Source of the DNA: a virus | Lineage: Duplodnaviria; Caudoviricetes | IMG/VR virus record: IMGVR_UViG_3300035208_002851 | Span: 1-64,000 of that record | DNA: 64,000 nucleotides | Direction: 5' to 3' (one strand) | Shown: piece after piece, positions 1-64,000 of the stretch | How the letters are laid out: the number at the start of each line of letters is the position of its first letter | How positions within the stretch are numbered: position 1 is the stretch's first letter | Notes under the pieces: generated by a model | Databases searched by the model: none | What the model saw: the letters and a program-made list of their open reading frames with translations, nothing else | What the model was told of the DNA's origin: nothing | Translations under genes and position numbers: made by a program

Positions 1-781
1 TTGGATTTTGTGCAATTTGAGCTTCTAATGGTTTTTCTTCAGCGGTTACTTTCTTTAGGACGTATAACTGTTGAAGCATAGTTCTCACAGCATCATCTTT
101 ATCTGTAGATTTTTCTAGTATTAATTTGTATTGGTCTAAGTAGACCTTTAGGCGCTCTAAGAATTGAATGGCTTCTTCTTTTGTGGGTGCTTTTTCTGAG
201 GCTCTAAGGATGAACCATCCCTTAATGGAGTCTTCGTATTGTTCTAAAGTTAGTTTGGCTTCGGATTTTCGAATTTCTGCAAAACTACTGAGGATGTCGC
301 GTTCCTGGGCTTCGAGTTCTCTGACTTGGACTAAAACTTTGGAGATTTCTACAAGATAACCTTTCTTGGCTTGCTCATCTGTAGTATTACGGATTCTACG
401 ATAATTATCCCACATTTCTTTTAAAACCGTTTTGGTTGATTTTAAAAGATTCATTTTCTTTTTTTCTTCAATACTGAATTCTGCATCTAAAGCTTCCGAT
501 TCGCGTACAGCTTCCAAGATTTCTTCTTCGATCTCAGCTTCTGGTTTTTGTGCTTTCTTTCCATATCGTTCTAATAGAAGTTCTTTATAGTTGGGACAGA
601 TTTTTTTTCTAAATGAGGCTATATTTTGTGGAGTTATACCTTCTACATATGGGAATTTTTCGTTTAAAAGTGTGATAATTTCACTGTTAGTTATGTCATC
701 TCTACATTTAGTTTCAATCCATAACCTAATCTCTAAGGGCAAACCGAGAATTTTATTGATGGGTTTTGAAGTTTCACTCAT
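1..781 (-). CDS. Putative terminase small subunit (Mu gp27/DUF3486-like), 3' end runs off the window
   Basis: Not in the ORF track because it has no stop in the window. Manual translation from ATG 781: MSETSKPINKILGLPLEIRLWIETKCRDDITNSEIITLLNEKFP... The KI..LP.EIR.WI start resembles DUF3486. Helical, and same strand as TerL at the other edge. Confidence 0.55.
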   Translation of the reverse strand, partial: MSETSKPINKILGLPLEIRLWIETKCRDDITNSEIITLLNEKFPYVEGITPQNIASFRKKICPNYKELLLERYGKKAQKPEAEIEEEILEAVRESEALDAEFSIEEKKKMNLLKSTKTVLKEMWDNYRRIRNTTDEQAKKGYLVEISKVLVQVRELEAQERDILSSFAEIRKSEAKLTLEQYEDSIKGWFILRASEKAPTKEEAIQFLERLKVYLDQYKLILEKSTDKDDAVRTMLQQLYVLKKVTAEEKPLEAQIAQNP

Positions 782-800
782 TAAAATCAACTACTGGGGT

Positions 801-944
801 GGGTTAGAATCTTTGGTTAAAAATAAGCGGAAAGATGCCAGCAAACTTCAGAACCCAAACTTTAAAAATGCGAATTCCCCTTTCACAGAGGAACTTTTTC
901 CCCCAAGGTTTGGATGCTGAGTGTATCCCAAAGATTCTTTGCCC
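801..944 (-). ncRNA. Structured ~145-nt RNA or 5' leader upstream of the putative TerS
   Basis: Nested stems: 806-816/928-938 (perfect 11 bp), 848-861/907-920 and hairpin 873-895. G-U pairs work only on the minus strand. The 5' end lies ~23 nt downstream of a TATA box. Confidence 0.55.
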
Positions 945-956
945 AAGGTTAGGATG
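902..956. repeat. Direct repeat CCCAAGGTT(T/A)GGATG, 2 copies (902-916, 942-956)
   Basis: 14/15 identical, 40 nt apart, in the divergent intergenic region. Confidence 0.7.
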
Positions 957-966
957 TAACATGTAG

Positions 967-980
967 TATTTAAAGATTCT
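967..980 (-). promoter_or_regulatory. Archaeal BRE-TATA promoter AGAATCTTTAAATA
   Basis: Identical 14-mer at 27620-27633 (+). Near copies at 1173-1186 and 2322-2335. Confidence 0.65.
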
Positions 981-1028
981 GGATTAATAGCCATAAAATT
1001 TATAAATCTGTATAGATATCCTGAAAGT

Positions 1029-1187
1029 ATGATTGAAGTTTGCAAAAGTCCATGGCATAAAAAGTGTAAAAATACTGATATAAAAGCCTATATAACTGGA
1101 AGAAACCTGCCAGTGTGTAGTAAATGTTTTGAAGAAATTATGAAAAAAGATTATGTTTGGGATGAAGAGACCAAAATCTTTAAATAG
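1029..1187 (+). CDS. Small Cys/His zinc-finger-like protein (52 aa)
   Basis: Manual translation MIEVCKSPWHKKC...VCSKCFEEIMKK. Confidence 0.55.
   Translation: MIEVCKSPWHKKCKNTDIKAYITGRNLPVCSKCFEEIMKKDYVWDEETKIFK
1173..1186 (+). promoter_or_regulatory. BRE-TATA promoter AAAATCTTTAAATA
   Basis: Matches the recurrent motif, ~30 nt upstream of GTG 1219. Confidence 0.55.
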
Positions 1188-1218
1188 GGTTTCCAACAAC
1201 TCTTATAGAAGTGAAACT

Positions 1219-1689
1219 GTGACTAAAAAAATAGAAGTCCATGAGTTGTATGAATTGTTAAGGCAGCTACCACAAACTGATATGGGCTACGCTTCATTTA
1301 CAGCTCTGTTAGAAAAGGCTGCGGGCTTCTATGCGTGTTCGCCGCTTACGGTGAGAAATTTCATCTATAGAAATTTGGATAAATTTGAAGTTAATCGTGG
1401 AGAGATAAGGTTGAAGCTTATAGAAACTGTAGCTGAGGAGAAAGAGGACCTCAAGGAGTTTGAAGAGTGGCTTGCTAATAGAACAGCCGTGCTGGACGAA
1501 TGTTTGGAGTTCCTGAAGGTGCAGAATATGACTCCGTACTTGGAGAATCTATTGGTTCTTGTAAGTAATACACGCGAAGCGTTGAAGTCCTACAGTGATA
1601 CGGATTTGGTTTTTTTGGTTTTCAGTTTAAAAAATGAGTATGGGTTCACACCGAAAACTGAGTTTAAGGAGGGTGGTTTGATTGGTTAG
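1219..1689 (+). CDS. Hypothetical protein, possible N-terminal winged helix
   Basis: ORF 1153..1689. Start moved to the GTG downstream of the promoter. Confidence 0.55.
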   Translation: MTKKIEVHELYELLRQLPQTDMGYASFTALLEKAAGFYACSPLTVRNFIYRNLDKFEVNRGEIRLKLIETVAEEKEDLKEFEEWLANRTAVLDECLEFLKVQNMTPYLENLLVLVSNTREALKSYSDTDLVFLVFSLKNEYGFTPKTEFKEGGLIG

Positions 1690-1837
1690 TAGAATTGTAA
1701 GTATACCTGAAGAAATGTGTAGAAGATTCGATAAGGTTTATTGGGCGATAATGGATTTAAATAATGAGGATAGAGAAACGATAATTGACGACTTAATAAC
1801 GTCGGCTGAAAATCGCGTAAAGGTGTTTCAAAAATAA
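1682..1837 (+). CDS. Hypothetical small protein (51 aa)
   Basis: TTG start overlapping the upstream stop, fills the gap. Confidence 0.45.
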   Translation: MVSRIVSIPEEMCRRFDKVYWAIMDLNNEDRETIIDDLITSAENRVKVFQK

Positions 1838-1878
1838 CAGCACCTGAACTTAAAGAGGGTTATACGACAGTACTGACA

Positions 1879-2370
1879 GTGGATGATAGGGAACCTAAAA
1901 AGATACGGGAATTTTTAAGTGAAATATGTTGTGTTCCGATAGAGGTTAAACGAGTAAAAACCGGAGATTATATTTGCACTTCCAATGGTGTCACTATGGT
2001 GATAGAACGAAAAACTTTGAGTGACCTTGCGGGATCAATAGTTGATGGTAGAATCTTTAGCCAGGTAGAACGCATGCAGGAATATCTACCGGCGGCTGTT
2101 GTCATATGCGGTTCTAAAAAAGAACTTTTAAAGAGAAGCGAAATAAATTATAATTCGGTGCTGGGAACTATAGCGTGGATTTCCTCCTTGGGTATAACTG
2201 TTGTGAAGGAAGAGGACCCAGAGGATTTAACTTATTTAATACTGAAGCTTTTTGAAAAAAAACTCAAAGTTAAAATGTTTATAGAGTTTACACCGAAAAA
2301 ATCAAAGAAAAAAGTTAATCCAAAAACTTTAAATACTCCTGTAGAACTTACAGTAATTGTTGAAAAGTAA
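1879..2370 (+). CDS. ERCC4/XPF (Hef-like) nuclease
   Basis: VDDRE, GDY, IERKTLSDL..SI.DGR...Q motifs. Confidence 0.9.
   Translation: MDDREPKKIREFLSEICCVPIEVKRVKTGDYICTSNGVTMVIERKTLSDLAGSIVDGRIFSQVERMQEYLPAAVVICGSKKELLKRSEINYNSVLGTIAWISSLGITVVKEEDPEDLTYLILKLFEKKLKVKMFIEFTPKKSKKKVNPKTLNTPVELTVIVEK
2322..2335 (+). promoter_or_regulatory. BRE-TATA promoter AAAAACTTTAAATA
   Basis: Recurrent motif 35 nt upstream of ATG 2370. Confidence 0.5.
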
Positions 2371-3170
2371 TGAAGGCATTGCTGTTAGTTGGCAACAATG
2401 ACCAGGCCTCCTCTAAACAGGTTGCTTTAGTTGCCAAAGAAAATGATTTAATACTGGTAGTTCTACAGGCGAAAGAGTTTCCCCGATATGAAAGGCAGTT
2501 TTTTACAAGCACCCTGGACTCTAAGCAGTGCTTGTTTCACCTCACGGATGCGCAAGCTTTAAAGCAGGATGCGTCAAAGAAACTTTTTGAGTTCATGAAC
2601 GCTTCGCCTCACAGATTTATTTTGGGCGGCAACGCTGAAACTCCTTGGTTTGTTAAGGTAGGCTGCGTTGTTAAAAACATGGATGATTCTAAAGCTGAGC
2701 TGACAAGTCAGCTACAGGTTCTATTGACAGAACCCAATAGAACTGTAGTACGAAAGTATCTTGAGGATGCTGACTTAATACATTTATTCCATATATTAAA
2801 ATATGGTGCATGGAGAAATCCTGAAAGTTTAGAAGCTCTAATTTTAATAAACCAAAACCTATTTAAAGTAAAACGCGATTACTTGTTGTCGTTACTGAGC
2901 TGGGTTCTACCAGCTAAGCCATATGCGTTTGCTTCTTCAAAGAAGCAGGGGGCTCCCCAGGAAGGTTCAATCATGAAAAAATTAGAAAGTTTAAACCCGA
3001 AGATGAAGAAGTCTGAACAAGCGGACGCTTTTCTTTTAATGAAAGCTTGCAAGGATTCTATAGACGGTTTAGACCTTTCTGAGGAAGAAAAAACATTTCT
3101 AGGAATTGAGGAGAAGCTGGTAGAACCCGAACAGGCAGTGTTTTGTAGGACTATTGAGGAGTTCTTTTAA
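2370..3170 (+). CDS. Degenerate replication factor C large subunit-like protein
   Basis: KALLLVG start with a decayed Walker A, RFC-like FILGGN strand, C-terminal PIP-like TIEEFF. Lies near RFC-S. Confidence 0.6.
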   Translation: MKALLLVGNNDQASSKQVALVAKENDLILVVLQAKEFPRYERQFFTSTLDSKQCLFHLTDAQALKQDASKKLFEFMNASPHRFILGGNAETPWFVKVGCVVKNMDDSKAELTSQLQVLLTEPNRTVVRKYLEDADLIHLFHILKYGAWRNPESLEALILINQNLFKVKRDYLLSLLSWVLPAKPYAFASSKKQGAPQEGSIMKKLESLNPKMKKSEQADAFLLMKACKDSIDGLDLSEEEKTFLGIEEKLVEPEQAVFCRTIEEFF

Positions 3171-3347
3171 TTGAACAGTGTCTTTGAAATAAAAATAGAA
3201 AATGGTGGATTAGATGCACATAATGATAAACTTTTTAAAGAAAAAGGATATGTTTGGGCAACTGACGATCCCGATAGAGTAAAACGTGTTCTTGAAGAAG
3301 CCTTTGGAAATGGTAATGTAATTGTGCATAGACTGAGGCAAGAATAA
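3171..3347 (+). CDS. Hypothetical protein (58 aa)
   Basis: TTG-start ORF filling the gap between the RFC genes. Confidence 0.5.
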   Translation: MNSVFEIKIENGGLDAHNDKLFKEKGYVWATDDPDRVKRVLEEAFGNGNVIVHRLRQE

Positions 3348-3349
3348 AA

Positions 3350-4297
3350 ATGAATGTCCTAACTGAGAAATACCGTCCAGAAAAGCGTGAAGATATAGTT
3401 GGAAATAAAGAAACCATAGATAAAATCTTCAGCGTTGTCAACTCTGGTAAACTTTGCCATATGATATTTGAAGGAATTGCCGGCTCTGGTAAGACAAGTA
3501 CTGCCAAAGCTATAGCTAAACAGCTTTTTGGCACCAACATCAAAATGAACTACCTGGAGTTGAACGCGTCAGACGAGCGCGGTATAGAAACTGTTCAGGA
3601 AAAGATAAAGATGTTCGCTAAGGTGGTTCCCTTCCAGACGGGTGTGAAGTTGATTCTCCTTGATGAGGGAGATGAAATGACAGCTACTGCCCAGAATGCT
3701 TTGCGAGGAATAATGGAGCAGTATGCAAACATCTGTATTTTTATATTTACAGCTAATAATGCGGAGCGCCTTATAGAGCCTATTAGAAGTCGTTGCGAAG
3801 TTTTCCATTTTGGACCAATATCTACAGATGATATGATAGTAAGATTAACTAAAATTTATGAAGACGAAAGAAAAATTCCAATAACATCTGTACCTAGTTT
3901 AGAAGAACAATTAGCTCTTAGAAAAATTGCAGAGTATTCGCAGGGTGACATGCGCAGAGCATTGAATCATCTGCAAGTTTTACTAAGCTCAGGGGAACCC
4001 CTAAGCGAAGCTTCTGTAGATACAATTAAACCTATAGACTTCGGGAAGATGATTTTTGATGCTTTGCAAGCGGGACGCTTCTTGGAGGCACGAAGCCATG
4101 TTTTCAAAGCTCTGGAGCTGGGCTATGATGCGAGAAATCTATTGAGTCTCTGCCACAAAGTATATATAGCTTCTGACGTAGATATTTCAACTATGAAAAT
4201 AGCTATAATAAGTTTAAGTGAATGCGACTATAGAATGACACAGGGTGTTGACAAAGTTCTAGCCTTGGATGCAGTTCTACTGAGGTTGATGAAATAA
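3350..4297 (+). CDS. rfcS: Replication factor C small subunit (clamp loader)
   Basis: EKYRP, GIAGSGKT, LELNASDERG, LLDEGD, SRC, GDMR motifs. Confidence 0.95.
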   Translation: MNVLTEKYRPEKREDIVGNKETIDKIFSVVNSGKLCHMIFEGIAGSGKTSTAKAIAKQLFGTNIKMNYLELNASDERGIETVQEKIKMFAKVVPFQTGVKLILLDEGDEMTATAQNALRGIMEQYANICIFIFTANNAERLIEPIRSRCEVFHFGPISTDDMIVRLTKIYEDERKIPITSVPSLEEQLALRKIAEYSQGDMRRALNHLQVLLSSGEPLSEASVDTIKPIDFGKMIFDALQAGRFLEARSHVFKALELGYDARNLLSLCHKVYIASDVDISTMKIAIISLSECDYRMTQGVDKVLALDAVLLRLMK

Positions 4298-4437
4298 TGA
4301 CTTGTAGATTTTGTTATGAAGGTGGTTGCTGTAATTTAAAAAGCGGTAGTACCGCAAATCATTGCAATGGTAACAATGATGAAAATATTTGTTATATGGC
4401 GATATCCGCGATTAGAGAAATGAAGGGTAGTGAATAA
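4297..4437 (+). CDS. Small Cys-rich protein
   Basis: MTCRFCYEGGCC..., ATG overlapping the RFC-S stop. Confidence 0.45.
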   Translation: MTCRFCYEGGCCNLKSGSTANHCNGNNDENICYMAISAIREMKGSE

Positions 4438-4438
4438 A

Positions 4439-4651
4439 ATGGTTGACAAAGCAAAAAAACTTGTAATAAATTGTGTACTGTGTAAAGAAAAAATCAGTAT
4501 CACTCCAGAAGAGTTAAAAGCTGGCAAATACTATGGACAATACATAGTTAGACATAATGTTGATGGCGGCTTAACAGCTATACAGGGTGGTACACTTTGC
4601 GAAAACTGTTTGAAGCTACCGCTTGAAAAAAGGATAGTGACTAAAGGATGA
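4439..4651 (+). CDS. Zinc-finger protein
   Basis: CVLC...CENC. Confidence 0.6.
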   Translation: MVDKAKKLVINCVLCKEKISITPEELKAGKYYGQYIVRHNVDGGLTAIQGGTLCENCLKLPLEKRIVTKG

Positions 4652-4821
4652 AAGTGAAAGCAGAATTATCAGGAGATAAATTAACTTATGATTTTGAGGG
4701 TTCTGAAAAAGAATTTAAAACCTTCATGGGTACGATTAAAGTTAATTTTACTCAAAATAAAAGTAATCCGTAAAGGGATACAAAATTTAAAGTAAATAAA
4801 ATTAAAAAGGAGATAAAAAAT

Positions 4822-5979
4822 ATGTCAAATGTAATGACGGAAGAAATTTTCTTCGTAAAACTCGGAGAGAGAACAGGAGAAACTGTCGAAGACTTAAAGA
4901 AAGAGTTTGAAACTGTTGTTGCTGAATGCAAAGCAGATGAGAAACTTCAAGGATTCACAGAGGATCAATACCGTATTAATGCCCGCAACCGTTTTGCACT
5001 GCGCAAGACTAGAGAATCCGCATCGGGTGCTATTCCTTGGGAAGGAATTGTAATCGGTGTCGGTGACCTTATAGATACAGTTGCAAAACAAAAGAAAATG
5101 ACTGATGCATCTTTCAAGAGCAACGCACTTAAGACAAGTCAAGGAACAATCTATAATGACACTTTAGTTAAGTCAGATGAGAATGGTGTTCCTCAATACC
5201 CAGATACTGAAATGAACAGAAAGTTCGGTAAGGCAGGAAAGCCACTTCCAGATCACAGCTGGTTAAGAACTTTGTTTATGTTCGTAAGACCTATAGATCC
5301 TAAAACTAAGCAAGCCGGAGTAGCGCAATTGGCAAAGATGTCTATTAACAATGCGGCTGCAATTGATGTTTCTGGTGTTCCACAGATGGTTCCAGTTAAA
5401 TTTAAGGCGCTTAATAAAACAACTGATGAAGACCGCAAGTCTGGTGTCTATAGAATTAATCATTCAACATTTACAACATTTGAACGGACAACTATTGCTG
5501 ATATGCCACCAATTGAACAGATTCTACCAACAATCACTGGTAAGTTTAAGACTTTAGATGAACTTGATGTATACACAGATACAAACGTGTCGGATAAAGG
5601 ATTGTGGGTTATCACTGAAGCATCGGTTGTAACACTGAATTTGGAGCCAAATAAAAAGACTGGTAACATGTTCATGATTGTGACTGATGAATCTTTGCTG
5701 TTCTCAGGAAATGACAAGACTGGTGTTATGTGCTGGATTCCAACAGATAGAAATATCACTATAGACTTTGGTCAGGAATCTAGAGTTTATATTGTTGGTA
5801 AACCACGCAGAGGCGATGCTAAGGATCCAGTGACAGGTGAATATATGAAGGGTGTTCCAGGTGATGTGTCATTAACAGTTTACGGTGTATATGCACCTGA
5901 AATGTTTAAGACACCTTCAAGTGTGCAACCTGTAACGGTTAAATCTTTGGTTCCACAATTGAAAGAAGAAGACTTTTAG
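4822..5979 (+). CDS. Putative OB-fold ssDNA-binding protein (RPA-like)
   Basis: Strong AAGGAG SD, beta-rich with OB-like segments, acidic/aromatic tail EEDF, replication context. Confidence 0.55.
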   Translation: MSNVMTEEIFFVKLGERTGETVEDLKKEFETVVAECKADEKLQGFTEDQYRINARNRFALRKTRESASGAIPWEGIVIGVGDLIDTVAKQKKMTDASFKSNALKTSQGTIYNDTLVKSDENGVPQYPDTEMNRKFGKAGKPLPDHSWLRTLFMFVRPIDPKTKQAGVAQLAKMSINNAAAIDVSGVPQMVPVKFKALNKTTDEDRKSGVYRINHSTFTTFERTTIADMPPIEQILPTITGKFKTLDELDVYTDTNVSDKGLWVITEASVVTLNLEPNKKTGNMFMIVTDESLLFSGNDKTGVMCWIPTDRNITIDFGQESRVYIVGKPRRGDAKDPVTGEYMKGVPGDVSLTVYGVYAPEMFKTPSSVQPVTVKSLVPQLKEEDF

Positions 5980-5993
5980 AACGGTGAAACGGA

Positions 5994-6842
5994 GTGTCAC
6001 AAGCAAAACCAGCGGGAACATCTTCTTGGACAGCTAATGTCAAGAAGGATGCTCCAGTAGTAGCAGCTGAAGAGGCTGCTCCTATTGTTACTTTCCAGAA
6101 GCTTTCAGATGCGGAACCAGTTAAATATCTAAAGATAGCTGTGACAGGTAGACCCAAAACAGGAAAGACCAGATTTGCTCTTTCTTGCCCTTCCCCCATT
6201 TATGTTATCGAAACTGAACCTGGTCTTAAACCACTTAAAAAATTGTTCCCAGATAAAGAAATTTTTTATATAGATGCATATGAACCCGATCCATCTGGTA
6301 TTTTCGAAGCGGATGTAACAAAATCTATAGCAAAGATTGATGCAGCAGTAAAGATTATCAGAAAGATGTGTATTGAGAAGCCAGATAGTGTAGGAACAGT
6401 GGTTTTAGACTCAGTAACTGATGTTTGGAAATGGGTCATGGAATGGATGAAGCTAGACATACTCAAGATTGACAGAACAGCAAGGGTTAAGCAGCAATGG
6501 GACTACGGTTACGCGAATACAAAATATCAAAACATTATTATGCAATTGATATCTCTGCCAGTACATATTGTGTTAACAGCGCAAGACAAGGAAGAATATG
6601 CAGGCGCAGGTCAGCCTTCGGGTGTCTATGAACCAAGTTGGATGTGGCAAACACCACAGTGGGTAGATTTGCGGATAAATTTGGTAAGGCTTCAAAGTGC
6701 AAAAGAGCAATCAGTCAAATATGTTGGTTCAATTATAGAATCTCGACACATGGATGAAGACAAAGTTTCCTTAGCAGGCGAAGTTGTCTATGATATCGAC
6801 TTTGATAAAGTCATGGGTTTAGTTAAACGCAAGAAGGAGTAG
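5994..6842 (+). CDS. AAA_24/Sak4-like P-loop ATPase (recombination/annealing)
   Basis: GRPKTGKT Walker A, VVLDSVT Walker B, HIVLTA. Confidence 0.8.
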   Translation: MSQAKPAGTSSWTANVKKDAPVVAAEEAAPIVTFQKLSDAEPVKYLKIAVTGRPKTGKTRFALSCPSPIYVIETEPGLKPLKKLFPDKEIFYIDAYEPDPSGIFEADVTKSIAKIDAAVKIIRKMCIEKPDSVGTVVLDSVTDVWKWVMEWMKLDILKIDRTARVKQQWDYGYANTKYQNIIMQLISLPVHIVLTAQDKEEYAGAGQPSGVYEPSWMWQTPQWVDLRINLVRLQSAKEQSVKYVGSIIESRHMDEDKVSLAGEVVYDIDFDKVMGLVKRKKE

Positions 6843-6846
6843 TAAA

Positions 6847-6942
6847 ATGTTTAAAGAAGAAGAATGGGAAGATATAGAAGAAGACGATGAAGATTGGCCC
6901 GACAACAATGATGAAGAGGACGATTGGCTCGAAAAAATTTAA
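6847..6942 (+). CDS. Highly acidic 31-aa peptide
   Basis: MFKEEEWEDIEEDDEDWPDNNDEEDDWLEKI, AAGGAG SD upstream. Confidence 0.55.
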   Translation: MFKEEEWEDIEEDDEDWPDNNDEEDDWLEKI

Positions 6943-6957
6943 AAAGGAGGTTAAAAA

Positions 6958-7776
6958 ATGGTTGACAATACAATAATGAATAATACATTGAAATTAGGTA
7001 AATTACCAGTTAAACAAGATAAAAGAACTATAAAATTTAAAAATATACTTAAAACAGTTGCTCTTCCTGAAATACCGGAATCTTTTGATGAAGATAATTC
7101 TCTTGGAATAACAATAGTTGGCAGTATCTATGGTAATGATACATGGGGAGATTGTGTTATTGTTGGCAGAGCTAATCAAACTTTGAGGTTTGAAAGTTTT
7201 GAGCAAGGAACAATAATACCCATAACTACACAAGAATGCTTAAATGAATATTGGAGTGAACAGGGAGTTACTGTTAGTAAATGCGCATTGATAAACTGGC
7301 TTAGAAAAGTACAACGTCCCGACAATGGTTTAGTTTATTTGGATTCATTAAAAGATTGGCGCACTGATGGTTGGAATGTTGGAGGAAAACAATATAAAAT
7401 CTATGCATTTGCATCTGTTAATAAGGAAGATCAAACCGAAGTAAAGCAGGCTTTAAGTATTTTGGGAGGACTACAGGTTGGCATTCAACTCACAGAAGGA
7501 GCCATGAATCAATTTAATGAATCAAGGGTTTGGGATGTTACTAAAGATGATGGTAAAGTACTTGGTGGGCATGCAATATATGTTTTATCATATGACAAAG
7601 ATGGTTTAACATGTATAACGTGGGGTAAACGACAGAAAATGACATGGAATTGGTGGAATACATATGTTGACGAATGCTATGCTATTGTTGACAATAAAGA
7701 TGAATGGATAAATAATAGTAAATTAGATATTGAACTTTTAAATAGTTATTTAAAAGAAATAACTGGAGGTGCATAG
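6958..7776 (+). CDS. Papain-like cysteine peptidase (candidate lysis enzyme)
   Basis: GND..GDCV catalytic Cys, GGHAI catalytic His, ITWG. GGAGG SD. Confidence 0.75.
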   Translation: MVDNTIMNNTLKLGKLPVKQDKRTIKFKNILKTVALPEIPESFDEDNSLGITIVGSIYGNDTWGDCVIVGRANQTLRFESFEQGTIIPITTQECLNEYWSEQGVTVSKCALINWLRKVQRPDNGLVYLDSLKDWRTDGWNVGGKQYKIYAFASVNKEDQTEVKQALSILGGLQVGIQLTEGAMNQFNESRVWDVTKDDGKVLGGHAIYVLSYDKDGLTCITWGKRQKMTWNWWNTYVDECYAIVDNKDEWINNSKLDIELLNSYLKEITGGA

Positions 7777-7778
7777 TA

Positions 7779-7985
7779 ATGGCAAAATTATATAAACTTT
7801 CAACAAGTTTAGCTTACAGTACATCTGTTGGTATACCAGTTGCAGTAATTTTTGGAGTAATTGCAGCTTTGAGTTCTGTTGTAGCTAATATTGATACAAC
7901 TTCTACCGTAGAAATTGTTTGTTTAGCAATTGTTGCGGGGTTAACAGCAGGATTACAACATATTTCAACTGAGAGTGAAACTTAA
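7779..7985 (+). CDS. Two-TM small membrane protein (holin-like)
   Basis: Two hydrophobic helices, directly after the peptidase. Confidence 0.55.
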   Translation: MAKLYKLSTSLAYSTSVGIPVAVIFGVIAALSSVVANIDTTSTVEIVCLAIVAGLTAGLQHISTESET

Positions 7986-7988
7986 AAA

Positions 7989-8041
7989 GACCCCTGATGA
8001 GTCTTTGAAACAGGACGAAACCCCATTTTTGGGGTAGGGTT
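7989..8041 (+). ncRNA. Type I hammerhead ribozyme
   Basis: GACCC-CUGAUGA-GUCUU(UGAAAC)AGGAC-GAA-ACCCCA(UUUU)UGGGGU-A-GGGUU. Complete core and three stems. Predicted cleavage after GUA at 8036. Confidence 0.93.
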
Positions 8042-8047
8042 AAATAA

Positions 8048-8872
8048 ATGACCAAGTTTAAATGTAAAATTTCAGATTTAGAAACAATATCGAGACTTGT
8101 AAGTTCTAAAGGCAAAAATATTGAGGGTAAGGAATACCAAGCTATTACAGATTGTCTAATAGAAGCTTCTGAAGGTAAGCTTACTGTGAAAGTTATGGAT
8201 ATCCAGAGAACCTTTGCAGTAGGACTGGAATATAAAAACATTGATGTCTCCGAAGCAGGGCAATTGCCGATAGGCGACCTGTCGAACTTTACAACGTTTC
8301 TACAGAGATTTGAACCTCAGGATGAGGTAACTGTTTATACTGTAGAGAACAAGATTTTTATAGAACGCGAATCACCTAAGAAGGTAGGTAAACTACCACT
8401 TGTTGCGGTAGAGGCTTTGTCGTCACATCCAGCACCACCGTTAAACGATCTTAAGCGGAGTGTTAATGGTTTTCCAGCTACTGGTAAGATGCCGTTGGAC
8501 TTAGAGATTTCTATTGAAGCGGAGACATTTTCTTCTATCTTTGAAGATGGCAATGCTATTAAGGAGAGAATTCTGCCTATTAAAGTTGAGGATGATAAAC
8601 TTAAGATTTCTATTGGTTCGGAAGTCTATGGTAGTTTTGAAACGGAATTGATTCCTGAAAGTGTTCGAGTAGATAGTTTGGAATCACCTGCGGTAGCAGC
8701 AAAAACTCAGTCAAGTTTTGGTAATGGTTTAGACAACATCTTTTCAAACTTGCAGGGAAAAATAAAGATTTACATGGGTAATAATACTGATATGACACCG
8801 TTGTGTGTTCAACAGGATACCGACAAATTTAAATACATTGCCCTATTAGCTCCCTACGCAGTAGGTAATTAA
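8048..8872 (+). CDS. pcn: Sliding clamp (PCNA-like)
   Basis: Size, two-domain clamp pattern, VMD....AV.L, PL.......YIALLAP C-terminus. RFC present. Confidence 0.8.
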   Translation: MTKFKCKISDLETISRLVSSKGKNIEGKEYQAITDCLIEASEGKLTVKVMDIQRTFAVGLEYKNIDVSEAGQLPIGDLSNFTTFLQRFEPQDEVTVYTVENKIFIERESPKKVGKLPLVAVEALSSHPAPPLNDLKRSVNGFPATGKMPLDLEISIEAETFSSIFEDGNAIKERILPIKVEDDKLKISIGSEVYGSFETELIPESVRVDSLESPAVAAKTQSSFGNGLDNIFSNLQGKIKIYMGNNTDMTPLCVQQDTDKFKYIALLAPYAVGN

Positions 8873-8873
8873 A

Positions 8874-9041
8874 ATGGAAGAAAAGGAAAAAAGTTTAAAT
8901 TATCATGAACCATTTGTAGCAGAATTTATAGATACACACAAATGTCCAAATAATAAAAACAAACTTGTATACGACGAAATCAAATATGAATTTAAATGTC
9001 CCAAATGCGGTTACATTATTTGGAATGTTCAAGCCATTTAA
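8874..9041 (+). CDS. Small zinc-ribbon protein (TFIIB-ribbon-like)
   Basis: HKCPNN..LVYDEIKYEFKCPKCGYII. Confidence 0.55.
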   Translation: MEEKEKSLNYHEPFVAEFIDTHKCPNNKNKLVYDEIKYEFKCPKCGYIIWNVQAI

Positions 9042-9055
9042 TGGGGTGTGTTTAA

Positions 9056-9994
9056 ATGCTGCGGTGTATTCATTGCGGAGCGGAATATAAGGAAGAGTTC
9101 AACAAGAATCAGTGCAATAACTGCGTTGAAAAACTGAATCTAACAAACTTATATTCTACTTCTATAAAGAATTTTTCTTTTAAACCTTCTCCATTAGAGG
9201 AGGTTAACCCCAATTTGTTTTTAAAGAGAGAAGATAAAAATGAGTATAGTGGAACTTTTAAGGATAGAAAGTCTGTTTATGTTCTAAGGGAAAATCAGAA
9301 TTTTTCTTTAGCTTCTAGCGGAAATCAAGCATTATCATTGGTTAAATTTAAAGAAGCTTATAATAATCCTATAATTATTACAAAAAATGGTACATATCAT
9401 ATTTATGTTTCGAAACCTATTGAAGCTGTTATAAATCTTTTTGTTTCTCCGTATATAAACGATAGAAAATTTAAAGAACTTAAAAAATATTATAAATCTA
9501 TAAATTTTACTGATAGAATTCTTTCTATAGATGAATTAACTCAGAATGATAAAAATATATTTAATTTGACTAATGGAATGGACTCCATAGGTGCGTCAGC
9601 TTACTATAGTCTTGCAATGGAACTTGAAGAAGAAAACTTTGATTATATTCTGGTTCCATGCGGATCTGGAGAGTTATACACGGCTTTGTCGTGTTACTTC
9701 CATTTACTTCGGAAAAAGGGAACCCCTATGATAATACCGATTCAGTCTAAGCTGAAGGAGACGGATGCAATTTACACGGATTTCGTGGCTTCGCAGCCGT
9801 TTATAGATTTCTTTAAGGAGAAGTTTGGGCAGACACCTTATGTTTTGGAAGATGAAACCAAAACGCTTAAAAGTCTACAAGCTTTCAGTGATATATACAA
9901 CTGCGAACTAAGTTCTGCTGTTGTATTTGAAGCGTATGAAAAGTTGAAACCTAAAGGGAAAGTATGTTTGGTAATCACTGGTGTTAAAAAATGA
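9056..9994 (+). CDS. PLP-dependent fold-II enzyme, threonine synthase-like
   Basis: N-terminal CxxC..CxxC, LFLKRED.N..GTFKDR, ASSGN, VPCGSG, ELSSA. Confidence 0.8.
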   Translation: MLRCIHCGAEYKEEFNKNQCNNCVEKLNLTNLYSTSIKNFSFKPSPLEEVNPNLFLKREDKNEYSGTFKDRKSVYVLRENQNFSLASSGNQALSLVKFKEAYNNPIIITKNGTYHIYVSKPIEAVINLFVSPYINDRKFKELKKYYKSINFTDRILSIDELTQNDKNIFNLTNGMDSIGASAYYSLAMELEEENFDYILVPCGSGELYTALSCYFHLLRKKGTPMIIPIQSKLKETDAIYTDFVASQPFIDFFKEKFGQTPYVLEDETKTLKSLQAFSDIYNCELSSAVVFEAYEKLKPKGKVCLVITGVKK

Positions 9995-10218
9995 AATATA
10001 AAATTTTGATTGATGAAGTTGAAATAGATTATCCCGTGGAAGGAAAATGGACTCCATGTATTGTTAGGGTATACGTTGATGGAATGGAACTGGAGTTGCG
10101 GAAGTTGACTCTTCATAGAAACTCTGCTGTAATACATAAGAAAGTGAAGGGATTTGACTTTGCCGACATGCTCCTTATGAATGATACGATTAATAAAATT
10201 GTGGGTAGAAAGCAATGA
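9991..10218 (+). CDS. Hypothetical protein
   Basis: Coupled ORF. Confidence 0.55.
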   Translation: MKYKILIDEVEIDYPVEGKWTPCIVRVYVDGMELELRKLTLHRNSAVIHKKVKGFDFADMLLMNDTINKIVGRKQ

Positions 10219-10427
10219 AGATTCTTATAGAAGAAAAAGATGAAACACAAACTTATAGAGTTGTACCTATAGATCAACTGCTAGAAATGGTAAAGCTAAG
10301 CAATGATAAAATTGAGATTTATGTGCCAAATTTATGCGGTGGAGAAAGTAGGATAACGGTTTATAGGTCAGAAACACCAAATGGTAATGAAAAAAATTTA
10401 AAACTTTTGAAGGCAATTAAAAAATGA
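10215..10427 (+). CDS. Hypothetical protein
   Basis: Coupled ORF. Confidence 0.55.
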   Translation: MKILIEEKDETQTYRVVPIDQLLEMVKLSNDKIEIYVPNLCGGESRITVYRSETPNGNEKNLKLLKAIKK

Positions 10428-10693
10428 ATTTGGAAGAAGTTCAAGAAAAATTGAAAGAAGCAAAGATGGATAACGAGAGAACCCTTCAAGAGAGAATTGT
10501 CTATAGATTTGACGCGAGTTCTGACAAAGCTTTGCTACTGCAAGATATGTTGGATTTGATAGAAGAGCTCCGTGGAGACTTCCCGATTATATTCCAGGGA
10601 CCTGCGGCTGTGGGAAATGATGAAAAGGTAAGTGAGGATTCTTGTGATGGAAACCAGGCTGCTGCTTGGTTCAGAAAGAATTTTGGTGTATAA
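10424..10693 (+). CDS. Hypothetical protein
   Basis: Coupled ORF. Confidence 0.55.
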   Translation: MNLEEVQEKLKEAKMDNERTLQERIVYRFDASSDKALLLQDMLDLIEELRGDFPIIFQGPAAVGNDEKVSEDSCDGNQAAAWFRKNFGV

Positions 10694-11643
10694 AAGTGAA
10701 ACAAGACTATAAGACATCCGTCCCTAAGGGAGAGCTTGCTAAGTCTGCGGAGACAAGGGAAACCTTACTGGCAAAATGGGGATATGAACCCACAAGTTTC
10801 TGGAATTTATCAAAGATACATGATAAAACGTTAGATATACTTGTGGAAGATACTTTAGCACAAGGTAGTTACCCGGAACATAATTTTAACTGTAGAGACG
10901 GAGCATTGCCCCAAAGTTCTCCAATTGTGGCTGACAGATTAATTAGATTTTTCTCTGAAAAAGGAGATATGGTAGGAAGCCCATTTTGTGAACGTCTGCC
11001 TCATATACTCGTGGCACATTATAGAGGTAGAAATGTTTTTGGTCAGGATCTGTGCCAGACCTTCATGAAACATGACATTGATAAAGTTGTGAGAAGAATT
11101 AAATCTGCCGAAACTTTAGATTCGACCAATAATAAGATTTTCGAGGCGAGTGATAGTAAACTTTCTTCAATCTATAATGGGTTGAGCTTTGAGTTAAGGT
11201 TGGGAGATTCTAGAAAGATAGATTTGCCCGATAATAGTTGGGATTTTTGTATAAATAGTCCTCCTTATTTTTCTACTATTCAATATGATGATAATCCAGA
11301 CCAACTTGGTACTGGAACAAATAATGCAAAGGAAAGTACAAAACCGACTTATGAAGAATTCTTGGTAGGATTACAGGATGTTTATAGAGAAGTCTATAGA
11401 ATTTTGAAACCAGGAAAATTCCATGCAGTTATTCTAAATGATTTTCGTTTAAAGGGTAAGTTTTATCCATATCATATGGATTGCACTAGAATTTGCCAGG
11501 ATATAGGGTGGGTTCTACACGATTTAATAGTGTATCCGTTAAGTTATCACCCATTACAAAGTATATTTCCTTCACAATTAGCAAGAGACCATCATATGGC
11601 TAAGCAACACGAAACGATTTTAATTTTTAGGAAGCCAGATTAA
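10666..11643 (+). CDS. N4-C/N6-A DNA methyltransferase-like protein (true start probably ~10690-10696)
   Basis: NSPPY catalytic motif, EVYRILKPG, HETILIFRK. SAM motif degenerate (GSPFCER). Confidence 0.8.
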   Translation: MVQKEFWCIKVKQDYKTSVPKGELAKSAETRETLLAKWGYEPTSFWNLSKIHDKTLDILVEDTLAQGSYPEHNFNCRDGALPQSSPIVADRLIRFFSEKGDMVGSPFCERLPHILVAHYRGRNVFGQDLCQTFMKHDIDKVVRRIKSAETLDSTNNKIFEASDSKLSSIYNGLSFELRLGDSRKIDLPDNSWDFCINSPPYFSTIQYDDNPDQLGTGTNNAKESTKPTYEEFLVGLQDVYREVYRILKPGKFHAVILNDFRLKGKFYPYHMDCTRICQDIGWVLHDLIVYPLSYHPLQSIFPSQLARDHHMAKQHETILIFRKPD

Positions 11644-12171
11644 ATGAAAAATTGGGGAACATATATTTGCCCAATTTGTAAAAAGGAGTTTCAAAAAAAT
11701 TGTGGAAATCACAAATATTGTTCTCCTAGATGTACTCAAGACGCAATCAATTTACAACGGGAAGAATTCATGAGGAAACACGGTATTACAAATGGAGATT
11801 ATTGTAAGGATTATTATAAAAGAAATAAGGAAGAAAGGCAACAACATTCGGTAAATTATAGACAAAATAATTTAGATTCTTGTAGAAAAAGAGATGTAGA
11901 TAGAAATAAACGAGAAAGAAAAGAGTTATTTCAGTTAATTGGTGATTCATGTATAGTTTGTAATTCTAAAGAAGATATCAATTTCCATGAAAAACATGGC
12001 AAAGAACATATTACCCATTTAGATTATTATTTTGAACATTATAAAGATTTTGTACCGATGTGCCGTTGGTGCCATTTATCTGCACATGTTTTTGTAAAAA
12101 TGGTTACAAATAATTATAATTTAGAAAAATTTTTTGAAGTAGTAGATGAATTATTAGAAGGTAAATCATGA
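11644..12171 (+). CDS. Zinc-finger/HNH-like endonuclease
   Basis: CPIC..YCS..C, CIVC...FHEKH...MCRWCH. AT-rich, immediately before PolB. Confidence 0.6.
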   Translation: MKNWGTYICPICKKEFQKNCGNHKYCSPRCTQDAINLQREEFMRKHGITNGDYCKDYYKRNKEERQQHSVNYRQNNLDSCRKRDVDRNKRERKELFQLIGDSCIVCNSKEDINFHEKHGKEHITHLDYYFEHYKDFVPMCRWCHLSAHVFVKMVTNNYNLEKFFEVVDELLEGKS

Positions 12172-14498
12172 AGTTAATTACGATTGAAGAGTATGAGCAA
12201 AGTGGTAAAGCCCACATAGCCCTCTTCACAAGGGATGAAACTGGTAAACATATAGATATCATCTCAGATTTTAAACCTTATTTTTATCATTTTTCTGAAA
12301 CCCCAACACTTTACAAATCTATTAACGGCGACTATGTTTCCAAATTGGAGTTCGACTCATACAATGTTGTTAAACAAGAAAGAGTGAAATATTTTAGAAA
12401 CTATGAAGCCGATTGTCATTTTACACAAAGATTTTTGGTCGACAAAATCGACAAAATAGAGCAAACAAAACTTAGAATACAGTACACTGATATTGAAAAG
12501 GATATAGAGACTAATCAAACTATAAGTATTGGAGTTTACGATTCTTTCTTATCTAAAGGTATTGTTTTTGTTTGGAGACCCGATTTACAACCCCACAAAG
12601 AAGATAAAGAGTACACCTTCGAAAAAAGCGGTTACAAGTTTAAAACAACAGTCCACTATTATAATACTAGAAAATCAATGTTCCAAGATTACATAAACTT
12701 TATTCAGGTTACTGACCCTGACATTTTAACTGGTTGGTTCGTTGTAGCCTACGATTTTAAGGAGGTTCTACAAGAGATTCAATCTTTAGGATTGAATTGC
12801 TCAGATTTATCACCGATTAAGAAAGCTTATATGATAGGTGATACAGTTTCTAAAACTGAAAGTAATATCAGAATCTACGGTAGAATTCTATTTGACATGC
12901 TTAAAGCTTATAGAAATCTTCAGCCCTCAAGGTTGGAAAGTTATTCTTTAGAAAATATTGCTCAAAAAGAACTCGATGAAGGCAAGCATAAGCATAGAAA
13001 ATTCACAGAGATTTGGAATTATATAGATGAACTGGTAGAATACAATATTAAAGATTGCTTGCTTGTTAAACGCCTTGATGATAAAAAAGGCCTGTTAAAT
13101 TACTATGATGAAGTGCGTAGATTCATTGGATGCTCTTGGGATGCTTTGTTTGCAGAATCGAATATGTGGGATACTTATTTAATGCGCAAAGTGCATGGTA
13201 AATTTGTGCTACCTACAAAGTCAAAGATTTTCATACCTGAATATGAAGGCGCAAGAGTTTTGCAGCCGCTGCTTAAAGGTATTCACAAAAATGTTCTTGT
13301 TTTAGACTTGAAAAGCCTATATCCATCTATTATTATGACGGCAAATATGGGACCAGATACATTATCCCAGAAAGGAGACGATTGTAATAATCTTCCGAAT
13401 GGAATTTCATTTAAGAAAAGCCCGATAGGAATTCTACCCGAATCTTTATTAGAACTTTTAGAGATGCGTAAACGGTTCAAAAAAGAGATGAAGATGCATC
13501 CATTTGGTTCTCCTGAATATGAAGCATTAGATCATAAACAATTTACTGTTAAAATTTTAATGAATAGTTTATATGGTATCATGGGTTATGGTGGTTTTAG
13601 ACTTGCAACACCAGAGGTAGCATCATCCGTTACATTCGTGGGTAGAGCAATTATCACTCACATCTATGGCTTTTTAGAAGCGAAAGGCTATAAGATGTTA
13701 TACTCGGATACAGATTCAGTATTCTTCTGTGGTAAAGGTCAAACTTTAGGAGAACTAAAGGATGAGATATCTTCGCTTGTAGATGCAATAAATGTGGACT
13801 TACCAGTGTTTATAAAAGAGTTCTGCGGATCAGATAATAATTATATAAAAATCGAAGCTAAGAAAATCTATAAAAACTTGATGATTAGCGAAAAGAAATC
13901 TGGTAAGAAAGGCGTTACAGCTAAGAAGAGATATGCTGGGTTGATACTTTGGAATGAAGGTGAAGATATAGATACTTCATCTAATGAAGCTTTAGATATT
14001 GTTGGTTTTGAGCAAAAGCGTAGCGATAATTCACAACTTAGTAGAGAGTTGCAAAAGAAAGTTTTCCGAATGCTGCTGGATGGTTGTGAAACAGCGGACC
14101 TAAAAGCTTATATATCTGGTGTGATAACATCACTTAGCGGCAACAAGTTTGACTATGAATACGTGGGGATCCCGAAAGGGTTAAGTCAGTCTCTAGAAGC
14201 TTACAGGACGGACAATCCCCACCGCCGCGCATCAATCTATAGCAATAAATACTTGGGTGGAAAATTTGGGATCGCTGACAAACCAAAAATTATATATGTA
14301 CGTGGGACTGGAAAGTATCCTAAAACGGATGTTATCGCGTTTAATCAAAATGAAGATATCCCAAAAGATTTCGTTATGGATGTTGAAACAATGATTGACA
14401 AGTCTATTAACCAAAAGTTGGATCATATTTTGGATGCCGCAGGTTTGAATCTAGAAGAGTTATTACATAGAACAAGTAAACTTTCGGAGTTCTTTTAA
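12168..14498 (+). CDS. polB: Family B DNA polymerase
   Basis: Exo TDIE, DLKSLYPS, KILMNSLYG, YSDTDS, KKRY, C-terminal PIP (KLSEFF). Confidence 0.97.
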   Translation: MKLITIEEYEQSGKAHIALFTRDETGKHIDIISDFKPYFYHFSETPTLYKSINGDYVSKLEFDSYNVVKQERVKYFRNYEADCHFTQRFLVDKIDKIEQTKLRIQYTDIEKDIETNQTISIGVYDSFLSKGIVFVWRPDLQPHKEDKEYTFEKSGYKFKTTVHYYNTRKSMFQDYINFIQVTDPDILTGWFVVAYDFKEVLQEIQSLGLNCSDLSPIKKAYMIGDTVSKTESNIRIYGRILFDMLKAYRNLQPSRLESYSLENIAQKELDEGKHKHRKFTEIWNYIDELVEYNIKDCLLVKRLDDKKGLLNYYDEVRRFIGCSWDALFAESNMWDTYLMRKVHGKFVLPTKSKIFIPEYEGARVLQPLLKGIHKNVLVLDLKSLYPSIIMTANMGPDTLSQKGDDCNNLPNGISFKKSPIGILPESLLELLEMRKRFKKEMKMHPFGSPEYEALDHKQFTVKILMNSLYGIMGYGGFRLATPEVASSVTFVGRAIITHIYGFLEAKGYKMLYSDTDSVFFCGKGQTLGELKDEISSLVDAINVDLPVFIKEFCGSDNNYIKIEAKKIYKNLMISEKKSGKKGVTAKKRYAGLILWNEGEDIDTSSNEALDIVGFEQKRSDNSQLSRELQKKVFRMLLDGCETADLKAYISGVITSLSGNKFDYEYVGIPKGLSQSLEAYRTDNPHRRASIYSNKYLGGKFGIADKPKIIYVRGTGKYPKTDVIAFNQNEDIPKDFVMDVETMIDKSINQKLDHILDAAGLNLEELLHRTSKLSEFF

Positions 14499-15835
14499 TG
14501 GAAGATATACCAAAAAGTATTGAAGAAGTAAAAGCAGCGACCTTAGTACCAAATCCTATGACTATTAATGAAGAACAAACCAAACTTATAGGAGAGTTTG
14601 CTTCTACACTATATAAATATTTTAGCCTTGAAAAGAAAACTTCTAAAGAGGAAAAAATGTATCAACATCTTAAAGTTAAAGATATAGATACTGAATCTTT
14701 ATACTTAAGTTTTCCCGTTTATCAAAAATGGCAAGCCTGTTATGGTGTTAATTCTTTTATAGAACACATTGATAGAGATAGAGAAGTTTTTGATTTTAAT
14801 TATAGTACTGGTCAATATTGTACTCCCGAATTTTCAGAAATAGAAATTAAAAGGGAAAAATATAAAACATGTTTAAGCTTTGGTTGGATATTCTTTAAAT
14901 ATAAAGGTGCTGGATTTGCAATTCAAAATATATATAGAGAACGGGATGCAGCATCAACACTTTATTTTGACAAGAAAGATAGAGCTATAGCTTCCAGTAT
15001 AGTTTCTGGAATTAAAGAGTATATGAAGGAACACAACTTTTTAAAGGGAGAAAAACTAAAAATAGTTAACGGAGCCTTTTTGGAATTTTTAGAATATCCA
15101 AAATTAGATTTGAATGATGTTATTTTAGATGAAAAAATAAAAGATGAAATCTTTTTAAATCTTGTTTACCCAATGAATAATGAAGAAATTTGTAAAAAAT
15201 ATTCGTTGCCTTGGAAAAGAGGAGTTCTATTGGGTGGAGAACCAGGAACTGGTAAAACTAAACTTGCAAAGGTTCTATGTAATTTAGTTAATACTACAGT
15301 TATTTGGGTAACTGCGGAATCTATACGACAACCATATGAAGTAAAAACTGTATTTGAAGCCGCAAGATACTTAGCACCAACATTATTGATTTTTGAAGAT
15401 ATAGATTTTTTGGGCGCAGATAGAGAAGTTTCAAATAATCCGATTTTAGGAGAACTTTTAAATCAAATGGATGGAAATTCACCCAACCACGGCATTTTCA
15501 TGCTTGCATCTTCAAATAGACCTGGTATATTAGATAAAGCGTTAGCTAATAGACCTGGTAGATTTGATGCTAAAATAGAAATACCAAAACCAAATCTTAG
15601 AGAAAGAATGGAGCTTTCAAAGTTATTTTCTAAAAACAAAGTTATGTATGATGGTTATAATCCAGAAGAGATTGCAAGAATTACAGATGGTTTAACGGGT
15701 GCACATCTACAAGAAGTGTTTATTTATGCAACAATGAATAGTTTAAGAGATGGATTTGACGTTATACAAAAAGAGAATTTGATGAAAGCTATTTCTCGAT
15801 GTAAGGAAAATAATACAAATATATTAAGTAGGTAA
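14498..15835 (+). CDS. Classic AAA+ ATPase (PAN/Cdc48/FtsH clade)
   Basis: GEPGTGKT, FEDID, LLNQMDG, DKALANRPGRFD. Confidence 0.9.
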   Translation: MEDIPKSIEEVKAATLVPNPMTINEEQTKLIGEFASTLYKYFSLEKKTSKEEKMYQHLKVKDIDTESLYLSFPVYQKWQACYGVNSFIEHIDRDREVFDFNYSTGQYCTPEFSEIEIKREKYKTCLSFGWIFFKYKGAGFAIQNIYRERDAASTLYFDKKDRAIASSIVSGIKEYMKEHNFLKGEKLKIVNGAFLEFLEYPKLDLNDVILDEKIKDEIFLNLVYPMNNEEICKKYSLPWKRGVLLGGEPGTGKTKLAKVLCNLVNTTVIWVTAESIRQPYEVKTVFEAARYLAPTLLIFEDIDFLGADREVSNNPILGELLNQMDGNSPNHGIFMLASSNRPGILDKALANRPGRFDAKIEIPKPNLRERMELSKLFSKNKVMYDGYNPEEIARITDGLTGAHLQEVFIYATMNSLRDGFDVIQKENLMKAISRCKENNTNILSR

Positions 15836-15851
15836 AAGGAAAGGAAAGAAC

Positions 15852-16289
15852 TTGAAGATATTTTTTGACATTGATGGAACCGTGCTTGAACAAAGTATAG
15901 GTTTGCTTAGAGTTATAGATTGTGCCAAACCCGAAAAGCAAGATGAACTTCTACAGTATTACATCTCTGGACTACGAATGCAAATTAATCCTTTAGATTT
16001 TATATCTGAAGGTGACGAACTTGGTTTTATAACTGGTAGAAGCAAATGTCTAACTAAGTATACTAAATTGTGGGTTAAGAAATATTTCCCAAAAGCAAAG
16101 TTGTTTATAACAAATGTAAGAATTGGGGAAGATAATTCAGAGTTTACTATTCAACAAATTAAAACAAAATCTGAGGTTATTAAAAGAGAAAAAGTTGATG
16201 TTTACTTTGAAGATAACCCAAAGGTAGTTAAGGGCCTGCGGCTTGTTTGTCCTAAAGTACGAATAATTCAGTATGGAGCGAGATTTTAA
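15852..16289 (+). CDS. HAD-superfamily phosphatase (5'-nucleotidase-like)
   Basis: FFDIDGT, ITGR, YFEDN. Confidence 0.8.
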   Translation: MKIFFDIDGTVLEQSIGLLRVIDCAKPEKQDELLQYYISGLRMQINPLDFISEGDELGFITGRSKCLTKYTKLWVKKYFPKAKLFITNVRIGEDNSEFTIQQIKTKSEVIKREKVDVYFEDNPKVVKGLRLVCPKVRIIQYGARF

Positions 16290-16291
16290 AA

Positions 16292-16675
16292 ATGACTTAT
16301 GAAGTTAAAGATTCTGGTCAAAGGAAAGAATTTACAACCGGAGCCCATAGAGATTTAAGTTCTGGAAAGGGAAGATTTGATTTACTACCTCCGCAGACTA
16401 TAAGAGCTTTAGCTATACATTTCGAAAAGGGAGCCTGTAAATACGAAGAAAGGAACTGGGAGAAAGGTATCCCCGTTTCACGATTTTTAGATTCAGCCAT
16501 GAGACATCTACTCCAGTTTGAAGATGGCTGTCAAGATGAGAACCACTTGGTGGCATCGCTGTGGAACTTGGTTTGTATGTATGAAACAATTTTAAGAGTG
16601 CAACAAGGAGTTCTACCTGCGGAGCTTTATGATTTACCTAACAAAATTACATTACCTGAGGTATATAAAAAATGA
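16292..16675 (+). CDS. dATP/dGTP diphosphohydrolase domain protein (DUF5664)
   Basis: F.TGA.RD...KGRFDLLP, GA.KY..RNWEKG, SAMRHL, HL. Confidence 0.85.
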   Translation: MTYEVKDSGQRKEFTTGAHRDLSSGKGRFDLLPPQTIRALAIHFEKGACKYEERNWEKGIPVSRFLDSAMRHLLQFEDGCQDENHLVASLWNLVCMYETILRVQQGVLPAELYDLPNKITLPEVYKK

Positions 16676-17202
16676 GCGCGGTAGAAAGAAATCCCTTGGA
16701 ACTTACAGTAGAAATAACCAACTTTTGTGAAGAAGTCTGCGCTTTTTGTTCCTCTGATGCAACTCCAGAAGGCAAACATTTGTCCTTTGAAGAAATTAAA
16801 AACTTTGTAGAGAAATATACTAACATTGATGTTATAAATATTTCTGGTGGGGAACCATTATCTCATCCAGATTTCTATAAAATTTTAAAATACTGTAAAA
16901 CTAGAGCTAGAATTGTGTGGGTTTATTCTAATGCTATAGAAAACTTGGCATATAATACACACGTTTTAAAAGAAATAAATATTCGCGCTAATGTTTGTTT
17001 AACTCCTTCCACGGAAGTATACATTCCGAAAGGAAGTTTTCAAGTAAACTTACTTAAATTTGTAAGCCAAGGAAGAGGAAAAAATATAGAAGAAGTTAAA
17101 ATGCATTGTTCTGGTAATTTATTAGGTAAAGTTTGTGAAACTTGTAATAATCCTACATTAAAAAGTGATGGTAATATAGCTTTAAGCCCGTGTAAAAAAT
17201 GA
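16672..17202 (+). CDS. Radical SAM protein
   Basis: EITNFCEEVCAFC, ISGGEP. Confidence 0.9.
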   Translation: MSAVERNPLELTVEITNFCEEVCAFCSSDATPEGKHLSFEEIKNFVEKYTNIDVINISGGEPLSHPDFYKILKYCKTRARIVWVYSNAIENLAYNTHVLKEINIRANVCLTPSTEVYIPKGSFQVNLLKFVSQGRGKNIEEVKMHCSGNLLGKVCETCNNPTLKSDGNIALSPCKK

Positions 17203-17642
17203 TTGAATTAATAGATATAGTTTATGATGAAAGAGCACGCAATGGTTATTGGTGTGTACTACCTTATCCAGATCATCCAAACGGATGTCCAAATTTTCCT
17301 CAATGCCCGCAAAAATATCCAGATTTTAAAAATTTAATCGGATATAAATGGTTTGCTGTTATAGAAGAATTCGATCTAAAGAAGCACGCTGAAAGGATGA
17401 AACAGAAACACCCCGATTGGTCTGATAGACAATGCAGATGTGTTTTATATTGGCAGGGTAGTGTTCGTAAAAAACTTAGAGATAAAACGTATGCTTTAAC
17501 AACTAAAGAAGATATGGTCTTAGAATCACCAGAAGCAAGCGGAGTTAACTTGTTTGCTACAATGGCTAAAGTTGGAATAATATTAAAGAAAAATCCAGAT
17601 TATGTATATAAAATAATGATGATAGGAAGAAAGACAAAATGA
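17199..17642 (+). CDS. Predicted metal-binding protein (DUF2284-like)
   Basis: C..PY....GCPNF..CP, SPEASGVNLFAT. Confidence 0.6.
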   Translation: MIELIDIVYDERARNGYWCVLPYPDHPNGCPNFPQCPQKYPDFKNLIGYKWFAVIEEFDLKKHAERMKQKHPDWSDRQCRCVLYWQGSVRKKLRDKTYALTTKEDMVLESPEASGVNLFATMAKVGIILKKNPDYVYKIMMIGRKTK

Positions 17643-18079
17643 CTATAAAAGAAAAAGCAATTAAAGAATGCCTTGAAGCAAGGCTTAAAGCTATCTGTAG
17701 AAAAACATATGTTGGTGCCGCTCTTTATAGTGATAGTGAAATTTTCACTGGATATAACATAGAGAATAGATGCCAAAAAGGCTATCACGCGGAAGAAATG
17801 GCTGTTCTTAATGCAACTTTAAAAGAAATAAATCCGAAATCTTTAAAAGGCATCATTGTATCTTTTAGTGATAATGATATATCAAGATTGACTTTTATGT
17901 GTGGACATTGTAGACAAGTTGTATGGGAGTATACGTTGAACCCAGAGCTTTTAGTAACAGAAGTCGATCTTCAAGGAAATATAATTAAGGAAGTGTCTCT
18001 TGGAGAACTCTACCCATACCCGTATCCAAGGGCAGAACAAGCAAGTGTTTCTGGTAAACCAGATGAGTTGAAAAAATAA
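17639..18079 (+). CDS. cdd: Cytidine deaminase
   Basis: VGAAL, TGYNIEN, HAE, MCGHCRQ. Confidence 0.85.
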   Translation: MTIKEKAIKECLEARLKAICRKTYVGAALYSDSEIFTGYNIENRCQKGYHAEEMAVLNATLKEINPKSLKGIIVSFSDNDISRLTFMCGHCRQVVWEYTLNPELLVTEVDLQGNIIKEVSLGELYPYPYPRAEQASVSGKPDELKK

Positions 18080-18538
18080 ATGATAAGAGCGACAAAAAAA
18101 TGCCCTTATTGCGGTAAGGAATTTAGAAATTATTCTCGTTGTAGCCAAATATATTGTTCCTTTAAATGCTTTCAAGAAAATTTACGTCAACGGTCAAGAA
18201 ATAACTATAGACAAGCTACACCTGAAGAAAAAAAATTAAGATGTCAAAAAGATAGAGAAAAACGTAGTAAGTTAAGATATATTATAATTACCCATTATAG
18301 TGGTAATCCACCTAAATGTCAATGTTGCGGAGAAAGTATATATGATTTTTTAACTATAAATCATAAAAATGGTGGTGGTCACGAAGAACATAAAATTACT
18401 AATTATATGGAATTTTATAGGTCTATTATAGAAAATAATTTTCCAGATACTTTTAATATTTTATGTATGAATTGTAATTATGGTAGTTATAGAAGTATAG
18501 ATAAAATTTGTCCTCATAAAAAGGTTGAAATGAAATGA
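18080..18538 (+). CDS. Zinc-finger/HNH-like endonuclease
   Basis: CPYC..YCS..C, CQCCG...LTINHKNGGG...LCMNCN. Confidence 0.7.
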   Translation: MIRATKKCPYCGKEFRNYSRCSQIYCSFKCFQENLRQRSRNNYRQATPEEKKLRCQKDREKRSKLRYIIITHYSGNPPKCQCCGESIYDFLTINHKNGGGHEEHKITNYMEFYRSIIENNFPDTFNILCMNCNYGSYRSIDKICPHKKVEMK

Positions 18539-19248
18539 ATAAAAAATGGTCGGTTGAAGAAGAAAATAAACTTAGAGAAAATTATCCGTTTTTAGGATAT
18601 AAGGTACTTTCCTTGTTCCCAGATAGAAGTAAACCCTCAGTTATTCGCCATGCAGATTGGATGAATCTAAAGTTTGATAAAAAAGCTCGCAAAGAAAGCA
18701 AAGTTGATAAAGTCGGTTATTTAGACATCGAATCCACGGGCTTAACTGGTAATTTTGGATGGTTAATTTCTTGGTGTATAAAAGAACAAGATTCTAAAAA
18801 AATACTTTCGGCACATGTTACAAGAGAAGAAATCTTAGATGGCACACTCGACAAACGTATAGTGCAAGAACTTGTAGAAACCATGAAACAGTTTACGCTT
18901 ATTATAACTTACTACGGCGCTCGTTTTGACATTCCTATGGTACGTACGAGAGCTATTTTCTGGGAAATTCCATTCATTCCGTATGGAGAAATCGAGCATA
19001 AAGATTTGTATTTTTTGGCCCGCTCACGCCTAAGATTGCATAGTAATCGCCTAGATTCCGTTTGTGACCTAATGGGAATTTCCGGAAAAACCCATCTTGA
19101 GCCGCGGATTTGGGTTTCGGCAAACACAGGTAATGAAGAATCTATAAAGTACATCGTAGAACATAATCGCTGGGACGTAATTATACTCGAAGAAGTTCAT
19201 AGAAAACTGGGAGAATTTGCATCAACTACAGCTAGGAGTTTTCTATAG
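18535..19248 (+). CDS. RNase H-like (DEDD, RNase_H_2) exonuclease with N-terminal HTH
   Basis: WS.EEE..L N-terminus, YLDIESTG, YYGARFD, HNRWDV. Confidence 0.85.
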   Translation: MNKKWSVEEENKLRENYPFLGYKVLSLFPDRSKPSVIRHADWMNLKFDKKARKESKVDKVGYLDIESTGLTGNFGWLISWCIKEQDSKKILSAHVTREEILDGTLDKRIVQELVETMKQFTLIITYYGARFDIPMVRTRAIFWEIPFIPYGEIEHKDLYFLARSRLRLHSNRLDSVCDLMGISGKTHLEPRIWVSANTGNEESIKYIVEHNRWDVIILEEVHRKLGEFASTTARSFL

Positions 19249-19464
19249 ATGAGAAAAATAACTTTAGATATAGAAGATATAATTGATTTAGTTTACGTAA
19301 GTATGAACGGAGAAGCAGAAGAATATCTATTAGATTTCATGAAAGATGATTGCAAAATAACAAAAGAAGAAGTTCAGGAATACGGTAGAATTTTAGGAAG
19401 CAAAAAACCCTATACAGAAGAAGACACCAAAGCAGTTTTAGATTTTGCTGATGAAATCTATTAG
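19249..19464 (+). CDS. Hypothetical acidic protein
   Basis: Coupled ORF. Confidence 0.5.
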   Translation: MRKITLDIEDIIDLVYVSMNGEAEEYLLDFMKDDCKITKEEVQEYGRILGSKKPYTEEDTKAVLDFADEIY

Positions 19465-19474
19465 GTGATGTAAA

Positions 19475-20221
19475 ATAAACATCTCCAAATCCTCCCTTAA
19501 TTGCTATCTCAGTTGTCCTCGCAGATTCCAATATTCCTATATTGAAAGACGAAAGACAGAAACAACTTGGCAAATGACCCGAGGTTTACAGGTACATGAC
19601 TTCGCTAACAAATTTTATGACAATTTAGTTTTTGCTGAAGACACCTTTGCTTTAAATCCCATCTTTAAGGACTCTTTCTTCCAGAGTTGCTCACCAGAAG
19701 CTATAGATCAAATTGAAAATTTTATTAATTTTGAGCAAAGTAGATGGGAAATCTGTAAAAGTTTAGACTTGGAGAACCCAAAGAAACTTTTTATTCCCCT
19801 CCTTAGGGAAGGAAAGTTTGTTTCTGAGAAGCTCCAACAAGTTACGATTCTCGATAGAATGGATTTACGAACAGATGGTAATTATACTCTTGTAGAAATC
19901 AAGACTGAAAAATACAAACCTCAAGGATGGAAAGAAGGTGAATTCAGACGAGAGTTAATGTTTGAGAAACTTACAGCCGAGGCTACTCCTGAGTTCCAAC
20001 AGAAATTTCCCAATTCTATAGTTGACTTTGTTGTCTACTTCCCACGGAGTAATGATATATTCACTGGTAAGTTTGATTGGAGAACAGAACGCGCTCTAGA
20101 GAAAAATCTTGAAAAAATGCGGGAAGATATAAAGAATAGTCATTATGATTGCAATGTTGCATTTCTATGTAGATATTGCAGTTTTTCAAATATTTGTCCT
20201 ATGGAGATGCCTAAAAGATGA
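19475..20221 (+). CDS. Cas4/AddB-like PD-(D/E)xK nuclease, probable ATA start
   Basis: The in-frame upstream extension ISKSSLNCYLSCPRRFQY carries the conserved N-terminal Cys motif. DRMD...VEIKT and C-terminal CRYC.....C. Confidence 0.85.
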   Translation: MNISKSSLNCYLSCPRRFQYSYIERRKTETTWQMTRGLQVHDFANKFYDNLVFAEDTFALNPIFKDSFFQSCSPEAIDQIENFINFEQSRWEICKSLDLENPKKLFIPLLREGKFVSEKLQQVTILDRMDLRTDGNYTLVEIKTEKYKPQGWKEGEFRRELMFEKLTAEATPEFQQKFPNSIVDFVVYFPRSNDIFTGKFDWRTERALEKNLEKMREDIKNSHYDCNVAFLCRYCSFSNICPMEMPKR

Positions 20222-20472
20222 AACAATATATTGGCGGTACTAAGAAAGAACAAAAAGATGAACATAGTAAACATCTTACTATGCAGGATGTTTGCGATGC
20301 TATTAATATACAACTTTCTGCTGGTGTTTACAATGTTCATTCTACCATTACCATAAATCCTTATACAACAATATCTGGAACTTTTACAACATCATACGTT
20401 GATCCTTCAATTTTTACAACGTTTCAAAAACCAAACCCTAAATATATAGGCGGTTACAAAATACAACAGTGA
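20218..20472 (+). CDS. Hypothetical protein
   Basis: Coupled ORF. Confidence 0.5.
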   Translation: MKQYIGGTKKEQKDEHSKHLTMQDVCDAINIQLSAGVYNVHSTITINPYTTISGTFTTSYVDPSIFTTFQKPNPKYIGGYKIQQ

Positions 20473-21473
20473 AACATATGTGGACTGGTCCCTTTAATTC
20501 CTACCCAAGAGAACTTGGGTTCCCACAACGATCCTGTATAGTCTACAATGTAAATGAGTTTCTAGAAAAAGTTAACGTTCACAACTTCAAAACAGATGTT
20601 TACACATCGTTGTACTCATTTGATAAATTACAAGCAAACGGTAAACCAGACTATAATACTGCAAGAATTTCTCATATTTATTTTGACCTCGACAACAGCA
20701 ACTGTCTAAACAATTGTAGAACTCTTCATAGATATCTACAATCGGAGAACTTGAGTCATTGCATCTATTTTTCTGGTGGTGGTTTTCACGTTCATGTATC
20801 TACAGAATACCCTAATTTTTTAATGAATAAGAAAGCAGCAACGTTCAACTCTGTTATGGAAATCGCAGATAAATTGGGACTTAAAGTGGGCATAAATGAG
20901 GATTCTGATATAGATGCTCATACCGTAGGAGACATTGCCCGCATTGTTAGAGTTCCCAATACGTATAACTTGAAGAGAAAACGTTTCTGTATTCCAATCT
21001 CAGAAACTGACCTTGAGAAATCTATAGAAGAAATCCATCAATTGGCACAACATCAGGTTCCCACCTGTTACATTTATGGGTTGCGAAGCTTAGATTTAAA
21101 CCCTTATGATAGGGAACCTGTAGAAGAATACAGAATTCCCGCATTAGAAATATCTGATGAATCTATAGGTATTGATAACATCAATGTAGATAAATTTCCA
21201 GACTGTGTTAAAACTTTATTAACCAAAAAGAATATAAAGCACAGAGAGAGATTTGTAGTAATAACTTACTGTAAAGAGCTGGGGTTGCCCCTCCGAGATA
21301 CGATTCTTCTATTGAAGAAACATCTTGACCCCATTACTTGGAACCATTGTGTCCATGAGGAGAGGCAACCCGTCTTTATCTACAGACGGGCCGACTTAGG
21401 CTTCCCAAAATGTGAAAAAATAAAAGAGGAAGGATTGTGCACAAAAAATTGTGGAGAAAGAAAGAATGAGTAA
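20469..21473 (+). CDS. Archaeo-eukaryotic primase, PriS fused to a PriL-like Fe-S domain
   Basis: YFDLD, SGGGFH, RIVRVPNT. C-terminal FPDC..H.ER..C..C...GLC. Confidence 0.88.
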   Translation: MKHMWTGPFNSYPRELGFPQRSCIVYNVNEFLEKVNVHNFKTDVYTSLYSFDKLQANGKPDYNTARISHIYFDLDNSNCLNNCRTLHRYLQSENLSHCIYFSGGGFHVHVSTEYPNFLMNKKAATFNSVMEIADKLGLKVGINEDSDIDAHTVGDIARIVRVPNTYNLKRKRFCIPISETDLEKSIEEIHQLAQHQVPTCYIYGLRSLDLNPYDREPVEEYRIPALEISDESIGIDNINVDKFPDCVKTLLTKKNIKHRERFVVITYCKELGLPLRDTILLLKKHLDPITWNHCVHEERQPVFIYRRADLGFPKCEKIKEEGLCTKNCGERKNE

Positions 21474-21726
21474 AATACAAAAAGGTATTGTTCAAGGTTC
21501 TTTGGTATTTGAAAAAATGAAAGAGATTCCTAATAATAAAATAGTAGAAAAAATTACAGATGAAGATTATAATCCTTTTGATGAAATAAAGAAATTAAAA
21601 ACAAAGATTAATCAGCTTGAACGAAGAAACCATATGATTTTTAAGTATGTGAAACTTAGTTATAATAAAATAATTGTGCTGGAAGAGAAAGTCGAAAAAC
21701 TGGAAAAAGAGAAAAATGGCAATTAA
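21466..21726 (+). CDS. Coiled-coil hypothetical protein
   Basis: ORF with heptad pattern. Confidence 0.5.
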   Translation: MSKIQKGIVQGSLVFEKMKEIPNNKIVEKITDEDYNPFDEIKKLKTKINQLERRNHMIFKYVKLSYNKIIVLEEKVEKLEKEKNGN

Positions 21727-22987
21727 AGAAAAAGACTTCATGGAAACATTCTGCTCTTCATTCGAAATGTGGAGTTACAATAACAAATTATACGGTAGAT
21801 TATGCGCCCATATCCTATTAGGACAAATTTTAAAACACATCAAAATTCCCTACGGGCCCATATATATAGACCCAAGAGTTTCTCTTTTCTTAATTCAACC
21901 CAGCGGTACTGGAAAGTCAGTTCCTTGGGACTTAATAAAGAGCGTCGGAGAAAAATGCTCCTTAAAAGTAACTGATATAGATGAAGCAACTGATGCAGCT
22001 TTAATCGGTTCAGAAGAGCCCGAAGAAGTTATAGACCCAGAAACAAGGACGAAAACTATCGTTCACAATGTCATAAAAGGCAAACTTTCAGAGAACGATA
22101 TTCTTCATTATGATGAAGGTCAAATGCTTATCCGTAGAGGTCAGTACTCCCAAAATACTTTAGCTTGGTTCCAGAAAGCATTAAATCCCATTGGGTCTGG
22201 GCAAAACATTTGTACAAAAAACTTAGCACACAGCGAAATCACGATTGCTCCCACCTGCAGTTTACTTATAACTTCCCACGAAATCGAAAATGTTCTAGAA
22301 ACAGTTTTGAACACTGGGTTCTTTCAGAGAATAGTTCTCTATCCGCGTTATGTGCCAGTTGCCGAAAGAAAAAATAATGAGTTTCTGCGGCACGATAGAT
22401 TTGGAAAAGAAATCTCTACACCCCTTGATGTAGAAGCTCTTGCGGAGATGCTTTTTGAAGTTGCAAAAAATAATGCTGATTATAAAATAGATGTTGACCC
22501 CGCAGTTTACCCAATAGCAAAACAGTATATTGATTCTCGCTACCGTCTTATAGATACTGCAAATGAGAGGGTTAGAGAAATATTGGCGACGTTTATACCA
22601 CGTTATGACAACTTGATGGATATCTTTGCGGTGCATCATTCATGTATGAATAGTAAAAAGAAGATAGACATCGAAGATATAAAGTACGGCGGAATGTTGT
22701 CTAATGAGTTGTTCCAAGAAGTTATGACTTGGGTTGAAGAAAACATAACCTTAGCGAAGCTATCTACAAGAGAGAAAGCTTACCTCGATAGATTCTACCA
22801 GATGTGGTTCTCTATGGAGAAAGATGAGTTCGGTTATGTTAATAAAATAGCGTTAATGAAAAAGTTTAATGAAAAATGGAAAATTACTTACCCAACATTG
22901 GTGAGGAATATTGAAAAATTCAAAGGATATGGAAAAGTTAAAGAAAGAGATGTCAACAATGCCAAATATATTAAAGTTGAAATTTAA
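21716..22987 (+). CDS. MCM-like replicative helicase
   Basis: QPSGTGKS, TDAALIGS, HYDEG, GFFQR, C-terminal wHTH-like. Near the primase. Confidence 0.75.
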   Translation: MAIKEKDFMETFCSSFEMWSYNNKLYGRLCAHILLGQILKHIKIPYGPIYIDPRVSLFLIQPSGTGKSVPWDLIKSVGEKCSLKVTDIDEATDAALIGSEEPEEVIDPETRTKTIVHNVIKGKLSENDILHYDEGQMLIRRGQYSQNTLAWFQKALNPIGSGQNICTKNLAHSEITIAPTCSLLITSHEIENVLETVLNTGFFQRIVLYPRYVPVAERKNNEFLRHDRFGKEISTPLDVEALAEMLFEVAKNNADYKIDVDPAVYPIAKQYIDSRYRLIDTANERVREILATFIPRYDNLMDIFAVHHSCMNSKKKIDIEDIKYGGMLSNELFQEVMTWVEENITLAKLSTREKAYLDRFYQMWFSMEKDEFGYVNKIALMKKFNEKWKITYPTLVRNIEKFKGYGKVKERDVNNAKYIKVEI

Positions 22988-23008
22988 AAATAGTGGAGGA
23001 TTGAAACA

Positions 23009-24274
23009 ATAGTAGATAAAAATAAAGTTATGGTAATGAGCGATGCGAGCTTAAACACAGGGTTTGGAAAAGTTCTACACAATATAGCTTACGGTTTAAG
23101 TGAATCTGGTCTAGAAACATTTTTCCTTGGCTGGGGATTTAAATATGAATCTTCAATTCCCAGAACAAACTATACTCTGCTGCCTTGCGGAAACGAACCC
23201 TTCGGTCAAGATGTTCTACCGTATTACATACAGCAAATAAAACCAGAAGTTTTGATTGTCCAAAGCGACACAAGGATGACTGCGTATATACCACAAATGC
23301 TGAAGCAACTTCCAGTTAAACCGGTTTTCGTGCACTATGTTGTCATAGATGGAAATACATGGCAAATTGATGGTAAAAATCATTGGCCCCTAAACTGGTC
23401 CCAGATAATTAAGGGAGCAGACAAAGTTGTTGCAATGAGTAAATTTGGTCAGTCAATTCTCAAAGATATGGGAATAGAATCAGAAGTTATCTATCACGGT
23501 GTAGACACAACACAGTTTCTACCAGTTTCACCAGAGCAAAGAAAATCTCTAAAGAAACAAGTTGGGCTCGGAGAGGATAAATTTGTTTTCCTTGGAGTAT
23601 TCAAAAGCATGCAACGCAAAAACCCAGAAAAATATCTACAGGCTTTCAAAATTTTCCTAGAAAGCAAAGAATTGACACAGGCTGAAAAGGATAATTGTAT
23701 TCTTGTTCTACATACACAACCACAACCTCAACAAGGAGGAGAATACGATCTTGTAGAACAATGCATAGATTCTGGGTTGCAACCTGGTAAAAATGTTATC
23801 TTTAGTGCTCAGGGGGTCCCAGCGGATAGAATGCAATTGATCTACCAGACTGCGGATGTTTTCATGCATTTAGGTACTATGGAGGGTTTCGGGATTCCTA
23901 TTCTTGAAGCTATGTCTTGTGGTCTACCAATTATAGGTGTAGATAGTTGTACTATGCCAGAATTAATCGGTGACTGCGGTATACTATCTGAAGTTCCACG
24001 ATACAAAAACAACCAAAAGATTAAATATGGTTCATACAACGGGGTTGAAGCGGAACAAGTCGATCCATGGGATGTTGCAAAACAGATGTTGAAACTCTAT
24101 AAGAGTGAAGCATTACGCAAAGAATTGGGAACAAAAGCAACCGAGAAAGCTGTTAGAGAGTTTGATTGGACACTGATTCGCAAACAATGGGTAGAATACG
24201 TGGGTAAACTTGTGCTTAAAGCAGAGGACGTGCCCGCCGAGTGGGCCCGTCTGATGGAAGAAACGAAGGTCTAA
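23009..24274 (+). CDS. GT-B (GT4) glycosyltransferase, probable ATA start at 23009
   Basis: SD...TGFG, IYHGVD, RKN, EGFGIPILEAMSCG. GGAGG SD before the ATA. Confidence 0.9.
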   Translation: MVDKNKVMVMSDASLNTGFGKVLHNIAYGLSESGLETFFLGWGFKYESSIPRTNYTLLPCGNEPFGQDVLPYYIQQIKPEVLIVQSDTRMTAYIPQMLKQLPVKPVFVHYVVIDGNTWQIDGKNHWPLNWSQIIKGADKVVAMSKFGQSILKDMGIESEVIYHGVDTTQFLPVSPEQRKSLKKQVGLGEDKFVFLGVFKSMQRKNPEKYLQAFKIFLESKELTQAEKDNCILVLHTQPQPQQGGEYDLVEQCIDSGLQPGKNVIFSAQGVPADRMQLIYQTADVFMHLGTMEGFGIPILEAMSCGLPIIGVDSCTMPELIGDCGILSEVPRYKNNQKIKYGSYNGVEAEQVDPWDVAKQMLKLYKSEALRKELGTKATEKAVREFDWTLIRKQWVEYVGKLVLKAEDVPAEWARLMEETKV

Positions 24275-24276
24275 GA

Positions 24277-24588
24277 ATGACAGAAGATTTATTACAAAAA
24301 ATGTTAGATATTCAACAAAAATTTCAACAGTCTACAGGGTTTGACCCAGAAGTTCACCAGATAGCCGCGGCATTAGCTGCGGAAGCTGGTGAATTATGGG
24401 GAGCCAGCGGCGGCAAGTGGTGGAAGAAAACAAAGAAACCCGATGAAGAAATAGATGAAGAACTTATGGATTGTTTCCACTTCTTCCTTGCAGCATGCTT
24501 GAAGAGAAACTTAAGCTCAAAAGAAATCTATGAAAGATATATAGAGAAGATGGAAATTAATATTCAACGTCAGAAGGATAACTATTAG
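24277..24588 (+). CDS. All-alpha dUTPase/MazG-like pyrophosphatase
   Basis: EAGEL, KWWK, EELMDCFHF, K...N..RQ..Y. Confidence 0.85.
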   Translation: MTEDLLQKMLDIQQKFQQSTGFDPEVHQIAAALAAEAGELWGASGGKWWKKTKKPDEEIDEELMDCFHFFLAACLKRNLSSKEIYERYIEKMEINIQRQKDNY

Positions 24589-24615
24589 GGTCACGTTTTT
24601 GAACCTGGTGAAATT

Positions 24616-26508
24616 GTGAGAAAAGCAGAACTTAAATTTAGAAAGATGCTTGAAGGTATAGACCCAGAATTCTCTGAGTTTATGCTTGAACAAGATTATA
24701 AACTTTTAGAGTTAGATGGGGTAACCTCAATTAACCCCTTTGAATTCAAGAAAAACTATTGGACTAAAAACACAGAAGATGTCACCATTAATGCAAATGC
24801 AAACGTAGGAAACACGGGAGATAAGAAATCTTTTTGCAATCTTACCGCGGAAATTGTGGCTCCCGTAAATAAATTATCAACTCTATATCTTTTCAGAAAA
24901 TATGGTAATAGAATTCAAACTGGTAATGGCGACTCATTAGTAAAAAGTATAATGGATGGTTCAGTTTATTATCATAATAGCACTCTTTCTGATTTACCTT
25001 ACTGTATCGGTTTAAGTACGTACCCACTAATTAGTGAAGGTCTAACTTTTGGTGCTCTTAAAAGTTCTCCGCCAAAACGACCGACAAGTTTCACCAATCA
25101 AGTTATCCGATGGGTTCAAATAGCGTCAAACCATTTTGCTGGTGCTACAGCACTGACAGATTTCATCCAAAACTATTCTTATTTTACATTACAGAACCCA
25201 GCTTATTCCGATAAAGAACGTGAAAACGATTTCCAAAACTTAATCCACGGGATTTCCGATGAAATCAGATATGCCGTGCAAAGCCCATTTGTCAACATAT
25301 CTATATCCAGCCCAGACACAATGAGATTCTCAATGTCAAACTATCTATGGGGCGATCATAAGATAGAAGACATGATGGACGAAATAATGAAGAACCAGCT
25401 TCTTTACGCACGATTTATTGCAAGAGGTCAACTTGATAAAGGTAACCCAGTGGGTCTCCCATATAGATTCCCAATCACAACTGTAGTTGCAGATCCCTCT
25501 TTTGAAAAAGAATATCCTAACGAATGGCGCGAAATCTTAGAAAGCAATGCAAATCTTTGCCACCTAAACTTCTTTAATTCGTGGAATACTCCGTTGAAAT
25601 CTCTCAGTATGTGTTGTAGATTATCCCCCTCTATAGAAGATTTGTTAAAACTTAACCTAAATCAGACCTTCGGTTCATTTCTACAGATTGGTTCCCACGG
25701 TGTTTGTAGTATAAATCTACCACGCATAGCGTATGAAACAAAAGATGAAGATAAGTTCATAGAACTCCTTAAAGTGAGAATGCAAGTGGCACACGACCTA
25801 TTAAAGATTCATAGAGAAGAAATCTTACAGAAGCGTCGCTTAAAGTACAACTTCTTCTTTAATCATGGATATCTAAACTTGAAACGTCATTTCTTTAGCA
25901 CTGTTGGTTTCATAGGATTAGCAAATGCTGTAGAAATTTTGGGTATGAAAATTACAGATGCTTCCGGTCTTAAGTTTGCTAAAAAAGTGCTAAGTTTCAT
26001 GAAAGAAGAAACAGTTAGATACAGCCAAGAAGATGGTGTATTGTTTAACATTGAGGAAGTACCAGCAGAAAGCGCTTCAGGAACTCTAGCCCAAAAAGAC
26101 AAAATCTTAGTTGGAGGGTCTTACCAATTTTACGATAGTCAGTTTGTTCCTCTCTCATACGATATTAGTTTAGTAAAACGTATAGAAATTGAAGGCGAAT
26201 TACAAGAACATTGTACAGGTGGCAGCATTTCACATCTAAACTTAGATGGTCGCCCAGAACCAAAAGCTTTATATAAATTTACAGAAAATATATTACATAA
26301 TTCAAAGCTACGTCAGTTTGCTTTCAACACAGGCTTCACAATTTGTAAAACAGGTCATAATTCAATGGGGGTTTATCCAAAATGTCCAGAATGCGGCGCA
26401 ACCGACAATGAATACATAACCAGAATTGTTGGGTATTTCACTCCGGTTTCTGCTTGGAACAAAGCAAAACAATTAGAATTTAAATCAAGACGTTGGGAAA
26501 AATTATGA
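24616..26508 (+). CDS. nrdD: Anaerobic (class III) ribonucleotide reductase
   Basis: PYC, MCCRL, SINLPRIA, PAES, C-terminal Zn site and RIVGY glycyl-radical motif. Confidence 0.95.
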   Translation: MRKAELKFRKMLEGIDPEFSEFMLEQDYKLLELDGVTSINPFEFKKNYWTKNTEDVTINANANVGNTGDKKSFCNLTAEIVAPVNKLSTLYLFRKYGNRIQTGNGDSLVKSIMDGSVYYHNSTLSDLPYCIGLSTYPLISEGLTFGALKSSPPKRPTSFTNQVIRWVQIASNHFAGATALTDFIQNYSYFTLQNPAYSDKERENDFQNLIHGISDEIRYAVQSPFVNISISSPDTMRFSMSNYLWGDHKIEDMMDEIMKNQLLYARFIARGQLDKGNPVGLPYRFPITTVVADPSFEKEYPNEWREILESNANLCHLNFFNSWNTPLKSLSMCCRLSPSIEDLLKLNLNQTFGSFLQIGSHGVCSINLPRIAYETKDEDKFIELLKVRMQVAHDLLKIHREEILQKRRLKYNFFFNHGYLNLKRHFFSTVGFIGLANAVEILGMKITDASGLKFAKKVLSFMKEETVRYSQEDGVLFNIEEVPAESASGTLAQKDKILVGGSYQFYDSQFVPLSYDISLVKRIEIEGELQEHCTGGSISHLNLDGRPEPKALYKFTENILHNSKLRQFAFNTGFTICKTGHNSMGVYPKCPECGATDNEYITRIVGYFTPVSAWNKAKQLEFKSRRWEKL

Positions 26509-26741
26509 TGAAACGATTTGTAGTTTATAGACCTCAACCACCAGAACATTATGTAAGAGAAGGATATGCCCTGCCAATTGACCAAATTCAAGTTGAAGGT
26601 ATTGTTACTTCTAATGGCAAATGTATTATTGAATGGCAAACAGCCGTGAATTCAGTTGCAATTTTTGAGAATTTTGATGCTTTCATGAAAATTCATGGTC
26701 ATCCAGAATATAAAACGATAATTAAGTGGTTAGACGAATAA
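26505..26741 (+). CDS. Conserved phage hypothetical protein
   Basis: EG.V...G.....W...S......IHGH....I.W.D pattern. Confidence 0.6.
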   Translation: MMKRFVVYRPQPPEHYVREGYALPIDQIQVEGIVTSNGKCIIEWQTAVNSVAIFENFDAFMKIHGHPEYKTIIKWLDE

Positions 26742-26908
26742 TGAAATACGAATTAAAATGTGAACATGACAATACAGTGCTTAAGCAAGAAGAAACTATA
26801 GCAGGTATAATTTACACCTGCTCAAAATGCCTTTGTGTCTATAGACTTATGATAGCTAAAAATGATAACAAATGTTGGGCTAAAAGATTTCCGAGGACAA
26901 AAAAATGA
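26741..26908 (+). CDS. Small zinc-ribbon protein
   Basis: CEHD...CSKC. Confidence 0.5.
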   Translation: MKYELKCEHDNTVLKQEETIAGIIYTCSKCLCVYRLMIAKNDNKCWAKRFPRTKK

Positions 26909-27630
26909 ACATTAAAGGCGTTGCCAATCTCTCCTTAGTAGACTGGGATAATGAAGTCTGTGCCACCCTCTTTCTTGGTGGGTGCAACTTCCGTTGCGGT
27001 TGGTGCCAAAACTCCTCCTTAGTCGTTGACGAACAGCAAATCAATTCCATTCCAATAGCAGACATTCTACAACATATCGAAGGCTTAGGAAGTTACATAA
27101 CTGGCATCTGTATCACTGGTGGTGAACCCACGTTGCACAATATAGAACCCCTATGTAGAGACATTAAAAACTTGGGATTAAAAGTAAAACTTGACACCAA
27201 CGGTTCCCACGGAGAAGTAGCAGAAAAACTCCTAAGTGATAACCTCGTTGACTACTTAGCATTAGATATAAAAGCTCCCTTAACAGTTAAAGATTACTCT
27301 AAAACAACCTCAACTCAAATATCTATAGATACATTATCAACCATAATGCACCTTGTAGACTTTCTATTAAATAACAAATATGACTATGAGTTTAGAACCA
27401 CCGTCGTTCCAACCCTGCATAATAAGCGAAGCATAGAACAAATCTGCAAATATGGTATAACGGGCGCACGAAAATACGTCATACAAAACTTCTGGAATTG
27501 CGGAAACCTAATTGACCCCGACTTATATAAAGTTAAACTTTTTCCACAGAAAAAGCTTGTAGAGTTTTCCAAAATAGCAGAACAGTATGTTGAAGAAGTA
27601 AAGATTCGCAACTTTAACCAGAATCTTTAA
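26905..27630 (+). CDS. nrdG: Anaerobic RNR activating radical SAM enzyme
   Basis: SLVDW, GCNFRCGWCQN, TGGEPT, DTNGS, EFRTT. Confidence 0.92.
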   Translation: MNIKGVANLSLVDWDNEVCATLFLGGCNFRCGWCQNSSLVVDEQQINSIPIADILQHIEGLGSYITGICITGGEPTLHNIEPLCRDIKNLGLKVKLDTNGSHGEVAEKLLSDNLVDYLALDIKAPLTVKDYSKTTSTQISIDTLSTIMHLVDFLLNNKYDYEFRTTVVPTLHNKRSIEQICKYGITGARKYVIQNFWNCGNLIDPDLYKVKLFPQKKLVEFSKIAEQYVEEVKIRNFNQNL

Positions 27631-27633
27631 ATA
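27620..27633 (+). promoter_or_regulatory. BRE-TATA promoter at the head of the glycan locus
   Basis: AGAATCTTTAAATA, 27 nt upstream of GTG 27660 (leaderless spacing). Confidence 0.65.
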
Positions 27634-27659
27634 TTCTTCTACCCTTTCTTATTTTTAAA

Positions 27660-28016
27660 GTGAAACTTATGATTATAGACGGCATGCGGGTAGAAGTAAC
27701 ACGATTTGATAATCTCTATGAACTTTTAAAAGTGGAGCAAACTCACTATATTTTAAAATTTGAGTTAAATAAGGACGATGCAATCTATTATATGATTGCC
27801 GATGGCCCAAGTTTTGCTTTGCTTGCTTTCTGTTTTGACAAAAATTTTACTCATGAAAACATAAAAATCGAAAATGGCAAAGCTATGGATTGCACAGAGT
27901 TAAACGGTACCACTATTGTAACTGTCAAAATTGAAGAGGATACCTTCTTAGAAAAAATCCTTGAATGCATCTATCCAGATGAAGAGAAACCTAAAAAGAA
28001 GTGGCGGTTCTTCTGA
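27660..28016 (+). CDS. Hypothetical protein
   Basis: ORF after the promoter. Confidence 0.55.
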   Translation: MKLMIIDGMRVEVTRFDNLYELLKVEQTHYILKFELNKDDAIYYMIADGPSFALLAFCFDKNFTHENIKIENGKAMDCTELNGTTIVTVKIEEDTFLEKILECIYPDEEKPKKKWRFF

Positions 28017-29323
28017 AAGTTACACTCATTAATCCCCCCGATCCTAACTCCATTGCGAAGGACTTAGACCCTTCCCTTGGGTTAATGTATCTATCTTCTT
28101 TTTTAAAAAATCATAATGTAGAATGTGAAATCTTAGATTTTGCGTTGCACGATAAATCCGAATGGTTATCCTTAATTAAATCTCATAAATCAGACCTTTA
28201 TGGGCTAACTGTTTACTCTTCAAGTGTGTCTACAGCAGATATTATTAACAAATTAATCAAAAGTGTACATCCAGAGTCAAAGATAATTTGGGGTGCAACG
28301 CATGCCTCGTACGAATGGATATCCTCGTTTATATATTCTCCAGAATTAGACTTTATAGCACTTGGAGAAGGTGAGGAAACTCTTCTAGAACTCTGTAGAA
28401 ACTCTGATGGAAACTATAATTCTATAGCTGGGTTAGCTAATAGAGATGGGCAAAGCATGTTCATTTCCAACTTGAGACCCCTAATAAAGAATATTGATGA
28501 GTTACCACTTCCAGATAGAACCATAGATTTGCATCAGTATACACGCAAAGTTGACGGGGTTCCCTCAACACCAATTATGACTTCTAGAGGATGTAGTTAC
28601 AACTGTCTTTTTTGTTGCAGTAGATACTTCTGGAAATATCCACGGTTTCATAGTTTTGAACGAGTTAAAACCGAGTTGAACATTATTAAGGAGCAAGGTT
28701 TCAACGCTGTACATTGCTGGGATGACACTTTCACCCTCAACCATGAGAGACTCTATAAGATTTTAGATGAAATTAAAAGACTGAAGTTTACTTTTAGATG
28801 CAATGGCGACCTACGGTTAGATACAAAAGAAGTTCTACAGAAACTCTATGAGAGCGGATGTAGAGAATATGCTGTTGGTATAGAATCTGGAGATCAACAA
28901 GTGCTTAACGCTATCAATAAACGTACTACTGTAGAACGCAACAAACAAGTTATGAAATGGGCTAAAGAAGTGGGACTACCAATTAAAGCCTATCTAATGG
29001 TTGGTAATGTTGGAGAAACAATGGATTCTATTAAAAAAACTATAGATTTCATCAAACAAACTGGTCCGGAATATTATACTATCTCAAATTTTGTACCAAT
29101 GCCAGGTTGTCAAATTTATTCTCAACCTGAAAAGTACGGTATTAAATTCAGAACCAAAAACTGGGATGAGTACTTTGTTGTAGGCAGGAAAAATCAAGGT
29201 GGTTGCGTCATAGATACCAAAGAAATGACAGCCGAGCAAATAGCTGAAGCCAGAGAAATGCTTATCGCAGAACTACCCAAACAAACTGGTAAATTGCAAG
29301 ACTATTATAAAAAAGTGAGTTAA
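28001..29323 (+). CDS. B12-binding radical SAM enzyme (putative methyltransferase)
   Basis: LGLMYL, GEGE, TSRGCSYNCLFC, DDTF, GIESG. Confidence 0.9.
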   Translation: MAVLLKVTLINPPDPNSIAKDLDPSLGLMYLSSFLKNHNVECEILDFALHDKSEWLSLIKSHKSDLYGLTVYSSSVSTADIINKLIKSVHPESKIIWGATHASYEWISSFIYSPELDFIALGEGEETLLELCRNSDGNYNSIAGLANRDGQSMFISNLRPLIKNIDELPLPDRTIDLHQYTRKVDGVPSTPIMTSRGCSYNCLFCCSRYFWKYPRFHSFERVKTELNIIKEQGFNAVHCWDDTFTLNHERLYKILDEIKRLKFTFRCNGDLRLDTKEVLQKLYESGCREYAVGIESGDQQVLNAINKRTTVERNKQVMKWAKEVGLPIKAYLMVGNVGETMDSIKKTIDFIKQTGPEYYTISNFVPMPGCQIYSQPEKYGIKFRTKNWDEYFVVGRKNQGGCVIDTKEMTAEQIAEAREMLIAELPKQTGKLQDYYKKVS

Positions 29324-29324
29324 T

Positions 29325-30092
29325 GTGAAGACAATTTTGTTGTGCGGCGGAAAAGGGTTAAGGTTGCCTGAAGAAACCTCAGAGCGCCCCAAACCCCTTG
29401 TAGAAATTGGTTCTCAGCCTATTTTAACCCATCTAATGAAAATCTACAGTCACTATAACTACAACGATTTCATAATCTGTCTAGGCTATAAAGGTTACAT
29501 GATTAAAGACTATTTCCTTCATTTCTATGAACATATCAACAATATCTACATAGATTTAGAAACAGGAGAAAAACACATCTCCTCTTATAAAGAGCCGTGG
29601 AAGATAAATCTATTAGATACAGGCGAAAACACAGCAACCGCTGGTAGAATGCTTTTTGCCCAAGAATTTCTAAACCCCGCAGAGCCATTCATGATGAACT
29701 ATTCCGATGGTCTATCAAATGTAAACATCCGTGAAGTTGTAAACTTTCACAATAAACATAAAAAACTAGCCACCTTTGTAGCTGTAAACAACCCAAGTAA
29801 ATTTGGTACAGTTTCACTTTCTAAAAATGGAACTGTAGAAAAATTCGGAGAAAAAGTCCAAGACGGATCCTACATCAACGGTGGATTCTTCGTTCTACAA
29901 ACCGAAGTCTTTAAATATATAAAAGACTCTAAGACAAGTTGGGAATTTGACGTTCTTCCAGAACTTGTCAGAGACCATCAGTTGATGGCTTACAAGTATG
30001 ACGGGTTCTGGAAATGCATGGATTCCTTGAAAGATAAAATTGAACTTGAAGAAATGTGGAATTCTGGTAAGGCGGCCTGGAAAGTATGGTAA
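29325..30092 (+). CDS. rfbF: Glucose-1-phosphate cytidylyltransferase
   Basis: LCGGKGLRL.EET..RPKP, DTG..T.TAGR, INGGFF, FWKCMD, WKVW. Confidence 0.93.
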   Translation: MKTILLCGGKGLRLPEETSERPKPLVEIGSQPILTHLMKIYSHYNYNDFIICLGYKGYMIKDYFLHFYEHINNIYIDLETGEKHISSYKEPWKINLLDTGENTATAGRMLFAQEFLNPAEPFMMNYSDGLSNVNIREVVNFHNKHKKLATFVAVNNPSKFGTVSLSKNGTVEKFGEKVQDGSYINGGFFVLQTEVFKYIKDSKTSWEFDVLPELVRDHQLMAYKYDGFWKCMDSLKDKIELEEMWNSGKAAWKVW

Positions 30093-30334
30093 GAAAATTA
30101 GATAATTCGGGTATTCAAAAATTCTATTTTGTTTCTGATAAACTTTATTCTTTTAGTTGGAAACTTCGTAAAAAAGTCCTAATAAATTTACTGGATATTT
30201 ATTCTATATAATATTAAAACATACCTATTTATATGCATGCTTTACTAAAAAGGGTTGTTATTTTGTTGCATACCAATTTACTTTTTTGGATCATAATAAA
30301 GACAAAGTTAATTAATAGTTGGAAGGTATGGTAA
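30078..30334 (+). repeat. 15-bp direct repeat TGGAA(A/G)GTATGGTAA flanking an AT-rich insert
   Basis: Copies at 30078-30092 and 30320-30334, both read WKVW-stop. Confidence 0.65.
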
Positions 30335-30526
30335 ATGAAAGAAATTAAATTATTAATTGGTGAAGATATAATTCAAGCTATTGTAGATGCTTTTTATGCA
30401 GTAGATGAAGAACCCATAACTATTTCTGGTAATGGTGTAAGAATTATCTTAATGAAAGATAGATTTGATGAAATTGTATCTTTCAACCCAAAAAGTGTAA
30501 TTGAGGTTAAATATGCGTGTCGCTGA
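30335..30526 (+). CDS. Hypothetical protein
   Basis: ORF. Confidence 0.45.
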   Translation: MKEIKLLIGEDIIQAIVDAFYAVDEEPITISGNGVRIILMKDRFDEIVSFNPKSVIEVKYACR

Positions 30527-31046
30527 TTACATCTTTAAATATCTAAACGAAGAAGCTAAAGTAGACACCATTTTCATGGTTACTGGTGGTGGTGCCATGT
30601 TCCTCAATGATGCTATAGGCCAAACCAAAAATCTTAAATATATCTGCTGCCACCATGAACAAGCAGCCACAATGGCAGCTTCCGCCTACAGTCGTTATAC
30701 TGGTAAACTCGGGGTTTGTGTTGTCACCACGGGGTGTGGTGGAACTAACACTTTAACTGGAGTTCTCGGTGCCTACCAAGACAGAATTCCCATGCTGATT
30801 ATCTCTGGTCAATCTAAAGTTTCTGAGTGTACTTATTTCAGAGAAGATAACGAACTTAGACAGTTAGGAGTACAAGAAGTAGATATTTCTAAATTAGTAA
30901 AATCAATAACTATTGCATCTTTTACTATTGAAAAAACAGAAAATGTAAAAGAATATCTAACATGGTCTATAGAAAAAGCTTTTGAATATCAAGGACCAGT
31001 TTGGATAGATGTCCCTATAAATATTCAAGGTGAAGAAATTGCTTGA
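30513..31046 (+). CDS. ThDP enzyme (YerE/acetolactate synthase-like), N-terminal Pyr domain
   Basis: VTGGGAMFLND, HHEQAA, TTGCGGTN, RQLGVQE, GPVWIDVP. Confidence 0.9.
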   Translation: MRVADYIFKYLNEEAKVDTIFMVTGGGAMFLNDAIGQTKNLKYICCHHEQAATMAASAYSRYTGKLGVCVVTTGCGGTNTLTGVLGAYQDRIPMLIISGQSKVSECTYFREDNELRQLGVQEVDISKLVKSITIASFTIEKTENVKEYLTWSIEKAFEYQGPVWIDVPINIQGEEIA

Positions 31047-32256
31047 TAAAGAAAGTATTGAAAAGTTAAAACTATTTCTTTTAAATTCAAAACGTCCAAT
31101 ACTACTTGTGGGTCATGGTGTAGAATTAGGTAATGCACAACGAAGACTTATACAGCTTCTTCAATGTTATCAAATTCCAGTTGTTTGGTCCCAAGGCGGA
31201 ATTAATGTGCTACCTTCAACTCATCCTTTAAATATTGGTAAAATTGGAACCAAAGGTTCTAGAGCAGGAAACTTTGCTGTACAAAACGCAGACTTAATAA
31301 TATCTATAGGTTCTAGACTTTCTGTAAGTACTACTGGTCAGAACTATGAATTATTTGGTAGAGAAGCAAAACTTATAGTTTTAGATACTGACAACGTTGA
31401 ACATACGAAAAATACCGTAAAGATTGATTTATTTATTGAGGCAGATGCTAATGACATATTATATACAATACATCATCATATCTATGATAGTAACGGTCCT
31501 AATTGTTCCGAATGGGTTCAAAAATGTCAACATTGGAAAGAAATCTTTCCCGTTTACCAACCAGAGTTCTCAAAGACTGATAAAGTAAACATGTATTATT
31601 TCATAGAAGAATTGTCAAATCAGTTACGAGAAAACGATGTAGTTGTCGCAGACGCAGGCTCTGCTATGTTTGTTACTTCACAGGGGCTCCGCTTCGGAGA
31701 AACCAACAAAGTTATCTTAAGTCACGCGCAAGCCGAAATGGGTTTCACAATACCAGCCTGTATAGGTGTAGCCTGCGCAAAACAAGGAGACGTAATTGGT
31801 ATCACTGGCGACGGCAGTTTCCAGATGAACATTCAAGAGTTGCAAACTATAAAGCATCACAATTTACCGATTAAACTTTTTGTGTGGAATAATGAAGGAT
31901 ATCTTTCTCAGAGACATACACAGATGTCTTACTTCGGTAGATTAACTGGAGCAGATGCATCCTCGGGAGTCAGCTTCCCAGATTTACAAAAGATTGCTTA
32001 TGCCTATGGAATCCCATATGTTGAAGCTGCTTCCAGCACTTATTTGCCTTTTACTATAGAATACACTTTATCTAAACCAGGACCAGTTATCTGTGAGATT
32101 CAATGCTTAAAAGAGCAAGACATTTTAACTATTAAATCTAAACAAGTTGACGGTAAATTTGTTTCTATGCCTCTTGAAGATATGTATCCTTATTTAGACC
32201 GAAAGATTTTTATGGAAGAGATGGTTATTAAACCTCTAGAGTGTTCGTTAAAGTGA
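31039..32256 (+). CDS. ThDP enzyme (YerE-like), central and PP domains
   Basis: R.GNFAVQNAD, GDGSFQMNIQEL...NN. GGTGA SD and TTG start. Confidence 0.9.
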   Translation: MLDKESIEKLKLFLLNSKRPILLVGHGVELGNAQRRLIQLLQCYQIPVVWSQGGINVLPSTHPLNIGKIGTKGSRAGNFAVQNADLIISIGSRLSVSTTGQNYELFGREAKLIVLDTDNVEHTKNTVKIDLFIEADANDILYTIHHHIYDSNGPNCSEWVQKCQHWKEIFPVYQPEFSKTDKVNMYYFIEELSNQLRENDVVVADAGSAMFVTSQGLRFGETNKVILSHAQAEMGFTIPACIGVACAKQGDVIGITGDGSFQMNIQELQTIKHHNLPIKLFVWNNEGYLSQRHTQMSYFGRLTGADASSGVSFPDLQKIAYAYGIPYVEAASSTYLPFTIEYTLSKPGPVICEIQCLKEQDILTIKSKQVDGKFVSMPLEDMYPYLDRKIFMEEMVIKPLECSLK

Positions 32257-33107
32257 GAATAGCAATTTTAGGTTCATCGGGTCACGTTGCAAATAATCTT
32301 TTTAGAAGTTTTAGAGATAATAAAGATTTCGTCTATCAATTTTCTAGAGAATCTATAGAAGATCCATACGATATAAATAGTATGTATAATGTTCGTTCAT
32401 ATAATGAACTTTATTATTGTAATTATGATGCTATAATAAATTGTGTTGGTTTTGGAAACCCAGCCTCGGTAGAAACTGCGGGTGCTGAAATTTTTAGAGT
32501 AACCGAAAAATATGACAATATGTGTATAGATTATCTAAAAATTCATCCATCTACGAAATATGTCTATATTAGTAGTGGCGTTGCCAATAATAGAATAGAT
32601 ACATCCAATCTATATCAATTATCTAAAATTTATACAGAAACAAAACATAGAACCCTACCAGAGTTAAATATTATAGATATTAGACTCTACTCATTTTTTA
32701 CAAGATTCTCAAATTTGGAAGATTCTTTCTTCATGTCACAACTCATAAAATCTATAAAGAATAAAACAGAGTTTGTGACAGACGAAGCTTTGATGTGGCG
32801 TGACTACATTAATCCGAAAGACTTATATTCGTTGATACAGCTATGCTTACAAGAAGAGAAAATTAACGGTTGGTTTAATACTTTCAGCCTTAAACCAGTA
32901 GAGAAGTTTGAAATTTTAGAATACTTCCAAAATAAGTATAACTTGCGCGTCAAGTTTGTACCCAAGCACACTGGTTTCAGTTCTTCAAATGACTCTTCAT
33001 ATTTTGCAAAGGGAACTGATGGGGTAAAACAGGGTTATAAACCAACATATACTTCTATAGATACTATCAAAGAAGAATCGGAGTTTTTATTAAATGGAAC
33101 AACTTGA
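32253..33107 (+). CDS. NAD-dependent epimerase/reductase (extended SDR)
   Basis: ILGSSGHVA, YQLSK, RDYI. Confidence 0.85.
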   Translation: MRIAILGSSGHVANNLFRSFRDNKDFVYQFSRESIEDPYDINSMYNVRSYNELYYCNYDAIINCVGFGNPASVETAGAEIFRVTEKYDNMCIDYLKIHPSTKYVYISSGVANNRIDTSNLYQLSKIYTETKHRTLPELNIIDIRLYSFFTRFSNLEDSFFMSQLIKSIKNKTEFVTDEALMWRDYINPKDLYSLIQLCLQEEKINGWFNTFSLKPVEKFEILEYFQNKYNLRVKFVPKHTGFSSSNDSSYFAKGTDGVKQGYKPTYTSIDTIKEESEFLLNGTT

Positions 33108-34122
33108 AATTTTTAGAAATAAAAAAATTCTTATAACCGGAACATCTGGTTTTAAGGGATCTTATCTTGCTTTATGGCTTAATATGCATGGAGCTAAAGT
33201 TAATGGATTTTCATTAGAACCACCAACAGATCCCAATATATTTGAATCTTTAAAATTAAAAAAGTATATTACACAATATTATGGTGATGTACGTGATAAA
33301 ATTAGGTTTGAAACCATAATAGAAGAAACTCAACCAGAATATGTTTTTCATCTTGCGGCGCAACCTATTGTTAAAACTTCATATGAAAATCCAACAATGA
33401 CATTTGAAACTAATATTTTAGGTACCTTAAATTTAATGGAAATTTGTAAAAACCATAATTCTATAAAATCCATAGTTGTCGTTACCAGTGATAAAGTTTA
33501 TAAGGATAAATACCCATATATTTATTCAGAGGATTCGGAGTTAGGGGCAAATAGTGATCCTTATTCCACAAGTAAAGTTTGTTCGGAGTTTGTAGTTGAA
33601 TCTTATAAAAAAGTTTTTAAAGAGAAGGGTATTGCTTTAGCTACAGTTCGCGCGGGTAATGTTATTGGGGGAGGAGATTGGGGAACTAATAGAATTATTA
33701 CATGTATTATTGATTCTTTAATTAAGAATTATGAATTAGGTATATATTCACCCAAAGCTATTAGACCATGGCAATCTATATTTGATTGTATTTACGGTTA
33801 TATGCTCGTATCGGCAAATTTAAAAACAGAATCTTGGAATTTTGGACCAAAATCTATAAATTCTATAACTGTAGAAGAGTTAGTTAATAAACTTATGAAA
33901 ATGTGGGGTTCTGGTAATTATTCTATTATAGATAAAAATTTTGAAGAAACAAATTATTTAAAATTAGATTGTGAAAAGGCAAATAGAGAATTAAATTGGT
34001 ATCCAAAATATGATATAAATGAAATTTTAAATAAAACAGTTTCTTGGTATAAAAATTTCTATAATAATCAAAATATGTATAAATTTACATTGGAGCAAAT
34101 TAAAGAATATGAAAAGAAGTAA
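33094..34122 (+). CDS. rfbG: CDP-glucose 4,6-dehydratase
   Basis: TG.SGFKG, HLAAQP.V, TSDKVY, DPYS.SK, RAGNVIGGGDW, RPWQ. Confidence 0.93.
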   Translation: MEQLEIFRNKKILITGTSGFKGSYLALWLNMHGAKVNGFSLEPPTDPNIFESLKLKKYITQYYGDVRDKIRFETIIEETQPEYVFHLAAQPIVKTSYENPTMTFETNILGTLNLMEICKNHNSIKSIVVVTSDKVYKDKYPYIYSEDSELGANSDPYSTSKVCSEFVVESYKKVFKEKGIALATVRAGNVIGGGDWGTNRIITCIIDSLIKNYELGIYSPKAIRPWQSIFDCIYGYMLVSANLKTESWNFGPKSINSITVEELVNKLMKMWGSGNYSIIDKNFEETNYLKLDCEKANRELNWYPKYDINEILNKTVSWYKNFYNNQNMYKFTLEQIKEYEKK

Positions 34123-34747
34123 AAAAGATAGGTTACCAATGAAATGTTTGGAATGTGGTAAGATTATTTACTTAACTCCTTATCTTAGTAAAATTAGGAA
34201 ATATTGTTCTTCAAAATGTTCTGATAAAAATTTGATAAGAAGGAAAAAAATGGGAGAAAAAATGTCAATAGTCAAAACTGGAACTAAGATGAGTGAAGAA
34301 TGTAAATTAAAGCATTCACAATATAGGGGTTGGAAGCACACCGAAGAATCAAAAGAAAAATGTAGACAAGCACGATTACATCAGACATTTAAAAAATTTT
34401 CGAATATAGAAAAACTTATAAAGGAAGAAATTCTAAAAAGAAACTTGCCCTTTGAACATAATAAAGAAGTTTTGTGTTGTATACCAGATTTTTCTAACAA
34501 GAAATATAAAATAGCAATTTTTTGTGATGGTACTTATTGGCATTCAGATCCAGAAAAATATTCTATAGATAAATTAAGTAAAATACAAATACATAATATG
34601 TCTTATGATATAAAAAATAATGAAGCATTAAATAAGGAAGGATATAAAGTTTTGAGATTTTGGGAAAGAGAAATAAATGAGTCTCCACAAAAATGTGTAG
34701 ATTCAATGGAAAGAGAATTATTAATAAGAGGGTATATAAATGAGTAG
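34109..34747 (+). CDS. NUMOD3-repeat + Vsr/DUF559-type endonuclease (free-standing homing endonuclease-like)
   Basis: KHTEESKEK, PDF....AIFCDG.YWH, GYKVLRFWE. Confidence 0.8.
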   Translation: MKRSKKDRLPMKCLECGKIIYLTPYLSKIRKYCSSKCSDKNLIRRKKMGEKMSIVKTGTKMSEECKLKHSQYRGWKHTEESKEKCRQARLHQTFKKFSNIEKLIKEEILKRNLPFEHNKEVLCCIPDFSNKKYKIAIFCDGTYWHSDPEKYSIDKLSKIQIHNMSYDIKNNEALNKEGYKVLRFWEREINESPQKCVDSMERELLIRGYINE

Positions 34748-35669
34748 AATACTATTATCGGGAATAACTGGCTTCGTATCTGGAGAATTAATACCAAATC
34801 TAATAGATAGAGGTCATGAAATCTATGGTATTTCAAGATATGTTACTGGTAGAGTTGCACCAATAAATTCAATACCAACATATTTTGCTGATCTAAGAGA
34901 TGGGTTTACCATAAGAAAAATAGTCCGTGATGTACAACCAGACAAAGTTATACATGTTGGTGCATTATCTAGAGTTTCAGAATCATACGATCATCCACAA
35001 GAATTTGTTGAAGCAAATCTTCAAGGTACAATAAATCTTGCAGAGGCCTGTCTTAGAGAATGTCATAATTTTAAGCAATTTCTTTTTGCAGCTACAAGTG
35101 AAATGTTTGGTAATAATGGATTTGAAATTCAAAAAGAAACAAATCCAAGGAATCCAGCATCTCCTTATGCAGTAAGTAAAGTTGCTTGCGAGAACTATCT
35201 TAATTATATGAGGGAAGCTTATAACTTTCCATCGACAATTTTAATTCCATATAATACCTACGGACGTAAAAAAGACTTCCATTTCTTTGTAGAACGTACA
35301 ATAACTCAAATGTTGACAAAAAACAAAGTTTCCTTAATAGATCCCGAACCAATAAGAGATTGGATGTTCATTAAAGATCATGCTAATGCATATCTAACAT
35401 GTTTAGAAAATGAAAAGGCAATAGGCGAAACATTTAATTTCTGTACAGGAACTGGCATGTCTATTAAAGAAACAGCAGAATTAATTGCAAAATTAACCGA
35501 CTTTAAAGGAGAAATTATTTGGAATTCTGGTCCAAAACGTCCAACAGAAAGTAAAGTTATTATAGGGAATAATGATAAATCTAAAAAAATTCTTAATTGG
35601 ACGCCAAAATATACTCTTGAAAAAGGTCTAAAATTAACTATAGAAAACTTACGAGAAGAAGTTCTATGA
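34740..35669 (+). CDS. NDP-sugar dehydratase/epimerase (GDP-mannose/dTDP-glucose 4,6-dehydratase-like)
   Basis: SGITGFV, TSE, SPYAVSK, RDW. Confidence 0.88.
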   Translation: MSRILLSGITGFVSGELIPNLIDRGHEIYGISRYVTGRVAPINSIPTYFADLRDGFTIRKIVRDVQPDKVIHVGALSRVSESYDHPQEFVEANLQGTINLAEACLRECHNFKQFLFAATSEMFGNNGFEIQKETNPRNPASPYAVSKVACENYLNYMREAYNFPSTILIPYNTYGRKKDFHFFVERTITQMLTKNKVSLIDPEPIRDWMFIKDHANAYLTCLENEKAIGETFNFCTGTGMSIKETAELIAKLTDFKGEIIWNSGPKRPTESKVIIGNNDKSKKILNWTPKYTLEKGLKLTIENLREEVL

Positions 35670-36655
35670 GTATACCAATACAAATTTTCAAAATTAAACA
35701 AGTAGACTATGAAAAACTTGAGAAACCCAAAACCTCTATAGTACTCTGTACTTTTAGAGAACACCCAAAATTTGAACTTCTATATGAAAGTCTATCACAC
35801 CAAACTCTAAAAAACTTCGAACTTGTTATAGCTGACTACCTCTGTGAAACCCGTAGAGAATTAATACAAAAGTTGTCACGAAAATATGGTATTCCCACAG
35901 TCCACGTTCCTCGTGATAAATACGGTGTGAAAGCTTTCAATGTTGGCATCGCAAACTCCTCTGGTGAATACATGATTCACATCAATGACGCCAACTACTT
36001 CCATAATCGTTTCATAGAGAAACATCTAATTACAGCTATGAATAACTTCTTAAGTTTGGGAACTCGTTATTTCATCTATAATATTGACTTCCCAATTGAA
36101 AAACATCTAACAGCTTCTATAGAAATCCCAGAAAACTTAGACAAAGATACATCATTTCTGATAAATCAGCAAAGCAATGGAATTAAAGATTATCTGCATT
36201 TAAACTTTGGAGAACATAAACTTACAAGTCCCCAAGACTTTAGGATGTTAGGACTACCACCGAAGTTTATCATAGATAACAATTATATTATTGAAGCCGC
36301 ACCTGGTTGGAGTTACGGGGGAAACATTTGTGGTCCGACAGAACTCTTTTTAAAAATCAATGGGTTTGACGAAGCGTTTGATAATGGTTATGGTTGGTCT
36401 GATTGTAATCTTGGAGTAAGAGCATTCAACGCAGGTTACAAGTCATATATGAACATTTCCAATTGGAGTCTTGAAATACACGATAACGACCATGACAGTG
36501 TTTACAATCTGCTTCCAGATTATGAATCTAAAGAAGCATCTAACCACAATTGGAAGCTCTATGAAGAAGCTTGCGACAAAAAACTTACAGCTGTTAACCC
36601 CCACATGGATTTGCGTAAAATAAGAGAAGAAACTTTAAAAGGTAATTTAAAATGA
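35666..36655 (+). CDS. GT2 (GT-A) glycosyltransferase
   Basis: SIVLCT, QT..NFELVIAD, INGFDE...GYG.SD. Confidence 0.85.
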   Translation: MSIPIQIFKIKQVDYEKLEKPKTSIVLCTFREHPKFELLYESLSHQTLKNFELVIADYLCETRRELIQKLSRKYGIPTVHVPRDKYGVKAFNVGIANSSGEYMIHINDANYFHNRFIEKHLITAMNNFLSLGTRYFIYNIDFPIEKHLTASIEIPENLDKDTSFLINQQSNGIKDYLHLNFGEHKLTSPQDFRMLGLPPKFIIDNNYIIEAAPGWSYGGNICGPTELFLKINGFDEAFDNGYGWSDCNLGVRAFNAGYKSYMNISNWSLEIHDNDHDSVYNLLPDYESKEASNHNWKLYEEACDKKLTAVNPHMDLRKIREETLKGNLK

Positions 36656-37194
36656 GTTTAGAAGAATGGTATAATGAAAATCCTTCCATGAAGCAGGATT
36701 TAAAAATTTTATACGAAATGGTTCATTTCAATAAACCAAGACAAATTGTTGAGATAGGTACTGGTCATTCTACAATGACTATGGCATATGCTCTAAAATG
36801 TTTTATGATGGATGTAAAAATACTTACTACAGATATTGATAAAGTTCGTGTAGAATATTTTATGAAAAAAATAGATAGTGCAGACTTATCAAATTACTGT
36901 ATATTGCATACAAAGGATTCTATTGAATTTTTAAATGAAATAAACTTTATATCAAGTTATATTGAGAAAATCGTAGATATGATTTTTATAGATTCTGCTC
37001 ATGAATACCAGAAAACTTTAGATGAAATTATTGCAGCTAATAATATTTTATCCTCAAAAGGATTTATATTTATTCATGACACCACAAATGGGTTTGTGTT
37101 AGCGGCAATTAAAAAATTCCTTGAAAATAATAATTTGTATATATATTCCAATTTTCCAACGCAGTGCGGTTTGGGAGTTTTAAAAAGAAAATGA
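36652..37194 (+). CDS. Class I SAM methyltransferase (Methyltransf_24-like)
   Basis: VEIGTG, IFIDSAH, IHDT. Confidence 0.85.
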   Translation: MSLEEWYNENPSMKQDLKILYEMVHFNKPRQIVEIGTGHSTMTMAYALKCFMMDVKILTTDIDKVRVEYFMKKIDSADLSNYCILHTKDSIEFLNEINFISSYIEKIVDMIFIDSAHEYQKTLDEIIAANNILSSKGFIFIHDTTNGFVLAAIKKFLENNNLYIYSNFPTQCGLGVLKRK

Positions 37195-37754
37195 TAACTA
37201 AATTAGAATCCTTAATAAAAGAATATAACGAATCCTACGAATCCAGAGGTATGACTTTAGATGCTCATACCATGTATAATTTTATAATTGATAGAAATCT
37301 GAAGAAAATCTTAGAAATTGGTGTCCTCCACGGTTCCACCACGAGATTTCTCGCTTTAGCAGTTTCACAACTTAAAGACGCCAGCTTAACAAGCGTTGAC
37401 ATCGAAAATCAATGTCTAGAAGAAGCAAAGCAGAAGCTTGAAAGTGACGGAACCTTAGCAGGCGTAAACTTTGTTTGTTCCGACTCAGTAAAGTTTCTTA
37501 GCGACCAACTCTTAGATTCATGGGATCTAATTTTTATAGATACAGATCACACCTTAAAGCAAACTATAGCTGAAGTTTTCTTGGCAGGACTGGTTGTAAA
37601 ACAAAATGGTGGTCACATCTTTTTACATGATGCACACATGCCAGATGTTATGACAGCCATTAGAGTTTTCTCAGAATATAATAAAGGTCAATGTAGTATG
37701 ACAGTTTTCAAAACCGAATCTGGTTTAGTTTTAATTCAAATGGAGAAAAAATAA
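37191..37754 (+). CDS. Class I SAM methyltransferase (Methyltransf_24-like)
   Basis: LEIGV..G.T, IFIDTDH, LHD. Confidence 0.85.
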   Translation: MITKLESLIKEYNESYESRGMTLDAHTMYNFIIDRNLKKILEIGVLHGSTTRFLALAVSQLKDASLTSVDIENQCLEEAKQKLESDGTLAGVNFVCSDSVKFLSDQLLDSWDLIFIDTDHTLKQTIAEVFLAGLVVKQNGGHIFLHDAHMPDVMTAIRVFSEYNKGQCSMTVFKTESGLVLIQMEKK

Positions 37755-37755
37755 A

Positions 37756-38880
37756 ATGAGGATAGCATACGTAAGTACTTATAGATGTTCTTGTGGTGTA
37801 GGGATTTACCTAGAGGAATTGGCAAACTCAGAATCAAAACTTGCAGAAGTTAAAGTTTTTGCAGAAAAACTTATTCCTCCTCAGGTAGAGAATCCTCCGT
37901 TAGACCCAACAATAAATGTAGACTATGAACGTTGCTGGTTACGAGGAGAAGGTTATACTACTTTACAAGAAAAAATATTAGAATATAAACCAGATGTTTG
38001 CCACATACAATTTGTGGCTGGAATTTTTGGCAGCCTTGACTATGAATTAAATAGTCCTTTCCAAAAATTCTGTAAAGCTCTACGAGACGCAAATATACAA
38101 ATCGTTATGACTCTACATGATATTCCACAACATATGCCACAACAAACCAACCTTGGTAAATGGTATAAAAACCTTAATGCAAAATTCATCATTATGAATA
38201 TAGAAATGTCCGCAGGACTGCGAGAATGGGAACCAAGTTTAGATATCAATTTGATTCCTTTGGGAACCCCGATGTTTACTCCTATAGATAAACTGGAAGC
38301 GCGTAAAAAACTTGGGTTAAAAGAAGAAGATTTTATTATGACTCAAGTTGGTTTCTACGGAATAGACAAAGGAATGCTTGATATTGTCAAAGCTGTTCCA
38401 AATGTTAACATTCCCAACTTTAAGCTTGCTTTTGCTGGTGGTTTCCACCCATTAGCTTCACCTGTGCACAAACCCCATGTCTTAGAATGTATGAAGTTTG
38501 CTATACAAAATAAAATCACAAACAAAGTAATCTTTGTAAATAAAATTCTACCAGAAGATGAAATCAATCTATGGGCTTCCGCCTCAGATTTCTTAATTCT
38601 TAATCAACAAATGGTATTTGGAAGTTCTACCTCAGCATCTGCTCATAGAATTCTCTGCGCGGGTAAGCCGGTTATTATGAGTCAATCCCCAAAATTGTCA
38701 GAGTTTCTTAACGGTATACATTGCGTGAAAACTTCTACTGAACAAATCTCCGAAAATGTTAATAAGTTGTATTTGGATAAAGTTCTACAAGAAAAGATTT
38801 CAAAAAATGCGTTAGAATATGGCAAGAAAACATCTTTCGATGTTATTGCTTTAAAGCATATGGAGGTTTACAAAAAATGA
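37756..38880 (+). CDS. GT4 glycosyltransferase
   Basis: VSTY...CGVG.Y, HIQ, TLHD, KG, S.SAH. Confidence 0.85.
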   Translation: MRIAYVSTYRCSCGVGIYLEELANSESKLAEVKVFAEKLIPPQVENPPLDPTINVDYERCWLRGEGYTTLQEKILEYKPDVCHIQFVAGIFGSLDYELNSPFQKFCKALRDANIQIVMTLHDIPQHMPQQTNLGKWYKNLNAKFIIMNIEMSAGLREWEPSLDINLIPLGTPMFTPIDKLEARKKLGLKEEDFIMTQVGFYGIDKGMLDIVKAVPNVNIPNFKLAFAGGFHPLASPVHKPHVLECMKFAIQNKITNKVIFVNKILPEDEINLWASASDFLILNQQMVFGSSTSASAHRILCAGKPVIMSQSPKLSEFLNGIHCVKTSTEQISENVNKLYLDKVLQEKISKNALEYGKKTSFDVIALKHMEVYKK

Positions 38881-38993
38881 AACTATATCAAACATTAAAT
38901 ATGTTCAACGAAGAAGGAGTTATCATCTCCGAAACCATTTCAGACGATACCGAATACCACTTCTTTATTAACGGTAAGGAAATAAATCTATGA
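38877..38993 (+). CDS. Hypothetical small protein (38 aa)
   Basis: ATGA-coupled at both ends. Confidence 0.45.
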   Translation: MKLYQTLNMFNEEGVIISETISDDTEYHFFINGKEINL

Positions 38994-40039
38994 TCCGATT
39001 TGGCAGTTTAGACTTTCACGATGAGGAGAAGCAAGCTATAGAAGACGTTATCTCTCAAAAAGAACCCCAATTAACAATGGGTAAGAAAGTCTATGAGTTC
39101 GAGCAAAGTTTTGCTAAATGGCTCGGTGTAAAACATGCTGTAATGGTTAACAGCGGTACTTCAGCACTCATGGTAGCTTTACAAGCCGACAATGAAGTTG
39201 GTGGACATGATTTAATTACATCGGCCCTAACTTATCCAGCAGATTGGAATGCTCTACGAACCACAAGCACTCCCTTTAATGTTCAAGATGTAGGAAATGA
39301 TTTAGTAGTGCATGAAAATAAACATTCTGTAAAAGACCATCTTGCAGTACATTTACTGGGTAAACCTTGTAGAGTAAACGCAATTATAGAAGACTGTGCA
39401 GAAGCCTTAGGTTCTTCTATTAATGGTAAAAAATTAGGTTCCTTCGGACTTTTAAGTGTCTTTTCATTATATGTTGCGCATGCTATTAATACTATTGAAG
39501 GTGGAATGGTAGCTACAAACAACGATAAATTGTACGATATTTGTAGAAGTCTGCGAGATAATGGTAGAATCTGCACCTGCCCAGTTTGTACCTTAAAATC
39601 TACTGGTGTTTGTACAAAACGTTATTCTTCAGAATCTATAGAACGAAGATGGGAAGTCGGAACAAGCGTTGGATACAACTATAAACCTACAGAAATTCAA
39701 GGAGCACTAGGACTGGTAAAAATGAAGCACGTAGATGAAATTTGTAAAAGAAGAAATGAAATCTTCCTAAGATACAGTGATGCTTTCAAAAACTTTAAAC
39801 AGGAGTCTGACGAATATATAGTCTCTATAGCCTACCCAGTAGAAGTAAAAGACCCACAGAAAACTATAGCTAAACTCGAAAAAGATGGTATCGAATGTCG
39901 CGGCATGTTCCCAGCTTATAGTTCTTTCCAGAAAAATGCTTATAGAATCAACCAAACCCACATTTTGCTACCCCTCCAGCAAGAAATGACAGATAAAGAT
40001 GTCGATTACGTGATTGAGAGTGTGAAAAAATGTCAATAA
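38990..40039 (+). CDS. rfbH: CDP-4-keto-6-deoxyglucose 3-dehydrase (E1, DdhC/RfbH-like)
   Basis: DegT fold with His in place of the Schiff-base Lys (SLYVAHAINTIEGG) and Cys cluster GRICTC..C......C. Confidence 0.75.
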   Translation: MIRFGSLDFHDEEKQAIEDVISQKEPQLTMGKKVYEFEQSFAKWLGVKHAVMVNSGTSALMVALQADNEVGGHDLITSALTYPADWNALRTTSTPFNVQDVGNDLVVHENKHSVKDHLAVHLLGKPCRVNAIIEDCAEALGSSINGKKLGSFGLLSVFSLYVAHAINTIEGGMVATNNDKLYDICRSLRDNGRICTCPVCTLKSTGVCTKRYSSESIERRWEVGTSVGYNYKPTEIQGALGLVKMKHVDEICKRRNEIFLRYSDAFKNFKQESDEYIVSIAYPVEVKDPQKTIAKLEKDGIECRGMFPAYSSFQKNAYRINQTHILLPLQQEMTDKDVDYVIESVKKCQ

Positions 40040-40281
40040 CTGATGGAATTATTATATGCACATTTAAAGCATTTGAACCTTTAGAGCCAGGAGATATGGT
40101 TAAATCTCATTATAAACAAGTAAAAAAAATAACAAAAAAAGATAAACTGAGTGAAATTATTGGTATCGTTGATTCATTCCTTAATATATTTCCTATAGAA
40201 AAAGGAAATGATGTTCATATACAAGTTTTTGGTCGCTGTAAAGTTAACAAAGATATGGAAGATATAATATTATGTCATTAA
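40030..40281 (+). CDS. Hypothetical protein, weak resemblance to beta-tulip decoration proteins
   Basis: PGD.V....IIGIV......G..V.IQ.FG. Confidence 0.4.
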   Translation: MSITDGIIICTFKAFEPLEPGDMVKSHYKQVKKITKKDKLSEIIGIVDSFLNIFPIEKGNDVHIQVFGRCKVNKDMEDIILCH

Positions 40282-41045
40282 GTATTATAGTTCCCGCGTG
40301 GAATCATTGGCAAACAACAGCAAATTGCTTAGCCTCAATTTTTAAAAGTAAAATACTCATACCCTATAAAGTTATCGTAATCAATGACAATTCTACAGAC
40401 TATACGGCAAAGCTTCTACAAACTATAGGTCAAGAAGGCTATCCAATAACTTTACTAACAAATGACGAAAATAAAGGTTATCTTGGTTCTACAAACATGG
40501 CTCTAAAAATTGTAAACTCTACCTATATTTTATTTTTGAATAACGATGTTATATTAGACAAAAATTGCATAAAAGAGCTTATAGAGGTCTATAGACAGCA
40601 CCCAGATATCGGTATTCTTGGTGCCACCCAACTTGATGTTAACAGAAATGAATTGTATCCATTAAAGTTTTTCTTAAGAGGAGAAAAAGCAACCATTCGA
40701 GATCATATCATAGCAACCAATATTCCAGAAAATCTAAGAGAAGCGGATGTAGCTTATTGTGATGATGTACACTTCGCGTGTTCGTTAACAACTAAAGAAG
40801 TTATAGATAAGATAGGCGGTCAACTTGACCCAGATTTCGGACTTGGTAATTACGACCAGGAAAGTGCCTGTTGTGCTGTTAAAGAACAAGGCTACCAAAT
40901 TGCAGTTGCTCCACGGGCAAAATTTGTTCATCTCTGTTCAGTCTCTGTTCGAGATAAAATCTCAGAATATTCCTTATTGCTTGATAAAAACCGTGAACTC
41001 TTCTTTAAAAAATGGGGTCAGAAACTTAAGGAGAATAAAATCTAA
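40272..41045 (+). CDS. GT2 glycosyltransferase
   Basis: SIIVPAWN, INDNSTD, N.GY, FLNND. Confidence 0.9.
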   Translation: MSLSIIVPAWNHWQTTANCLASIFKSKILIPYKVIVINDNSTDYTAKLLQTIGQEGYPITLLTNDENKGYLGSTNMALKIVNSTYILFLNNDVILDKNCIKELIEVYRQHPDIGILGATQLDVNRNELYPLKFFLRGEKATIRDHIIATNIPENLREADVAYCDDVHFACSLTTKEVIDKIGGQLDPDFGLGNYDQESACCAVKEQGYQIAVAPRAKFVHLCSVSVRDKISEYSLLLDKNRELFFKKWGQKLKENKI

Positions 41046-41821
41046 TGAAGAAACTTAGTATAATTATCTGTGGTTGGAACAACTGGAAGTACACAGCAAA
41101 ATGTCTATCTCATATTTTCAAGTCTACATATAGTAAAGAAAACTATGATATTATCTTTATAGACAACGCTTCATCCGACAAGACAGAAATTCTCCTTACT
41201 TATTTAGTCGAACAAGGAGAACCCATAGTCTACCTAAAACAAAAAGAAAACATGGGATTTGTTAAAGGTAATAACATAGGTTGGAAAGTTGCACAAACAC
41301 CCTATGTGTTACTACTAAACAATGATGCCTTCGTACAAGAAAAATGCATAGAATCTATGATGGAAATTATAGAATCTGACCAAAAAATTGGTGCTGTCGG
41401 AGCTATAGAATACACTTTAGATGGAATTCCTACTAAAGGAGATAAACCCTTCATCTTTTTTAAACCAAAAGTCTTATTAGACCCAGAACTTAAATCTTTA
41501 GAAGAACTTGGTTATAAAGATATGCCAAAATTTGTAGATGTAGACATCGTTGGTAGCGCCTGCTCAATAGTTCGTAAGGACGCCTTAAAAGGTAAAGATA
41601 TTTTTGATGAAAGATATCATCCCGCACACTATGACCAAGAAGATGCTTGGATGCAAATAAAACATGTTAACGGATATAGAATTGTCATGCCAGTATATGG
41701 TGTAGTTTTCAAGCATAAAATCGCCGCAACTACAAGTCAGAACTTGAAACTCTATGAAGAAGTTTTAAAAGTAAATAAACAAAAATTCTTAGATAAATGG
41801 TTAACTGAGGTTAAACAATGA
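41045..41821 (+). CDS. GT2 glycosyltransferase
   Basis: IDNASSD, NMGF..GNN, LLNND. Confidence 0.9.
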   Translation: MKKLSIIICGWNNWKYTAKCLSHIFKSTYSKENYDIIFIDNASSDKTEILLTYLVEQGEPIVYLKQKENMGFVKGNNIGWKVAQTPYVLLLNNDAFVQEKCIESMMEIIESDQKIGAVGAIEYTLDGIPTKGDKPFIFFKPKVLLDPELKSLEELGYKDMPKFVDVDIVGSACSIVRKDALKGKDIFDERYHPAHYDQEDAWMQIKHVNGYRIVMPVYGVVFKHKIAATTSQNLKLYEEVLKVNKQKFLDKWLTEVKQ

Positions 41822-42207
41822 GTGGTAATAACGCAGAATGGATTAAACGCAGAAAAGAACTTTTAAGTAACATAAAGAAATTTAAGTCAGAAGGAGATAG
41901 ATTAAGTAAAACTACCCAAATTAACTATATGCATAATGCTATGCATGAATCCGTAGTAGGTTTCTCTGGATGGTTAAATGGTTGGATTTCTACAGAATTA
42001 ACAAAGAAAATCAAGGTTGATGAACAATCAATTCCAATTTTGACAGATAAAGAATTAGATGATTTCTTCATGAGATATCAAGACATCGCCACCAAATTCA
42101 TAGAGTTAGACATTGAAATCACAGATAGTATCACTAAGAAAGCAAAAAAGAAAACCATCTTCAACAAATTCGAAATTAAAGATACTTCTTCACGGATGGT
42201 TGTTTAA
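41818..42207 (+). CDS. DUF2153-like archaeal protein
   Basis: W....LL..I......DRL......M...F..WL...FIELDI..T pattern. Confidence 0.55.
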   Translation: MSGNNAEWIKRRKELLSNIKKFKSEGDRLSKTTQINYMHNAMHESVVGFSGWLNGWISTELTKKIKVDEQSIPILTDKELDDFFMRYQDIATKFIELDIEITDSITKKAKKKTIFNKFEIKDTSSRMVV

Positions 42208-43314
42208 TTGAAGGTTGCACTTGTAAGTACACTTGGAGTTAAATGTGGGATTTCAACCTATAGTACATACCTTGGAGATGAACTTAATAAACTTACAAAT
42301 GTTTTTGTAACTGGGTTAGCTGAATTTCCATTTCCAGATGATAGAGCTATAGATACTTTTAAACCCTCCTTTCCTTATTATAATTGCTGGCAACGTTCAG
42401 AACCATATAAAAATTTAATAGAAGAATCTAAGAAGTTTGATTATGACATCTATCATATACAACATCAATTTGGATTGTTTTCAAATGAGCAAGATACAAT
42501 AGAACTTTATGAAAAATGTAAGAAGCCTATTATCACAACTTTACATGATGTAGTACAACCAGATCCTAGAATGAGTAGATATTTTTCCTCGATTATAGAA
42601 AACTCTTCTAAACTTATAGTTCATACAAAAACTTGCTATGATTTACTACAGCAATGGAATTGTCCAACTTCTAAAATAGAATTAATACCACATGGCACAA
42701 AACTTATAGATGTTCCAGACAAATTAGAAGCCCGAAGAGTTCTACAGATTCCAGAAAAAGCCAAAGTTATACTTTCGTGGGGATTTATTTGGGAATCCAA
42801 AGGTATCCTAGATTTAGTTAAAATTTTAACTGAAGTTAAAAAAGTATACCCAGAAACAATCTTAGTACACGCAGGTGGCGTTCACCCAATAATTCAAGGT
42901 TCATCATATCTACAAAATATCTTTAAAACAGCTCTTAAAGATGGGTTAACACCTAAAGATTTAATTGTTACAGGTTGGCTTGCCGAAGATAAAGTTCCTC
43001 TCTATTTCAGTGCTTCAGATTTAATAGTTTTAAACTATATGCGTGGTTCTGCAAGTGCAAGCGGTGCAGCCCACAGAGCAATGGCAGCTCATAGACCTTT
43101 GGTTGGAACTGATGATCCATGCCTAAATGGGGATATACCAAGATATATTGTTCCTCGTTTTGATATAAATGCCCTGAAAGATGGGATAGTCAAAGTTCTA
43201 TCTGATGAAGTTCTACAGAAATCTTTAGTTGAGCAAGCTGATAAAGTTGCACAAGAAACCTCTTGGAGTAATACTGCTAAAAAACATTTAGCAGTTTACT
43301 CATCTAGTTATTAA
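42208..43314 (+). CDS. GT4 glycosyltransferase (paralog of 37756)
   Basis: CGISTY, HIQH, TTLHD, IPHG, KG, SASGAAH. Confidence 0.88.
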   Translation: MKVALVSTLGVKCGISTYSTYLGDELNKLTNVFVTGLAEFPFPDDRAIDTFKPSFPYYNCWQRSEPYKNLIEESKKFDYDIYHIQHQFGLFSNEQDTIELYEKCKKPIITTLHDVVQPDPRMSRYFSSIIENSSKLIVHTKTCYDLLQQWNCPTSKIELIPHGTKLIDVPDKLEARRVLQIPEKAKVILSWGFIWESKGILDLVKILTEVKKVYPETILVHAGGVHPIIQGSSYLQNIFKTALKDGLTPKDLIVTGWLAEDKVPLYFSASDLIVLNYMRGSASASGAAHRAMAAHRPLVGTDDPCLNGDIPRYIVPRFDINALKDGIVKVLSDEVLQKSLVEQADKVAQETSWSNTAKKHLAVYSSSY

Positions 43315-45033
43315 TAATGGCAAACCACCAGATATAGCAGCCATTTTTTGTAAAATATTCCTCTTATCTTCAGCAGCTTGAACAGGATAATTCATTATAG
43401 GTACAGGAATTCTTTTTTGAGCTTGGTCTGTAAATAAACATTTACTTGTTAATGTATTACCAGACCAATTATGTTCTAAATCTATTAATTCAAAATTAGA
43501 ATTGATATCCTCAGAATTTATAATTACTGGATATCTTGTTCCTATAACATAAGGTCTCGTAATTGCAGTTATATCTATTTGAGTTGTAGGACTTTGATTT
43601 ATACTTAATTTTGTATCTCCAGTATTTTTAGCATATAAAGAATTATTAATATTATCATCATTAATAATTTCAGTTCTTAAACCATAGGCATTTATAGAAT
43701 TACTACCACTGGTATGATATTGAAATTTTGTTCCAAAATAAAGTCCATCAACATCAATTTCTTTAGTACTTGAACTATTTGCATATGCAAAAGAAACGGA
43801 TGTTATATTATACCAATCTGGATTACCTATTCTTTCCCATTTATAAGAACCAGTTGTCGTATTATAACTACCAGTTATACTTATTCCTTCATAAGCTGCA
43901 CCCAAATTAATGGTATACTCATACCATGTTAATACACCACTATTATTTTGGGATTCTAAAACACATGCAAAATAATCATTCCATCCATTTGTATGTAAAT
44001 TTACAAATAACGGAGTACTCAATCCAGTGGTAGGCATACAAAGATAAAAATGCAATATATCTCCGCTGTTTAATGATAACGTATTTGGAAGCGTTTTTAT
44101 AAACCTTAATGCACTATATGTAACAGGAGCAGATCCTGTTTGAGTATAAATAAAGGAACTTCCAGTAGCACTACCTATAGAATAAGAAACTACATGGACT
44201 GATTTATTTATACCAGAACCAGTTAATCTCCCTTCCCATCCAGTAAGGTTTGTCTCAGTCCAACTATCGTGACTCATTGGTATGTCTGAACCCGATATTG
44301 AAGATGAATCTCTAACACCAAAAACATAATAATCATTTTTTATATCGGCTAAATCTTTGACATATTTATAACTTAGTATATCTACTCCTTCCTCAAATGT
44401 TGTAGTAGAATCCAAATAAGACTGCCTTGGAAACCAATGTAAATTACTTCCAGTATCAGTATAGTAATCTTTATTATCAAAATCTGAAATTTCTGTTAAA
44501 CCATCAAAACACGATGTGTTATCTTGTACAAATTCATATATGTCGGATGAACCACTAATAAAAGTATTTGTAGATGCTAACCCAGCAGCATTTTTCAAGG
44601 AAACTGCACTTTCATACAAAGAACCTGTATACATTCTACGTTGTAATATTCTTTCTAAAGGCTCTCCCAAATCTCTACCAGTAAAAGTTCTATAACAGCC
44701 AGATTCAGAATAAGAAACTTCTTTTGTATCAATTCTACCAGTAAACATTTCCGAGGTTTGTGGTGTTAATCCAGAACCAGTATATCCAAACCACATTTTA
44801 ACAGTATCGAAAACTTCTATATCTTTAAAGGCATTGCCTGTAATAAATCCACTCGCATTGCTACCAGTATCAACAATTGTAATTTCAAAACTTCCCAGTG
44901 CCGTAGTTAATCCTGGTTTTACCCTAAAAGATATAAGTTCATTATTAATATAGCCATATCCAAATCCACGACGTTTGGTAGAACCACTCCAAAATTCGAT
45001 TTTATAAACTGGAGTATACATCATTAAACTCAA
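43300..45033 (-). CDS. Tail tip/baseplate hub protein
   Basis: Position after Dit-like and TMP genes, F.G.ID....GRD hub-like motif, 13 [ST]GS. Confidence 0.6.
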   Translation of the reverse strand: MSLMMYTPVYKIEFWSGSTKRRGFGYGYINNELISFRVKPGLTTALGSFEITIVDTGSNASGFITGNAFKDIEVFDTVKMWFGYTGSGLTPQTSEMFTGRIDTKEVSYSESGCYRTFTGRDLGEPLERILQRRMYTGSLYESAVSLKNAAGLASTNTFISGSSDIYEFVQDNTSCFDGLTEISDFDNKDYYTDTGSNLHWFPRQSYLDSTTTFEEGVDILSYKYVKDLADIKNDYYVFGVRDSSSISGSDIPMSHDSWTETNLTGWEGRLTGSGINKSVHVVSYSIGSATGSSFIYTQTGSAPVTYSALRFIKTLPNTLSLNSGDILHFYLCMPTTGLSTPLFVNLHTNGWNDYFACVLESQNNSGVLTWYEYTINLGAAYEGISITGSYNTTTGSYKWERIGNPDWYNITSVSFAYANSSSTKEIDVDGLYFGTKFQYHTSGSNSINAYGLRTEIINDDNINNSLYAKNTGDTKLSINQSPTTQIDITAITRPYVIGTRYPVIINSEDINSNFELIDLEHNWSGNTLTSKCLFTDQAQKRIPVPIMNYPVQAAEDKRNILQKMAAISGGLPLLITR

Positions 45034-45389
45034 AGTATTTCCACAGCCTCTAAACTAAACTTTCTTTCCATTGGATTTGTACCGGAATCTTTAAAATTTA
45101 TATTATAAAATAATATTGTAACTTTAGAAATTCCAGTCTCCAATGGATAAGTATATGTTAAAGAACCCGTAGTATTTTCTAATGCACTTATATAAGATGT
45201 TCCACCACCAACAGTAATTGTACCATCCAAAGTAAATTCTCTATTAGAAGTTCCAAACCTTTGAATAATATCCTTGTTAGCTCCAGGAAGTTTAATTATA
45301 GACATTTTTGTAGACTGTTTAACAGTTATAGTTTGAATACATCCATAAGAAAACTCTGTTCCTGAAGAATTTTTTATTATTGTTACCAT
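45030..45389 (-). CDS. Distal tail (Dit-like) protein
   Basis: LPG....IQ.FG...REFTL.G, follows TMP. Confidence 0.5.
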   Translation of the reverse strand: MVTIIKNSSGTEFSYGCIQTITVKQSTKMSIIKLPGANKDIIQRFGTSNREFTLDGTITVGGGTSYISALENTTGSLTYTYPLETGISKVTILFYNINFKDSGTNPMERKFSLEAVEIL

Positions 45390-45391
45390 TA

Positions 45392-46195
45392 TTATGAAAC
45401 TCCTCTTCTTCTTTTTTCAACAAGCATTCTTTTAGCCATTGCATCTAACATGTTATCAACACCTATGTTTGATGATATAGCACCTGTAGTCATATTAATG
45501 TTAACTACATTAAAATTTGATCCTCCGGCTGGAACAACAGTTTCATTTTTATGTAATAAATATGCACCAGTTGCTGGTATTGTACCACCTTTTTGATATG
45601 AAGGTAAAGACATGTATGATGCCGAAACAGCAGATGCTCCTGCTGCACCCGCAGCTAATAATCCCATTGCTGCTGGGTTACCTGCAACTGTTTGTAAAGT
45701 AGCATATGCACCGGCTACCTTCATTGTTGATGCCGCTTCCGCCAAATTCACTGTAGTTTTCGCAGCAGAAACCATAGAAGATATTACAATAGCGGTTCTA
45801 TACATATCCACGGCGGTTGTTGCAATTCTCATAGCTGCACTAATAGCATAAACATATCCTAAAAATTCTTTTACTTGTTGATTATTTCCCAAAAGATTCG
45901 TGTTTAAAATGGATATGCTTCTACCCATCAACATTAAATCCCAAGAAACACTGCGAATCGGGGAAATTTGGTTTCTTAGTTCATTAGAATACTCTTCAGC
46001 ATCTTCTTTAGATTGCCCCCATACACTTTTGGTAGTTCTACCTAATGTTAAAGTTTCTTTTTTAGCTTCTTCGGTACCAGTATTATCAAAGGAGGAAGTA
46101 ATATCAATATTTATAGTAAGACTTTCTCCTAATCCTCCAACACCACTGGTACCTTTACTTATTGATTGTCCTTCGGATGACGTACCCATTGCCAT
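45392..46195 (-). CDS. Short tape measure protein
   Basis: Follows the frameshifted chaperone. Ala-rich helices and C-terminal YQKGG....G..LLH.NE.VVP. Confidence 0.65.
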   Translation of the reverse strand: MAMGTSSEGQSISKGTSGVGGLGESLTINIDITSSFDNTGTEEAKKETLTLGRTTKSVWGQSKEDAEEYSNELRNQISPIRSVSWDLMLMGRSISILNTNLLGNNQQVKEFLGYVYAISAAMRIATTAVDMYRTAIVISSMVSAAKTTVNLAEAASTMKVAGAYATLQTVAGNPAAMGLLAAGAAGASAVSASYMSLPSYQKGGTIPATGAYLLHKNETVVPAGGSNFNVVNINMTTGAISSNIGVDNMLDAMAKRMLVEKRRRGVS

Positions 46196-46202
46196 TTAAT
46201 TT

Positions 46203-46747
46203 TTACCCCCGAAACTTTGATTCAGCAATTAATCTTCTATTTTCCTCATCTTGCTGCTGTTTTAATTCATTATCTATAATAATGAATTTCTGGATCTTTT
46301 TAGATTCCTCTTTTTCAAGCTGGCTCGGCAAGCAATGGAAAGTTTTACAGAGCTGGTAAGAAATAACATCAAAATCTGCTGTTTCTCCACCGGCCAGCGA
46401 ATTTATAAATTTTGTGTATCTACGTTTGAAACAAGATTAATATTCTGTGTAATCTGGAAGAGTCTTTCTCCAAGTTGACCATCAATGCTGCGCACCTCTT
46501 CAATCTTGAAAGACGCGGCTGTTTCATTTTCATACTTGAAAACAGTCTTTAAAAAGAATTGCTCATTAAAATGGACATTATTAAATGTTATAACGGAATT
46601 CATTGGGTTCACCACAGAACACTCACTTGTCAAAGTGTTCTTTTCACCCCAAGTCCACTTTCTAAAAGCAAATTTAGTTCCACTACCAGATGGAATTTCT
46701 GTAATATAATATTCTCCTTGTTTACTTAAATTGTATGTTTCTTTCAT
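46203..46747 (-). CDS. Tail assembly chaperone G/GT pair with programmed -1 frameshift
   Basis: ORF 46403..46747 ends A AAT TTA TAA. The -1 frame continues 67 codons (LCKTFHCLPSQL) to TAA at 46203, just before TMP. Confidence 0.8.
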
Positions 46748-46817
46748 TTTTTATCCTCCACGGATTTATATTTTTATCTTTTCTCAAGATTTTTTAAAAA
46801 ATTAAAAAAGATGGAAG

Positions 46818-47243
46818 TTAGTTTGTTCCTATTGTTAAACTGCCAGTTCCTGTGAAACTCCAAGATTCACTCATAAGGTTAGAACCTGGTCTGTGACTAA
46901 CTGAATTTTTATCCAGTTTCACTCCACCTAATCGAATATAAGGTTGTCCACTTGCTGTACCATTTGGATTAATCTGTATATCAATTATAGGCAAAGCCGC
47001 GTTTCCTCCTCCTGCTCCTTGGAATTCTGCCCAGACACCCGAACCTGTGTAGAATCTTTCAAGAGTACCCGTAGTACCATAAATTCCTTCAACAAGGTAT
47101 GTTGGATATCTAGAACCGCATTCTTCTTTTGCTTCAACATTATTTACGAAATCATATGATATTCTTTGTATACCATCTAATGTTTTGTAGGAACTTCCAG
47201 TTTTCCATTGAACAACCAACTGCCAGCCGGCGAAAGTCGTCAT
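46818..47243 (-). CDS. Tail tube protein
   Basis: Size, beta pattern (G...TGTLERF), upstream of the chaperone. Confidence 0.7.
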   Translation of the reverse strand: MTTFAGWQLVVQWKTGSSYKTLDGIQRISYDFVNNVEAKEECGSRYPTYLVEGIYGTTGTLERFYTGSGVWAEFQGAGGGNAALPIIDIQINPNGTASGQPYIRLGGVKLDKNSVSHRPGSNLMSESWSFTGTGSLTIGTN

Positions 47244-47244
47244 A

Positions 47245-47775
47245 CTAAGCACCTCCCTTTTCGTACTTTGTAACTAAAGTATCTCCATAAGCCATAAATA
47301 ATGGCGGTCTTGTAGTTAAATCATCTGTTCTTCTCCATTGAATATTATACATAAATGTTGACTCTCCAGTCGTTGAACTTGTATCAAAATCTGTAGAATT
47401 GAAATCTACAGGGTTAAAATTTTCTGTTGGAAAATTAATGTAACTTCCACTCCGAAGGATCCTCTCAACTTCTTTCCTCATTTTATATATTGCATTTTTT
47501 GCCCAACCTATACTTGAATTGGAATCTTGATTTGGTCTAACTATGATTTGTAGACCTAAAGTTTGTGTATCCTCATAAGTTGCTATACCAGCACCGAAGT
47601 CTATTGGAGGTGATGCATTTCCAGATTTAGGTATAACTATGATTTGCGGAAACGCAATACTTGAGTCATAAAATCTTGAACCCAATTTAACATTTCCATT
47701 ATTTATAGATAAATCTCCTGTTAAATTCCAGTTATTTTTTATAAGTTGCATCACAGTTATAACTAAATCTACCAT
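47245..47775 (-). CDS. Tail terminator-like protein, copy 2
   Basis: Paralog of 50426..50905, upstream of the tube. Confidence 0.5.
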   Translation of the reverse strand: MVDLVITVMQLIKNNWNLTGDLSINNGNVKLGSRFYDSSIAFPQIIVIPKSGNASPPIDFGAGIATYEDTQTLGLQIIVRPNQDSNSSIGWAKNAIYKMRKEVERILRSGSYINFPTENFNPVDFNSTDFDTSSTTGESTFMYNIQWRRTDDLTTRPPLFMAYGDTLVTKYEKGGA

Positions 47776-47789
47776 TATTAAATTTCCCC

Positions 47790-50429
47790 TTAAAATATAG
47801 AGGTAAAACTACCAGTAAATATATTTCCAGCAGTTCTAGAGTAGTAATTTGTAAAATCTCCATTAAATATAACAGGTCGCATAATATAAGCATTACCTAC
47901 CGTGTGTGAACCTAAAATAAAACCATTTATGGCAGTTGGTGAACTTACAAAGGATTGTAATGATAAGCCGTCAAAAGATGCCTTTTCAATATTACCGTCA
48001 TTATCTATAAAATTAACCGAATCACTATAAGTAAACATTTCAACATTACTAAATGTTGCACCAACTATTGAACCATTTTGTGGTATTCTAATCCCAGAAC
48101 CAGTGCCAAATAACCTTATAATAATATTTCTTGCATTTGTACCGCCATTTGATGTAGAAGGAAAATCCATACCAATAGATGGATTATTAATATAAATATT
48201 ATCTAAAATTGCATGACCAGTACTGGCAACGGAATTTGCAATTTGAATACCTATATTCACAGAGTTCATTTTTATGTTGGTTATTTCTGTTTGATAAGCA
48301 TCTAAAATTTGAATACCAGAATTTGTTTTATTTGTACCATCAATTTGGAACCCAGAAATTTTTGATCCATTATAAGAAAGGAAGCTTGTAGGAGATGTCA
48401 CTGTAAACGCAAAAATACTACCAGTTGGAACTATTTTTACTCCATCACTTAATAATGTAAGTTGTTTATCAGTAATAGTTATAGTCGAACTTATACTCCA
48501 ATTTTCATTATTGTTTTTAACATATATTGTAGAACCAGAAGGAGCTGCAACAATTGCCTGATTAATAACACTTGCAATATCAGTAAAAGTAGAAAAATCT
48601 GCCTTTCCAGTTAAACCATTTTTAGCATAGTATATTAAATTATCTCTATATATTAAATATGAATAAGGTTCTGCTTCTGGTAATAAATAATCATAATCAT
48701 CAACAAGAAACGTTTTTAATTTATTATAATTACCAATATCAATAACTTTTGTAAACAAATTCGTGTGACTTGAGTGTTCTTCAATCATGTCAAATGGCTG
48801 CACAAATCCAGTAGATGATGTATATAAAACAGTACCATCTGTGTCAAGGCTTGCACGTGTTGTTAATCCATACCTATTACTACCAGATGCAAATGTTTCA
48901 AATTTAGTTTGGAAAAGAATTGAATTCCGTAGTTGAAATTCACCAGAAGAAACCTCCATTGCAATTCCCGCAGCATTATCGGAATTTACCCAAAATGTAA
49001 GTTCTTCCCATAACCCATGTCCAACAGAAGAATTTCCCGGTAAATATATTCCACAACTATTTACATTATGAATATCCATATATATACGACTTAAATTAGT
49101 ATTATCAAATGAATAATGTATTAAAGGAAATGGTATAAATGTTATAGTTTTAGTACAATATACACTGTAAACATCATGTATATATGTGTGTTCTGTCCAA
49201 CAATTGTCTGCCGAAGTATTTTCTAACGCAATACCTCTATCCAAACCATAAACATGTAGCATGCCAACTTCATTTCCAAGCCCATTTCTAATTAAAATAC
49301 CATGATTAGTTCCGTGTACAAATTCTTTACCGCTTCCACTAATACTTAAATTTAATATATGGTTTTGTACCGATGCCATCCATGTTGATCCCAAAAGTTT
49401 AATAGTATAATCTCCATCTGTTTGATTAACAAAATTAACACCATCAGTTACAAAGGTAAGTCTTGTTTTATCTTGAATAAGTATTGGCGATGTAATAGGA
49501 ACATCTTTACCATCTGATTTTACAAAAATTATACTACCTGTAATTGGGGAACCTAAAATTGCAGCATTTATTACCGAAGAGGCATTTGTACCATCTATAC
49601 TCCCAGCACTACCCGATCCTCCATAATCTATTTCTCCGTTTTTACCATTTTCCGCCCAATAATAACCACTACCAGAATAAATAAGATATGTTACATCTTT
49701 TAACAATCCATGAGAAAAAAGAAAGTTAGAACCACTAATTACTCCTATAGAATTAATATTAGTTATATTTGCATTTGGGCCATAAAAATTAGAACCAGAT
49801 ATTAAACTTCCTGTTATATTATCCGCTATAATATTTTCAATTAAACTTAATGGTCCTCGAAAAAGACTTCCGGAAATTAAATTACTTCCAGTTATATTAT
49901 TTGCTATGATATTTGTAATTACAGCAATGGGTCCATAAAAGGCACTTCCAGAAACAAAAATACTACCAGTAATTTCAGACGCTGTAATACTTTCACGTAA
50001 ATATATAGTACCAGAATTCATATTAATTTCTGTTGATAAAACTCCTTCTTCATAATATGTTATTTTTCCCGCTTCAAAATCCATAATTGTACAAGTAGCT
50101 CCACCATTTGGAGTATAAGTTATTGTTGTTGCTCCATCTTCAAGTATTAAAGCAGTTTGATCTGGAACACTAATAGAACCTGTACCATAATTACCTGGTT
50201 TAATATGTAAATTGCCAGTACCTATAGAATTAATAGCTAATTGAATTAATCCAATACCATTACTTCCAGATGAACCCAAAATAGTTCCATTGGTTCCACT
50301 TAACATATCATAACTACCAGAACTGTTTTGCACAACAATTCTTGTAGCTGTTTTATTTAATGCATGATCCATCATCTGATTAAATCTTATAGCATTCATT
50401 TGTGGTGGTATTGTAAAACTTTCACTCAT
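47790..50429 (-). CDS. Large beta-helix (pectin-lyase-like) spike/adhesin with repeated modules
   Basis: Repeated YLIY....YYA.NG..G..D....ASVIN.AI....GS.I.VK modules followed by Asn/Ile/Gly-rich beta-helix. About 19 [ST]GS. Confidence 0.65.
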   Translation of the reverse strand: MSESFTIPPQMNAIRFNQMMDHALNKTATRIVVQNSSGSYDMLSGTNGTILGSSGSNGIGLIQLAINSIGTGNLHIKPGNYGTGSISVPDQTALILEDGATTITYTPNGGATCTIMDFEAGKITYYEEGVLSTEINMNSGTIYLRESITASEITGSIFVSGSAFYGPIAVITNIIANNITGSNLISGSLFRGPLSLIENIIADNITGSLISGSNFYGPNANITNINSIGVISGSNFLFSHGLLKDVTYLIYSGSGYYWAENGKNGEIDYGGSGSAGSIDGTNASSVINAAILGSPITGSIIFVKSDGKDVPITSPILIQDKTRLTFVTDGVNFVNQTDGDYTIKLLGSTWMASVQNHILNLSISGSGKEFVHGTNHGILIRNGLGNEVGMLHVYGLDRGIALENTSADNCWTEHTYIHDVYSVYCTKTITFIPFPLIHYSFDNTNLSRIYMDIHNVNSCGIYLPGNSSVGHGLWEELTFWVNSDNAAGIAMEVSSGEFQLRNSILFQTKFETFASGSNRYGLTTRASLDTDGTVLYTSSTGFVQPFDMIEEHSSHTNLFTKVIDIGNYNKLKTFLVDDYDYLLPEAEPYSYLIYRDNLIYYAKNGLTGKADFSTFTDIASVINQAIVAAPSGSTIYVKNNNENWSISSTITITDKQLTLLSDGVKIVPTGSIFAFTVTSPTSFLSYNGSKISGFQIDGTNKTNSGIQILDAYQTEITNIKMNSVNIGIQIANSVASTGHAILDNIYINNPSIGMDFPSTSNGGTNARNIIIRLFGTGSGIRIPQNGSIVGATFSNVEMFTYSDSVNFIDNDGNIEKASFDGLSLQSFVSSPTAINGFILGSHTVGNAYIMRPVIFNGDFTNYYSRTAGNIFTGSFTSIF

Positions 50430-50905
50430 GTTGAATAACCTTCGTAAATTCCTCTAAAATAATTATCTCGTAGTTCAAATCTTGATCTCAAAAGTATTGG
50501 TCGAGTATCTAATTCATCTATCGTCTTCCATCCATAGGAATAAATAAATGATTCATCATTTCCAGATGAAATATGGCTTCCACTTTTTATGATTCTATCA
50601 ACTTCCGTACGAAGTTGATATTCAATATTTTTTGCGCTTCCTAAACTTTTATTTGAATCTGAGTCAGGACGAACCCAAATATTTATAGATATCATATCTT
50701 GAAATTGATAAGTTGGAATTGGACCACATTCTATAAGAGAACCAAGTGATGTAACTGGAGTTATTGTGATTTGGGGCATACCTATTTTTGAATCATACCA
50801 ACCAGTTGAAAATTGTATTTCAGAAAGATTAATACCAGATTCTGTAGAACTCCAACCATTTTTTATAAGAATTAGAGTTTGAAGAATAGGATCAGTAGTT
50901 GTCAA
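50426..50905 (-). CDS. Tail terminator-like protein, copy 1
   Basis: Follows head closure, paralog of 47245..47775. Confidence 0.5.
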   Translation of the reverse strand: MTTTDPILQTLILIKNGWSSTESGINLSEIQFSTGWYDSKIGMPQITITPVTSLGSLIECGPIPTYQFQDMISINIWVRPDSDSNKSLGSAKNIEYQLRTEVDRIIKSGSHISSGNDESFIYSYGWKTIDELDTRPILLRSRFELRDNYFRGIYEGYST

Positions 50906-51324
50906 TAGGTAGAACCACTCCTTGGAACCAATCTTCTAATTCTTGCACTCTTAGAAATTAGTATACCGCCTTCGTACCATTCATGTAAAGGTAGTATTAA
51001 ATATCTTATACCACTATTTGCCGGGACAATAACCTGGTCCCAATGTTCAATTCCAGAATCACTTCGAACTTGAATAGAGTCTATATCTTCACCATAGAAG
51101 CCAGCGTTTGTTACGACATCTGAAGTATCTTCATGGGTAAGAATAGCATTGCAACTTCCTGTAATCCAGTAGACAATTTCATCACCATAACCATAAGTTG
51201 TAGTACTTCCAGTAGTAAACGATTCACTACCAGAAACAACTCTACGAAGCCATTGAATTTGTGTACCCAAAGCATCTACAGTAGTGTTTACTTTATCTTG
51301 TGCAGATTGGAAGTTTATATTCAT
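50902..51324 (-). CDS. Head closure protein (putative)
   Basis: Size and synteny after the adaptor. Confidence 0.5.
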   Translation of the reverse strand: MNINFQSAQDKVNTTVDALGTQIQWLRRVVSGSESFTTGSTTTYGYGDEIVYWITGSCNAILTHEDTSDVVTNAGFYGEDIDSIQVRSDSGIEHWDQVIVPANSGIRYLILPLHEWYEGGILISKSARIRRLVPRSGSTY

Positions 51325-51355
51325 TTATTAGGTTCCTCACCTAAATTTTATTAAC

Positions 51356-51814
51356 TTAATAATAACTTGGAGCAGTATCACGATATGTTGGTTCATTAGA
51401 TTCTGCGCTTACAGAAAGCGGTTGTATAGCTCTCAAGTGTAATTGCGCGGCTTCTTTAAATTCAGCAATTAAATTTCTATAGGTTGCTAAAAGTAAAGGC
51501 TGTTGAATAGTAATGCCCGCTGTAATTGAAAACCCGTCTACTATAACATCTCCACTAAGAAGTGTTAAAACTCTCATACAACTATAGTCAAGCTCCGCAG
51601 CTCTTAAATGATAAAATGTTACATCATCGGTGGCAGCCATTTTATCTTGACCTAAAACACCAGTAAGATAATAATTAGCCATGTTAATTTGAGCAAGTAC
51701 ACTTCCAGATGATAAAGGTACATTCCAAAATACATAACTACTACCGCTATAAGTACCATTTAATACTTGCCGGACATCTTCGCACGTTACTATAGGATAT
51801 ATTGATGTTGACAT
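51356..51814 (-). CDS. Head-tail adaptor (putative)
   Basis: T.EDVR..L start, helical, synteny. Confidence 0.55.
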   Translation of the reverse strand: MSTSIYPIVTCEDVRQVLNGTYSGSSYVFWNVPLSSGSVLAQINMANYYLTGVLGQDKMAATDDVTFYHLRAAELDYSCMRVLTLLSGDVIVDGFSITAGITIQQPLLLATYRNLIAEFKEAAQLHLRAIQPLSVSAESNEPTYRDTAPSYY

Positions 51815-51815
51815 A

Positions 51816-51947
51816 TCATTTAGCCACTATATATACTTCTTGCCCTTCCTTTCTTAAGAAGTCACTTTGAGAACTTGGAATAGTTAACCATGTATATTTA
51901 TAAACCCAATAATCTAATAAGAGGTATCGTTCAGCTAAACTAACCAT
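51816..51947 (-). CDS. Hypothetical small protein (43 aa)
   Basis: Manual translation MVSLAERYLLLDYW..., fills the gap exactly. Confidence 0.45.
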   Translation of the reverse strand: MVSLAERYLLLDYWVYKYTWLTIPSSQSDFLRKEGQEVYIVAK

Positions 51948-51949
51948 TT

Positions 51950-53317
51950 TTAAGCCTCAATTACGTATCCTACATCAAATGGAACAGTAATATTATCTGT
52001 AACATTACTCATTATATATAATGCTTCGTTTGCAGCACTAATTCTTGGTTGACTAAATTGTTGATGTATACTTCCAGAATTGGAAAATGTTAAAAATCTC
52101 TTTGATTGTACAGAACCTGTAGTATTACCAAAATAGAAATAATGTAACCCATCTGTTTTGGTAGCAAATCCTGCATCATAAATTTTAATTCTTAAACCAG
52201 AACCAGAATTTATAATCATACTACCACTACCAGCAACAAGAGTAGTACCGTCACTCCCAGAATTAATTAAGGCAACCGAACCAGATATTCCAATTGAATA
52301 ATTGGAAATGGATCCTGTAATAGCTAATGTAATTGTTGAACCTGTAATATTTATTCCAGAAATATTAGTTACTGAAGTTAATGATCCAGTTATTGCTTGT
52401 GTGTAACTGGAACCAGTAATACCTATTGGTGTATTTAATCCAATAGAACCACTTATTGGTAATGTTGAAGATGCATAAATTGAACCAGTAATTGCTAATG
52501 TGTTTGTAGATCCAGTAATATTTATACCACTAATATTCGTAATTGAGGTTAGGGAACCTGATATAGGTAGAGTTAATGTAGAACCTGTTATGTTTATACC
52601 AGAAATATTAGTTATAGATGTTAGAGAACCTGTAACCGGAAATGTAATTGTAGAACCCGTAATGTTTATACTACCAGATATGTTTGTTGTAATTAATGTA
52701 ACGGAGCCCGTAATTGCCTGTGTATAACTTGAGCCAGATAAACCTATTGTTCCGCCAGTTATATTTGCAGATCCAGTTACTGCAAGTGTTCTTGTACTTC
52801 CTGTAATATTAACTCCAGATATATCTGTCACACTTGTTAAGGAACCAGTAACTGGCAAAGTTGATGCGGCATTAAAACTTCCAGTTATTGAAAACGTTAT
52901 TATGGATCCAGTTATTCGTATATTTGGATTATTAGTAACCGATGTTAAAGAACCTGTTATTGGTAAAGTTGTTGTAGATCCTGTAAGTCTAACACCAGAT
53001 ATATCTGTAATAGTAGAAATTGTTGTAATTGAAGTTAAAGAACCAGTAACAGCTAATGTAGTTGTAGAGCCAGTAATTAATGAATATGAATTTATCTGTC
53101 CAACAGATTCTTCCATTGAAATTTTTAAATTACCAGCAGATGTTAAAGAAGTTGGAATTTGCGCAGTTTTTACTGGAGTTAAAACTGAACCTGTTTCATC
53201 CTGTAGAATAACAACTTCGGTATGAACATCACTACCACTAATAGAATTAACTACTGTTCGTTGTTTCTTTCCAAGACCAGAATCCAAAGGTAAAATTACA
53301 TAATTATCTACAGGCAT
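51950..53317 (-). CDS. TGS-repeat fibre-like virion protein
   Basis: About 31 [ST]GS in repeats such as ITGSLTSITNISGINITGST. Confidence 0.7.
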   Translation of the reverse strand: MPVDNYVILPLDSGLGKKQRTVVNSISGSDVHTEVVILQDETGSVLTPVKTAQIPTSLTSAGNLKISMEESVGQINSYSLITGSTTTLAVTGSLTSITTISTITDISGVRLTGSTTTLPITGSLTSVTNNPNIRITGSIITFSITGSFNAASTLPVTGSLTSVTDISGVNITGSTRTLAVTGSANITGGTIGLSGSSYTQAITGSVTLITTNISGSINITGSTITFPVTGSLTSITNISGINITGSTLTLPISGSLTSITNISGINITGSTNTLAITGSIYASSTLPISGSIGLNTPIGITGSSYTQAITGSLTSVTNISGINITGSTITLAITGSISNYSIGISGSVALINSGSDGTTLVAGSGSMIINSGSGLRIKIYDAGFATKTDGLHYFYFGNTTGSVQSKRFLTFSNSGSIHQQFSQPRISAANEALYIMSNVTDNITVPFDVGYVIEA

Positions 53318-53386
53318 TTTATTTTCACCAAATTAAAAAAGATATTAATATTTAAAATTTTTAAACTGAAGATATTCCCCATATCT

Positions 53387-53402
53387 CTATAGAACCATGA
53401 CC
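53387..53402 (-). promoter_or_regulatory. Candidate late-gene motif GGTCATG-N4-TATAG
   Basis: Shared with 58022-58037 and 62637-62651. Confidence 0.45.
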
Positions 53403-53427
53403 AAACCTAAAAATAAATAGTATTATT

Positions 53428-54294
53428 TTAAAAACTGTTTATGAAATCCATATTTATGTTAAGTTGACTACTTAATAAATATGAATTCTGGTTTTCTTCA
53501 CCAAAATAACCATGTTTTAGGGTTGTATTTTTATATAAATTGCGGAGGCATATACTACCAAAGATTAAACTAGAATCAGGATAACTATTATTAAGTGAAT
53601 TTAATTCTAAATCTGATAAAGATTTATTTTTCAGAAGTGTATAATAAGCACTTCTTCCATTAAAAAGTTGAGTGTTTAAATTGTAGCCGAATAATTCATC
53701 AGGTGATGTCGGGGTTCCTACTGTGTAACTGTTTGCGCCAAAAGTTAATACACCACTCGTGGATTTTGGATTTCCATCAATACTTATGCGGACAACTTTA
53801 TTGACGAAATCAACTTCACCGTAAACTAGGTGTTTTGTGGTAAGAGAGGGTGCAGTAACACCATAGGTTTGGACCGAATCAGTAAGTACACTTCTACATA
53901 AAACATTTAATAAACCACTTTCTACATTGATAGAAAATCCAGTTGAACCTGCGTTTATAGATAAAAATATTAAGCGTCCCATATTAGTTACGTCGTCTAA
54001 ACTAACCCACGCATACATGGAAATAACAGTAGCGCCATTAAAAAGTGAAGTTAATGGGTTAGTTGTGGCGAAAGTAATATAATCACCTGTTCCGTTTGCG
54101 TCTCTACAGGTTTTACCAGCGAAAAAAGGAGAAGCTACTATTGTGGTTCCTGTTGCTGCACCATTATTGCTATTTCCCGAAGTATCCAACACGGGGTTAG
54201 TAGCTACTGGTTCCTCCATCTTCCAAGTTCCCACCACACTAGGTATAATATTTATTGGATTAACCTCATTTAATAATCCAATAGGAGGAGTCAA
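53428..54294 (-). CDS. LamG/concanavalin A-like domain virion protein
   Basis: W.MEE......DTSGN.N.G, GTGDYI, SMYAWV, F.G. Confidence 0.75.
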   Translation of the reverse strand: MTPPIGLLNEVNPINIIPSVVGTWKMEEPVATNPVLDTSGNSNNGAATGTTIVASPFFAGKTCRDANGTGDYITFATTNPLTSLFNGATVISMYAWVSLDDVTNMGRLIFLSINAGSTGFSINVESGLLNVLCRSVLTDSVQTYGVTAPSLTTKHLVYGEVDFVNKVVRISIDGNPKSTSGVLTFGANSYTVGTPTSPDELFGYNLNTQLFNGRSAYYTLLKNKSLSDLELNSLNNSYPDSSLIFGSICLRNLYKNTTLKHGYFGEENQNSYLLSSQLNINMDFINSF

Positions 54295-54297
54295 GGT

Positions 54298-54663
54298 TTA
54301 ACTCACCACTATAAATAAACTACCAGAAACTGCCGCTGCTGCATTATTGCTAATAAGACTAACTTTAATTAGTGGCACGGAATCAAAAAATGTGAAATAA
54401 CTTAGAGAACCACTGTTGAAACTACCACTTTTTAATTGATAATAATTGGTTCTATCAAATGATCCAGAAACAACCAAAGAACCTGATGATTGTGTAGTAG
54501 GATATAAATAAGCATAAATACTCTTAACAGAGTAAGGTGAAACATCGAAGGCGGAGCTAACTATAGATCCTGTTATACCTATAGTAACGTTATTAGTTGA
54601 ATAAAGAGTTTTAGAAAGACCAGAAGTTGAAGTTTTAAAATTTGAAGTAATTGGAGTTGACAT
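54298..54663 (-). CDS. Small beta-sandwich virion protein
   Basis: Follows MCP, 6 [ST]GS in 121 aa. Confidence 0.55.
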   Translation of the reverse strand: MSTPITSNFKTSTSGLSKTLYSTNNVTIGITGSIVSSAFDVSPYSVKSIYAYLYPTTQSSGSLVVSGSFDRTNYYQLKSGSFNSGSLSYFTFFDSVPLIKVSLISNNAAAAVSGSLFIVVS

Positions 54664-54683
54664 ATGTTTTCCTCAAACATTTT

Positions 54684-54707
54684 TTAGGGGGAATTTCACC
54701 CCCAAAA
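54684..54707 (-). terminator. GC hairpin near a T-tract downstream of MCP
   Basis: GGGGG-TGAAATT-CCCCC, with T-runs after the MCP stop. Confidence 0.35.
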
Positions 54708-54739
54708 TATTTTTATAAAAAAACTAAAGTATTTTATTT

Positions 54740-55669
54740 TTAGGTAACGTTAATACCTGCGATGGCGCAAATCGTTTGGCCTTGAAGCACAACTGGGGAA
54801 TATCTTGCTGTGATGTAAACGCCCACTGAATCTCTTTCTTCAATTGCTTTAATACCAGTAGTAATTGCTCTACGTTCAACAAACATACCCATAGGTGAAT
54901 ATTGACCCATAATGTTTGAAGTTTTGCCTCTTGAAAGGACGTAAATACTACCAGTTGGACAATTGGTTGAAGAGAATGCATCCAGACCCAAGATATCTCC
55001 GAACTTACCAGGTACTTGCATCAAACCTTCTTGTAGAATGGGTTCGCCATAATGCATTAAGGATGTGAAGTGTGGAAGTTTTTCAATGTGAGTCTTAGCT
55101 AATGGGTGACATAGCATGGTATCAGGCATATAGTTGAACTGTTCTACCTGTGCTTTGGCATTGATAATATCGTATGTTCCGACACCTGGACCACCTGAGC
55201 CAGAAATAACGAATTCTGTTCCATCGAAAGCAAGAGATTTACCTGTTGCCGTAACTGAACTACCTGTACCAGCGCCTATTGCGGCGATACAGTCTTTGTC
55301 AATTTTATTGGCAAAGCGTAGTGAAGCACGGATAAGTTGATCTTGCTGGATAGGAATCAAAGAGTCTTCGATCATTTCTTTAGTTACAAGGAATCCATGT
55401 GCAATTTTATAAGGAACAACGTTTACTGAACTGTATGCGGTGACATCTAATGGAATTTCGACACCTTCAGCAACTTTCTGAACTACAGCACCTGTACTAC
55501 CCGATTGTTTCGGGAAAGTAATTGAGTTAGATGCGGTAAGAGAGTATTGCTGGAAGAATTGCCGAGCAACCATGTTAGGCATAGCAATTTGTAGAACTTG
55601 TTGGTGTAAAGCCGGATAAAGCAAACCTGCGGTTGTGACTGGTGATAAAACTTGACGTTGTAGTGACAT
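54740..55669 (-). CDS. Major capsid protein (HK97 fold)
   Basis: VAEG.EIP, K.A....VTKEMIEDS, PDT...HP, G.I.GL. Follows protease and decoration genes. Confidence 0.88.
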   Translation of the reverse strand: MSLQRQVLSPVTTAGLLYPALHQQVLQIAMPNMVARQFFQQYSLTASNSITFPKQSGSTGAVVQKVAEGVEIPLDVTAYSSVNVVPYKIAHGFLVTKEMIEDSLIPIQQDQLIRASLRFANKIDKDCIAAIGAGTGSSVTATGKSLAFDGTEFVISGSGGPGVGTYDIINAKAQVEQFNYMPDTMLCHPLAKTHIEKLPHFTSLMHYGEPILQEGLMQVPGKFGDILGLDAFSSTNCPTGSIYVLSRGKTSNIMGQYSPMGMFVERRAITTGIKAIEERDSVGVYITARYSPVVLQGQTICAIAGINVT

Positions 55670-55778
55670 TTTTTAATTTTCCTCCATAATTTTTTTGTTA
55701 TTTAATTAAATTCACGGTTAATTAGGTAACTGATTTAACAGTCACTTTTTTTATTAAAAAAAAGAAAGGGATATTTTT

Positions 55779-56204
55779 TTAAGCTACATTATCCATGCAG
55801 TTTATGAATGCATATGTGTAACCTGCGCTTCCTGAGACGGTCTTACCTGCTACTTGTGCTACTTTAGTGCTTCCAGAAGTTCCCCAATAACCTGATCCTG
55901 TAATGACTAGTGGTTGACCAAATCTTACAGTACCTGTTGCGGGTAACGATGGCAAGCTTTTTACGTAACCCCAGACAATAACTCCTAAAGGATCGCCATC
56001 TGAAACTGTTGCTGTAGCGACACCTGCGGGAATCAAAGAACCTGAGGGTGCACTTGTAGGCATGTAACAATAACCAGGATTAGTTGATTCAACAACAACT
56101 GCTCTACCTGCGATAATACTTCCTGAAGCTGCAAGAGTAATAACCATTGCTGGTGTAACTGCTAGATAATCTGTAGTTCCTTCGTATGTTAAAAATGCTG
56201 ACAT
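55779..56204 (-). CDS. Capsid decoration/cement protein
   Basis: Between protease and MCP, A...I.AG..V....GVA......G pattern. Confidence 0.65.
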   Translation of the reverse strand: MSAFLTYEGTTDYLAVTPAMVITLAASGSIIAGRAVVVESTNPGYCYMPTSAPSGSLIPAGVATATVSDGDPLGVIVWGYVKSLPSLPATGTVRFGQPLVITGSGYWGTSGSTKVAQVAGKTVSGSAGYTYAFINCMDNVA

Positions 56205-56215
56205 TTTTATTTCTC

Positions 56216-57364
56216 CTACTCCATTAGATGAGCTTCAGCGAAAGCTTTAATTTCTTTAAACCACACTGGTATAGCATCTGCTGTAACTTCCTGAGTTGCT
56301 TCGTCTGGAGATTCAACTTTCGCACCTTTAAGTGCTTCTTTCTTTTTAGCTTTCTTAGTAGCTTCTTTTTCTTCTTCGGGTTCTTCTTCCTCTTCTTCTT
56401 CTGGACATGTTGGTTTTTCGAACTTGCTTGCTGGAACATCCTTAGGAATACCAGAACTTGTTTCGTCTTTCTTAACTTTGACTTTCATAAGTTCTTCAAA
56501 CTTTGCAACTGCTGAACTAAGTTGCTCAAGTTTAGTAGCTACTTCTTCTTTTTTCTTTACTTCTTCTTCTTCTTTCTTTTTATTTTCATCTATTTCAGCT
56601 TTCTTTTTAGTTTCTTCTTCCTTTCGGAATTTTTCTTCAAACTTTGCAAGTTGAGCTGTAATAGCTTCAAGTTTTTCTCCAAGTAAAACAACTGCGTCTG
56701 CGCCTGCTGGTTTTAATGTAGTTGCCTTAATTTCTTCGGTCATGTTTGTTTTTTCCTCCGCTGTTTTATATAAAATAGGTCCTGCCTTTTCCTCATCCGA
56801 AGAATAAGGCGTGACTTGATTAGCAGCCAAAGCTGCTGTAATAGAAGCAGCAAACCCCATTGGAGCAAATTCGCTTGTACGGTATGCTGGTTCTGTAACA
56901 ATTGAAGCTTCCTTCAATCTTATATTTTTAATAATATCATGAGAACCTTTACATTTACAAGTTTTAATTGGTCTTGATGGCGTATTACATTTTGAACAAA
57001 AAGCATCTGCTGAAGCACCAATACTAATATATTTTAGTCTACCCTTCATTACAGACCTTTGAATTGAAGGGTCGTCAATTTCGGCTTCAAACATAACACG
57101 TTTATTCTTTTCGTCGTATGAACCAAGTCTAAATCCACCAATTACATCTCTTGCGGATTTGCTGTGGTCCAGCCTTAAAGTTGCATCCTTAACTTGATTT
57201 GCAACCTTCGGCAATTCTTCCATATCAAGAGCAAAGTTGTTAGCACACACATCACCATTAACTAATTCACCCGAAATAAGTAATGTTCCAGAATCATCCT
57301 TATTTTCATTCTGTTTTGATTCTATAATATTTGCATGCCAATTAAACTTTAGATTTTCACTCAT
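56216..57364 (-). CDS. Prohead protease with C-terminal scaffold
   Basis: LRLDH, ISIGA, EASIVTEPAY, charged coiled-coil tail. Confidence 0.85.
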   Translation of the reverse strand: MSENLKFNWHANIIESKQNENKDDSGTLLISGELVNGDVCANNFALDMEELPKVANQVKDATLRLDHSKSARDVIGGFRLGSYDEKNKRVMFEAEIDDPSIQRSVMKGRLKYISIGASADAFCSKCNTPSRPIKTCKCKGSHDIIKNIRLKEASIVTEPAYRTSEFAPMGFAASITAALAANQVTPYSSDEEKAGPILYKTAEEKTNMTEEIKATTLKPAGADAVVLLGEKLEAITAQLAKFEEKFRKEEETKKKAEIDENKKKEEEEVKKKEEVATKLEQLSSAVAKFEELMKVKVKKDETSSGIPKDVPASKFEKPTCPEEEEEEEPEEEKEATKKAKKKEALKGAKVESPDEATQEVTADAIPVWFKEIKAFAEAHLME

Positions 57365-57421
57365 TATGTATCACTTTAAATAAATAAAATAGGGTCAAAT
57401 AGACCCAAAATTTGGTTCTTA

Positions 57422-57997
57422 TTACATAGAGCCCAATAAACTTGGACGGAGCCATACGTTAACAAATTGATGCCCATGTGTTACTGAAGCTGATCCTGTG
57501 GTTACTGCAATGCCAAGAGTACCTGAACCCGTTACTATTGTTGCTACCTGTGTACTTAAATTATCAACCATATAATAGCTGCCAGATTTTACTGCTGAGC
57601 CACTTAATGAATTGACAACCCACGCACCTTTGTTAATTGTTACTCCACTACCAGTTGTAATGAATGGAATTATACCCTGTGTAATAACACTTGCTGATTG
57701 ACCAGCTGTATAATCTGCTGCTGCAACGCCAAGTATTCCACCTTGAGCTACACCTGTAGCACCACTAATAAAGATACCCGAACCCGTGTTTGCGAAGAAA
57801 CATACTGGTTGGTATTTACCTATTGTGTTACCTGCGGTGAACCCTGATAGAATTATTGAGCCACTTGTTGCGAGCACATTTGTTTGAGTAATTGCACCAA
57901 CGGTGTTAGTATTATATAAATCTGTAGTTCTTACAACAGAAGTCCTAATTTCATTATATTCACTTAATGGATTTGCTCTATTCGGAACGGAAGCCAT
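57422..57997 (-). CDS. Second decoration-like virion protein
   Basis: ILGVA......G....VITQG beta-tulip-like pattern, 7 [ST]GS. Confidence 0.55.
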   Translation of the reverse strand: MASVPNRANPLSEYNEIRTSVVRTTDLYNTNTVGAITQTNVLATSGSIILSGFTAGNTIGKYQPVCFFANTGSGIFISGATGVAQGGILGVAAADYTAGQSASVITQGIIPFITTGSGVTINKGAWVVNSLSGSAVKSGSYYMVDNLSTQVATIVTGSGTLGIAVTTGSASVTHGHQFVNVWLRPSLLGSM

Positions 57998-58021
57998 ATT
58001 TCATCAAAACCCCCTTTATTA

Positions 58022-58037
58022 CTATAAATACGTGACC
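58022..58037 (-). promoter_or_regulatory. Candidate late-gene motif GGTCACG-N4-TATAG
   Basis: 25 nt upstream of ATG 57997. Confidence 0.5.
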
Positions 58038-58040
58038 TTT

Positions 58041-58775
58041 TTAACTAATTCGCGCCAGCAATTTCTCCAATGAAGTTACTGGTAAGTCAGATACTCCTGC
58101 TAAAAGTTTTAAGTTATTTACCTTCCCCCTGAATAATAAAAACCCAAACTTTTCCGCTTTCTCAACTAAAGTTAAACTCTTATTTTCTTCAACCCAATCC
58201 GAAAGATTAATATTTGATAAACCTATAGTGTTAACCGTACGAACCATAACATTAATAGAACTATCTGCTCCAGTAACAATGCTTATCTTTTCCCATTCGT
58301 CCCTAAGGAAAGTAGCAATATCAAAATCCGATGGAATATCCGTAATTGGATGAGCATGTATAGTACCAATAACTTCCTCATTTTCTCTATACTCTTTAGT
58401 TTTCTTGAAAGTTACAGATAAATCTTCCCCTATATCAAGCATATCCATCCGTATACCTTCGGGAGTTTTAACCAATAGAGCACCAAATTCTTTTTTAGTG
58501 ATATTTGTAAATCTATAGATTTTTTGCACTTGTTCTTCAAAAACATCGTTAAGTATTAACTTACTAGAAACATACCATCGTTTTGTACAATCTGCACAAT
58601 TAAAACCAAAAACGATTTCTTTTTTCCTAACAATTTTAACTTGAACTCTAGACCTCAAATTTCCTTGACATCTAGGACATTGAAAATGCTTATTTTCAGG
58701 TTTAGTTTTATCTATAGAAAGAGATGGATAAAGCATTGAGGAAGTATGAACAGGATTTAAAATTTCAGTTGACAT
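58041..58775 (-). CDS. Zn-ribbon + JAB/MPN+ metalloprotease
   Basis: CPRC..CADC, E (KEFG) ... HAHP....PS..D. Confidence 0.75.
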   Translation of the reverse strand: MSTEILNPVHTSSMLYPSLSIDKTKPENKHFQCPRCQGNLRSRVQVKIVRKKEIVFGFNCADCTKRWYVSSKLILNDVFEEQVQKIYRFTNITKKEFGALLVKTPEGIRMDMLDIGEDLSVTFKKTKEYRENEEVIGTIHAHPITDIPSDFDIATFLRDEWEKISIVTGADSSINVMVRTVNTIGLSNINLSDWVEENKSLTLVEKAEKFGFLLFRGKVNNLKLLAGVSDLPVTSLEKLLARIS

Positions 58776-58796
58776 TTTTATCTTTTCTCCGTATTT

Positions 58797-58937
58797 TTAA
58801 TATTCTTCCATTTCTATTTTTTGAGTTCGTTTATCCTTTAAGTAGCCTTCAGTTCCTTCTGAAAAAACAGCATCGTTCCATTCATTAAGTGCTTTCTGAA
58901 ATTCTTTTTGAACTTCTTTTCCCATACTTCTAGGCAT
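58797..58937 (-). CDS. Hypothetical small protein (46 aa)
   Basis: Manual translation MPRSMGKEVQKEF... Confidence 0.4.
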   Translation of the reverse strand: MPRSMGKEVQKEFQKALNEWNDAVFSEGTEGYLKDKRTQKIEMEEY

Positions 58938-58947
58938 TTTGCTCGTT

Positions 58948-59328
58948 TTATATACCCCTCATAAAGTTTCTAAAGTCCCGAGATATTTTCTGCTTATATT
59001 CTCCTACAACTTCGTAAATTGCAGGCCATATATGTGGCTGCGCTTCCATTTGTGAAGTACCAAATTCTAGATATTTACTGTAGAACTGACCATACTCGTT
59101 TTGAGCATCCGCAATTATAGTGTAATTTGGGAAACTTCCTTCCGCGTGTATACTTTCTGCGTGGCGACCAGTATCATAAGGAGCATTATAACGTGCTCTG
59201 AGAACAATTTCGTTAATCATTTCGTCTGCATCAAATTCTATAATATCTTGATTTTTATCTACAGCTTTTACCATATCATCTAATTTTTTTAATGTATCTA
59301 AAACATCAACAGTTACTGTAAGAGACAT
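58948..59328 (-). CDS. HK97 gp10-like neck/tail component
   Basis: AP.DTG....SI, Y..YLEFGTS.M.AQP...PA. Confidence 0.85.
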   Translation of the reverse strand: MSLTVTVDVLDTLKKLDDMVKAVDKNQDIIEFDADEMINEIVLRARYNAPYDTGRHAESIHAEGSFPNYTIIADAQNEYGQFYSKYLEFGTSQMEAQPHIWPAIYEVVGEYKQKISRDFRNFMRGI

Positions 59329-59654
59329 TATTTTCCAGCCTTTTTACCTGCATCTTCCATTCTTTTTAATCTTGTATAGTAATCACTTAATTCATCTAAA
59401 TGGGCAAGTGCAATTTTAGCAGTCATGAATGGATCATTGTTAGTAATATTCCAATTTCCAGCAGTACCATGTTCAAGTTCAACGTTTAATCCCATATGGA
59501 ATTCTTTTAAGTCGTATTTACCAGTTTCCCAGAGTCCCATCTGGTTCCCTATGTCTTGCGCATCTTCAACAGTAAAACTTCGTTTATATTCATTTTTAAG
59601 TGCTGTAATACACGTTTTTATCTCGTTTATTACATCTTTAGACATATTATACAC
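59328..59654 (-). CDS. DUF5661-like protein
   Basis: G..VELEH, TAKIALAHL.E..DYY.RL..ME. Confidence 0.75.
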   Translation of the reverse strand: MYNMSKDVINEIKTCITALKNEYKRSFTVEDAQDIGNQMGLWETGKYDLKEFHMGLNVELEHGTAGNWNITNNDPFMTAKIALAHLDELSDYYTRLKRMEDAGKKAGK

Positions 59655-60102
59655 AACTCTTCACTACTTTTAAAGCAGCAATATCTGCATCATGAATCCT
59701 TACATGTAAAGCCGATAATAGAAGACTGGCAGCCATAGCTTCTGGTTCTCCCTTTTTAACTACCATGGCCTTTTCTAACATTATTTTCAAATCATCTATT
59801 TCTTTCAATGTAATTGTTTTATCACGTAATTTCTCTAATAGAGCATCTCGTTCATATTCAGTGGGATGGTGTAACAATTCAACCATAGATTTTTCAACAC
59901 CTTCCCAAATTAAATTATTTTTAACCTTGATTTCACGTACATCTTCGCATAAAACTTGGAATTTTACAGAAGTATCTTTTGATTCTAAAATACCTATTCT
60001 TTTGTCCAAATCTGCTGTTGTTTTAAACTGTGTATAAACGAAACCAATTACAGTTATACCAAAAGTTATTAAGGAGAAAAGTGATTCATATGTAAAATCC
60101 AT
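59647..60102 (-). CDS. N-terminally membrane-anchored coiled-coil protein
   Basis: One TM helix then coiled coil. Confidence 0.55.
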   Translation of the reverse strand: MDFTYESLFSLITFGITVIGFVYTQFKTTADLDKRIGILESKDTSVKFQVLCEDVREIKVKNNLIWEGVEKSMVELLHHPTEYERDALLEKLRDKTITLKEIDDLKIMLEKAMVVKKGEPEAMAASLLLSALHVRIHDADIAALKVVKSCV

Positions 60103-60117
60103 TAATTTAACAACAAC

Positions 60118-62091
60118 CTAATTCAAATTTTCTTTTTTTGAGACCATACCATCAAAGTTTTTTCGTACTTCATTAAAACAAGCAGTTTTAAAGAGCTGAT
60201 ATGGTTCTATATCTGTTTCATTGAATTCTAAAGTGTCGGGTTTATTTTTTAATAAGTATGAGGACAACGCATATTTATCTATAGACTCTTTAGATGCCCT
60301 AAAAAGATCGGTTTTAACGTCTTTTACGAGCATTGCGTCATTTTGAAGCTCAAATTTAGCTTTCTGAGTCAAACCTATTAAAGATTCTCTAAATTGTTCG
60401 TCTAATTGTAAAAGTTCAATTTTTTTTGCCTTTATCTCTTCCATCTTCATATTACTCTCCGGTGGAGTTTTTGACTGTTCAGTTATTCTTTTAACATCTG
60501 GTTGAGTTTTTTCTTTTTCTACTGGCTGTTCTTCCTCTGTTTGAGGAACACCCTTTGAAAATCCAACAGGTTCAGCTTTTTCAAGCTTATCATATTTGGC
60601 TTCTGGAATTCTATTGAATCCCATTTCTGAACGGCATTCATTTACGCTTATAGCACCTGCTTGTAGCAACTGTATAAGGCGCTGTGAACGCATATTTTTA
60701 TCTTCTTCAATAATTGGTTTCCAAATTATACTTGCATTTTCAACGTCTTCGCCAAATTCTTCTGTTATGAGGGGTCTGAAAATGAATTCTTCTATTGAAT
60801 CGGCAATAAACTCTTGTAGAACTTGTAACTTTGCAATAAAATCATGAAGTATAACTTCGGCCCCGCCCTTAGAACCCTTATCTGCTTTGCCCATAAGAAT
60901 GGGTGGTACACCTAAAGATTGGTATCTTCGTAGAAGTAGATAATTCAACCACCAATCTAGGTTTAGATCGGAGGCAATTGTTTGCATTTCCTCAAACTCA
61001 ACGTCTCCCTTTGTAAAAATCATGGTTGCAGCAGTTCTACTTTTTAAGGTAGACATTAAATCTCCCATTTGGGCGGTTGTATAAGGCTTCTCCATAGAAC
61101 CTCCTTTAACAATTAGGGGAGGAACTGCTCTGCTGTGAACCCATGTTGCTGCATCATTCTCAAACTGGAGCAATAAATCATTATTTTTCAAAATGGGCAT
61201 CAAAAGACTGGTGCCATACGCAGATTCATATCCCCAACTTGCGGGGCGATTTCTAATATGTATACAAGATTCGTTATCTATGAGTACTGGAGGGAAAGCC
61301 ATCCATTGTATAAACCCATATTGATTACCAAAAGAGTCTCTGCGAACACGCATATAGAGGGGGTCTAAATCTTTTAGTGCAATAATTGTTTTAGCTTTTC
61401 CACTTTTTTTAACGGATTTAGCTATAAAATTCTTATTATTTACCTCGTTTTCTCCCTTATATACAGCTTTTTGCACCTTTTTAAGTGGTATATCAAGAGA
61501 TTCTAAATCATCCTTTGTATAATTTTCTCCTTGATATTCATAAATTTGTTCTTTATTTTCTTCTACTTCATCCCATTGGAGTTCAGTGAAACTGTTACCA
61601 TAAACTAGGGCATCTGTAGCCATTACAGGTAGATGTTGAGGTAGATTGATTCTGTCACATAGTTTTACTATAAATTTTGTTACTTTTTTATCTTTATGAT
61701 AAATTGTGAACCCTTTACCAACAGCAAGGTTAACTTGCATCTGAACTGCATCTTGTACATCTGGTTGAGAACGATAAATTTTGCGGTATTGAGGAAGATC
61801 AGCGAGAGGGTTGACACCGTAAATTTTAGTATAGATATCTGCATAAGGAGACTGTACAAGTCCATATCCGCTACCAGGAGGTAAAGATTTATCTCCTGTT
61901 CCAAGACCCCTTAAAAGTTTTATTGACGGTTGTTCTTGCCAAGTAGGTGGGACATCAATATCATATTCATCTCTCATAGATTTTGGAACAAGGCGGGCCT
62001 GAATCTCTTTATACGTTTTCATAGATCCATCCCATTCTTTCCTCGCTCCATATCTATACCATGGAGGCCTTTTTTCCTCTTTAGAACTCAT
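60118..62091 (-). CDS. Portal protein
   Basis: LVYGNSF, YG.S, LGVPP..MG, G.IS.NE.R...G. Downstream of TerL. Confidence 0.88.
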   Translation of the reverse strand: MSSKEEKRPPWYRYGARKEWDGSMKTYKEIQARLVPKSMRDEYDIDVPPTWQEQPSIKLLRGLGTGDKSLPPGSGYGLVQSPYADIYTKIYGVNPLADLPQYRKIYRSQPDVQDAVQMQVNLAVGKGFTIYHKDKKVTKFIVKLCDRINLPQHLPVMATDALVYGNSFTELQWDEVEENKEQIYEYQGENYTKDDLESLDIPLKKVQKAVYKGENEVNNKNFIAKSVKKSGKAKTIIALKDLDPLYMRVRRDSFGNQYGFIQWMAFPPVLIDNESCIHIRNRPASWGYESAYGTSLLMPILKNNDLLLQFENDAATWVHSRAVPPLIVKGGSMEKPYTTAQMGDLMSTLKSRTAATMIFTKGDVEFEEMQTIASDLNLDWWLNYLLLRRYQSLGVPPILMGKADKGSKGGAEVILHDFIAKLQVLQEFIADSIEEFIFRPLITEEFGEDVENASIIWKPIIEEDKNMRSQRLIQLLQAGAISVNECRSEMGFNRIPEAKYDKLEKAEPVGFSKGVPQTEEEQPVEKEKTQPDVKRITEQSKTPPESNMKMEEIKAKKIELLQLDEQFRESLIGLTQKAKFELQNDAMLVKDVKTDLFRASKESIDKYALSSYLLKNKPDTLEFNETDIEPYQLFKTACFNEVRKNFDGMVSKKENLN

Positions 62092-62111
62092 CTTTTAATC
62101 CTCAAATAAAT

Positions 62112-62255
62112 CTATCTTGAATTAATATTCGGTGGAGATTTTAGAACACAATCGGCGCACCAAGCTACTTTGGCATTTCCCGCAGCAGTTATAACTTGCG
62201 AAGCCTGAGTTTCTGAAGCATCTAAAGTTCTACCACATCTTGAACAAACAACCAT
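62112..62255 (-). CDS. Small zinc-finger protein
   Basis: CSRC...CADC, GGAGG SD. Confidence 0.5.
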   Translation of the reverse strand: MVVCSRCGRTLDASETQASQVITAAGNAKVAWCADCVLKSPPNINSR

Positions 62256-62281
62256 ATTTTAATCCTCCATTTTTTATTTTT

Positions 62282-62617
62282 TTAAGGCCAATAATTTGGA
62301 AAATCAATATCATTATCTAAAGGAGTTGTTTTATTTGATTTCACAATAGTGAAGAATCTAACTAAATCTCCGTTTATGTCACAATATTTCATAAAAACTC
62401 CACATATTGGGCACGGAGCTAAATAATAATAACTATCAGTAGGATTAAATGATAACATTTGATTAGTTGGACCATGACAATTTGGGCAACCTTGTGCATA
62501 TCTTTGCACTGCCCCATATAAAGCGTAAGCGTCTTGCCCATTTACAAAGCAAATTGCTGGATTTTCACCAGACCCCGTCTTAAAAGTGGGCAAATTTAAG
62601 GACAAATCTAAAAACAC
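62282..62617 (-). CDS. Zinc-finger protein
   Basis: CPNC...CPIC. Confidence 0.55.
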   Translation of the reverse strand: MFLDLSLNLPTFKTGSGENPAICFVNGQDAYALYGAVQRYAQGCPNCHGPTNQMLSFNPTDSYYYLAPCPICGVFMKYCDINGDLVRFFTIVKSNKTTPLDNDIDFPNYWP

Positions 62618-62636
62618 CTATTAATAGAACTCTCTT

Positions 62637-62651
62637 CTATAGTCCGTGACC
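62637..62651 (-). promoter_or_regulatory. Candidate late-gene motif GGTCACG-N3-TATAG
   Basis: 20 nt upstream of GTG 62617. Confidence 0.45.
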
Positions 62652-62654
62652 ATT

Positions 62655-62861
62655 TTATAGCGGTCCCCACTTTTCAGACACAGAATTATAATACCTATCG
62701 TAGCGACATTTTTTACATCTTGCACGAATTTTATCACCGTCTCCATGTAAAATTGTATAAGAATAGTTTCTAGAACCACATATACAAATTGGTGCTACAG
62801 GAACTAGAATTCCTATATCATCATCCTTATTTTTTTGAGGTCTACCAACATTGCTAGTCAT
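62655..62861 (-). CDS. Zinc-ribbon protein
   Basis: CICG...CKKC. Confidence 0.55.
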   Translation of the reverse strand: MTSNVGRPQKNKDDDIGILVPVAPICICGSRNYSYTILHGDGDKIRARCKKCRYDRYYNSVSEKWGPL

Positions 62862-63000
62862 AAATCTCGTTTTTCCATATAGTTAATTTTTGAACCATTC
62901 CACAGTTTTTACAAACAACTTCTCCATTTTTTTGATCTATGAAAATGGAGCTTCCACTACTTTTACAATCCATACATATTATGTCGTTTTTTTCTACCAT
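62854..63000 (-). CDS. Stand-alone TFIIB/TFB-type zinc ribbon (48 aa)
   Basis: Manual translation CMDC.S....IFIDQKNGEVVCKNCG.V. Confidence 0.7.
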   Translation of the reverse strand: MVEKNDIICMDCKSSGSSIFIDQKNGEVVCKNCGMVQKLTIWKNEIYD

Positions 63001-64000
63001 ATAGGCATACCTTCAGTCATACCCTCTCTATCCTTGTTTAACTTTGCAAAAACGCTGTCACTTCTCATTACAATCATTGGTTCACATGCAGTATATTCAA
63101 ATTCTTTGTAAACTGCAAGGGTTGCCGCCCATACCATGTCGTCCATACCAGCGGTTTCTTTACCACTGTAGCGGGTGTGTAAACCAAATTTTGTAGATGT
63201 TCTTTGGATACCATGCAACTGTTTTTCGAATTTTTCGGCTATTTCAGCAACAAATTTATCGGGGGAGTCCTTAGAAGGTATAGCAAATTTCTTTCTTTGC
63301 ATCAACATTCGCATGCGGATGATGATGTTTTCTTTGACGTTTGCTGTCAAATCAAAGGGTTGGATGAGGTTTCCGCAATTTTCTTCTTTGCTAAGTATAT
63401 CTTCTAAGACATCTCCCCCCGGTCCACTGGCATCTATCTTTATTAAAGTTGGGTTATATTCATTTTTTAGGGATTTAATGATGTCTACTTGTTCATCGTA
63501 ATGTATTCCAGGCATTATTTCAATATGAATAGTCTTAAAGTTTTCTGGAGCAACTTCTTCTACAACGTAGACTATTGTTTCTGAAGTTGTTCTACCGAAG
63601 TCTATACCAAAATAAATGGGATTCCTTGTTTTATAACCTGAGGAGATGAATTCTTTTATTGTTTGGCAGCCATTTATGAGTTCGTATGGGAAGAAAGCGA
63701 GGGATTCATCAACGAATCCACAGCAATATTCTTGTTCAAAGTCGATATCGGTCATTCCCTCTCGTAGAAATTTCTCTTGTTTAGCAAGACGAGGACATTC
63801 GGTAAAGTGTATATGATGATAACTCCAGGTTGTTTTGGTTTTTGGTGATAATCCTAGATAAACTGACATGAGGGGTTCTACAACTTCATAGTATTTACCT
63901 CGTTTACCGTAAGGGGTACTGTTCATGGTGATGTGACCTCCGATGATTTGGAAGTCACGTACAACAATCCATAATTCTTTGTCGTTGGCAACATGTGCAT
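62994..64000 (-). CDS. terL: Terminase large subunit (5' end beyond the window)
   Basis: STP.G..G motif III, F.QEY.C.F, GIDFG, IDASG.G, DD...A. The frame stays open to 64000 (AHVANDKELW...). Confidence 0.92.
   Translation of the reverse strand, partial: AHVANDKELWIVVRDFQIIGGHITMNSTPYGKRGKYYEVVEPLMSVYLGLSPKTKTTWSYHHIHFTECPRLAKQEKFLREGMTDIDFEQEYCCGFVDESLAFFPYELINGCQTIKEFISSGYKTRNPIYFGIDFGRTTSETIVYVVEEVAPENFKTIHIEIMPGIHYDEQVDIIKSLKNEYNPTLIKIDASGPGGDVLEDILSKEENCGNLIQPFDLTANVKENIIIRMRMLMQRKKFAIPSKDSPDKFVAEIAEKFEKQLHGIQRTSTKFGLHTRYSGKETAGMDDMVWAATLAVYKEFEYTACEPMIVMRSDSVFAKLNKDREGMTEGMPIW

Follow-up and report, generated by a model that had tools for sequence, protein, structure and literature searches.

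Hammerhead ribozymes have been known in phage operons since 2011, when Perreault et al. (2011) proposed that they process long viral transcripts into shorter mRNAs (PMC3088659). Clustered prophage hammerheads cleave polycistronic constructs of ~2 kb in vitro (PMC3088659), and in the haloviruses HF1 and HF2 a hammerhead lies 13 nt before the start of an early helicase gene, with a transcript 5′ end mapped within 3 nt of the cut (PMC3088659). RNA viruses of fungi and plants also have type I hammerheads in their 5′ UTRs, where, according to one report and as far as that account goes, self-cleavage creates a translation-competent 5′ end (PMC13725137). The biological role of the hammerheads in phage operons is still unsettled, and related viruses in which the copies at a single gene boundary are intact, relocated, decayed or absent offer a natural test series.

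Here we describe such an element from the IMG/VR record IMGVR_UViG_3300035208_002851, of which positions 1-64,000 (the 64,000-nt stretch referred to below as the window) were analysed. The element, on the plus strand of the window, adds a new example of this ribozyme type and no new kind of element; it is a clean canonical case in an uncultured, probably archaeal virus lineage outside the haloviruses. Like the hammerheads of phages and prophages (PMC3088659), it has a canonical core and is placed between co-oriented genes of a viral operon, the flanking genes vary, and small ribozymes or RAGATH RNAs are found at related loci (a Pistol ribozyme at the locus labelled L013 and a RAGATH-14 RNA at L059). 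It differs from them in being a single copy instead of a member of a cluster, in being type I with a short open stem I and an oligo-U loop III, and in belonging to a virus whose host is probably archaeal. Because only one copy is present in 101 kb, tandem ribozymes and an excised circular RNA were ruled out here.

The nearest precedent for a function is the hammerhead of HF1 and HF2, known as HHphage (PMC3088659; PMC7230728). Both elements lie in the early or replication region of a tailed virus, archaeal in the one case and probably so in the other, and both would leave a very short leader, the cut being 13 nt before the helicase there and 11 nt before PCNA here, such that the predicted cut close to the PCNA start parallels a halovirus case that has transcript-mapping support. 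HHphage, which is adapted to high salt, has atypical core insertions (2a and 2b) close to C3 and stem I, whereas the core in the window is standard. HHphage also heads the first ORF of its transcript, whereas the window element lies after upstream cistrons, and the subfamily to which the latter belongs differs by sequence from HHphage and is widespread. The 5′ UTR hammerheads of RNA viruses resemble the element in lying immediately upstream of a viral ORF, but the setting described for them is one of eukaryotic hosts, RNA genomes and cap-independent translation, and the window is from a DNA virus (PMC13725137).

The element and its neighbouring genes

The element lies within a 62-nt gap (7986-8047) between an upstream stop codon (TAA, 7983-7985) and the ATG of the PCNA gene at 8048. 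A type I hammerhead, complete with canonical core and three helices, occupies 7989-8041 (+). A reading of the letters and open reading frames alone (the sequence-only reading) had already placed the stop at 7985, the start at 8048, the gap of 62 nt and a cut after 8036, and all of its coordinates hold. The parts of the element and the genes around it are as follows.

5994-6842, +, Sak4-like AAA_24 ATPase (Pfam AAA_24, phrog_124); syntenic in relatives; left border of the variable interval
6958-7776, +, 272-aa protein with a papain-like (C1 peptidase) predicted fold; phrog_19005 (function unannotated)
7779-7985, +, 68-aa protein with two hydrophobic helices, putative holin-like, from the translation
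7989-7993, +, 5′ strand of stem I, GACCC; G7989-C7993 pairs with G8037-U8041, 5 bp
7994-8000, +, 5′ part of the catalytic core, CUGAUGA (C3-A9); exact consensus
8001-8016, +, stem-loop II, GUCUU and AGGAC with loop UGAAAC; 8001-8005 pairs with 8012-8016
8017-8019, +, 3′ part of the catalytic core, GAA (G12, A13, A14); consensus match
8020-8035, +, stem-loop III, 6 bp, loop UUUU; A8020-A8025 pairs with U8030-U8035
8036, +, H17 (A8036), with the predicted scissile bond at 8036/8037; position from the hammerhead consensus
8037-8041, +, 3′ strand of stem I, GGGUU; partner of 7989-7993
8037-8047, +, 11-nt leader that would be left on the PCNA mRNA, with a 5′-OH end, after the predicted cut
8048-8872, +, PCNA-fold sliding clamp, 274 aa; AlphaFold2 pLDDT 87, pTM 0.86

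All the letters that define the hammerhead class are present in the window: those of the core, the closing pair of stem II (G10.1:C11.1, here G8001:C8016), the first pair of stem III (A15.1:U16.1, here A8020:U8035) and an H17 other than G. The topology is type I because stem I is open-ended. Stem-loop III includes a run of five Ts at 8026-8030.

The unconstrained minimum-energy fold of the element is the exact hammerhead three-way junction, at -18.7 kcal/mol (z = -2.3). A descriptor scan found one match in the window, and only 3 of 400 Markov-randomised windows matched even with laxer stem requirements. A covariance model, R1, was trained on 19 independent hammerheads from viral contigs, with the window and its relatives left out; it scored the element at 55.9 bits, with an E-value of ~3e-16 over 112 kb for which the calibration is rough and the margin very large. 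This score is within the range of 31-82 bits seen across matches of the subfamily described below. A chance motif was ruled out by the randomised-window scan, the R1 score and covariation in the family. The sequence, the fold and the model score together bear out the complete type I hammerhead, GUA site and 11-nt leader of the sequence-only reading, and on these grounds 7989-8041 is a genuine cis-acting type I hammerhead, cleavage itself being predicted.

The gene downstream had been called PCNA in the sequence-only reading, and structure prediction agreed: although no Pfam match was found for the 274-aa protein, its AlphaFold model has a PCNA fold, and the top Foldseek matches were archaeal and eukaryotic PCNAs (E ~1e-13, TM 0.69-0.80). 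Upstream, the 272-aa protein belongs to a large viral family for which 116 homologues were found, none of them in 26 loci related to this one. Its structure neighbours in the ESM Atlas are Peptidase_C1 clusters (TM 0.70-0.76), some of which are fused to lysozyme or peptidoglycan-binding domains. The 68-aa protein matched no Pfam or PHROG family and had no homologue in the same 26 loci. With a predicted C1 fold in one protein and two hydrophobic helices in the other, a lysis-like role for the pair, as had been proposed, is plausible. The pair (6958-7985), a papain-like protein and a membrane protein whose genes have strong Shine-Dalgarno motifs, sits inside the replication block, and was probably acquired recently as an accessory cassette, since none of the 26 related loci has it.

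From 1153 to 30092 every gene lies on the plus strand, in close packing, and within the tight, co-oriented block at ~4.8-16.3 kb the 62-nt spacer is among the few truly non-coding gaps. The virus encodes an archaeal/eukaryotic-type replisome set (3350-4297, 8048-8872, 12168-14498 and 20469-21473) made up of an RFC-like clamp loader, PCNA, a family B polymerase and a weak PriL-like match. Its NrdD (24616-26508) shares 70% identity across 598 residues with a gene on L151, a contig of 6.2 kb from the bin of a Candidatus Bathyarchaeia genome, a match that hints at the host or at a related provirus. From these genes, an archaeal host seems likely for this tailed virus.

A type I subfamily of viral contigs and its coverage in Rfam

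Viral contigs in IMG/VR were queried with the core and stem II string common to the window and one relative, and more than 119 contigs carry a match. The search pattern had no stem I or stem III requirement, and 110 of the 128 matches listed complete a type I hammerhead; most of the remainder have the same stem-loop II in a type III permutation. In a 63-sequence family alignment CUGAUGA is invariant or nearly so and GAA is invariant, and the stem-loop II of the window is a close variant of the conserved one. At H17 the family has C in 94, U in 11 and A in 4 members among the matches listed, G being excluded by the design of the descriptor. A core reading CCGAUGA, with C instead of U at position 4, was seen in 7 of the 128 matches listed, all otherwise intact; these include L083, L093, L110, L107, L028 and L095, and the same core occurs in the syntenic copy at L009:2930-2936.

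Covariation was assessed in an alignment of 103 distinct R1 matches, which is fitted to the R1 model, a caveat that applies to the pairing and covariation figures alike. In it 97.3% of cells pair, compared with 35-48% when the partners are slid, and the covariation score is 0.56, compared with ~0.06 in the slid controls. Changes on both sides were found at 13 of 16 pairs, including all 5 pairs of stem I and 5 of the 6 pairs of stem III. Independent support comes from the relatives in the clade of the window virus, whose stems I, II and III differ and which all fold, unconstrained, as hammerheads.

Across 91 distinct members from the matches listed, the hammerheads are intergenic and co-oriented with their neighbours, and the median distance from the upstream stop to their start is 4 nt; a same-strand ORF of at least 100 aa contains the hammerhead in only 2 of the 91. 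The next ORF begins 20-45 nt past the cut, in most of these members with a Shine-Dalgarno motif, whereas the distance in the window is 11 nt. The window fits the cistron-junction pattern, with a stop that ends at 7985 and a stem I that starts at 7989. The genes on either side vary across the wider family. By sequence and context, the window element belongs to a large subfamily whose members sit at cistron junctions on viral contigs. Other structured RNAs occur within ~1 kb of family hammerheads, namely a Pistol ribozyme at L013:984-1054 (47.7 bits) and a RAGATH-14 RNA at L059:170-394 (170.9 bits), both above their gathering scores, which is consistent with the known ribozyme-rich regions of phages.

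The sequence-only reading had proposed an Infernal search with the Rfam hammerhead models as a check, and the outcome was divided: hammerhead matches appeared below threshold, and no curated model reached its gathering score. At gathering thresholds nothing was reported for the window element. At permissive thresholds the best curated match was RF03152 (RAGATH-1-hammerhead), with 33.4 bits against a gathering score of 56.3, followed by a partial match to RF00008 (Hammerhead_3, clan CL00010), with 24.2 bits against 48.5. The core and stem-loop II of the window align well with both models, and the consensus stem-loop II of Hammerhead_3 is close to that of the window. Hammerhead_3, however, is a circularly permuted type III model and aligns only in part, and the 5′ hairpin specific to RAGATH-1 is not formed in the window element. 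Membership in RAGATH-1 was rejected, as the score is below threshold and the columns of that hairpin align with non-pairs inside the upstream coding region.

The same search was run on 14 loci with canonical relatives of the element and reported no type I copy; only circularly permuted type III copies appeared there, below the gathering score. Even at E = 0.01 the hammerhead models of Rfam 15 are silent on the type I copies at L013, L014, L033, L046, L047, L061 and L090, which score 65-80 bits on a simple dedicated model. The silence of Rfam is no evidence against the window element, because canonical members of the type I subfamily are missed as well. This looks like a gap in the curated coverage of an abundant type I viral subfamily, and routine annotation will therefore overlook the subfamily.

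Patchy conservation and the proposed role of the predicted cut

The reading that we favour, with a probability of roughly 0.7, is that this genuine type I hammerhead cleaves an early polycistronic RNA co-transcriptionally at a cistron junction. Once RNA polymerase has passed 8041, the three-way junction would fold and the RNA would cut itself between A8036 and G8037. The upstream RNA, with the accessory genes, would then end in the folded ribozyme with a 2′,3′-cyclic phosphate, and the RNA for PCNA and the genes downstream would begin with a 5′-OH and the 11-nt leader that lacks a Shine-Dalgarno motif, after which the two halves of the transcript could differ independently in stability and translation. 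What is observed at this locus and in its family is the motif, the fold, the family membership, the covariation, the syntenic conservation and the genomic context; by analogy with the phage elements, we infer cleavage and its use in operon segmentation. Separation of the upstream from the downstream cistrons by cleavage, as the sequence-only reading had it, would be the standard reading for such elements (PMC3088659).

Some features of the element count against this reading. Stem I has only 5 bp, loop II has 6 nt compared with the conserved 8-nt loop of the family, and GUA is one of the less common cleavage triplets (4 of 109 family members among the matches listed). Loop II is nearly invariant in the family, and stem I is 5-6 bp long with a conserved A on its 5′ side, a combination that suggests a contact between loop II and stem I; the window has the A (A7988) and a shorter loop II. 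Because of the short stem I and the deviating loop II, the tertiary contact for fast cleavage at physiological Mg2+ is only putative in the window.

Conservation was followed through the PCNA gene. No close relatives by DNA or protein were found in a phage collection, nor were any found in a search of viral contigs with the single PCNA protein or in a search of genome contigs with a PCNA alignment. Homologues of the PCNA protein were recovered at 48-72% identity (14 proteins), together with 18 further loci from metagenomes. The synteny in relatives runs from the Sak4-like AAA_24 gene through variable small genes to PCNA, PALP and a methylase, and every relative has its own set of genes between Sak4 and PCNA. 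Hammerheads with different stems were found in this interval in the following relatives, whose PCNA proteins are 36-54% identical to that of the window.

L009:2924-2997, before PCNA, cut 9 nt from the ATG; 57.5 bits, core CCGAUGA
L134:555-610, before PCNA, cut 9 nt from the ATG; 44.7 bits
L142:74-125 (the same in L144), before PCNA, cut 44 nt from the ATG with an AGGAG motif between; 50.3 bits
L135:922-985, further upstream in the interval; 44.1 bits
L008:2302-2358, further upstream in the interval; 31.5 bits, variant core

Stem II covaries in two of these relatives, L142 and L135. Conservation is thus partial: six relative loci have hammerheads in the same interval, one has a decayed copy and others have none. 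The decayed copy is in L004, the closest relative fetched (PCNA 67% identical), at L004:2965-3036, with a fold z of -3.6. It keeps the same stem I as the window, the stem III hairpin, the loop II sequence of the family and the three-way junction, but its core is dead, with CUUAGA for CUGAUGA, GAU for GAA and a G:C pair at 15.1-16.1. It looks like a ribozyme in decay. An aberrant element is located upstream of PCNA at L132:500-601, where CUGAUGA and GAAA are split by three hairpins instead of one stem II; it has a U/A-rich stem III hairpin and scores only 10.5 bits on R1.

The sequence-only reading had explained the ribozyme by its neighbours, proposing that self-cleavage uncouples toxic lysis genes from the replication genes, and this rationale is not supported. 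The pair is plausibly lysis-like by its predicted structures, and cleavage would indeed separate it from PCNA. Neither gene, however, has a homologue in the 26 related loci, although six of these carry a hammerhead between Sak4 and PCNA; the ribozyme is thus not tied to the lysis-like genes. Three distinct relatives (four loci) have a hammerhead just upstream of PCNA without the pair, flanking genes are not constant in the wider family or in the phage elements described previously (PMC3088659), and the two proteins are only putatively toxic or lytic. It is therefore very unlikely that the ribozyme exists specifically to detach a toxic peptidase and holin from the replication genes. The recurrent feature is instead the variable interval between Sak4 and PCNA, mostly its boundary just before PCNA, and not the lysis-like genes.

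That variability raises the question of whether the hammerhead has an adaptive role at all, as it might have arrived with, or be the scar of, a cassette exchanged in a hypervariable interval, intact in sequence and on its way to loss. The window falls together with L004 (decayed) and L005 (none) on the PCNA tree; the state in which a hammerhead abuts PCNA needs at least 3 changes, sister pairs differ, and the clustering of states is not beyond that of shuffles. The element is dispensable, because the nearest relatives on this tree have a decayed copy or none. It is absent at L005, L006/7, L010, L130, L131, L133 and L137-139, and L130, a 106-kb record that lacks a hammerhead at PCNA, has none elsewhere either. 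The junction with a dead core in L004 and the exchange of genes between Sak4 and PCNA in every relative would also fit a passenger, and a near-identical stem-loop II and a recurring stem I in unrelated viral contigs suggest horizontal spread. A passenger without a role is nevertheless unlikely in our view, because the core in the window is fully canonical, compensatory change maintains the stems across relatives down to 36% PCNA identity, and the placement right after a stop and before a start is kept family-wide, which speaks for functional selection in those viruses that have the element. From the scatter of states on the PCNA tree, the element is maintained where present, yet often gained, moved and lost.

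The oligo-U loop III and the short leader

Loop III has a run of 5-7 U in 6 of 6 canonical copies of the clade (the window at 8026-8030, L009, L008, L134, L142 and L135), though their stem III sequences differ. The decayed element of L004 (T6, at about 3005-3015) and the aberrant element of L132 have the run as well. Outside the clade it was found in 1 of 100 distinct family members among the matches listed, and its presence is independent of the G+C content of the locus. A Fisher test of this clade specificity gives 4e-9, a value that overstates independence because the clade copies are mutually related. The clade-specific run is a small, new and testable observation, and together with the very short leader it is the only point at which the locus might open something new.

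One account has the archaeal RNA polymerase terminate at T tracts five to six residues long (PMC2253867), and another describes U-tracts and aCPSF1 as together setting the efficacy of archaeal termination (PMC8716108). On this analogy, the ribozyme could conceivably contain a nested terminator or pause site. In the strongest form of this idea, the upstream transcript would end at an archaeal terminator or pause site formed by the stem III hairpin and the oligo-T tract, with the hammerhead core secondary or vestigial. A T run of at least 5 in every canonical clade copy, its rarity outside the clade, the retention of the hairpin and T6 in L004 after loss of the catalytic core, the behaviour of the archaeal polymerase at T tracts as those two accounts describe it, and an archaeal-type replisome with a Bathyarchaeia-linked relative of NrdD would all be in keeping with it. 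We give it hardly any credence, as five Ts are common in a genome of 34% G+C, the host domain is only inferred, and a plain terminator would need neither the canonical core conserved among five distinct relatives nor the near-canonical one (CCGAUGA) of L009. Termination within loop III would also block formation of the ribozyme, and the two activities would therefore compete.

In a bolder reading the two would be combined in a two-step gate, in which the polymerase either stops in loop III, so that the transcript of the accessory cassette ends there, or reads through, whereupon the ribozyme cuts and PCNA is translated from a leaderless-type mRNA. The released PCNA mRNA would have a 5′-OH, a leader of 9-11 nt and no Shine-Dalgarno motif, and initiation would depend on the 5′ end. 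In this clade, whose viruses probably infect Bathyarchaeia, the nested terminator would then set the ratio of accessory to replication gene expression. We regard such a gate as decidedly unlikely, and cleavage at the cistron junction remains our preferred account of the element.

Other signals of transcription were sought around the element. A scan of 6800-9100 for bacterial-type promoters and terminators found no more sites than in shuffles, and no conserved promoter was seen directly upstream of the ribozyme across relatives, the upstream region in L009 being G+C-rich coding sequence. The one terminator-like match that overlaps the element, on the minus strand at 8006-7986, was rejected, as it is an alternative pairing of the letters of stems I and II and no credible minus-strand gene leads toward it.

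The leader at 8037-8047 has no Shine-Dalgarno motif, and strong motifs are found at neighbouring genes (4822, 6958 and 7779). The leader after the predicted cut is similarly short, at 9 nt, in L009 and L134. Across relatives the contrast between PCNA genes with an abutting hammerhead and the others is less sharp: in relatives that lack the hammerhead the motif is often weak, and the 3′ strand of stem III, being rich in G, can mimic one.

Follow-up and report, generated by a model that had tools for sequence, protein, structure and literature searches.

A putative pathway for a yersiniose-type branched 3,6-dideoxy sugar in a tailed virus with a probable archaeal host

Described systems and the viral gene cluster

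Carbon-branched 3,6-dideoxy sugars are rare surface antigens of bacteria. In Yersinia pseudotuberculosis O:VI, CDP-yersiniose A is produced by DdhA, DdhB, E1/DdhC together with E3/DdhD, YerE and YerF (PMC9306805, PMC12247030), that is, by a cytidylyltransferase, a CDP-glucose 4,6-dehydratase, a His-type PMP 3-dehydratase with a Cys cluster and a ThDP carboligase with an adjacent NAD(P)-type reductase. The reduction by YerF is a proposal from the literature, where the step is called uncharacterised (PMC4753412). JanthE of Janthinobacterium sp. HH01 (PDB 8rph/8rpi/8rpj) is a YerE-like ThDP carboligase (PMC12188165), and AviB1/AviB2-type PDH-E1 alpha/beta pairs add two-carbon branches to sugars (PMC4753412). 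For the 3-deoxy step, the solved enzymes compared here are the E1 dehydrase (CDP-6-deoxy-L-threo-D-glycero-4-hexulose-3-dehydrase, PDB 3bcx; 3bb8 is the H220K mutant) and ColD (GDP-4-keto-6-deoxymannose 3-dehydratase, PDB 2gms), which acts on a GDP-sugar and needs no reductase partner.

The window analysed here comprises 64,000 nucleotides of a viral IMG/VR record of 100,978 bases (IMGVR_UViG_3300035208_002851), which is 64% complete by CheckV. A sequence-only reading of this DNA had proposed a yersiniose-type pathway in a tailed archaeal virus. The genes for a portal, an HK97 capsid protein, PolB and NrdD/NrdG in the window identify a tailed virus; an archaeal host, however, is only probable, and it would probably be found among anaerobic archaea. 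All five pathway genes named in that reading (RfbF, RfbG, a DegT-fold E1-type protein, a ThDP enzyme and the adjacent SDR) lie on the plus strand at the positions assigned to them there, and their presence is confirmed by Pfam/NCBIfam matches with E-values far beyond chance and by aligned residues. The predicted order of the chemistry is the same as in Yersinia, but the reduction by YerF, which had been taken as established, is a proposal only. Unlike in Yersinia, E3 is missing from the viral route, two genes encode the ThDP enzyme, the E1-like protein has its Cys spaced differently and falls into a short clade of its own, and the SDR is not detectably close to other YerE-linked ones. Moreover, the viral genes are located in a tailed virus and are accompanied by soluble transferases only, without Wzx/Wzy or lipid-carrier genes. 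A search of the available literature yielded no report of genes for branched 3,6-dideoxy sugar synthesis in an archaeal virus.

RfbF/DdhA, a glucose-1-phosphate cytidylyltransferase (29325..30092; this and all genes located below are on the plus strand), matches the equivalog TIGR02623 over residues 1-255 of 255 with 304.8 bits (E 4.6e-91), a narrow margin above the cut-off of 300.25. RfbG/DdhB, a CDP-glucose 4,6-dehydratase (33094..34122), reaches 385.7 bits with the equivalog TIGR02622 (cut-off 278.45, E 1.9e-115). A B12-binding radical SAM enzyme (28001..29323; PF02310 and PF04055), whose gene stops 1 nt before RfbF, is a possible tailoring enzyme, perhaps for C-methylation; its best NCBIfam matches, PhpK and HpnJ, are far under the cut-off, and a 29% homologue is encoded near the short E1-like gene in another locus, L081. 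The genes from 30335 to 43314 abut or overlap one another, the first of them being a 63-aa ORF (30335..30526), which overlaps the start of the ThDP N subunit and has a homologue in none of the compared loci. RfbG is followed by a Vsr/DUF559-type endonuclease with a Cys-rich N-terminus (34109..34747; PF04480 and PF03852). It is missing from the equivalent place in the sister virus G001 (capsid protein 90% identical) and is probably a selfish insertion rather than a pathway step. The next gene encodes SDR309 (34740..35669), a GMD/LegB/GalE-like SDR of 309 aa with a T-S-E motif, whose NCBIfam scores (LegB-like 166 bits, dTDP-glucose dehydratase 131, GalE 129) are all under the cut-offs and whose PDB matches are mixed. 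SDR309 is kept in G001 (41%) and in locus L162 (35%); it may act on another sugar, as a second 4,6-dehydratase, an epimerase or a 4-reductase. According to Pfam, a GT2, two CmcI-like methyltransferases and a GT1 are encoded at 35666..38880, a stretch that is syntenic in L161, L162 and L241. A 38-aa micro-ORF (38877..38993) is connected by ATGA overlaps to the GT1 gene upstream and to the E1-like gene downstream. The glycan-assembly end of the operon (40030..43314; Pfam) consists of an 83-aa ORF, two GT2, a DUF2153 protein and a GT4; these genes abut minus-strand tail genes, are syntenic in L161 and L162, and none of their products has a membrane segment. Since all 23 cluster proteins lack membrane segments, their sequences suggest that glycosylation would occur in the cytoplasm.

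A YerE-like carboligase in two pieces and its neighbouring SDR

The three ThDP domains are distributed across two genes, whose frames overlap by 17 nt. The N subunit (30501..31046; PF02776, 119 bits) consists of the Pyr domain, retains the HHEQ catalytic-Glu motif and probably starts with the ATG at 30513. The M+C subunit (31030..32256; PF00205 and PF02775) contains the central and PP domains and the GDG...NN ThDP motif, and AGGTGA is present 6 nt upstream of a TTG at 31039 that could serve as an alternative start. Two assemblies, each from a different study, have exactly the same split junction. Stand-alone N-subunit homologues of 175-185 aa are found in at least 12 relatives, all of them with the same end point, and four of the closest homologues of the M+C subunit likewise lack the N domain. 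The sequence-only reading had described a single YerE-like enzyme; the YerE-like character is supported by the JanthE score and the phylogenetic tree, whereas the single enzyme turned out to be encoded by two genes.

Among solved structures, JanthE (PDB 8rph) is closest to the M+C subunit (249.7 bits, aligned residues 14-399), and the order of the domains is shared. JanthE, however, has a CDG motif and consists of one 619-aa chain, and its natural substrate is not known, whereas the viral enzyme consists of two chains and has GDG. The JanthE score is about double that of the best acetolactate synthase (AHAS, 132.8 bits). PpYerE, whose structure we take to be 5ahk, reaches only 113.7 bits. In a tree that includes E. 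coli IlvB and IlvI, the viral enzyme is part of a 47-row clade (support 99), which holds seven bacterial rows with RfbF/RfbG/E1 neighbours and excludes IlvB and IlvI; the viral enzyme thus does not group with true AHAS. In 80 IMG/VR loci with a ThDP homologue, 72 of the 73 DegT proteins encoded nearby have the His and the Cys of the E1 type. AviB1/AviB2 are likewise two-subunit ThDP enzymes for sugar branching; however, they belong to another ThDP superfamily, whereas the viral protein is a decarboxylase-type enzyme split between the Pyr and central domains. From its motifs and relatives, the viral enzyme would couple an acyl unit from a 2-keto acid to a 4-keto sugar in a YerE-like aldehyde-ketone cross-coupling.

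It has to be considered that the ThDP enzyme might be an acetolactate synthase encoded by an amino-acid auxiliary gene, or the DegT protein an ordinary aminotransferase for an amino sugar. AHAS models are indeed the top NCBIfam matches of the ThDP enzyme, and JGI labels its relatives 'acetolactate synthase' and some relatives of the E1-like protein transaminases. The two ThDP parts, however, score only 110 and 204 bits, far below the cut-off of 538, the preference for JanthE and the position of E. coli IlvB and IlvI outside the clade argue against AHAS, and neither a small subunit (ALS_ss_C) nor KARI (KARI_N) is encoded in the genome. All 30 members of the clade of the E1-like protein have His where aminotransferases have the PLP lysine. 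We therefore consider both variants very improbable and retain the assignment as a sugar-branching enzyme.

The end of the ThDP gene overlaps by 16 nt with the gene for an extended SDR of 288 aa (32241..33107) that has a Gly-rich N-terminus, a YxxxK motif and a weak match to PF01370 (27.9 bits). This SDR has no PDB relative, and no close relative was detected beside bacterial or other viral YerE-like genes. A 53% homologue in G001 also adjoins the ThDP gene, but on the other side. The SDR is proposed to be the side-chain ketoreductase, in a role like that of YerF.

The short E1-like protein and its electron supply

The putative sugar 3-dehydratase (38990..40039; PF01041, 189 bits) is a DegT-fold protein of 349 aa, whereas E1 has 437 aa; the fold TM-score between the two is 0.80. 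His164 occupies the PLP-lysine site of aminotransferases and corresponds to H220 of E1, which is exchanged for Lys in the 3bb8 mutant. C195, C197, C200 and C208, arranged as C-x-C-x2-C-x7-C, align with C251, C253, C257 and C261 of Yersinia E1, and the viral loop is four residues longer. His164 and the four Cys are invariant in 30 clade members. The Cys ligands of the [2Fe-2S] cluster of E1 are C193, C251, C253 and C261; the equivalent of C193 is Ala137 in the viral protein, at a site that varies within the clade. In the tree, the His-type proteins are all united in one clade, from which the Lys-type aminotransferases are excluded (support 99); within it, the short E1-like clade is sister to canonical E1 plus ColD-type proteins (98-99) and thus lies outside the canonical E1 clade. 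With RfbH (NF011936), the protein scores only 123.6 bits (cut-off 423). The hallmarks of E1/DdhC noted in the sequence-only reading, His for Lys and the Cys cluster, are thus present, but orthology to DdhC does not hold: by score and tree, the protein belongs to a separate short clade. In the comparison with DdhC, ColD and DegT proteins, His in place of the lysine shows that it is no plain aminotransferase, and its Cys cluster is not ColD-like, because ColD lacks these Cys. An iron-sulfur cluster is the most likely occupant of the four-Cys loop; zinc could be bound instead.

The sequence-only reading had seen no E3/DdhD reductase, and a domain search of the entire 100,978-base record agrees, as the E3 signature (Fer2, NAD_binding_1) is absent; a ferredoxin-type motif is likewise missing from the record. 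E3 is also lacking in all of the five other viral records with a YerE-like ThDP gene, of which four have an E1-type neighbour and one, L290, a ColD-type neighbour. As the virus encodes no E3, the 3-deoxy step would need a host donor such as ferredoxin. Alternatively, the same product could be formed if the E1-like protein acted like ColD, which has His for Lys and a similar size: PMP would be regenerated from glutamate, external electrons would not be required and the four Cys would have a structural role by binding zinc. Such a mechanism would account for the missing E3, here as well as in the five other records, and agrees with the loss of the C193 ligand and with the full-length PDB scores, which are slightly higher for ColD (96 bits, the best match) than for E1 (80.8). 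However, ColD and other Cys-less His-type proteins have no cysteines in this loop, whereas the viral four match those of E1 one-to-one and are invariant across the clade; the position of the clade as sister to both groups implies neither mechanism. The ColD-like mechanism is therefore judged improbable, and an E1-type reaction fed by a host donor is preferred.

A further alternative concerns the position of the E1-like gene, which lies among glycosyltransferase genes, 5 kb from the RfbF-ThDP-SDR-RfbG block. Two separate routes might exist: RfbF, RfbG, the ThDP enzyme and the SDR would yield a C4-branched 6-deoxyhexose that keeps its C3 hydroxyl, and the E1-like protein would convert another 4-keto-6-deoxy sugar, perhaps the product of SDR309, into a 3,6-dideoxy sugar without a branch, similar to colitose or abequose. 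The gene order SDR309-GT1-E1-like in L162, the resemblance of the T-S-E motif of SDR309 to 4,6-dehydratases, and G001, which retains RfbG, the ThDP enzyme, the SDR and SDR309 without the E1-like gene and RfbF, are in favour of this idea. However, G001 is only 78% complete by CheckV, SDR309 stays under every equivalog cut-off, and E1-type neighbours accompany 72 of 73 viral YerE-like cases. In L081, furthermore, the genes immediately after a short-clade E1-like gene encode a PDH-E1 beta/alpha-type ThDP pair of the AviB1/AviB2 kind and an SDR, as if the same scheme were realised with a non-homologous branching enzyme. The substrate of YerE is CDP-4-keto-3,6-dideoxyglucose, and the same acceptor was proposed for ErwE (PMC12247030, PMC9306805). 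Two separate routes are thus unlikely, if somewhat less so than the ColD-like mechanism.

Proposed route and implications for the virus

Taken together, the virus genes most likely build a carbon-branched 3,6-dideoxy sugar of the yersiniose type for the virus's own glycans, as judged from homology. That all of RfbF, RfbG, the short E1-like protein, the split ThDP enzyme and the SDR form one route to such a sugar, which is passed on to the soluble transferases, is favoured at slightly better than even chances. In this route, RfbF would convert glucose-1-phosphate and CTP to CDP-glucose, from which RfbG would form CDP-4-keto-6-deoxyglucose; these two steps are based on equivalog-level HMM matches. 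The PMP-bound E1-like enzyme would then remove the C3 hydroxyl with His164 as the base, while its iron-sulfur loop would take electrons from a host donor such as ferredoxin. The two ThDP subunits would assemble, decarboxylate a 2-keto acid and transfer the acyl unit to the C4 ketone. The evidence for these third and fourth steps comes from motifs, phylogenetic trees and neighbouring genes. Pyruvate is the most likely 2-keto acid, because an aldolase gene for a longer donor is lacking (no Pfam match to an aldolase among the cluster proteins scanned, which comprise all but the 63-aa and 38-aa ORFs). Finally, the overlapping SDR would reduce the side-chain ketone to a hydroxyethyl group. The methyltransferases, and perhaps also the B12 radical SAM enzyme, might tailor the sugar or glycan afterwards, and six to seven soluble transferases would attach the sugar in the cytoplasm, probably to virion proteins. 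We infer the SDR step, the electron donor, the keto-acid donor and the acceptor.

The 3-deoxy step is modular, because G001 has RfbG, the ThDP enzyme and the SDR without the E1-like gene or RfbF. As a tentative extension, which we consider possible but doubtful, the short E1-like clade could be an unrecognised third lineage of sugar 3-deoxygenases with a one-loop metal site, which would work without E3 and use host ferredoxin. Together with the split YerE-like carboligase, it would make up a set of virus-adapted enzymes exchanged as modules among archaeal tailed viruses, so that sister viruses with or without the 3-deoxy step would vary the virus-made sugar coat of their particles.

A naturally split YerE-like carboligase bears on ThDP active sites formed across chains and is relevant to the biocatalysis of tertiary alcohols, and a compact His-type 3-dehydratase without an E3 partner could show how anaerobes power C3 deoxygenation. 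If the proposed route is true, a tailed virus of anaerobic archaea makes a self-designed sugar in the cytoplasm, most likely for its particle, and close relatives would change this sugar via swapped pathway modules.

Nucleotide-sugar genes and the E1-like protein

The enzymes named in the sequence-only reading, namely RfbF, RfbG, a DegT-fold enzyme, a ThDP enzyme and an adjacent SDR, were all recovered by equivalog and domain searches, and the functions assigned to the cluster throughout are inferred from sequence. RfbF (29325-30092) passed the glucose-1-phosphate cytidylyltransferase equivalog by a narrow margin, and RfbG (33094-34122) passed that for CDP-glucose 4,6-dehydratase. The protein encoded at 38990-40039 belongs to the DegT family, and the N-terminal, central and C-terminal domains of the ThDP enzyme were all found. 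The chemistry proposed for the virus is the same as in the published yersiniose route (PMC9306805, PMC12247030); however, the viral system differs in its probably archaeal setting, its split carboligase, a short E1-like lineage whose cysteines are spaced differently, and the lack of both E3 and genes for lipid-linked assembly. In the literature library searched, no papers linking archaeal viruses with these sugar genes were found.

In alignments with solved structures, His164 of the E1-like protein occupies the position of the PLP lysine of PseC and corresponds to H220 of Yersinia E1, which is mutated to Lys in entry 3bb8. Residues C195, C197, C200 and C208 pair with E1 C251, C253, C257 and C261, and the ColD loop aligned at the position of this cluster contains no cysteine. 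The E1-like protein carries an alanine at the position of E1 C193, the fourth reported [2Fe-2S] ligand. Together with the E1-like protein, about 30 sequences of 343-386 amino acids with 46-76% identity form a tight clade, beyond which identity falls sharply to 36%; H164, the four cysteines, D135 and a phosphate-binding N-S-G-T-S-A stretch are invariant across this short clade. A tree of 62 proteins, including the short clade, canonical-length E1 types, ColD types and Lys-type aminotransferases, separates all His-type proteins from the Lys-type aminotransferases (support 99) and places the short clade (99) as sister to a group (98) of canonical-length His-plus-Cys E1 types and His-only ColD types. 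An AlphaFold model based on an alignment of the clade has good confidence (pLDDT 87) apart from the Cys loop, where confidence is low, and a fold search did not separate the candidates, as E1, ColD and aminotransferases all matched the model equally with a TM of around 0.8. As a single query against IMG/VR, the E1-like protein gave no match, and a profile scan yielded relatives with at most 36% identity; a metagenome scan contained at least three members of the short clade among the matches listed. The E1/DdhC hallmarks described previously were borne out for the histidine and the Cys cluster, but not for a DdhC lineage, since the protein does not reach the NCBIfam RfbH cut-off and falls into the separate short clade. 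Based on the hallmark residues, the tree position and the missed cut-off, the product is a predicted sugar 3-dehydratase, which is E1-like yet of a distinct lineage.

The claim that no E3/DdhD reductase is encoded was confirmed: the plant-type ferredoxin and NAD_binding_1 domains, which together mark E3, are absent throughout the 100,978-base record, and a motif scan of the record revealed no 4Fe-4S ferredoxin. E3 is likewise missing from five other viral records with a YerE-like ThDP gene.

A split, predicted YerE-like carboligase and its neighbouring SDR

The ThDP enzyme is encoded by two genes, which lie in two frames and overlap by 17 nt. The N subunit (30501-31046; 177-181 amino acids) consists of the Pyr domain with an H-H-E-Q motif, and the M+C subunit (31030-32256; around 405 amino acids) comprises the central and PP domains with a G-D-G...N-N motif; an alternative TTG start of the latter is preceded by AGGTGA 6 nt upstream. 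A sequencing frameshift as the cause of the split could be ruled out by several observations. The N domain is also missing from the four nearest homologues of the M+C subunit (67-84% identical), and at least 12 proteins of 175-185 amino acids (56-82% identical) consist of the N domain by itself. Four of these are found on contigs equal in size and source to those of the M+C homologues, and the co-location of the E1-like, N and M+C genes of the relatives was judged from such equal-sized contigs only. Furthermore, the N subunits all stop at one point, fused relatives have a longer linker, and two assemblies agree exactly at the split junction. Contigs from two metagenomes of different studies, one from a landfill (depth 34) and one from groundwater (depth 7.9), contain the stretch 30300-32300 without a single difference, and one of the two is perhaps the source of the record; no RNA dataset is among the listed holders of this stretch.

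Among solved structures, the M+C subunit scores best with 8rph (249.7 bits, compared to 132.8 bits for the best AHAS), which is JanthE, a YerE-like carboligase (PMC12188165). In a ThDP tree of 52 rows, which does not include YpYerE itself, the window enzyme, fused and split relatives, virus-borne copies and RfbF-linked bacterial copies form one clade with a long branch (support 99), within which the split forms constitute a single clade (100). An identity as AHAS was rejected, as the equivalog cut-offs were widely missed and E. coli IlvB and IlvI lie outside the clade; neither an AHAS small subunit nor a ketol-acid reductoisomerase was found in the record. Thus, the proposed YerE-like character of the enzyme stands, although what was treated as one enzyme is split into two genes.

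Homologues of the ThDP enzyme are present in 22 of the 127 bacterial genomes fetched. An RfbF homologue (35-40%) is located nearby in 7 of 17 extended bacterial loci, and most of these seven also carry RfbG-type and E1-type genes. Among 80 IMG/VR loci, 72 of the 73 DegT neighbours of ThDP homologues possess the histidine and the canonical E1 Cys cluster; the ThDP family therefore travels with 3-dehydratases. No RfbF match was obtained in the IMG/VR loci L242-L320, one of which (L245) also carries genes for ketopantoate hydroxymethyltransferase, a class-III aminotransferase and PhoH. Terminase_6N is absent from four IMG/VR records with E1 plus ThDP pairs, and Gp23 and the NCLDV capsid protein are absent from five such records, both searches being equally silent in control genomes. 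GenBank phages contain no YerE-like homologue, only host-type AHAS with at most 30% identity.

The start of the gene encoding the SDR at 32241-33107 (SDR288) overlaps the end of the ThDP gene in the window, and it is this adjacency on which its proposed function as a YerF-like reductase is based. SDR288 has a YxxxK motif, a glycine-rich N-terminus and a weak Pfam match; no solved PDB relative was found by sequence, and its Atlas matches are generic epimerase/dehydratase clusters only. A 53% identical homologue in the sister virus record G001 overlaps the opposite end of a fused ThDP gene, and no close homologue was found beside other YerE-like genes in the bacterial and viral loci examined. 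Reduction by YerF had been presented as part of the established route; according to PMC4753412, the ketoreduction of yersiniose had not been characterised, so this step is a proposal.

Probable host and fate of the sugar

The record, whose first 64 kb make up the window, is linear and 64% complete according to CheckV. The window codes for a portal, an HK97-type capsid protein, a family-B DNA polymerase, an AAA+ ATPase, the anaerobic ribonucleotide reductase pair NrdD/NrdG and an RFC-like clamp loader. One ORF shows a weak, sub-threshold match to the large subunit of the archaeo-eukaryotic primase, and DUF2153, which has been described as a conserved archaeal family, is encoded inside the sugar cluster. 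Because of NrdD/NrdG, the clamp loader, the weak primase match and DUF2153, the host is probably an anaerobic archaeon. A PALP protein (9056-9994), which has a PLP-dependent tryptophan-synthase-beta fold and a weak threonine-synthase match, is encoded 20 kb upstream; a connection to keto-acid supply is speculation.

Genes between 30335 and 43314 either overlap their neighbours or lie directly against them; among them are two micro-ORFs that bridge the adjacent genes: one of 63 amino acids (30335-30526) and one of 38 amino acids (38877-38993), which has ATGA overlaps at both ends. Neither has homologues in the fetched loci. None of the 23 cluster proteins contains a membrane segment, and no flippase, polymerase or initiating phosphoglycosyl transferase was seen among them with Pfam, which suggests that the sugar may be transferred to proteins in the cytoplasm. 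A gene for a Vsr/DUF559-type endonuclease with a Cys-rich N-terminus (34109-34747) is located between RfbG and SDR309, a GMD/LegB/GalE-like SDR (34740-35669), its start and stop overlapping those of the adjoining genes; G001 has no such gene at this place, and it resembles a selfish insertion.

Modularity of the glycan cluster

A block consisting of MT, GT1, the E1-like gene, two GT2 genes, DUF2153 in some cases, and GT4 is common to two metagenome contigs (L161 and L162). When 185,579 species genomes were scanned, the only member of the short clade among the best 80 matches is located on a contig of a Bathyarchaeia MAG (L081). On this contig, genes for PDH-E1 beta and alpha, which form a ThDP pair, come immediately after the E1-like gene, and then genes for an SDR and a NUDIX protein (9962-14579). 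This cluster looks like a branched-sugar route with an AviB1/AviB2-type enzyme in place of the YerE-type, and the combination of E1-like gene and ThDP pair supports a functional link of the short clade to ThDP branching. A gene for a B12-binding radical SAM protein is found near the E1-like gene in both loci with enough flank (28001-29323 in the window, 5266-6495 in L081), and none is present within the 21-kb G001 locus searched (L241). Its product could be a sugar C-methylase or a partner of some other kind.

The G001 record comprises 106,319 bases and encodes a capsid protein 90% identical to that of the window. It contains the fused ThDP gene, the SDR288 homologue, RfbG and SDR309; its sugar enzymes are 41-53% identical to those of the window, and their order is changed (L241 versus window 26905-43314). 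The E1-like gene and RfbF are absent from anywhere in the G001 record. Viruses of this group can therefore do without the 3-deoxy step, which keeps alive an alternative in which ThDP branching takes place on a 3-hydroxy sugar and the E1-like enzyme acts on a separate, unbranched 3,6-dideoxy sugar. Within this group of viruses, the glycan cluster is hypervariable and mosaic.

Follow-up and report, generated by a model that had tools for sequence, protein, structure and literature searches.

[ST]GS tripeptides are strongly selected in the virion proteins of an uncultured tailed virus family and may serve as a glycosylation sequon

The virion proteins encoded at 43300-57997 of an uncultured, tailed, 101-kb virus are rich in one tripeptide, [ST]GS, and the question raised by this locus is whether that tripeptide is the acceptor signal of a glycosylation system of the virus itself. 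The window is the whole stretch of DNA that was analysed (64,000 nucleotides). The host of the virus is probably archaeal, and the family was found in anoxic groundwater and landfill samples. The initial annotation of the window had proposed that [ST]GS is a sequon for a cytoplasmic viral glycosyltransferase, selected for on the particle surface and possibly avoided elsewhere. The genes of the virion module are listed below with the numbers of motifs observed and expected. Names in quotation marks are those of the initial annotation.

43300..45033, minus strand: baseplate hub / central spike protein, 577 aa; 13 motifs vs 1.19
45030..45389, minus strand: 119-aa tail protein, "Dit-like"; 1 vs 0.27
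45392..46195, minus strand: 267-aa S/T/G-rich tail-module protein; 0 vs 0.58
46403..46747, minus strand: 114-aa protein, "chaperone"; 1 vs 0.07
46818..47252, minus strand: 144-aa protein, "tail tube"; 3 vs 0.38, one of them in the C-terminal tail
47245..47775, minus strand: 176-aa tail protein; 1 vs 0.20
47790..50429, minus strand: 879-aa spike/fibre-like protein; 19 vs 2.14
50426..50905, minus strand: 159-aa neck/tail protein; 1 vs 0.35
50902..51324, minus strand: 140-aa protein, "head closure"; 4 vs 0.28
51356..51814, minus strand: 152-aa protein, "adaptor"; 2 vs 0.13
51950..53317, minus strand: 455-aa TGS-repeat protein; 31 vs 2.81
53428..54294, minus strand: 288-aa protein with a weak LamG / concanavalin-like match; 0 vs 0.53
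54298..54663, minus strand: 121-aa Ser-rich protein just downstream of the capsid gene; 6 vs 0.61
54740..55669, minus strand: major capsid protein, HK97 fold; 4 vs 0.33
55779..56204, minus strand: 141-aa cement/decoration-like protein with a weak Phage_cement_2 match; 5 vs 0.41
56216..57364, minus strand: 382-aa protein, "protease/scaffold"; 0 vs 0.12
57422..57997, minus strand: 191-aa cement/decoration-like protein; 7 vs 0.72

The head module also holds a well conserved protein (58041-58775) with weak JAB-like and Zn-ribbon matches. One further [ST]GS copy is found at 62282-62617.

The 17 minus-strand genes carry 98 [ST]GS motifs against a summed expectation of 11.1, which is an 8.8-fold excess. 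The expectation was obtained from 2000 composition-preserving shuffles of each protein, for which the lowest attainable p is 0.0005. This floor was reached by six proteins, whereas p was at most 0.001 in eight and at most 0.005 in ten. The enrichment thus survives correction for Ser/Thr/Gly content, the control that the initial annotation had called for, and its per-protein counts (31, 19, 13, 7, 6, 5, 4, 4, 3, 2, and several singles) were reproduced exactly.

The excess is also specific. TGS (63 vs 6.0, z 23) and SGS (47 vs 6.4, z 16) were the sole large outliers in a scan of all tripeptides, and the near-miss tripeptides TGT (6 vs 5.9), SGT (7 vs 6.0), and AGS (3 vs 3.1) were at expectation in the same scan. 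The Ser codon at the third motif position is AGY in 46 cases and TCN in 53, and all four Gly codons are used, so selection acts at the level of the protein and not of a DNA word. The same pattern was exhibited by ten genomes and genome fragments of the family when pooled, with TGS at 291 vs 41.7 and SGS at 307 vs 50.8, while AGS (0.74-fold), TGT (0.76-fold), SGT (1.3-fold), and TAS (1.0-fold) were not in comparable excess. [ST]GS is a real and strongly selected motif, and its excess extends to the whole virus family, members with 45-49% GC among them.

The proposed avoidance outside the particle did not hold genome-wide. The plus strand of the window has no [ST]GS in 57 genes against about 5.4 expected (P ~0.005). 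However, the whole genome without its structural arm has 6 motifs where 10.3 would be expected (P 0.11), a 106-kb relative has 7 vs 7.1 outside its structural arm, and occasional copies were identified in the glycan-locus enzymes of relatives. The plus-arm depletion of the window is therefore not general. The portal, scaffold/protease, and TerL proteins have no motif, as the initial annotation had noted. They do lack the approximately 9-fold excess, but their composition predicts only 0.1-0.3 motifs each, which is too low for a depletion to be read from their zeros.

The motif is carried by different folds, as had been stated initially, which include the HK97-fold capsid protein, the cement-like decoration proteins, the hub, and the proteins named tube, adaptor, and head closure. 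The capsid protein matches the PHROG major head protein family (1e-16). Its AF2 model (pLDDT 74.8) was matched by Foldseek to the capsid proteins of HFTV1 and HK97 with a probability of 1.0, the former being the best match in the PDB. The AF2 model of the hub is confident (pLDDT 89.9) and was matched by Foldseek to Mu gp44 and to eCIS and VgrG-like hubs. In these models, all 13 hub motifs are placed at strand ends or in loops, and all four capsid motifs (residues 56, 135, 156, and 239 of 309) at strand ends, in two-residue hairpin turns, or in loops. The initial annotation had predicted outer loops. Turns are where a tripeptide with Gly would often be found in any case, so this location alone cannot tell a sequon from a structural habit of the lineage.

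The latter is the first alternative to be weighed. The x-[ST]-G-S-x stretch would close beta-hairpins with nothing attached to it, and it would have spread by repeat duplication, by drift, or by selection for folding, solubility, or stability. Every mapped motif is at a strand end or turn, and I, V, and W are enriched at position -1 while charged residues and Pro are depleted nearby, as in hairpins. Much of the count comes from repetitive fibre-like proteins, namely the 31 motifs of 51950-53317 and about 10 in the repeats of 47790-50429, where ITGSxxxSGSxF repeats occupy residues 150-300. The lack of robust avoidance elsewhere also agrees with this alternative. However, the motif is found in unrelated and non-repetitive folds (capsid, cement, hub, and neck), it persists from 30 to 49% GC, and the beta-rich non-virion proteins of the same genome are free of it. 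The S/T/G-rich proteins at 45392-46195 and 53428-54294 likewise hold none. The orthologues of the former in three relatives (G001, L024, and L025) are also motif-free, which makes it a consistent exception that is perhaps internal or tape-measure-like. Thr never takes the place of the third-position Ser, nor Ala that of the Gly, and turn propensities do not account for such strictness.

Homologues of the same fold also manage without the motif. The 14 close homologues of the hub hold 170 motifs against 13.5 expected (mean 12, range 10-17), whereas 102 distant homologues of the same length have a mean of about 1 and mostly 0-2. The hub fold therefore has no need for the motif. About 50 capsid homologues with 54% identity or more retain the capsid sites, which are absent at 48% or less. 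Individual sites do turn over, with 13 motifs in this hub and 11 in that of G001 sharing only four positions, although both motif positions of the 51356-51814 protein are kept in G001. In the 106-kb relative, virion proteins without a homologue in this genome hold 27, 33, 23, and 14 motifs, which fits a trans-acting reader better than inheritance. We consider the purely structural explanation unlikely, though it deserves real weight.

Candidates for such a reader are encoded in the same window. Six transferases were identified by Pfam, three of them GT2 (at 35666, 40272, and 41045) and three GT4 (at 37756, 42208, and 23030), and a Kyte-Doolittle scan found no transmembrane segment in any of the six. 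The features of this part of the window are as follows.

23030..24274, plus strand: second soluble GT4, a family-specific core gene with canonical EX7E
28001..42207, plus strand: glycan-synthesis locus, annotated by Pfam
42208..43314, plus strand: soluble GT4-type glycosyltransferase, a family-specific core gene

The glycan-synthesis locus encodes, in order, a B12-radical-SAM enzyme, a nucleotidyltransferase, a split ThDP enzyme, an SDR, two 4,6-dehydratase-like SDRs, a Vsr-like endonuclease, a GT2, two methyltransferases, a GT4, a DegT-fold enzyme, two GT2s, and DUF2153. Membrane-coupled O- or N-glycosylation was considered and is not supported, since the Pfam matches of the 28-43 kb region include no genes for lipid-linked assembly (no Wzx flippase, oligosaccharyltransferase, PglL, or AglB family) and the transferases have no transmembrane segments.

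The gene at 42208-43314 is the leading candidate for the motif-reading enzyme. In every member examined, it ends the glycan locus and converges on the hub gene. Its product matches Glycos_transf_1 (43.3 bits) and Glyco_transf_4 (41.1 bits) above the Pfam cut-offs, the domain pair of the GT4-like retaining GT-B transferases of CAZy. In its C-terminal domain it has RGSASASGAAH in place of EX7E, in which R279, G280, S281, S283-A287, and H289 are invariant in 44 homologues, and EX7E is likewise absent from its paralogue at 37756-38880. The product of 23030-24274 is a candidate either for the alternative motif-reading enzyme or for a DNA-modifying transferase. It has EGFGIPILE as EX7E (residues 285-293) and matches Glycos_transf_1 at 70.0 bits and Glyco_transf_4 at 26.3 bits, just below the 28.5 cut-off. 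Both GT4s drop from 42-44% to 30-32% identity at the family boundary. The sugar-synthesis genes differ between family members, unlike the two core GT4s, as one would expect if the step that primes the protein is fixed and the glycan varies.

The co-occurrence of transferases and motif, which the initial annotation had suggested examining across genomes, was found throughout the family. The outgroup G003 (39% identity, 47 kb, about half complete) has no GT1- or GT2-family transferase in its available sequence, and its virion proteins, inspected by eye, have 0-2 motifs each and no excess. A relative that keeps the motif without transferases would have spoken against the proposal, and G003 is not such a case. 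L023 carries a GT4 at 29% identity and other transferases but exhibits no motif excess, and none was found in L004 and L005. The sister and isolated hub lineages that are rich in the motif (P0302, P0324, P0356, and P0299) are represented by contigs of 2-5 kb, which are too short for transferases to be scored. Transferase and motif have been gained together once on the tree so far. This amounts to one phylogenetic event, and plain shared ancestry may be its cause.

The co-occurrence is hence phylogenetically non-independent, which leaves room for the explanation that motif and glycan locus are unrelated, with the locus at 28-43 kb and the GT4s acting on viral DNA or on the host envelope or S-layer and the motif having a separate cause. 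DNA glucosylation and a change of host serotype are known activities of phage transferases (PMC12619734 and references therein), and 23030-24274 is located between primase-like genes and NrdD. However, 42208-43314 adjoins the tail genes in every member examined, and six soluble transferases with methyltransferases and a rare-sugar pathway exceed the known needs of DNA glucosylation. The motif itself would also be left without an explanation. We regard this separation as improbable.

Another trans-acting reader has a somewhat better, though still small, chance of being correct. The motif would then be a site where Ser/Thr is phosphorylated, acylated, altered by a radical-SAM enzyme, or joined through an ester bond to small ubiquitin-like or IGG-ended proteins of the virus, or a turn on which a chaperone or cement protein docks. 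The evidence for a trans-acting reader is silent on the type of reader. The genome encodes the B12-radical-SAM enzyme, some relatives have a radical-SAM/SPASM enzyme beside the transferases, and the head module includes the protein with weak JAB-like and Zn-ribbon matches. Against this, BLAST gave no match for the B12-radical-SAM gene in the motif-bearing 106-kb relative, and the SPASM enzyme was detected only in some relatives (L007 and L021) and in none of the window proteins scanned. No kinase or acyltransferase was identified among the proteins scanned, and no enzymes other than the two GT4s were shown to follow the family boundary.

Glycosylation is the best reading, and we give about an even chance (roughly 0.5) to [ST]GS being a glycosylation sequon on virion proteins. 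[ST]-G-S would be a short linear acceptor signal at beta-strand ends and tight turns of outward-facing particle proteins. A soluble virus-encoded glycosyltransferase, preferably that of 42208-43314 and alternatively that of 23030-24274, would read it in the host cytoplasm and place the first sugar on the Ser/Thr hydroxyl. The other soluble GT2 and GT4 enzymes and the two methyltransferases of 28-43 kb would then extend and cap the glycan, with unusual deoxy sugars from the same locus as building blocks. The outcome would be a tailed virion with O-glycans on capsid, cement, neck, tube, hub, and fibres. The attached sugar, the responsible enzyme, and the accepting residue are all ones that we infer. 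Only tentatively do we propose the full combination, which is a three-residue O-glycosylation sequon on folded beta-turns, a new subtype of soluble viral GT-B enzyme with an RGSASASGAAH-type stretch replacing EX7E, and a virion coat of rare branched or methylated deoxy sugars at thousands of sites per particle. If such a tag were also shared by bacterial and archaeal viruses, virion glycosylation might become predictable from sequence.

Several observations weigh against the sequon. Two transferases are equally conserved, and 23030-24274 is amid replication genes where DNA glycosylation is plausible. The glycan locus could act on the host surface or on DNA. The avoidance in non-virion proteins that a promiscuous cytoplasmic enzyme might impose is absent genome-wide. 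Of the initial proposal, the motif excess, its specificity, its presence in different folds and at turns, and its family-wide occurrence with transferases were supported, and avoidance elsewhere was not.

The proposed system can be compared with known ones. In the TibC/TibA and Aah/AIDA-I systems, a soluble enzyme reportedly hyper-glycosylates Ser at many sites of a beta-rich surface protein in the cytoplasm. The autotransporter heptosyltransferases are said to recognise a short loop flanked by two short strands, which agrees with the strand ends, hairpin turns, or loops at which the models place all 17 mapped hub and capsid motifs. The candidates here are GT4-type, unlike those enzymes, with many target proteins instead of one adhesin and with a defined tripeptide, and no TibC/Aah-type family was detected in Pfam and NCBIfam scans of the transferases. 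The GtfA/GtfB O-GlcNAc transferase of serine-rich-repeat adhesins is GT4-family as well and O-glycosylates Ser directly in the cytoplasm at very many sites. Its acceptors are Ser-rich low-complexity repeats, whereas those proposed here are turns in folded domains, and the GtfA equivalog model TIGR02918 gave 23.0 bits against a cut-off of 574.6. Chlorovirus PBCV-1 resembles the system proposed here in that it encodes soluble transferases of its own, which glycosylate the capsid protein at non-canonical sites in the cytoplasm, independently of the host and with unusual, methylated sugars. Its GT4 B736L (PDB 3oy2) matches 23030-24274 weakly in sequence (E 4e-4). PBCV-1 glycans are N-linked, and PBCV-1 differs in its eukaryotic host and double-jelly-roll capsid. 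To our knowledge, it has no [ST]GS rule.

A further comparison can be made with mycobacteriophages, in which glycosyltransferases encoded by the phage modify the virion (Freeman et al. 2023, Cell Host Microbe 31:1216, as cited in PMC12619734). The glycans were shown chemically to be at the C-termini of capsid and tail-tube subunits (PMC12619734). The system proposed here is similar in that a tailed virus would use its own soluble glycosyltransferases on its own capsid and tail proteins in the cytoplasm. It differs in its approximately 100 sites, which are scattered over at least 13 proteins, its strict tripeptide at turns, and its probably archaeal host, and only a few sites here are in C-terminal tails.

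Virus-made glycosylation of tailed particles has been chemically shown in only a few systems, and our literature search found no published sequence rule for the glycosylation of tailed virions by their own enzymes. A strict tripeptide can be counted in any genome. As a tag, it would make glycan-coated virions recognisable in metagenomes, point to outward-facing proteins and loops where no structures are at hand, and allow a small enzyme set to be nominated for testing. The tag may also be portable as a glyco-tag for protein engineering. A glycan coat in this family would influence how stable and adhesive the particle is, how the host is recognised, and how far host proteases can reach the particle. 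The family spends approximately 15 kb of a 101-kb genome on sugars, and a function with such an outlay must be of value to it.

The record is a single virus record of 100,978 bp, and the window covers its first 64 kb (GC 0.30-0.38). The layout is as follows:

1-43 kb, plus strand: plus arm with replication and nucleotide genes (RFC-like clamp loader, primase-like proteins, anaerobic NrdD, and DNA methylase)
Within the plus arm, plus strand: glycan locus of 15 kb
43-66 kb, minus arm: particle module
54740-55669, minus strand: major capsid protein
60118-62091, minus strand: portal
62994-64505, minus strand: TerL, extending beyond the end of the window

The predicted capsid structure exhibits the HK97 fold, and among solved structures the search matched it best to that of the haloarchaeal virus HFTV1. 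An archaeal host would be consistent with the RFC-type clamp loader, the weak primase-like matches, and DUF2153. A scan of genome contigs with the capsid protein as query recovered no relative, and the phage collection contained no capsid homologue. The virus DNA was detected in landfill and groundwater metagenomes, and a 0.1-um groundwater fraction yielded one relative. None of the sequencing runs listed as containing the virus DNA is an RNA run.

The tripeptide Ser/Thr-Gly-Ser ([ST]GS) was counted in 82 translated ORFs and compared with 2000 composition-preserving shuffles of each protein. Across the 17 genes of 43300-57997 the count is 98, where the shuffles expect 11.1. The initial annotation had proposed this tripeptide as the sequon of a virion O-glycosylation system; its counts for each protein (31, 19, 13, 7, 6, 5, 4, 4, 3, 2, and singles) were reproduced exactly, and the excess survives the control for composition. 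A composition artefact is excluded by these shuffles and also by the relatives, four of which are motif-rich at 45-49% GC. In a scan of all tripeptides, TGS (63 against 6.0 expected) and SGS (47 against 6.4) are far ahead of all others, and TGT, SGT, AGS, and GGS are at expectation. The Ser codons of the motif are a mixture of AGY and TCN and the Gly residues use all four codons, which places the selection at the protein level and excludes a DNA word or restriction site as the cause. Overlap with the N-x-S/T sequon (as in NITGS) was also rejected as the main signal, with Asn at position -2 merely 1.6-fold enriched. Among the flanking residues, I, V, and W are favoured at position -1, and D, E, K, and P are avoided.

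Two other tripeptides were observed in the same data. IGG is the top outlier in non-particle proteins (26 against 6.1 expected, z 8.0). CGS is 3.3-fold above expectation across ten genomes or fragments of the family (27 against 8.2); in this genome it sits mostly in Cys-rich non-particle proteins, and its excess is probably unrelated to [ST]GS. Just outside the window and upstream of TerL, a 512-aa protein of the same genome (G000:C1:64469-66007, minus strand) holds 12 [ST]GS against 1.2 expected and is probably another motif-rich, particle-associated protein.

The main enzymes of the plus arm had been described as motif-free, and the 57 plus-strand genes indeed hold 0 motifs against about 5.4 expected. 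In non-particle proteins, S/T-G-S accounts for only 7 of the 97 x-G-S tripeptides. The zeros reported for the portal, TerL, and the protein that the initial annotation named scaffold/protease were recovered as well; they show only the absence of excess, because composition expects just 0.1-0.3 motifs in each. The zeros of two S/T/G-rich proteins, 45392-46195 (0.58 expected) and 53428-54294 (0.53 expected), are more telling, as the enrichment of the module would give about five motifs in each. The orthologues of 45392-46195 are likewise motif-free in three relatives. The suggestion that the motif is avoided elsewhere did not hold: outside the particle, this genome has 6 motifs against 10.3 expected and its 106-kb relative G001 has 7 against 7.1. 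The head module also contains a 244-aa protein (58041-58775) with weak Prok-JAB and Zn-ribbon matches, which is among the best conserved genes (68% identity to G001).

The excess was found in every relative retrieved, namely G001 and the contigs L002, L003, L007, L021, L022, L024, L025, and L026. Pooled over ten genomes or fragments, the ratios of observed to expected are 7.0 for TGS, 6.0 for SGS, 1.3 for SGT, 1.0 for TAS, 0.76 for TGT, and 0.74 for AGS. Large particle proteins of G001 that have no BLAST match to this genome hold 27, 33, 23, and 14 motifs. Homologues down to 54% identity, about 50 in number, retain the four capsid sites with a few gains and losses; at 47-48% and at 34% identity, a capsid homologue has no more than one motif. 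Between this genome and G001, 20 of the 34 motif positions in nine orthologue pairs are in common. The 577-aa baseplate hub (43300-45033, minus strand; of the Mu gp44 or VgrG kind by its predicted structure) has 13 motifs here and 11 in G001 with just four positions in common. The count is thus kept while the hub positions differ, so selection seems to favour a certain density of motifs in addition to particular sites. We conclude that the motif is genuine and highly specific, and that selection for it acts on the particle proteins of the whole family.

Several relatives have DUF559/Vsr-like or LAGLIDADG endonuclease domains that fuse to or interrupt the capsid gene (homologues P0063, P0069, P0071, P0072, and P0079). 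Free-standing Vsr-like genes were found at 34109-34747 inside the glycan locus and at L025:18496-19431 inside the structural module of that relative. These domains and genes look like mobile homing-endonuclease elements.

The hub homologues were drawn from a database of 1.8 billion representative proteins. The 14 close ones (39-54% identity) hold 170 motifs against 13.5 expected, and 102 distant ones of similar length (24-33% identity) hold 98 against 45.7, with zero motifs in 54 of them and one or two in 42. In the hub tree, the rich family forms one clade with support of 1.0 that three further rich proteins adjoin, and the rich protein P0299 stands alone within a poor clade. The distant homologues of the hub and capsid proteins do without the motif, which excludes a requirement of the fold for it.

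Mapping onto predicted structures places all 13 hub motifs (model pLDDT 89.9) on the final residue of a strand, in a hairpin turn of two residues, or in a loop; for example, strand 8-16 ends with S16, and the turn that leads into strand 19-25 consists of G17-S18. In the capsid model the four motifs likewise lie at strand/loop borders, one after the first E-loop hairpin strand, one after the spine helix (105-133), and two at central-domain hairpins. The E-loop, the spine-helix border, and the central-domain hairpins are usually external in HK97-fold capsids. The expectation of surface loops is thus borne out by the models as far as strand ends, turns, and loops are concerned, and the four capsid sites may face outward. 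A structural idiom free of any modification is a possible reading of such positions, though we consider it clearly less probable than a glycosylation sequon.

The genome encodes six glycosyltransferases, none with TM segments, and no flippase or oligosaccharyltransferase family is among the matches in the glycan locus. Two of the enzymes, both GT4-type, are encoded by core genes specific to the family; they are equally conserved, and both are present on the family's contigs of roughly 100 kb. The leading candidate, 42208-43314 (plus strand), has 57 homologues at 42-100% identity before a drop to 30%, and in the members examined it is always the final gene of the glycan locus, convergent with the hub gene. 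It carries an RGSASASGAAH stretch, almost all of whose residues are invariant, in the EX7E position of GT4 enzymes. The alternative, 23030-24274 (plus strand), has 43 homologues at 44-95% identity before a drop to 32%, retains the canonical EX7E, and lies away from the glycan locus, with primase-like and NrdD genes as neighbours; judging from this context, it could act on DNA instead. A GT4 query of the phage collection returned no more than a 26% match, in an uncultured phage of 595 kb, and the ESM Atlas returned generic GT4 clusters only.

The proposed co-occurrence of the motif with a transferase clade stands in part: the excess is present with the two GT4s across the family, and this link amounts to one clade only. 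The control contig L023, which carries a GT4 at 29% identity and further transferases, exhibits no [ST]GS excess, and neither do L004 and L005/L006. The outgroup record G003 (capsid 39% identical; 47 kb, roughly half complete) yielded no match to the GT1 or GT2 families and has 0-2 motifs in each particle protein; its motifs and those of the outgroup L031 were counted by eye. The hub lineages that could give independent contrasts (rich P0302, P0324, and P0299; nearest motif-free P0310) are mainly 2-5 kb contigs, too short for transferase scoring. We regard recognition of the motif by another kind of trans-acting reader as unlikely, and a glycan locus unrelated to the motif as more unlikely still.

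Autotransporter heptosyltransferases hyper-glycosylate beta-rich adhesins in the cytoplasm at strand-loop-strand elements, and they offer the best mechanistic analogy for [ST]GS at strand ends and turns. The closest known kind of system is the glycosylation of mycobacteriophage virions by phage-encoded transferases; neither system is known to use the [ST]GS tripeptide. The part of PMC12619734 that cites Freeman et al. (2023) places the mycobacteriophage glycans at the C-termini of capsid and tube subunits. Literature searches found no account of a Ser-Gly-Ser sequon and no report of glycosylation for HFTV1, the closest solved particle.

The sugar-synthesis genes vary among the members. This genome and G001 carry a ThDP-enzyme/DegT set, L007 and L021 a radical-SAM/SPASM enzyme together with an epimerase and an RGP-type mutase, and L022 and L024-L026 different methyltransferases. 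The ThDP-dependent enzyme is split here into two overlapping ORFs, 30501-31046 (N domain) and 31030-32256 (M plus C domains), and is a single 596-aa ORF in G001; the split could be genuine, or result from a frameshift or an error in sequencing. The RGP-family (PF03214) proteins (L007:4673-5800 and L021:4738-5844) adjoin a GT4 and an epimerase and are kin of UDP-arabinopyranose mutases, which hints at a furanose sugar in the glycan of these two relatives.

A glycosylation sequon on particle proteins is the best explanation of [ST]GS that the sequences suggest, with a probability of about one half. The constant transferase with varying sugar genes fits a fixed priming step, around which the sugar supply would vary from one member of the family to another.
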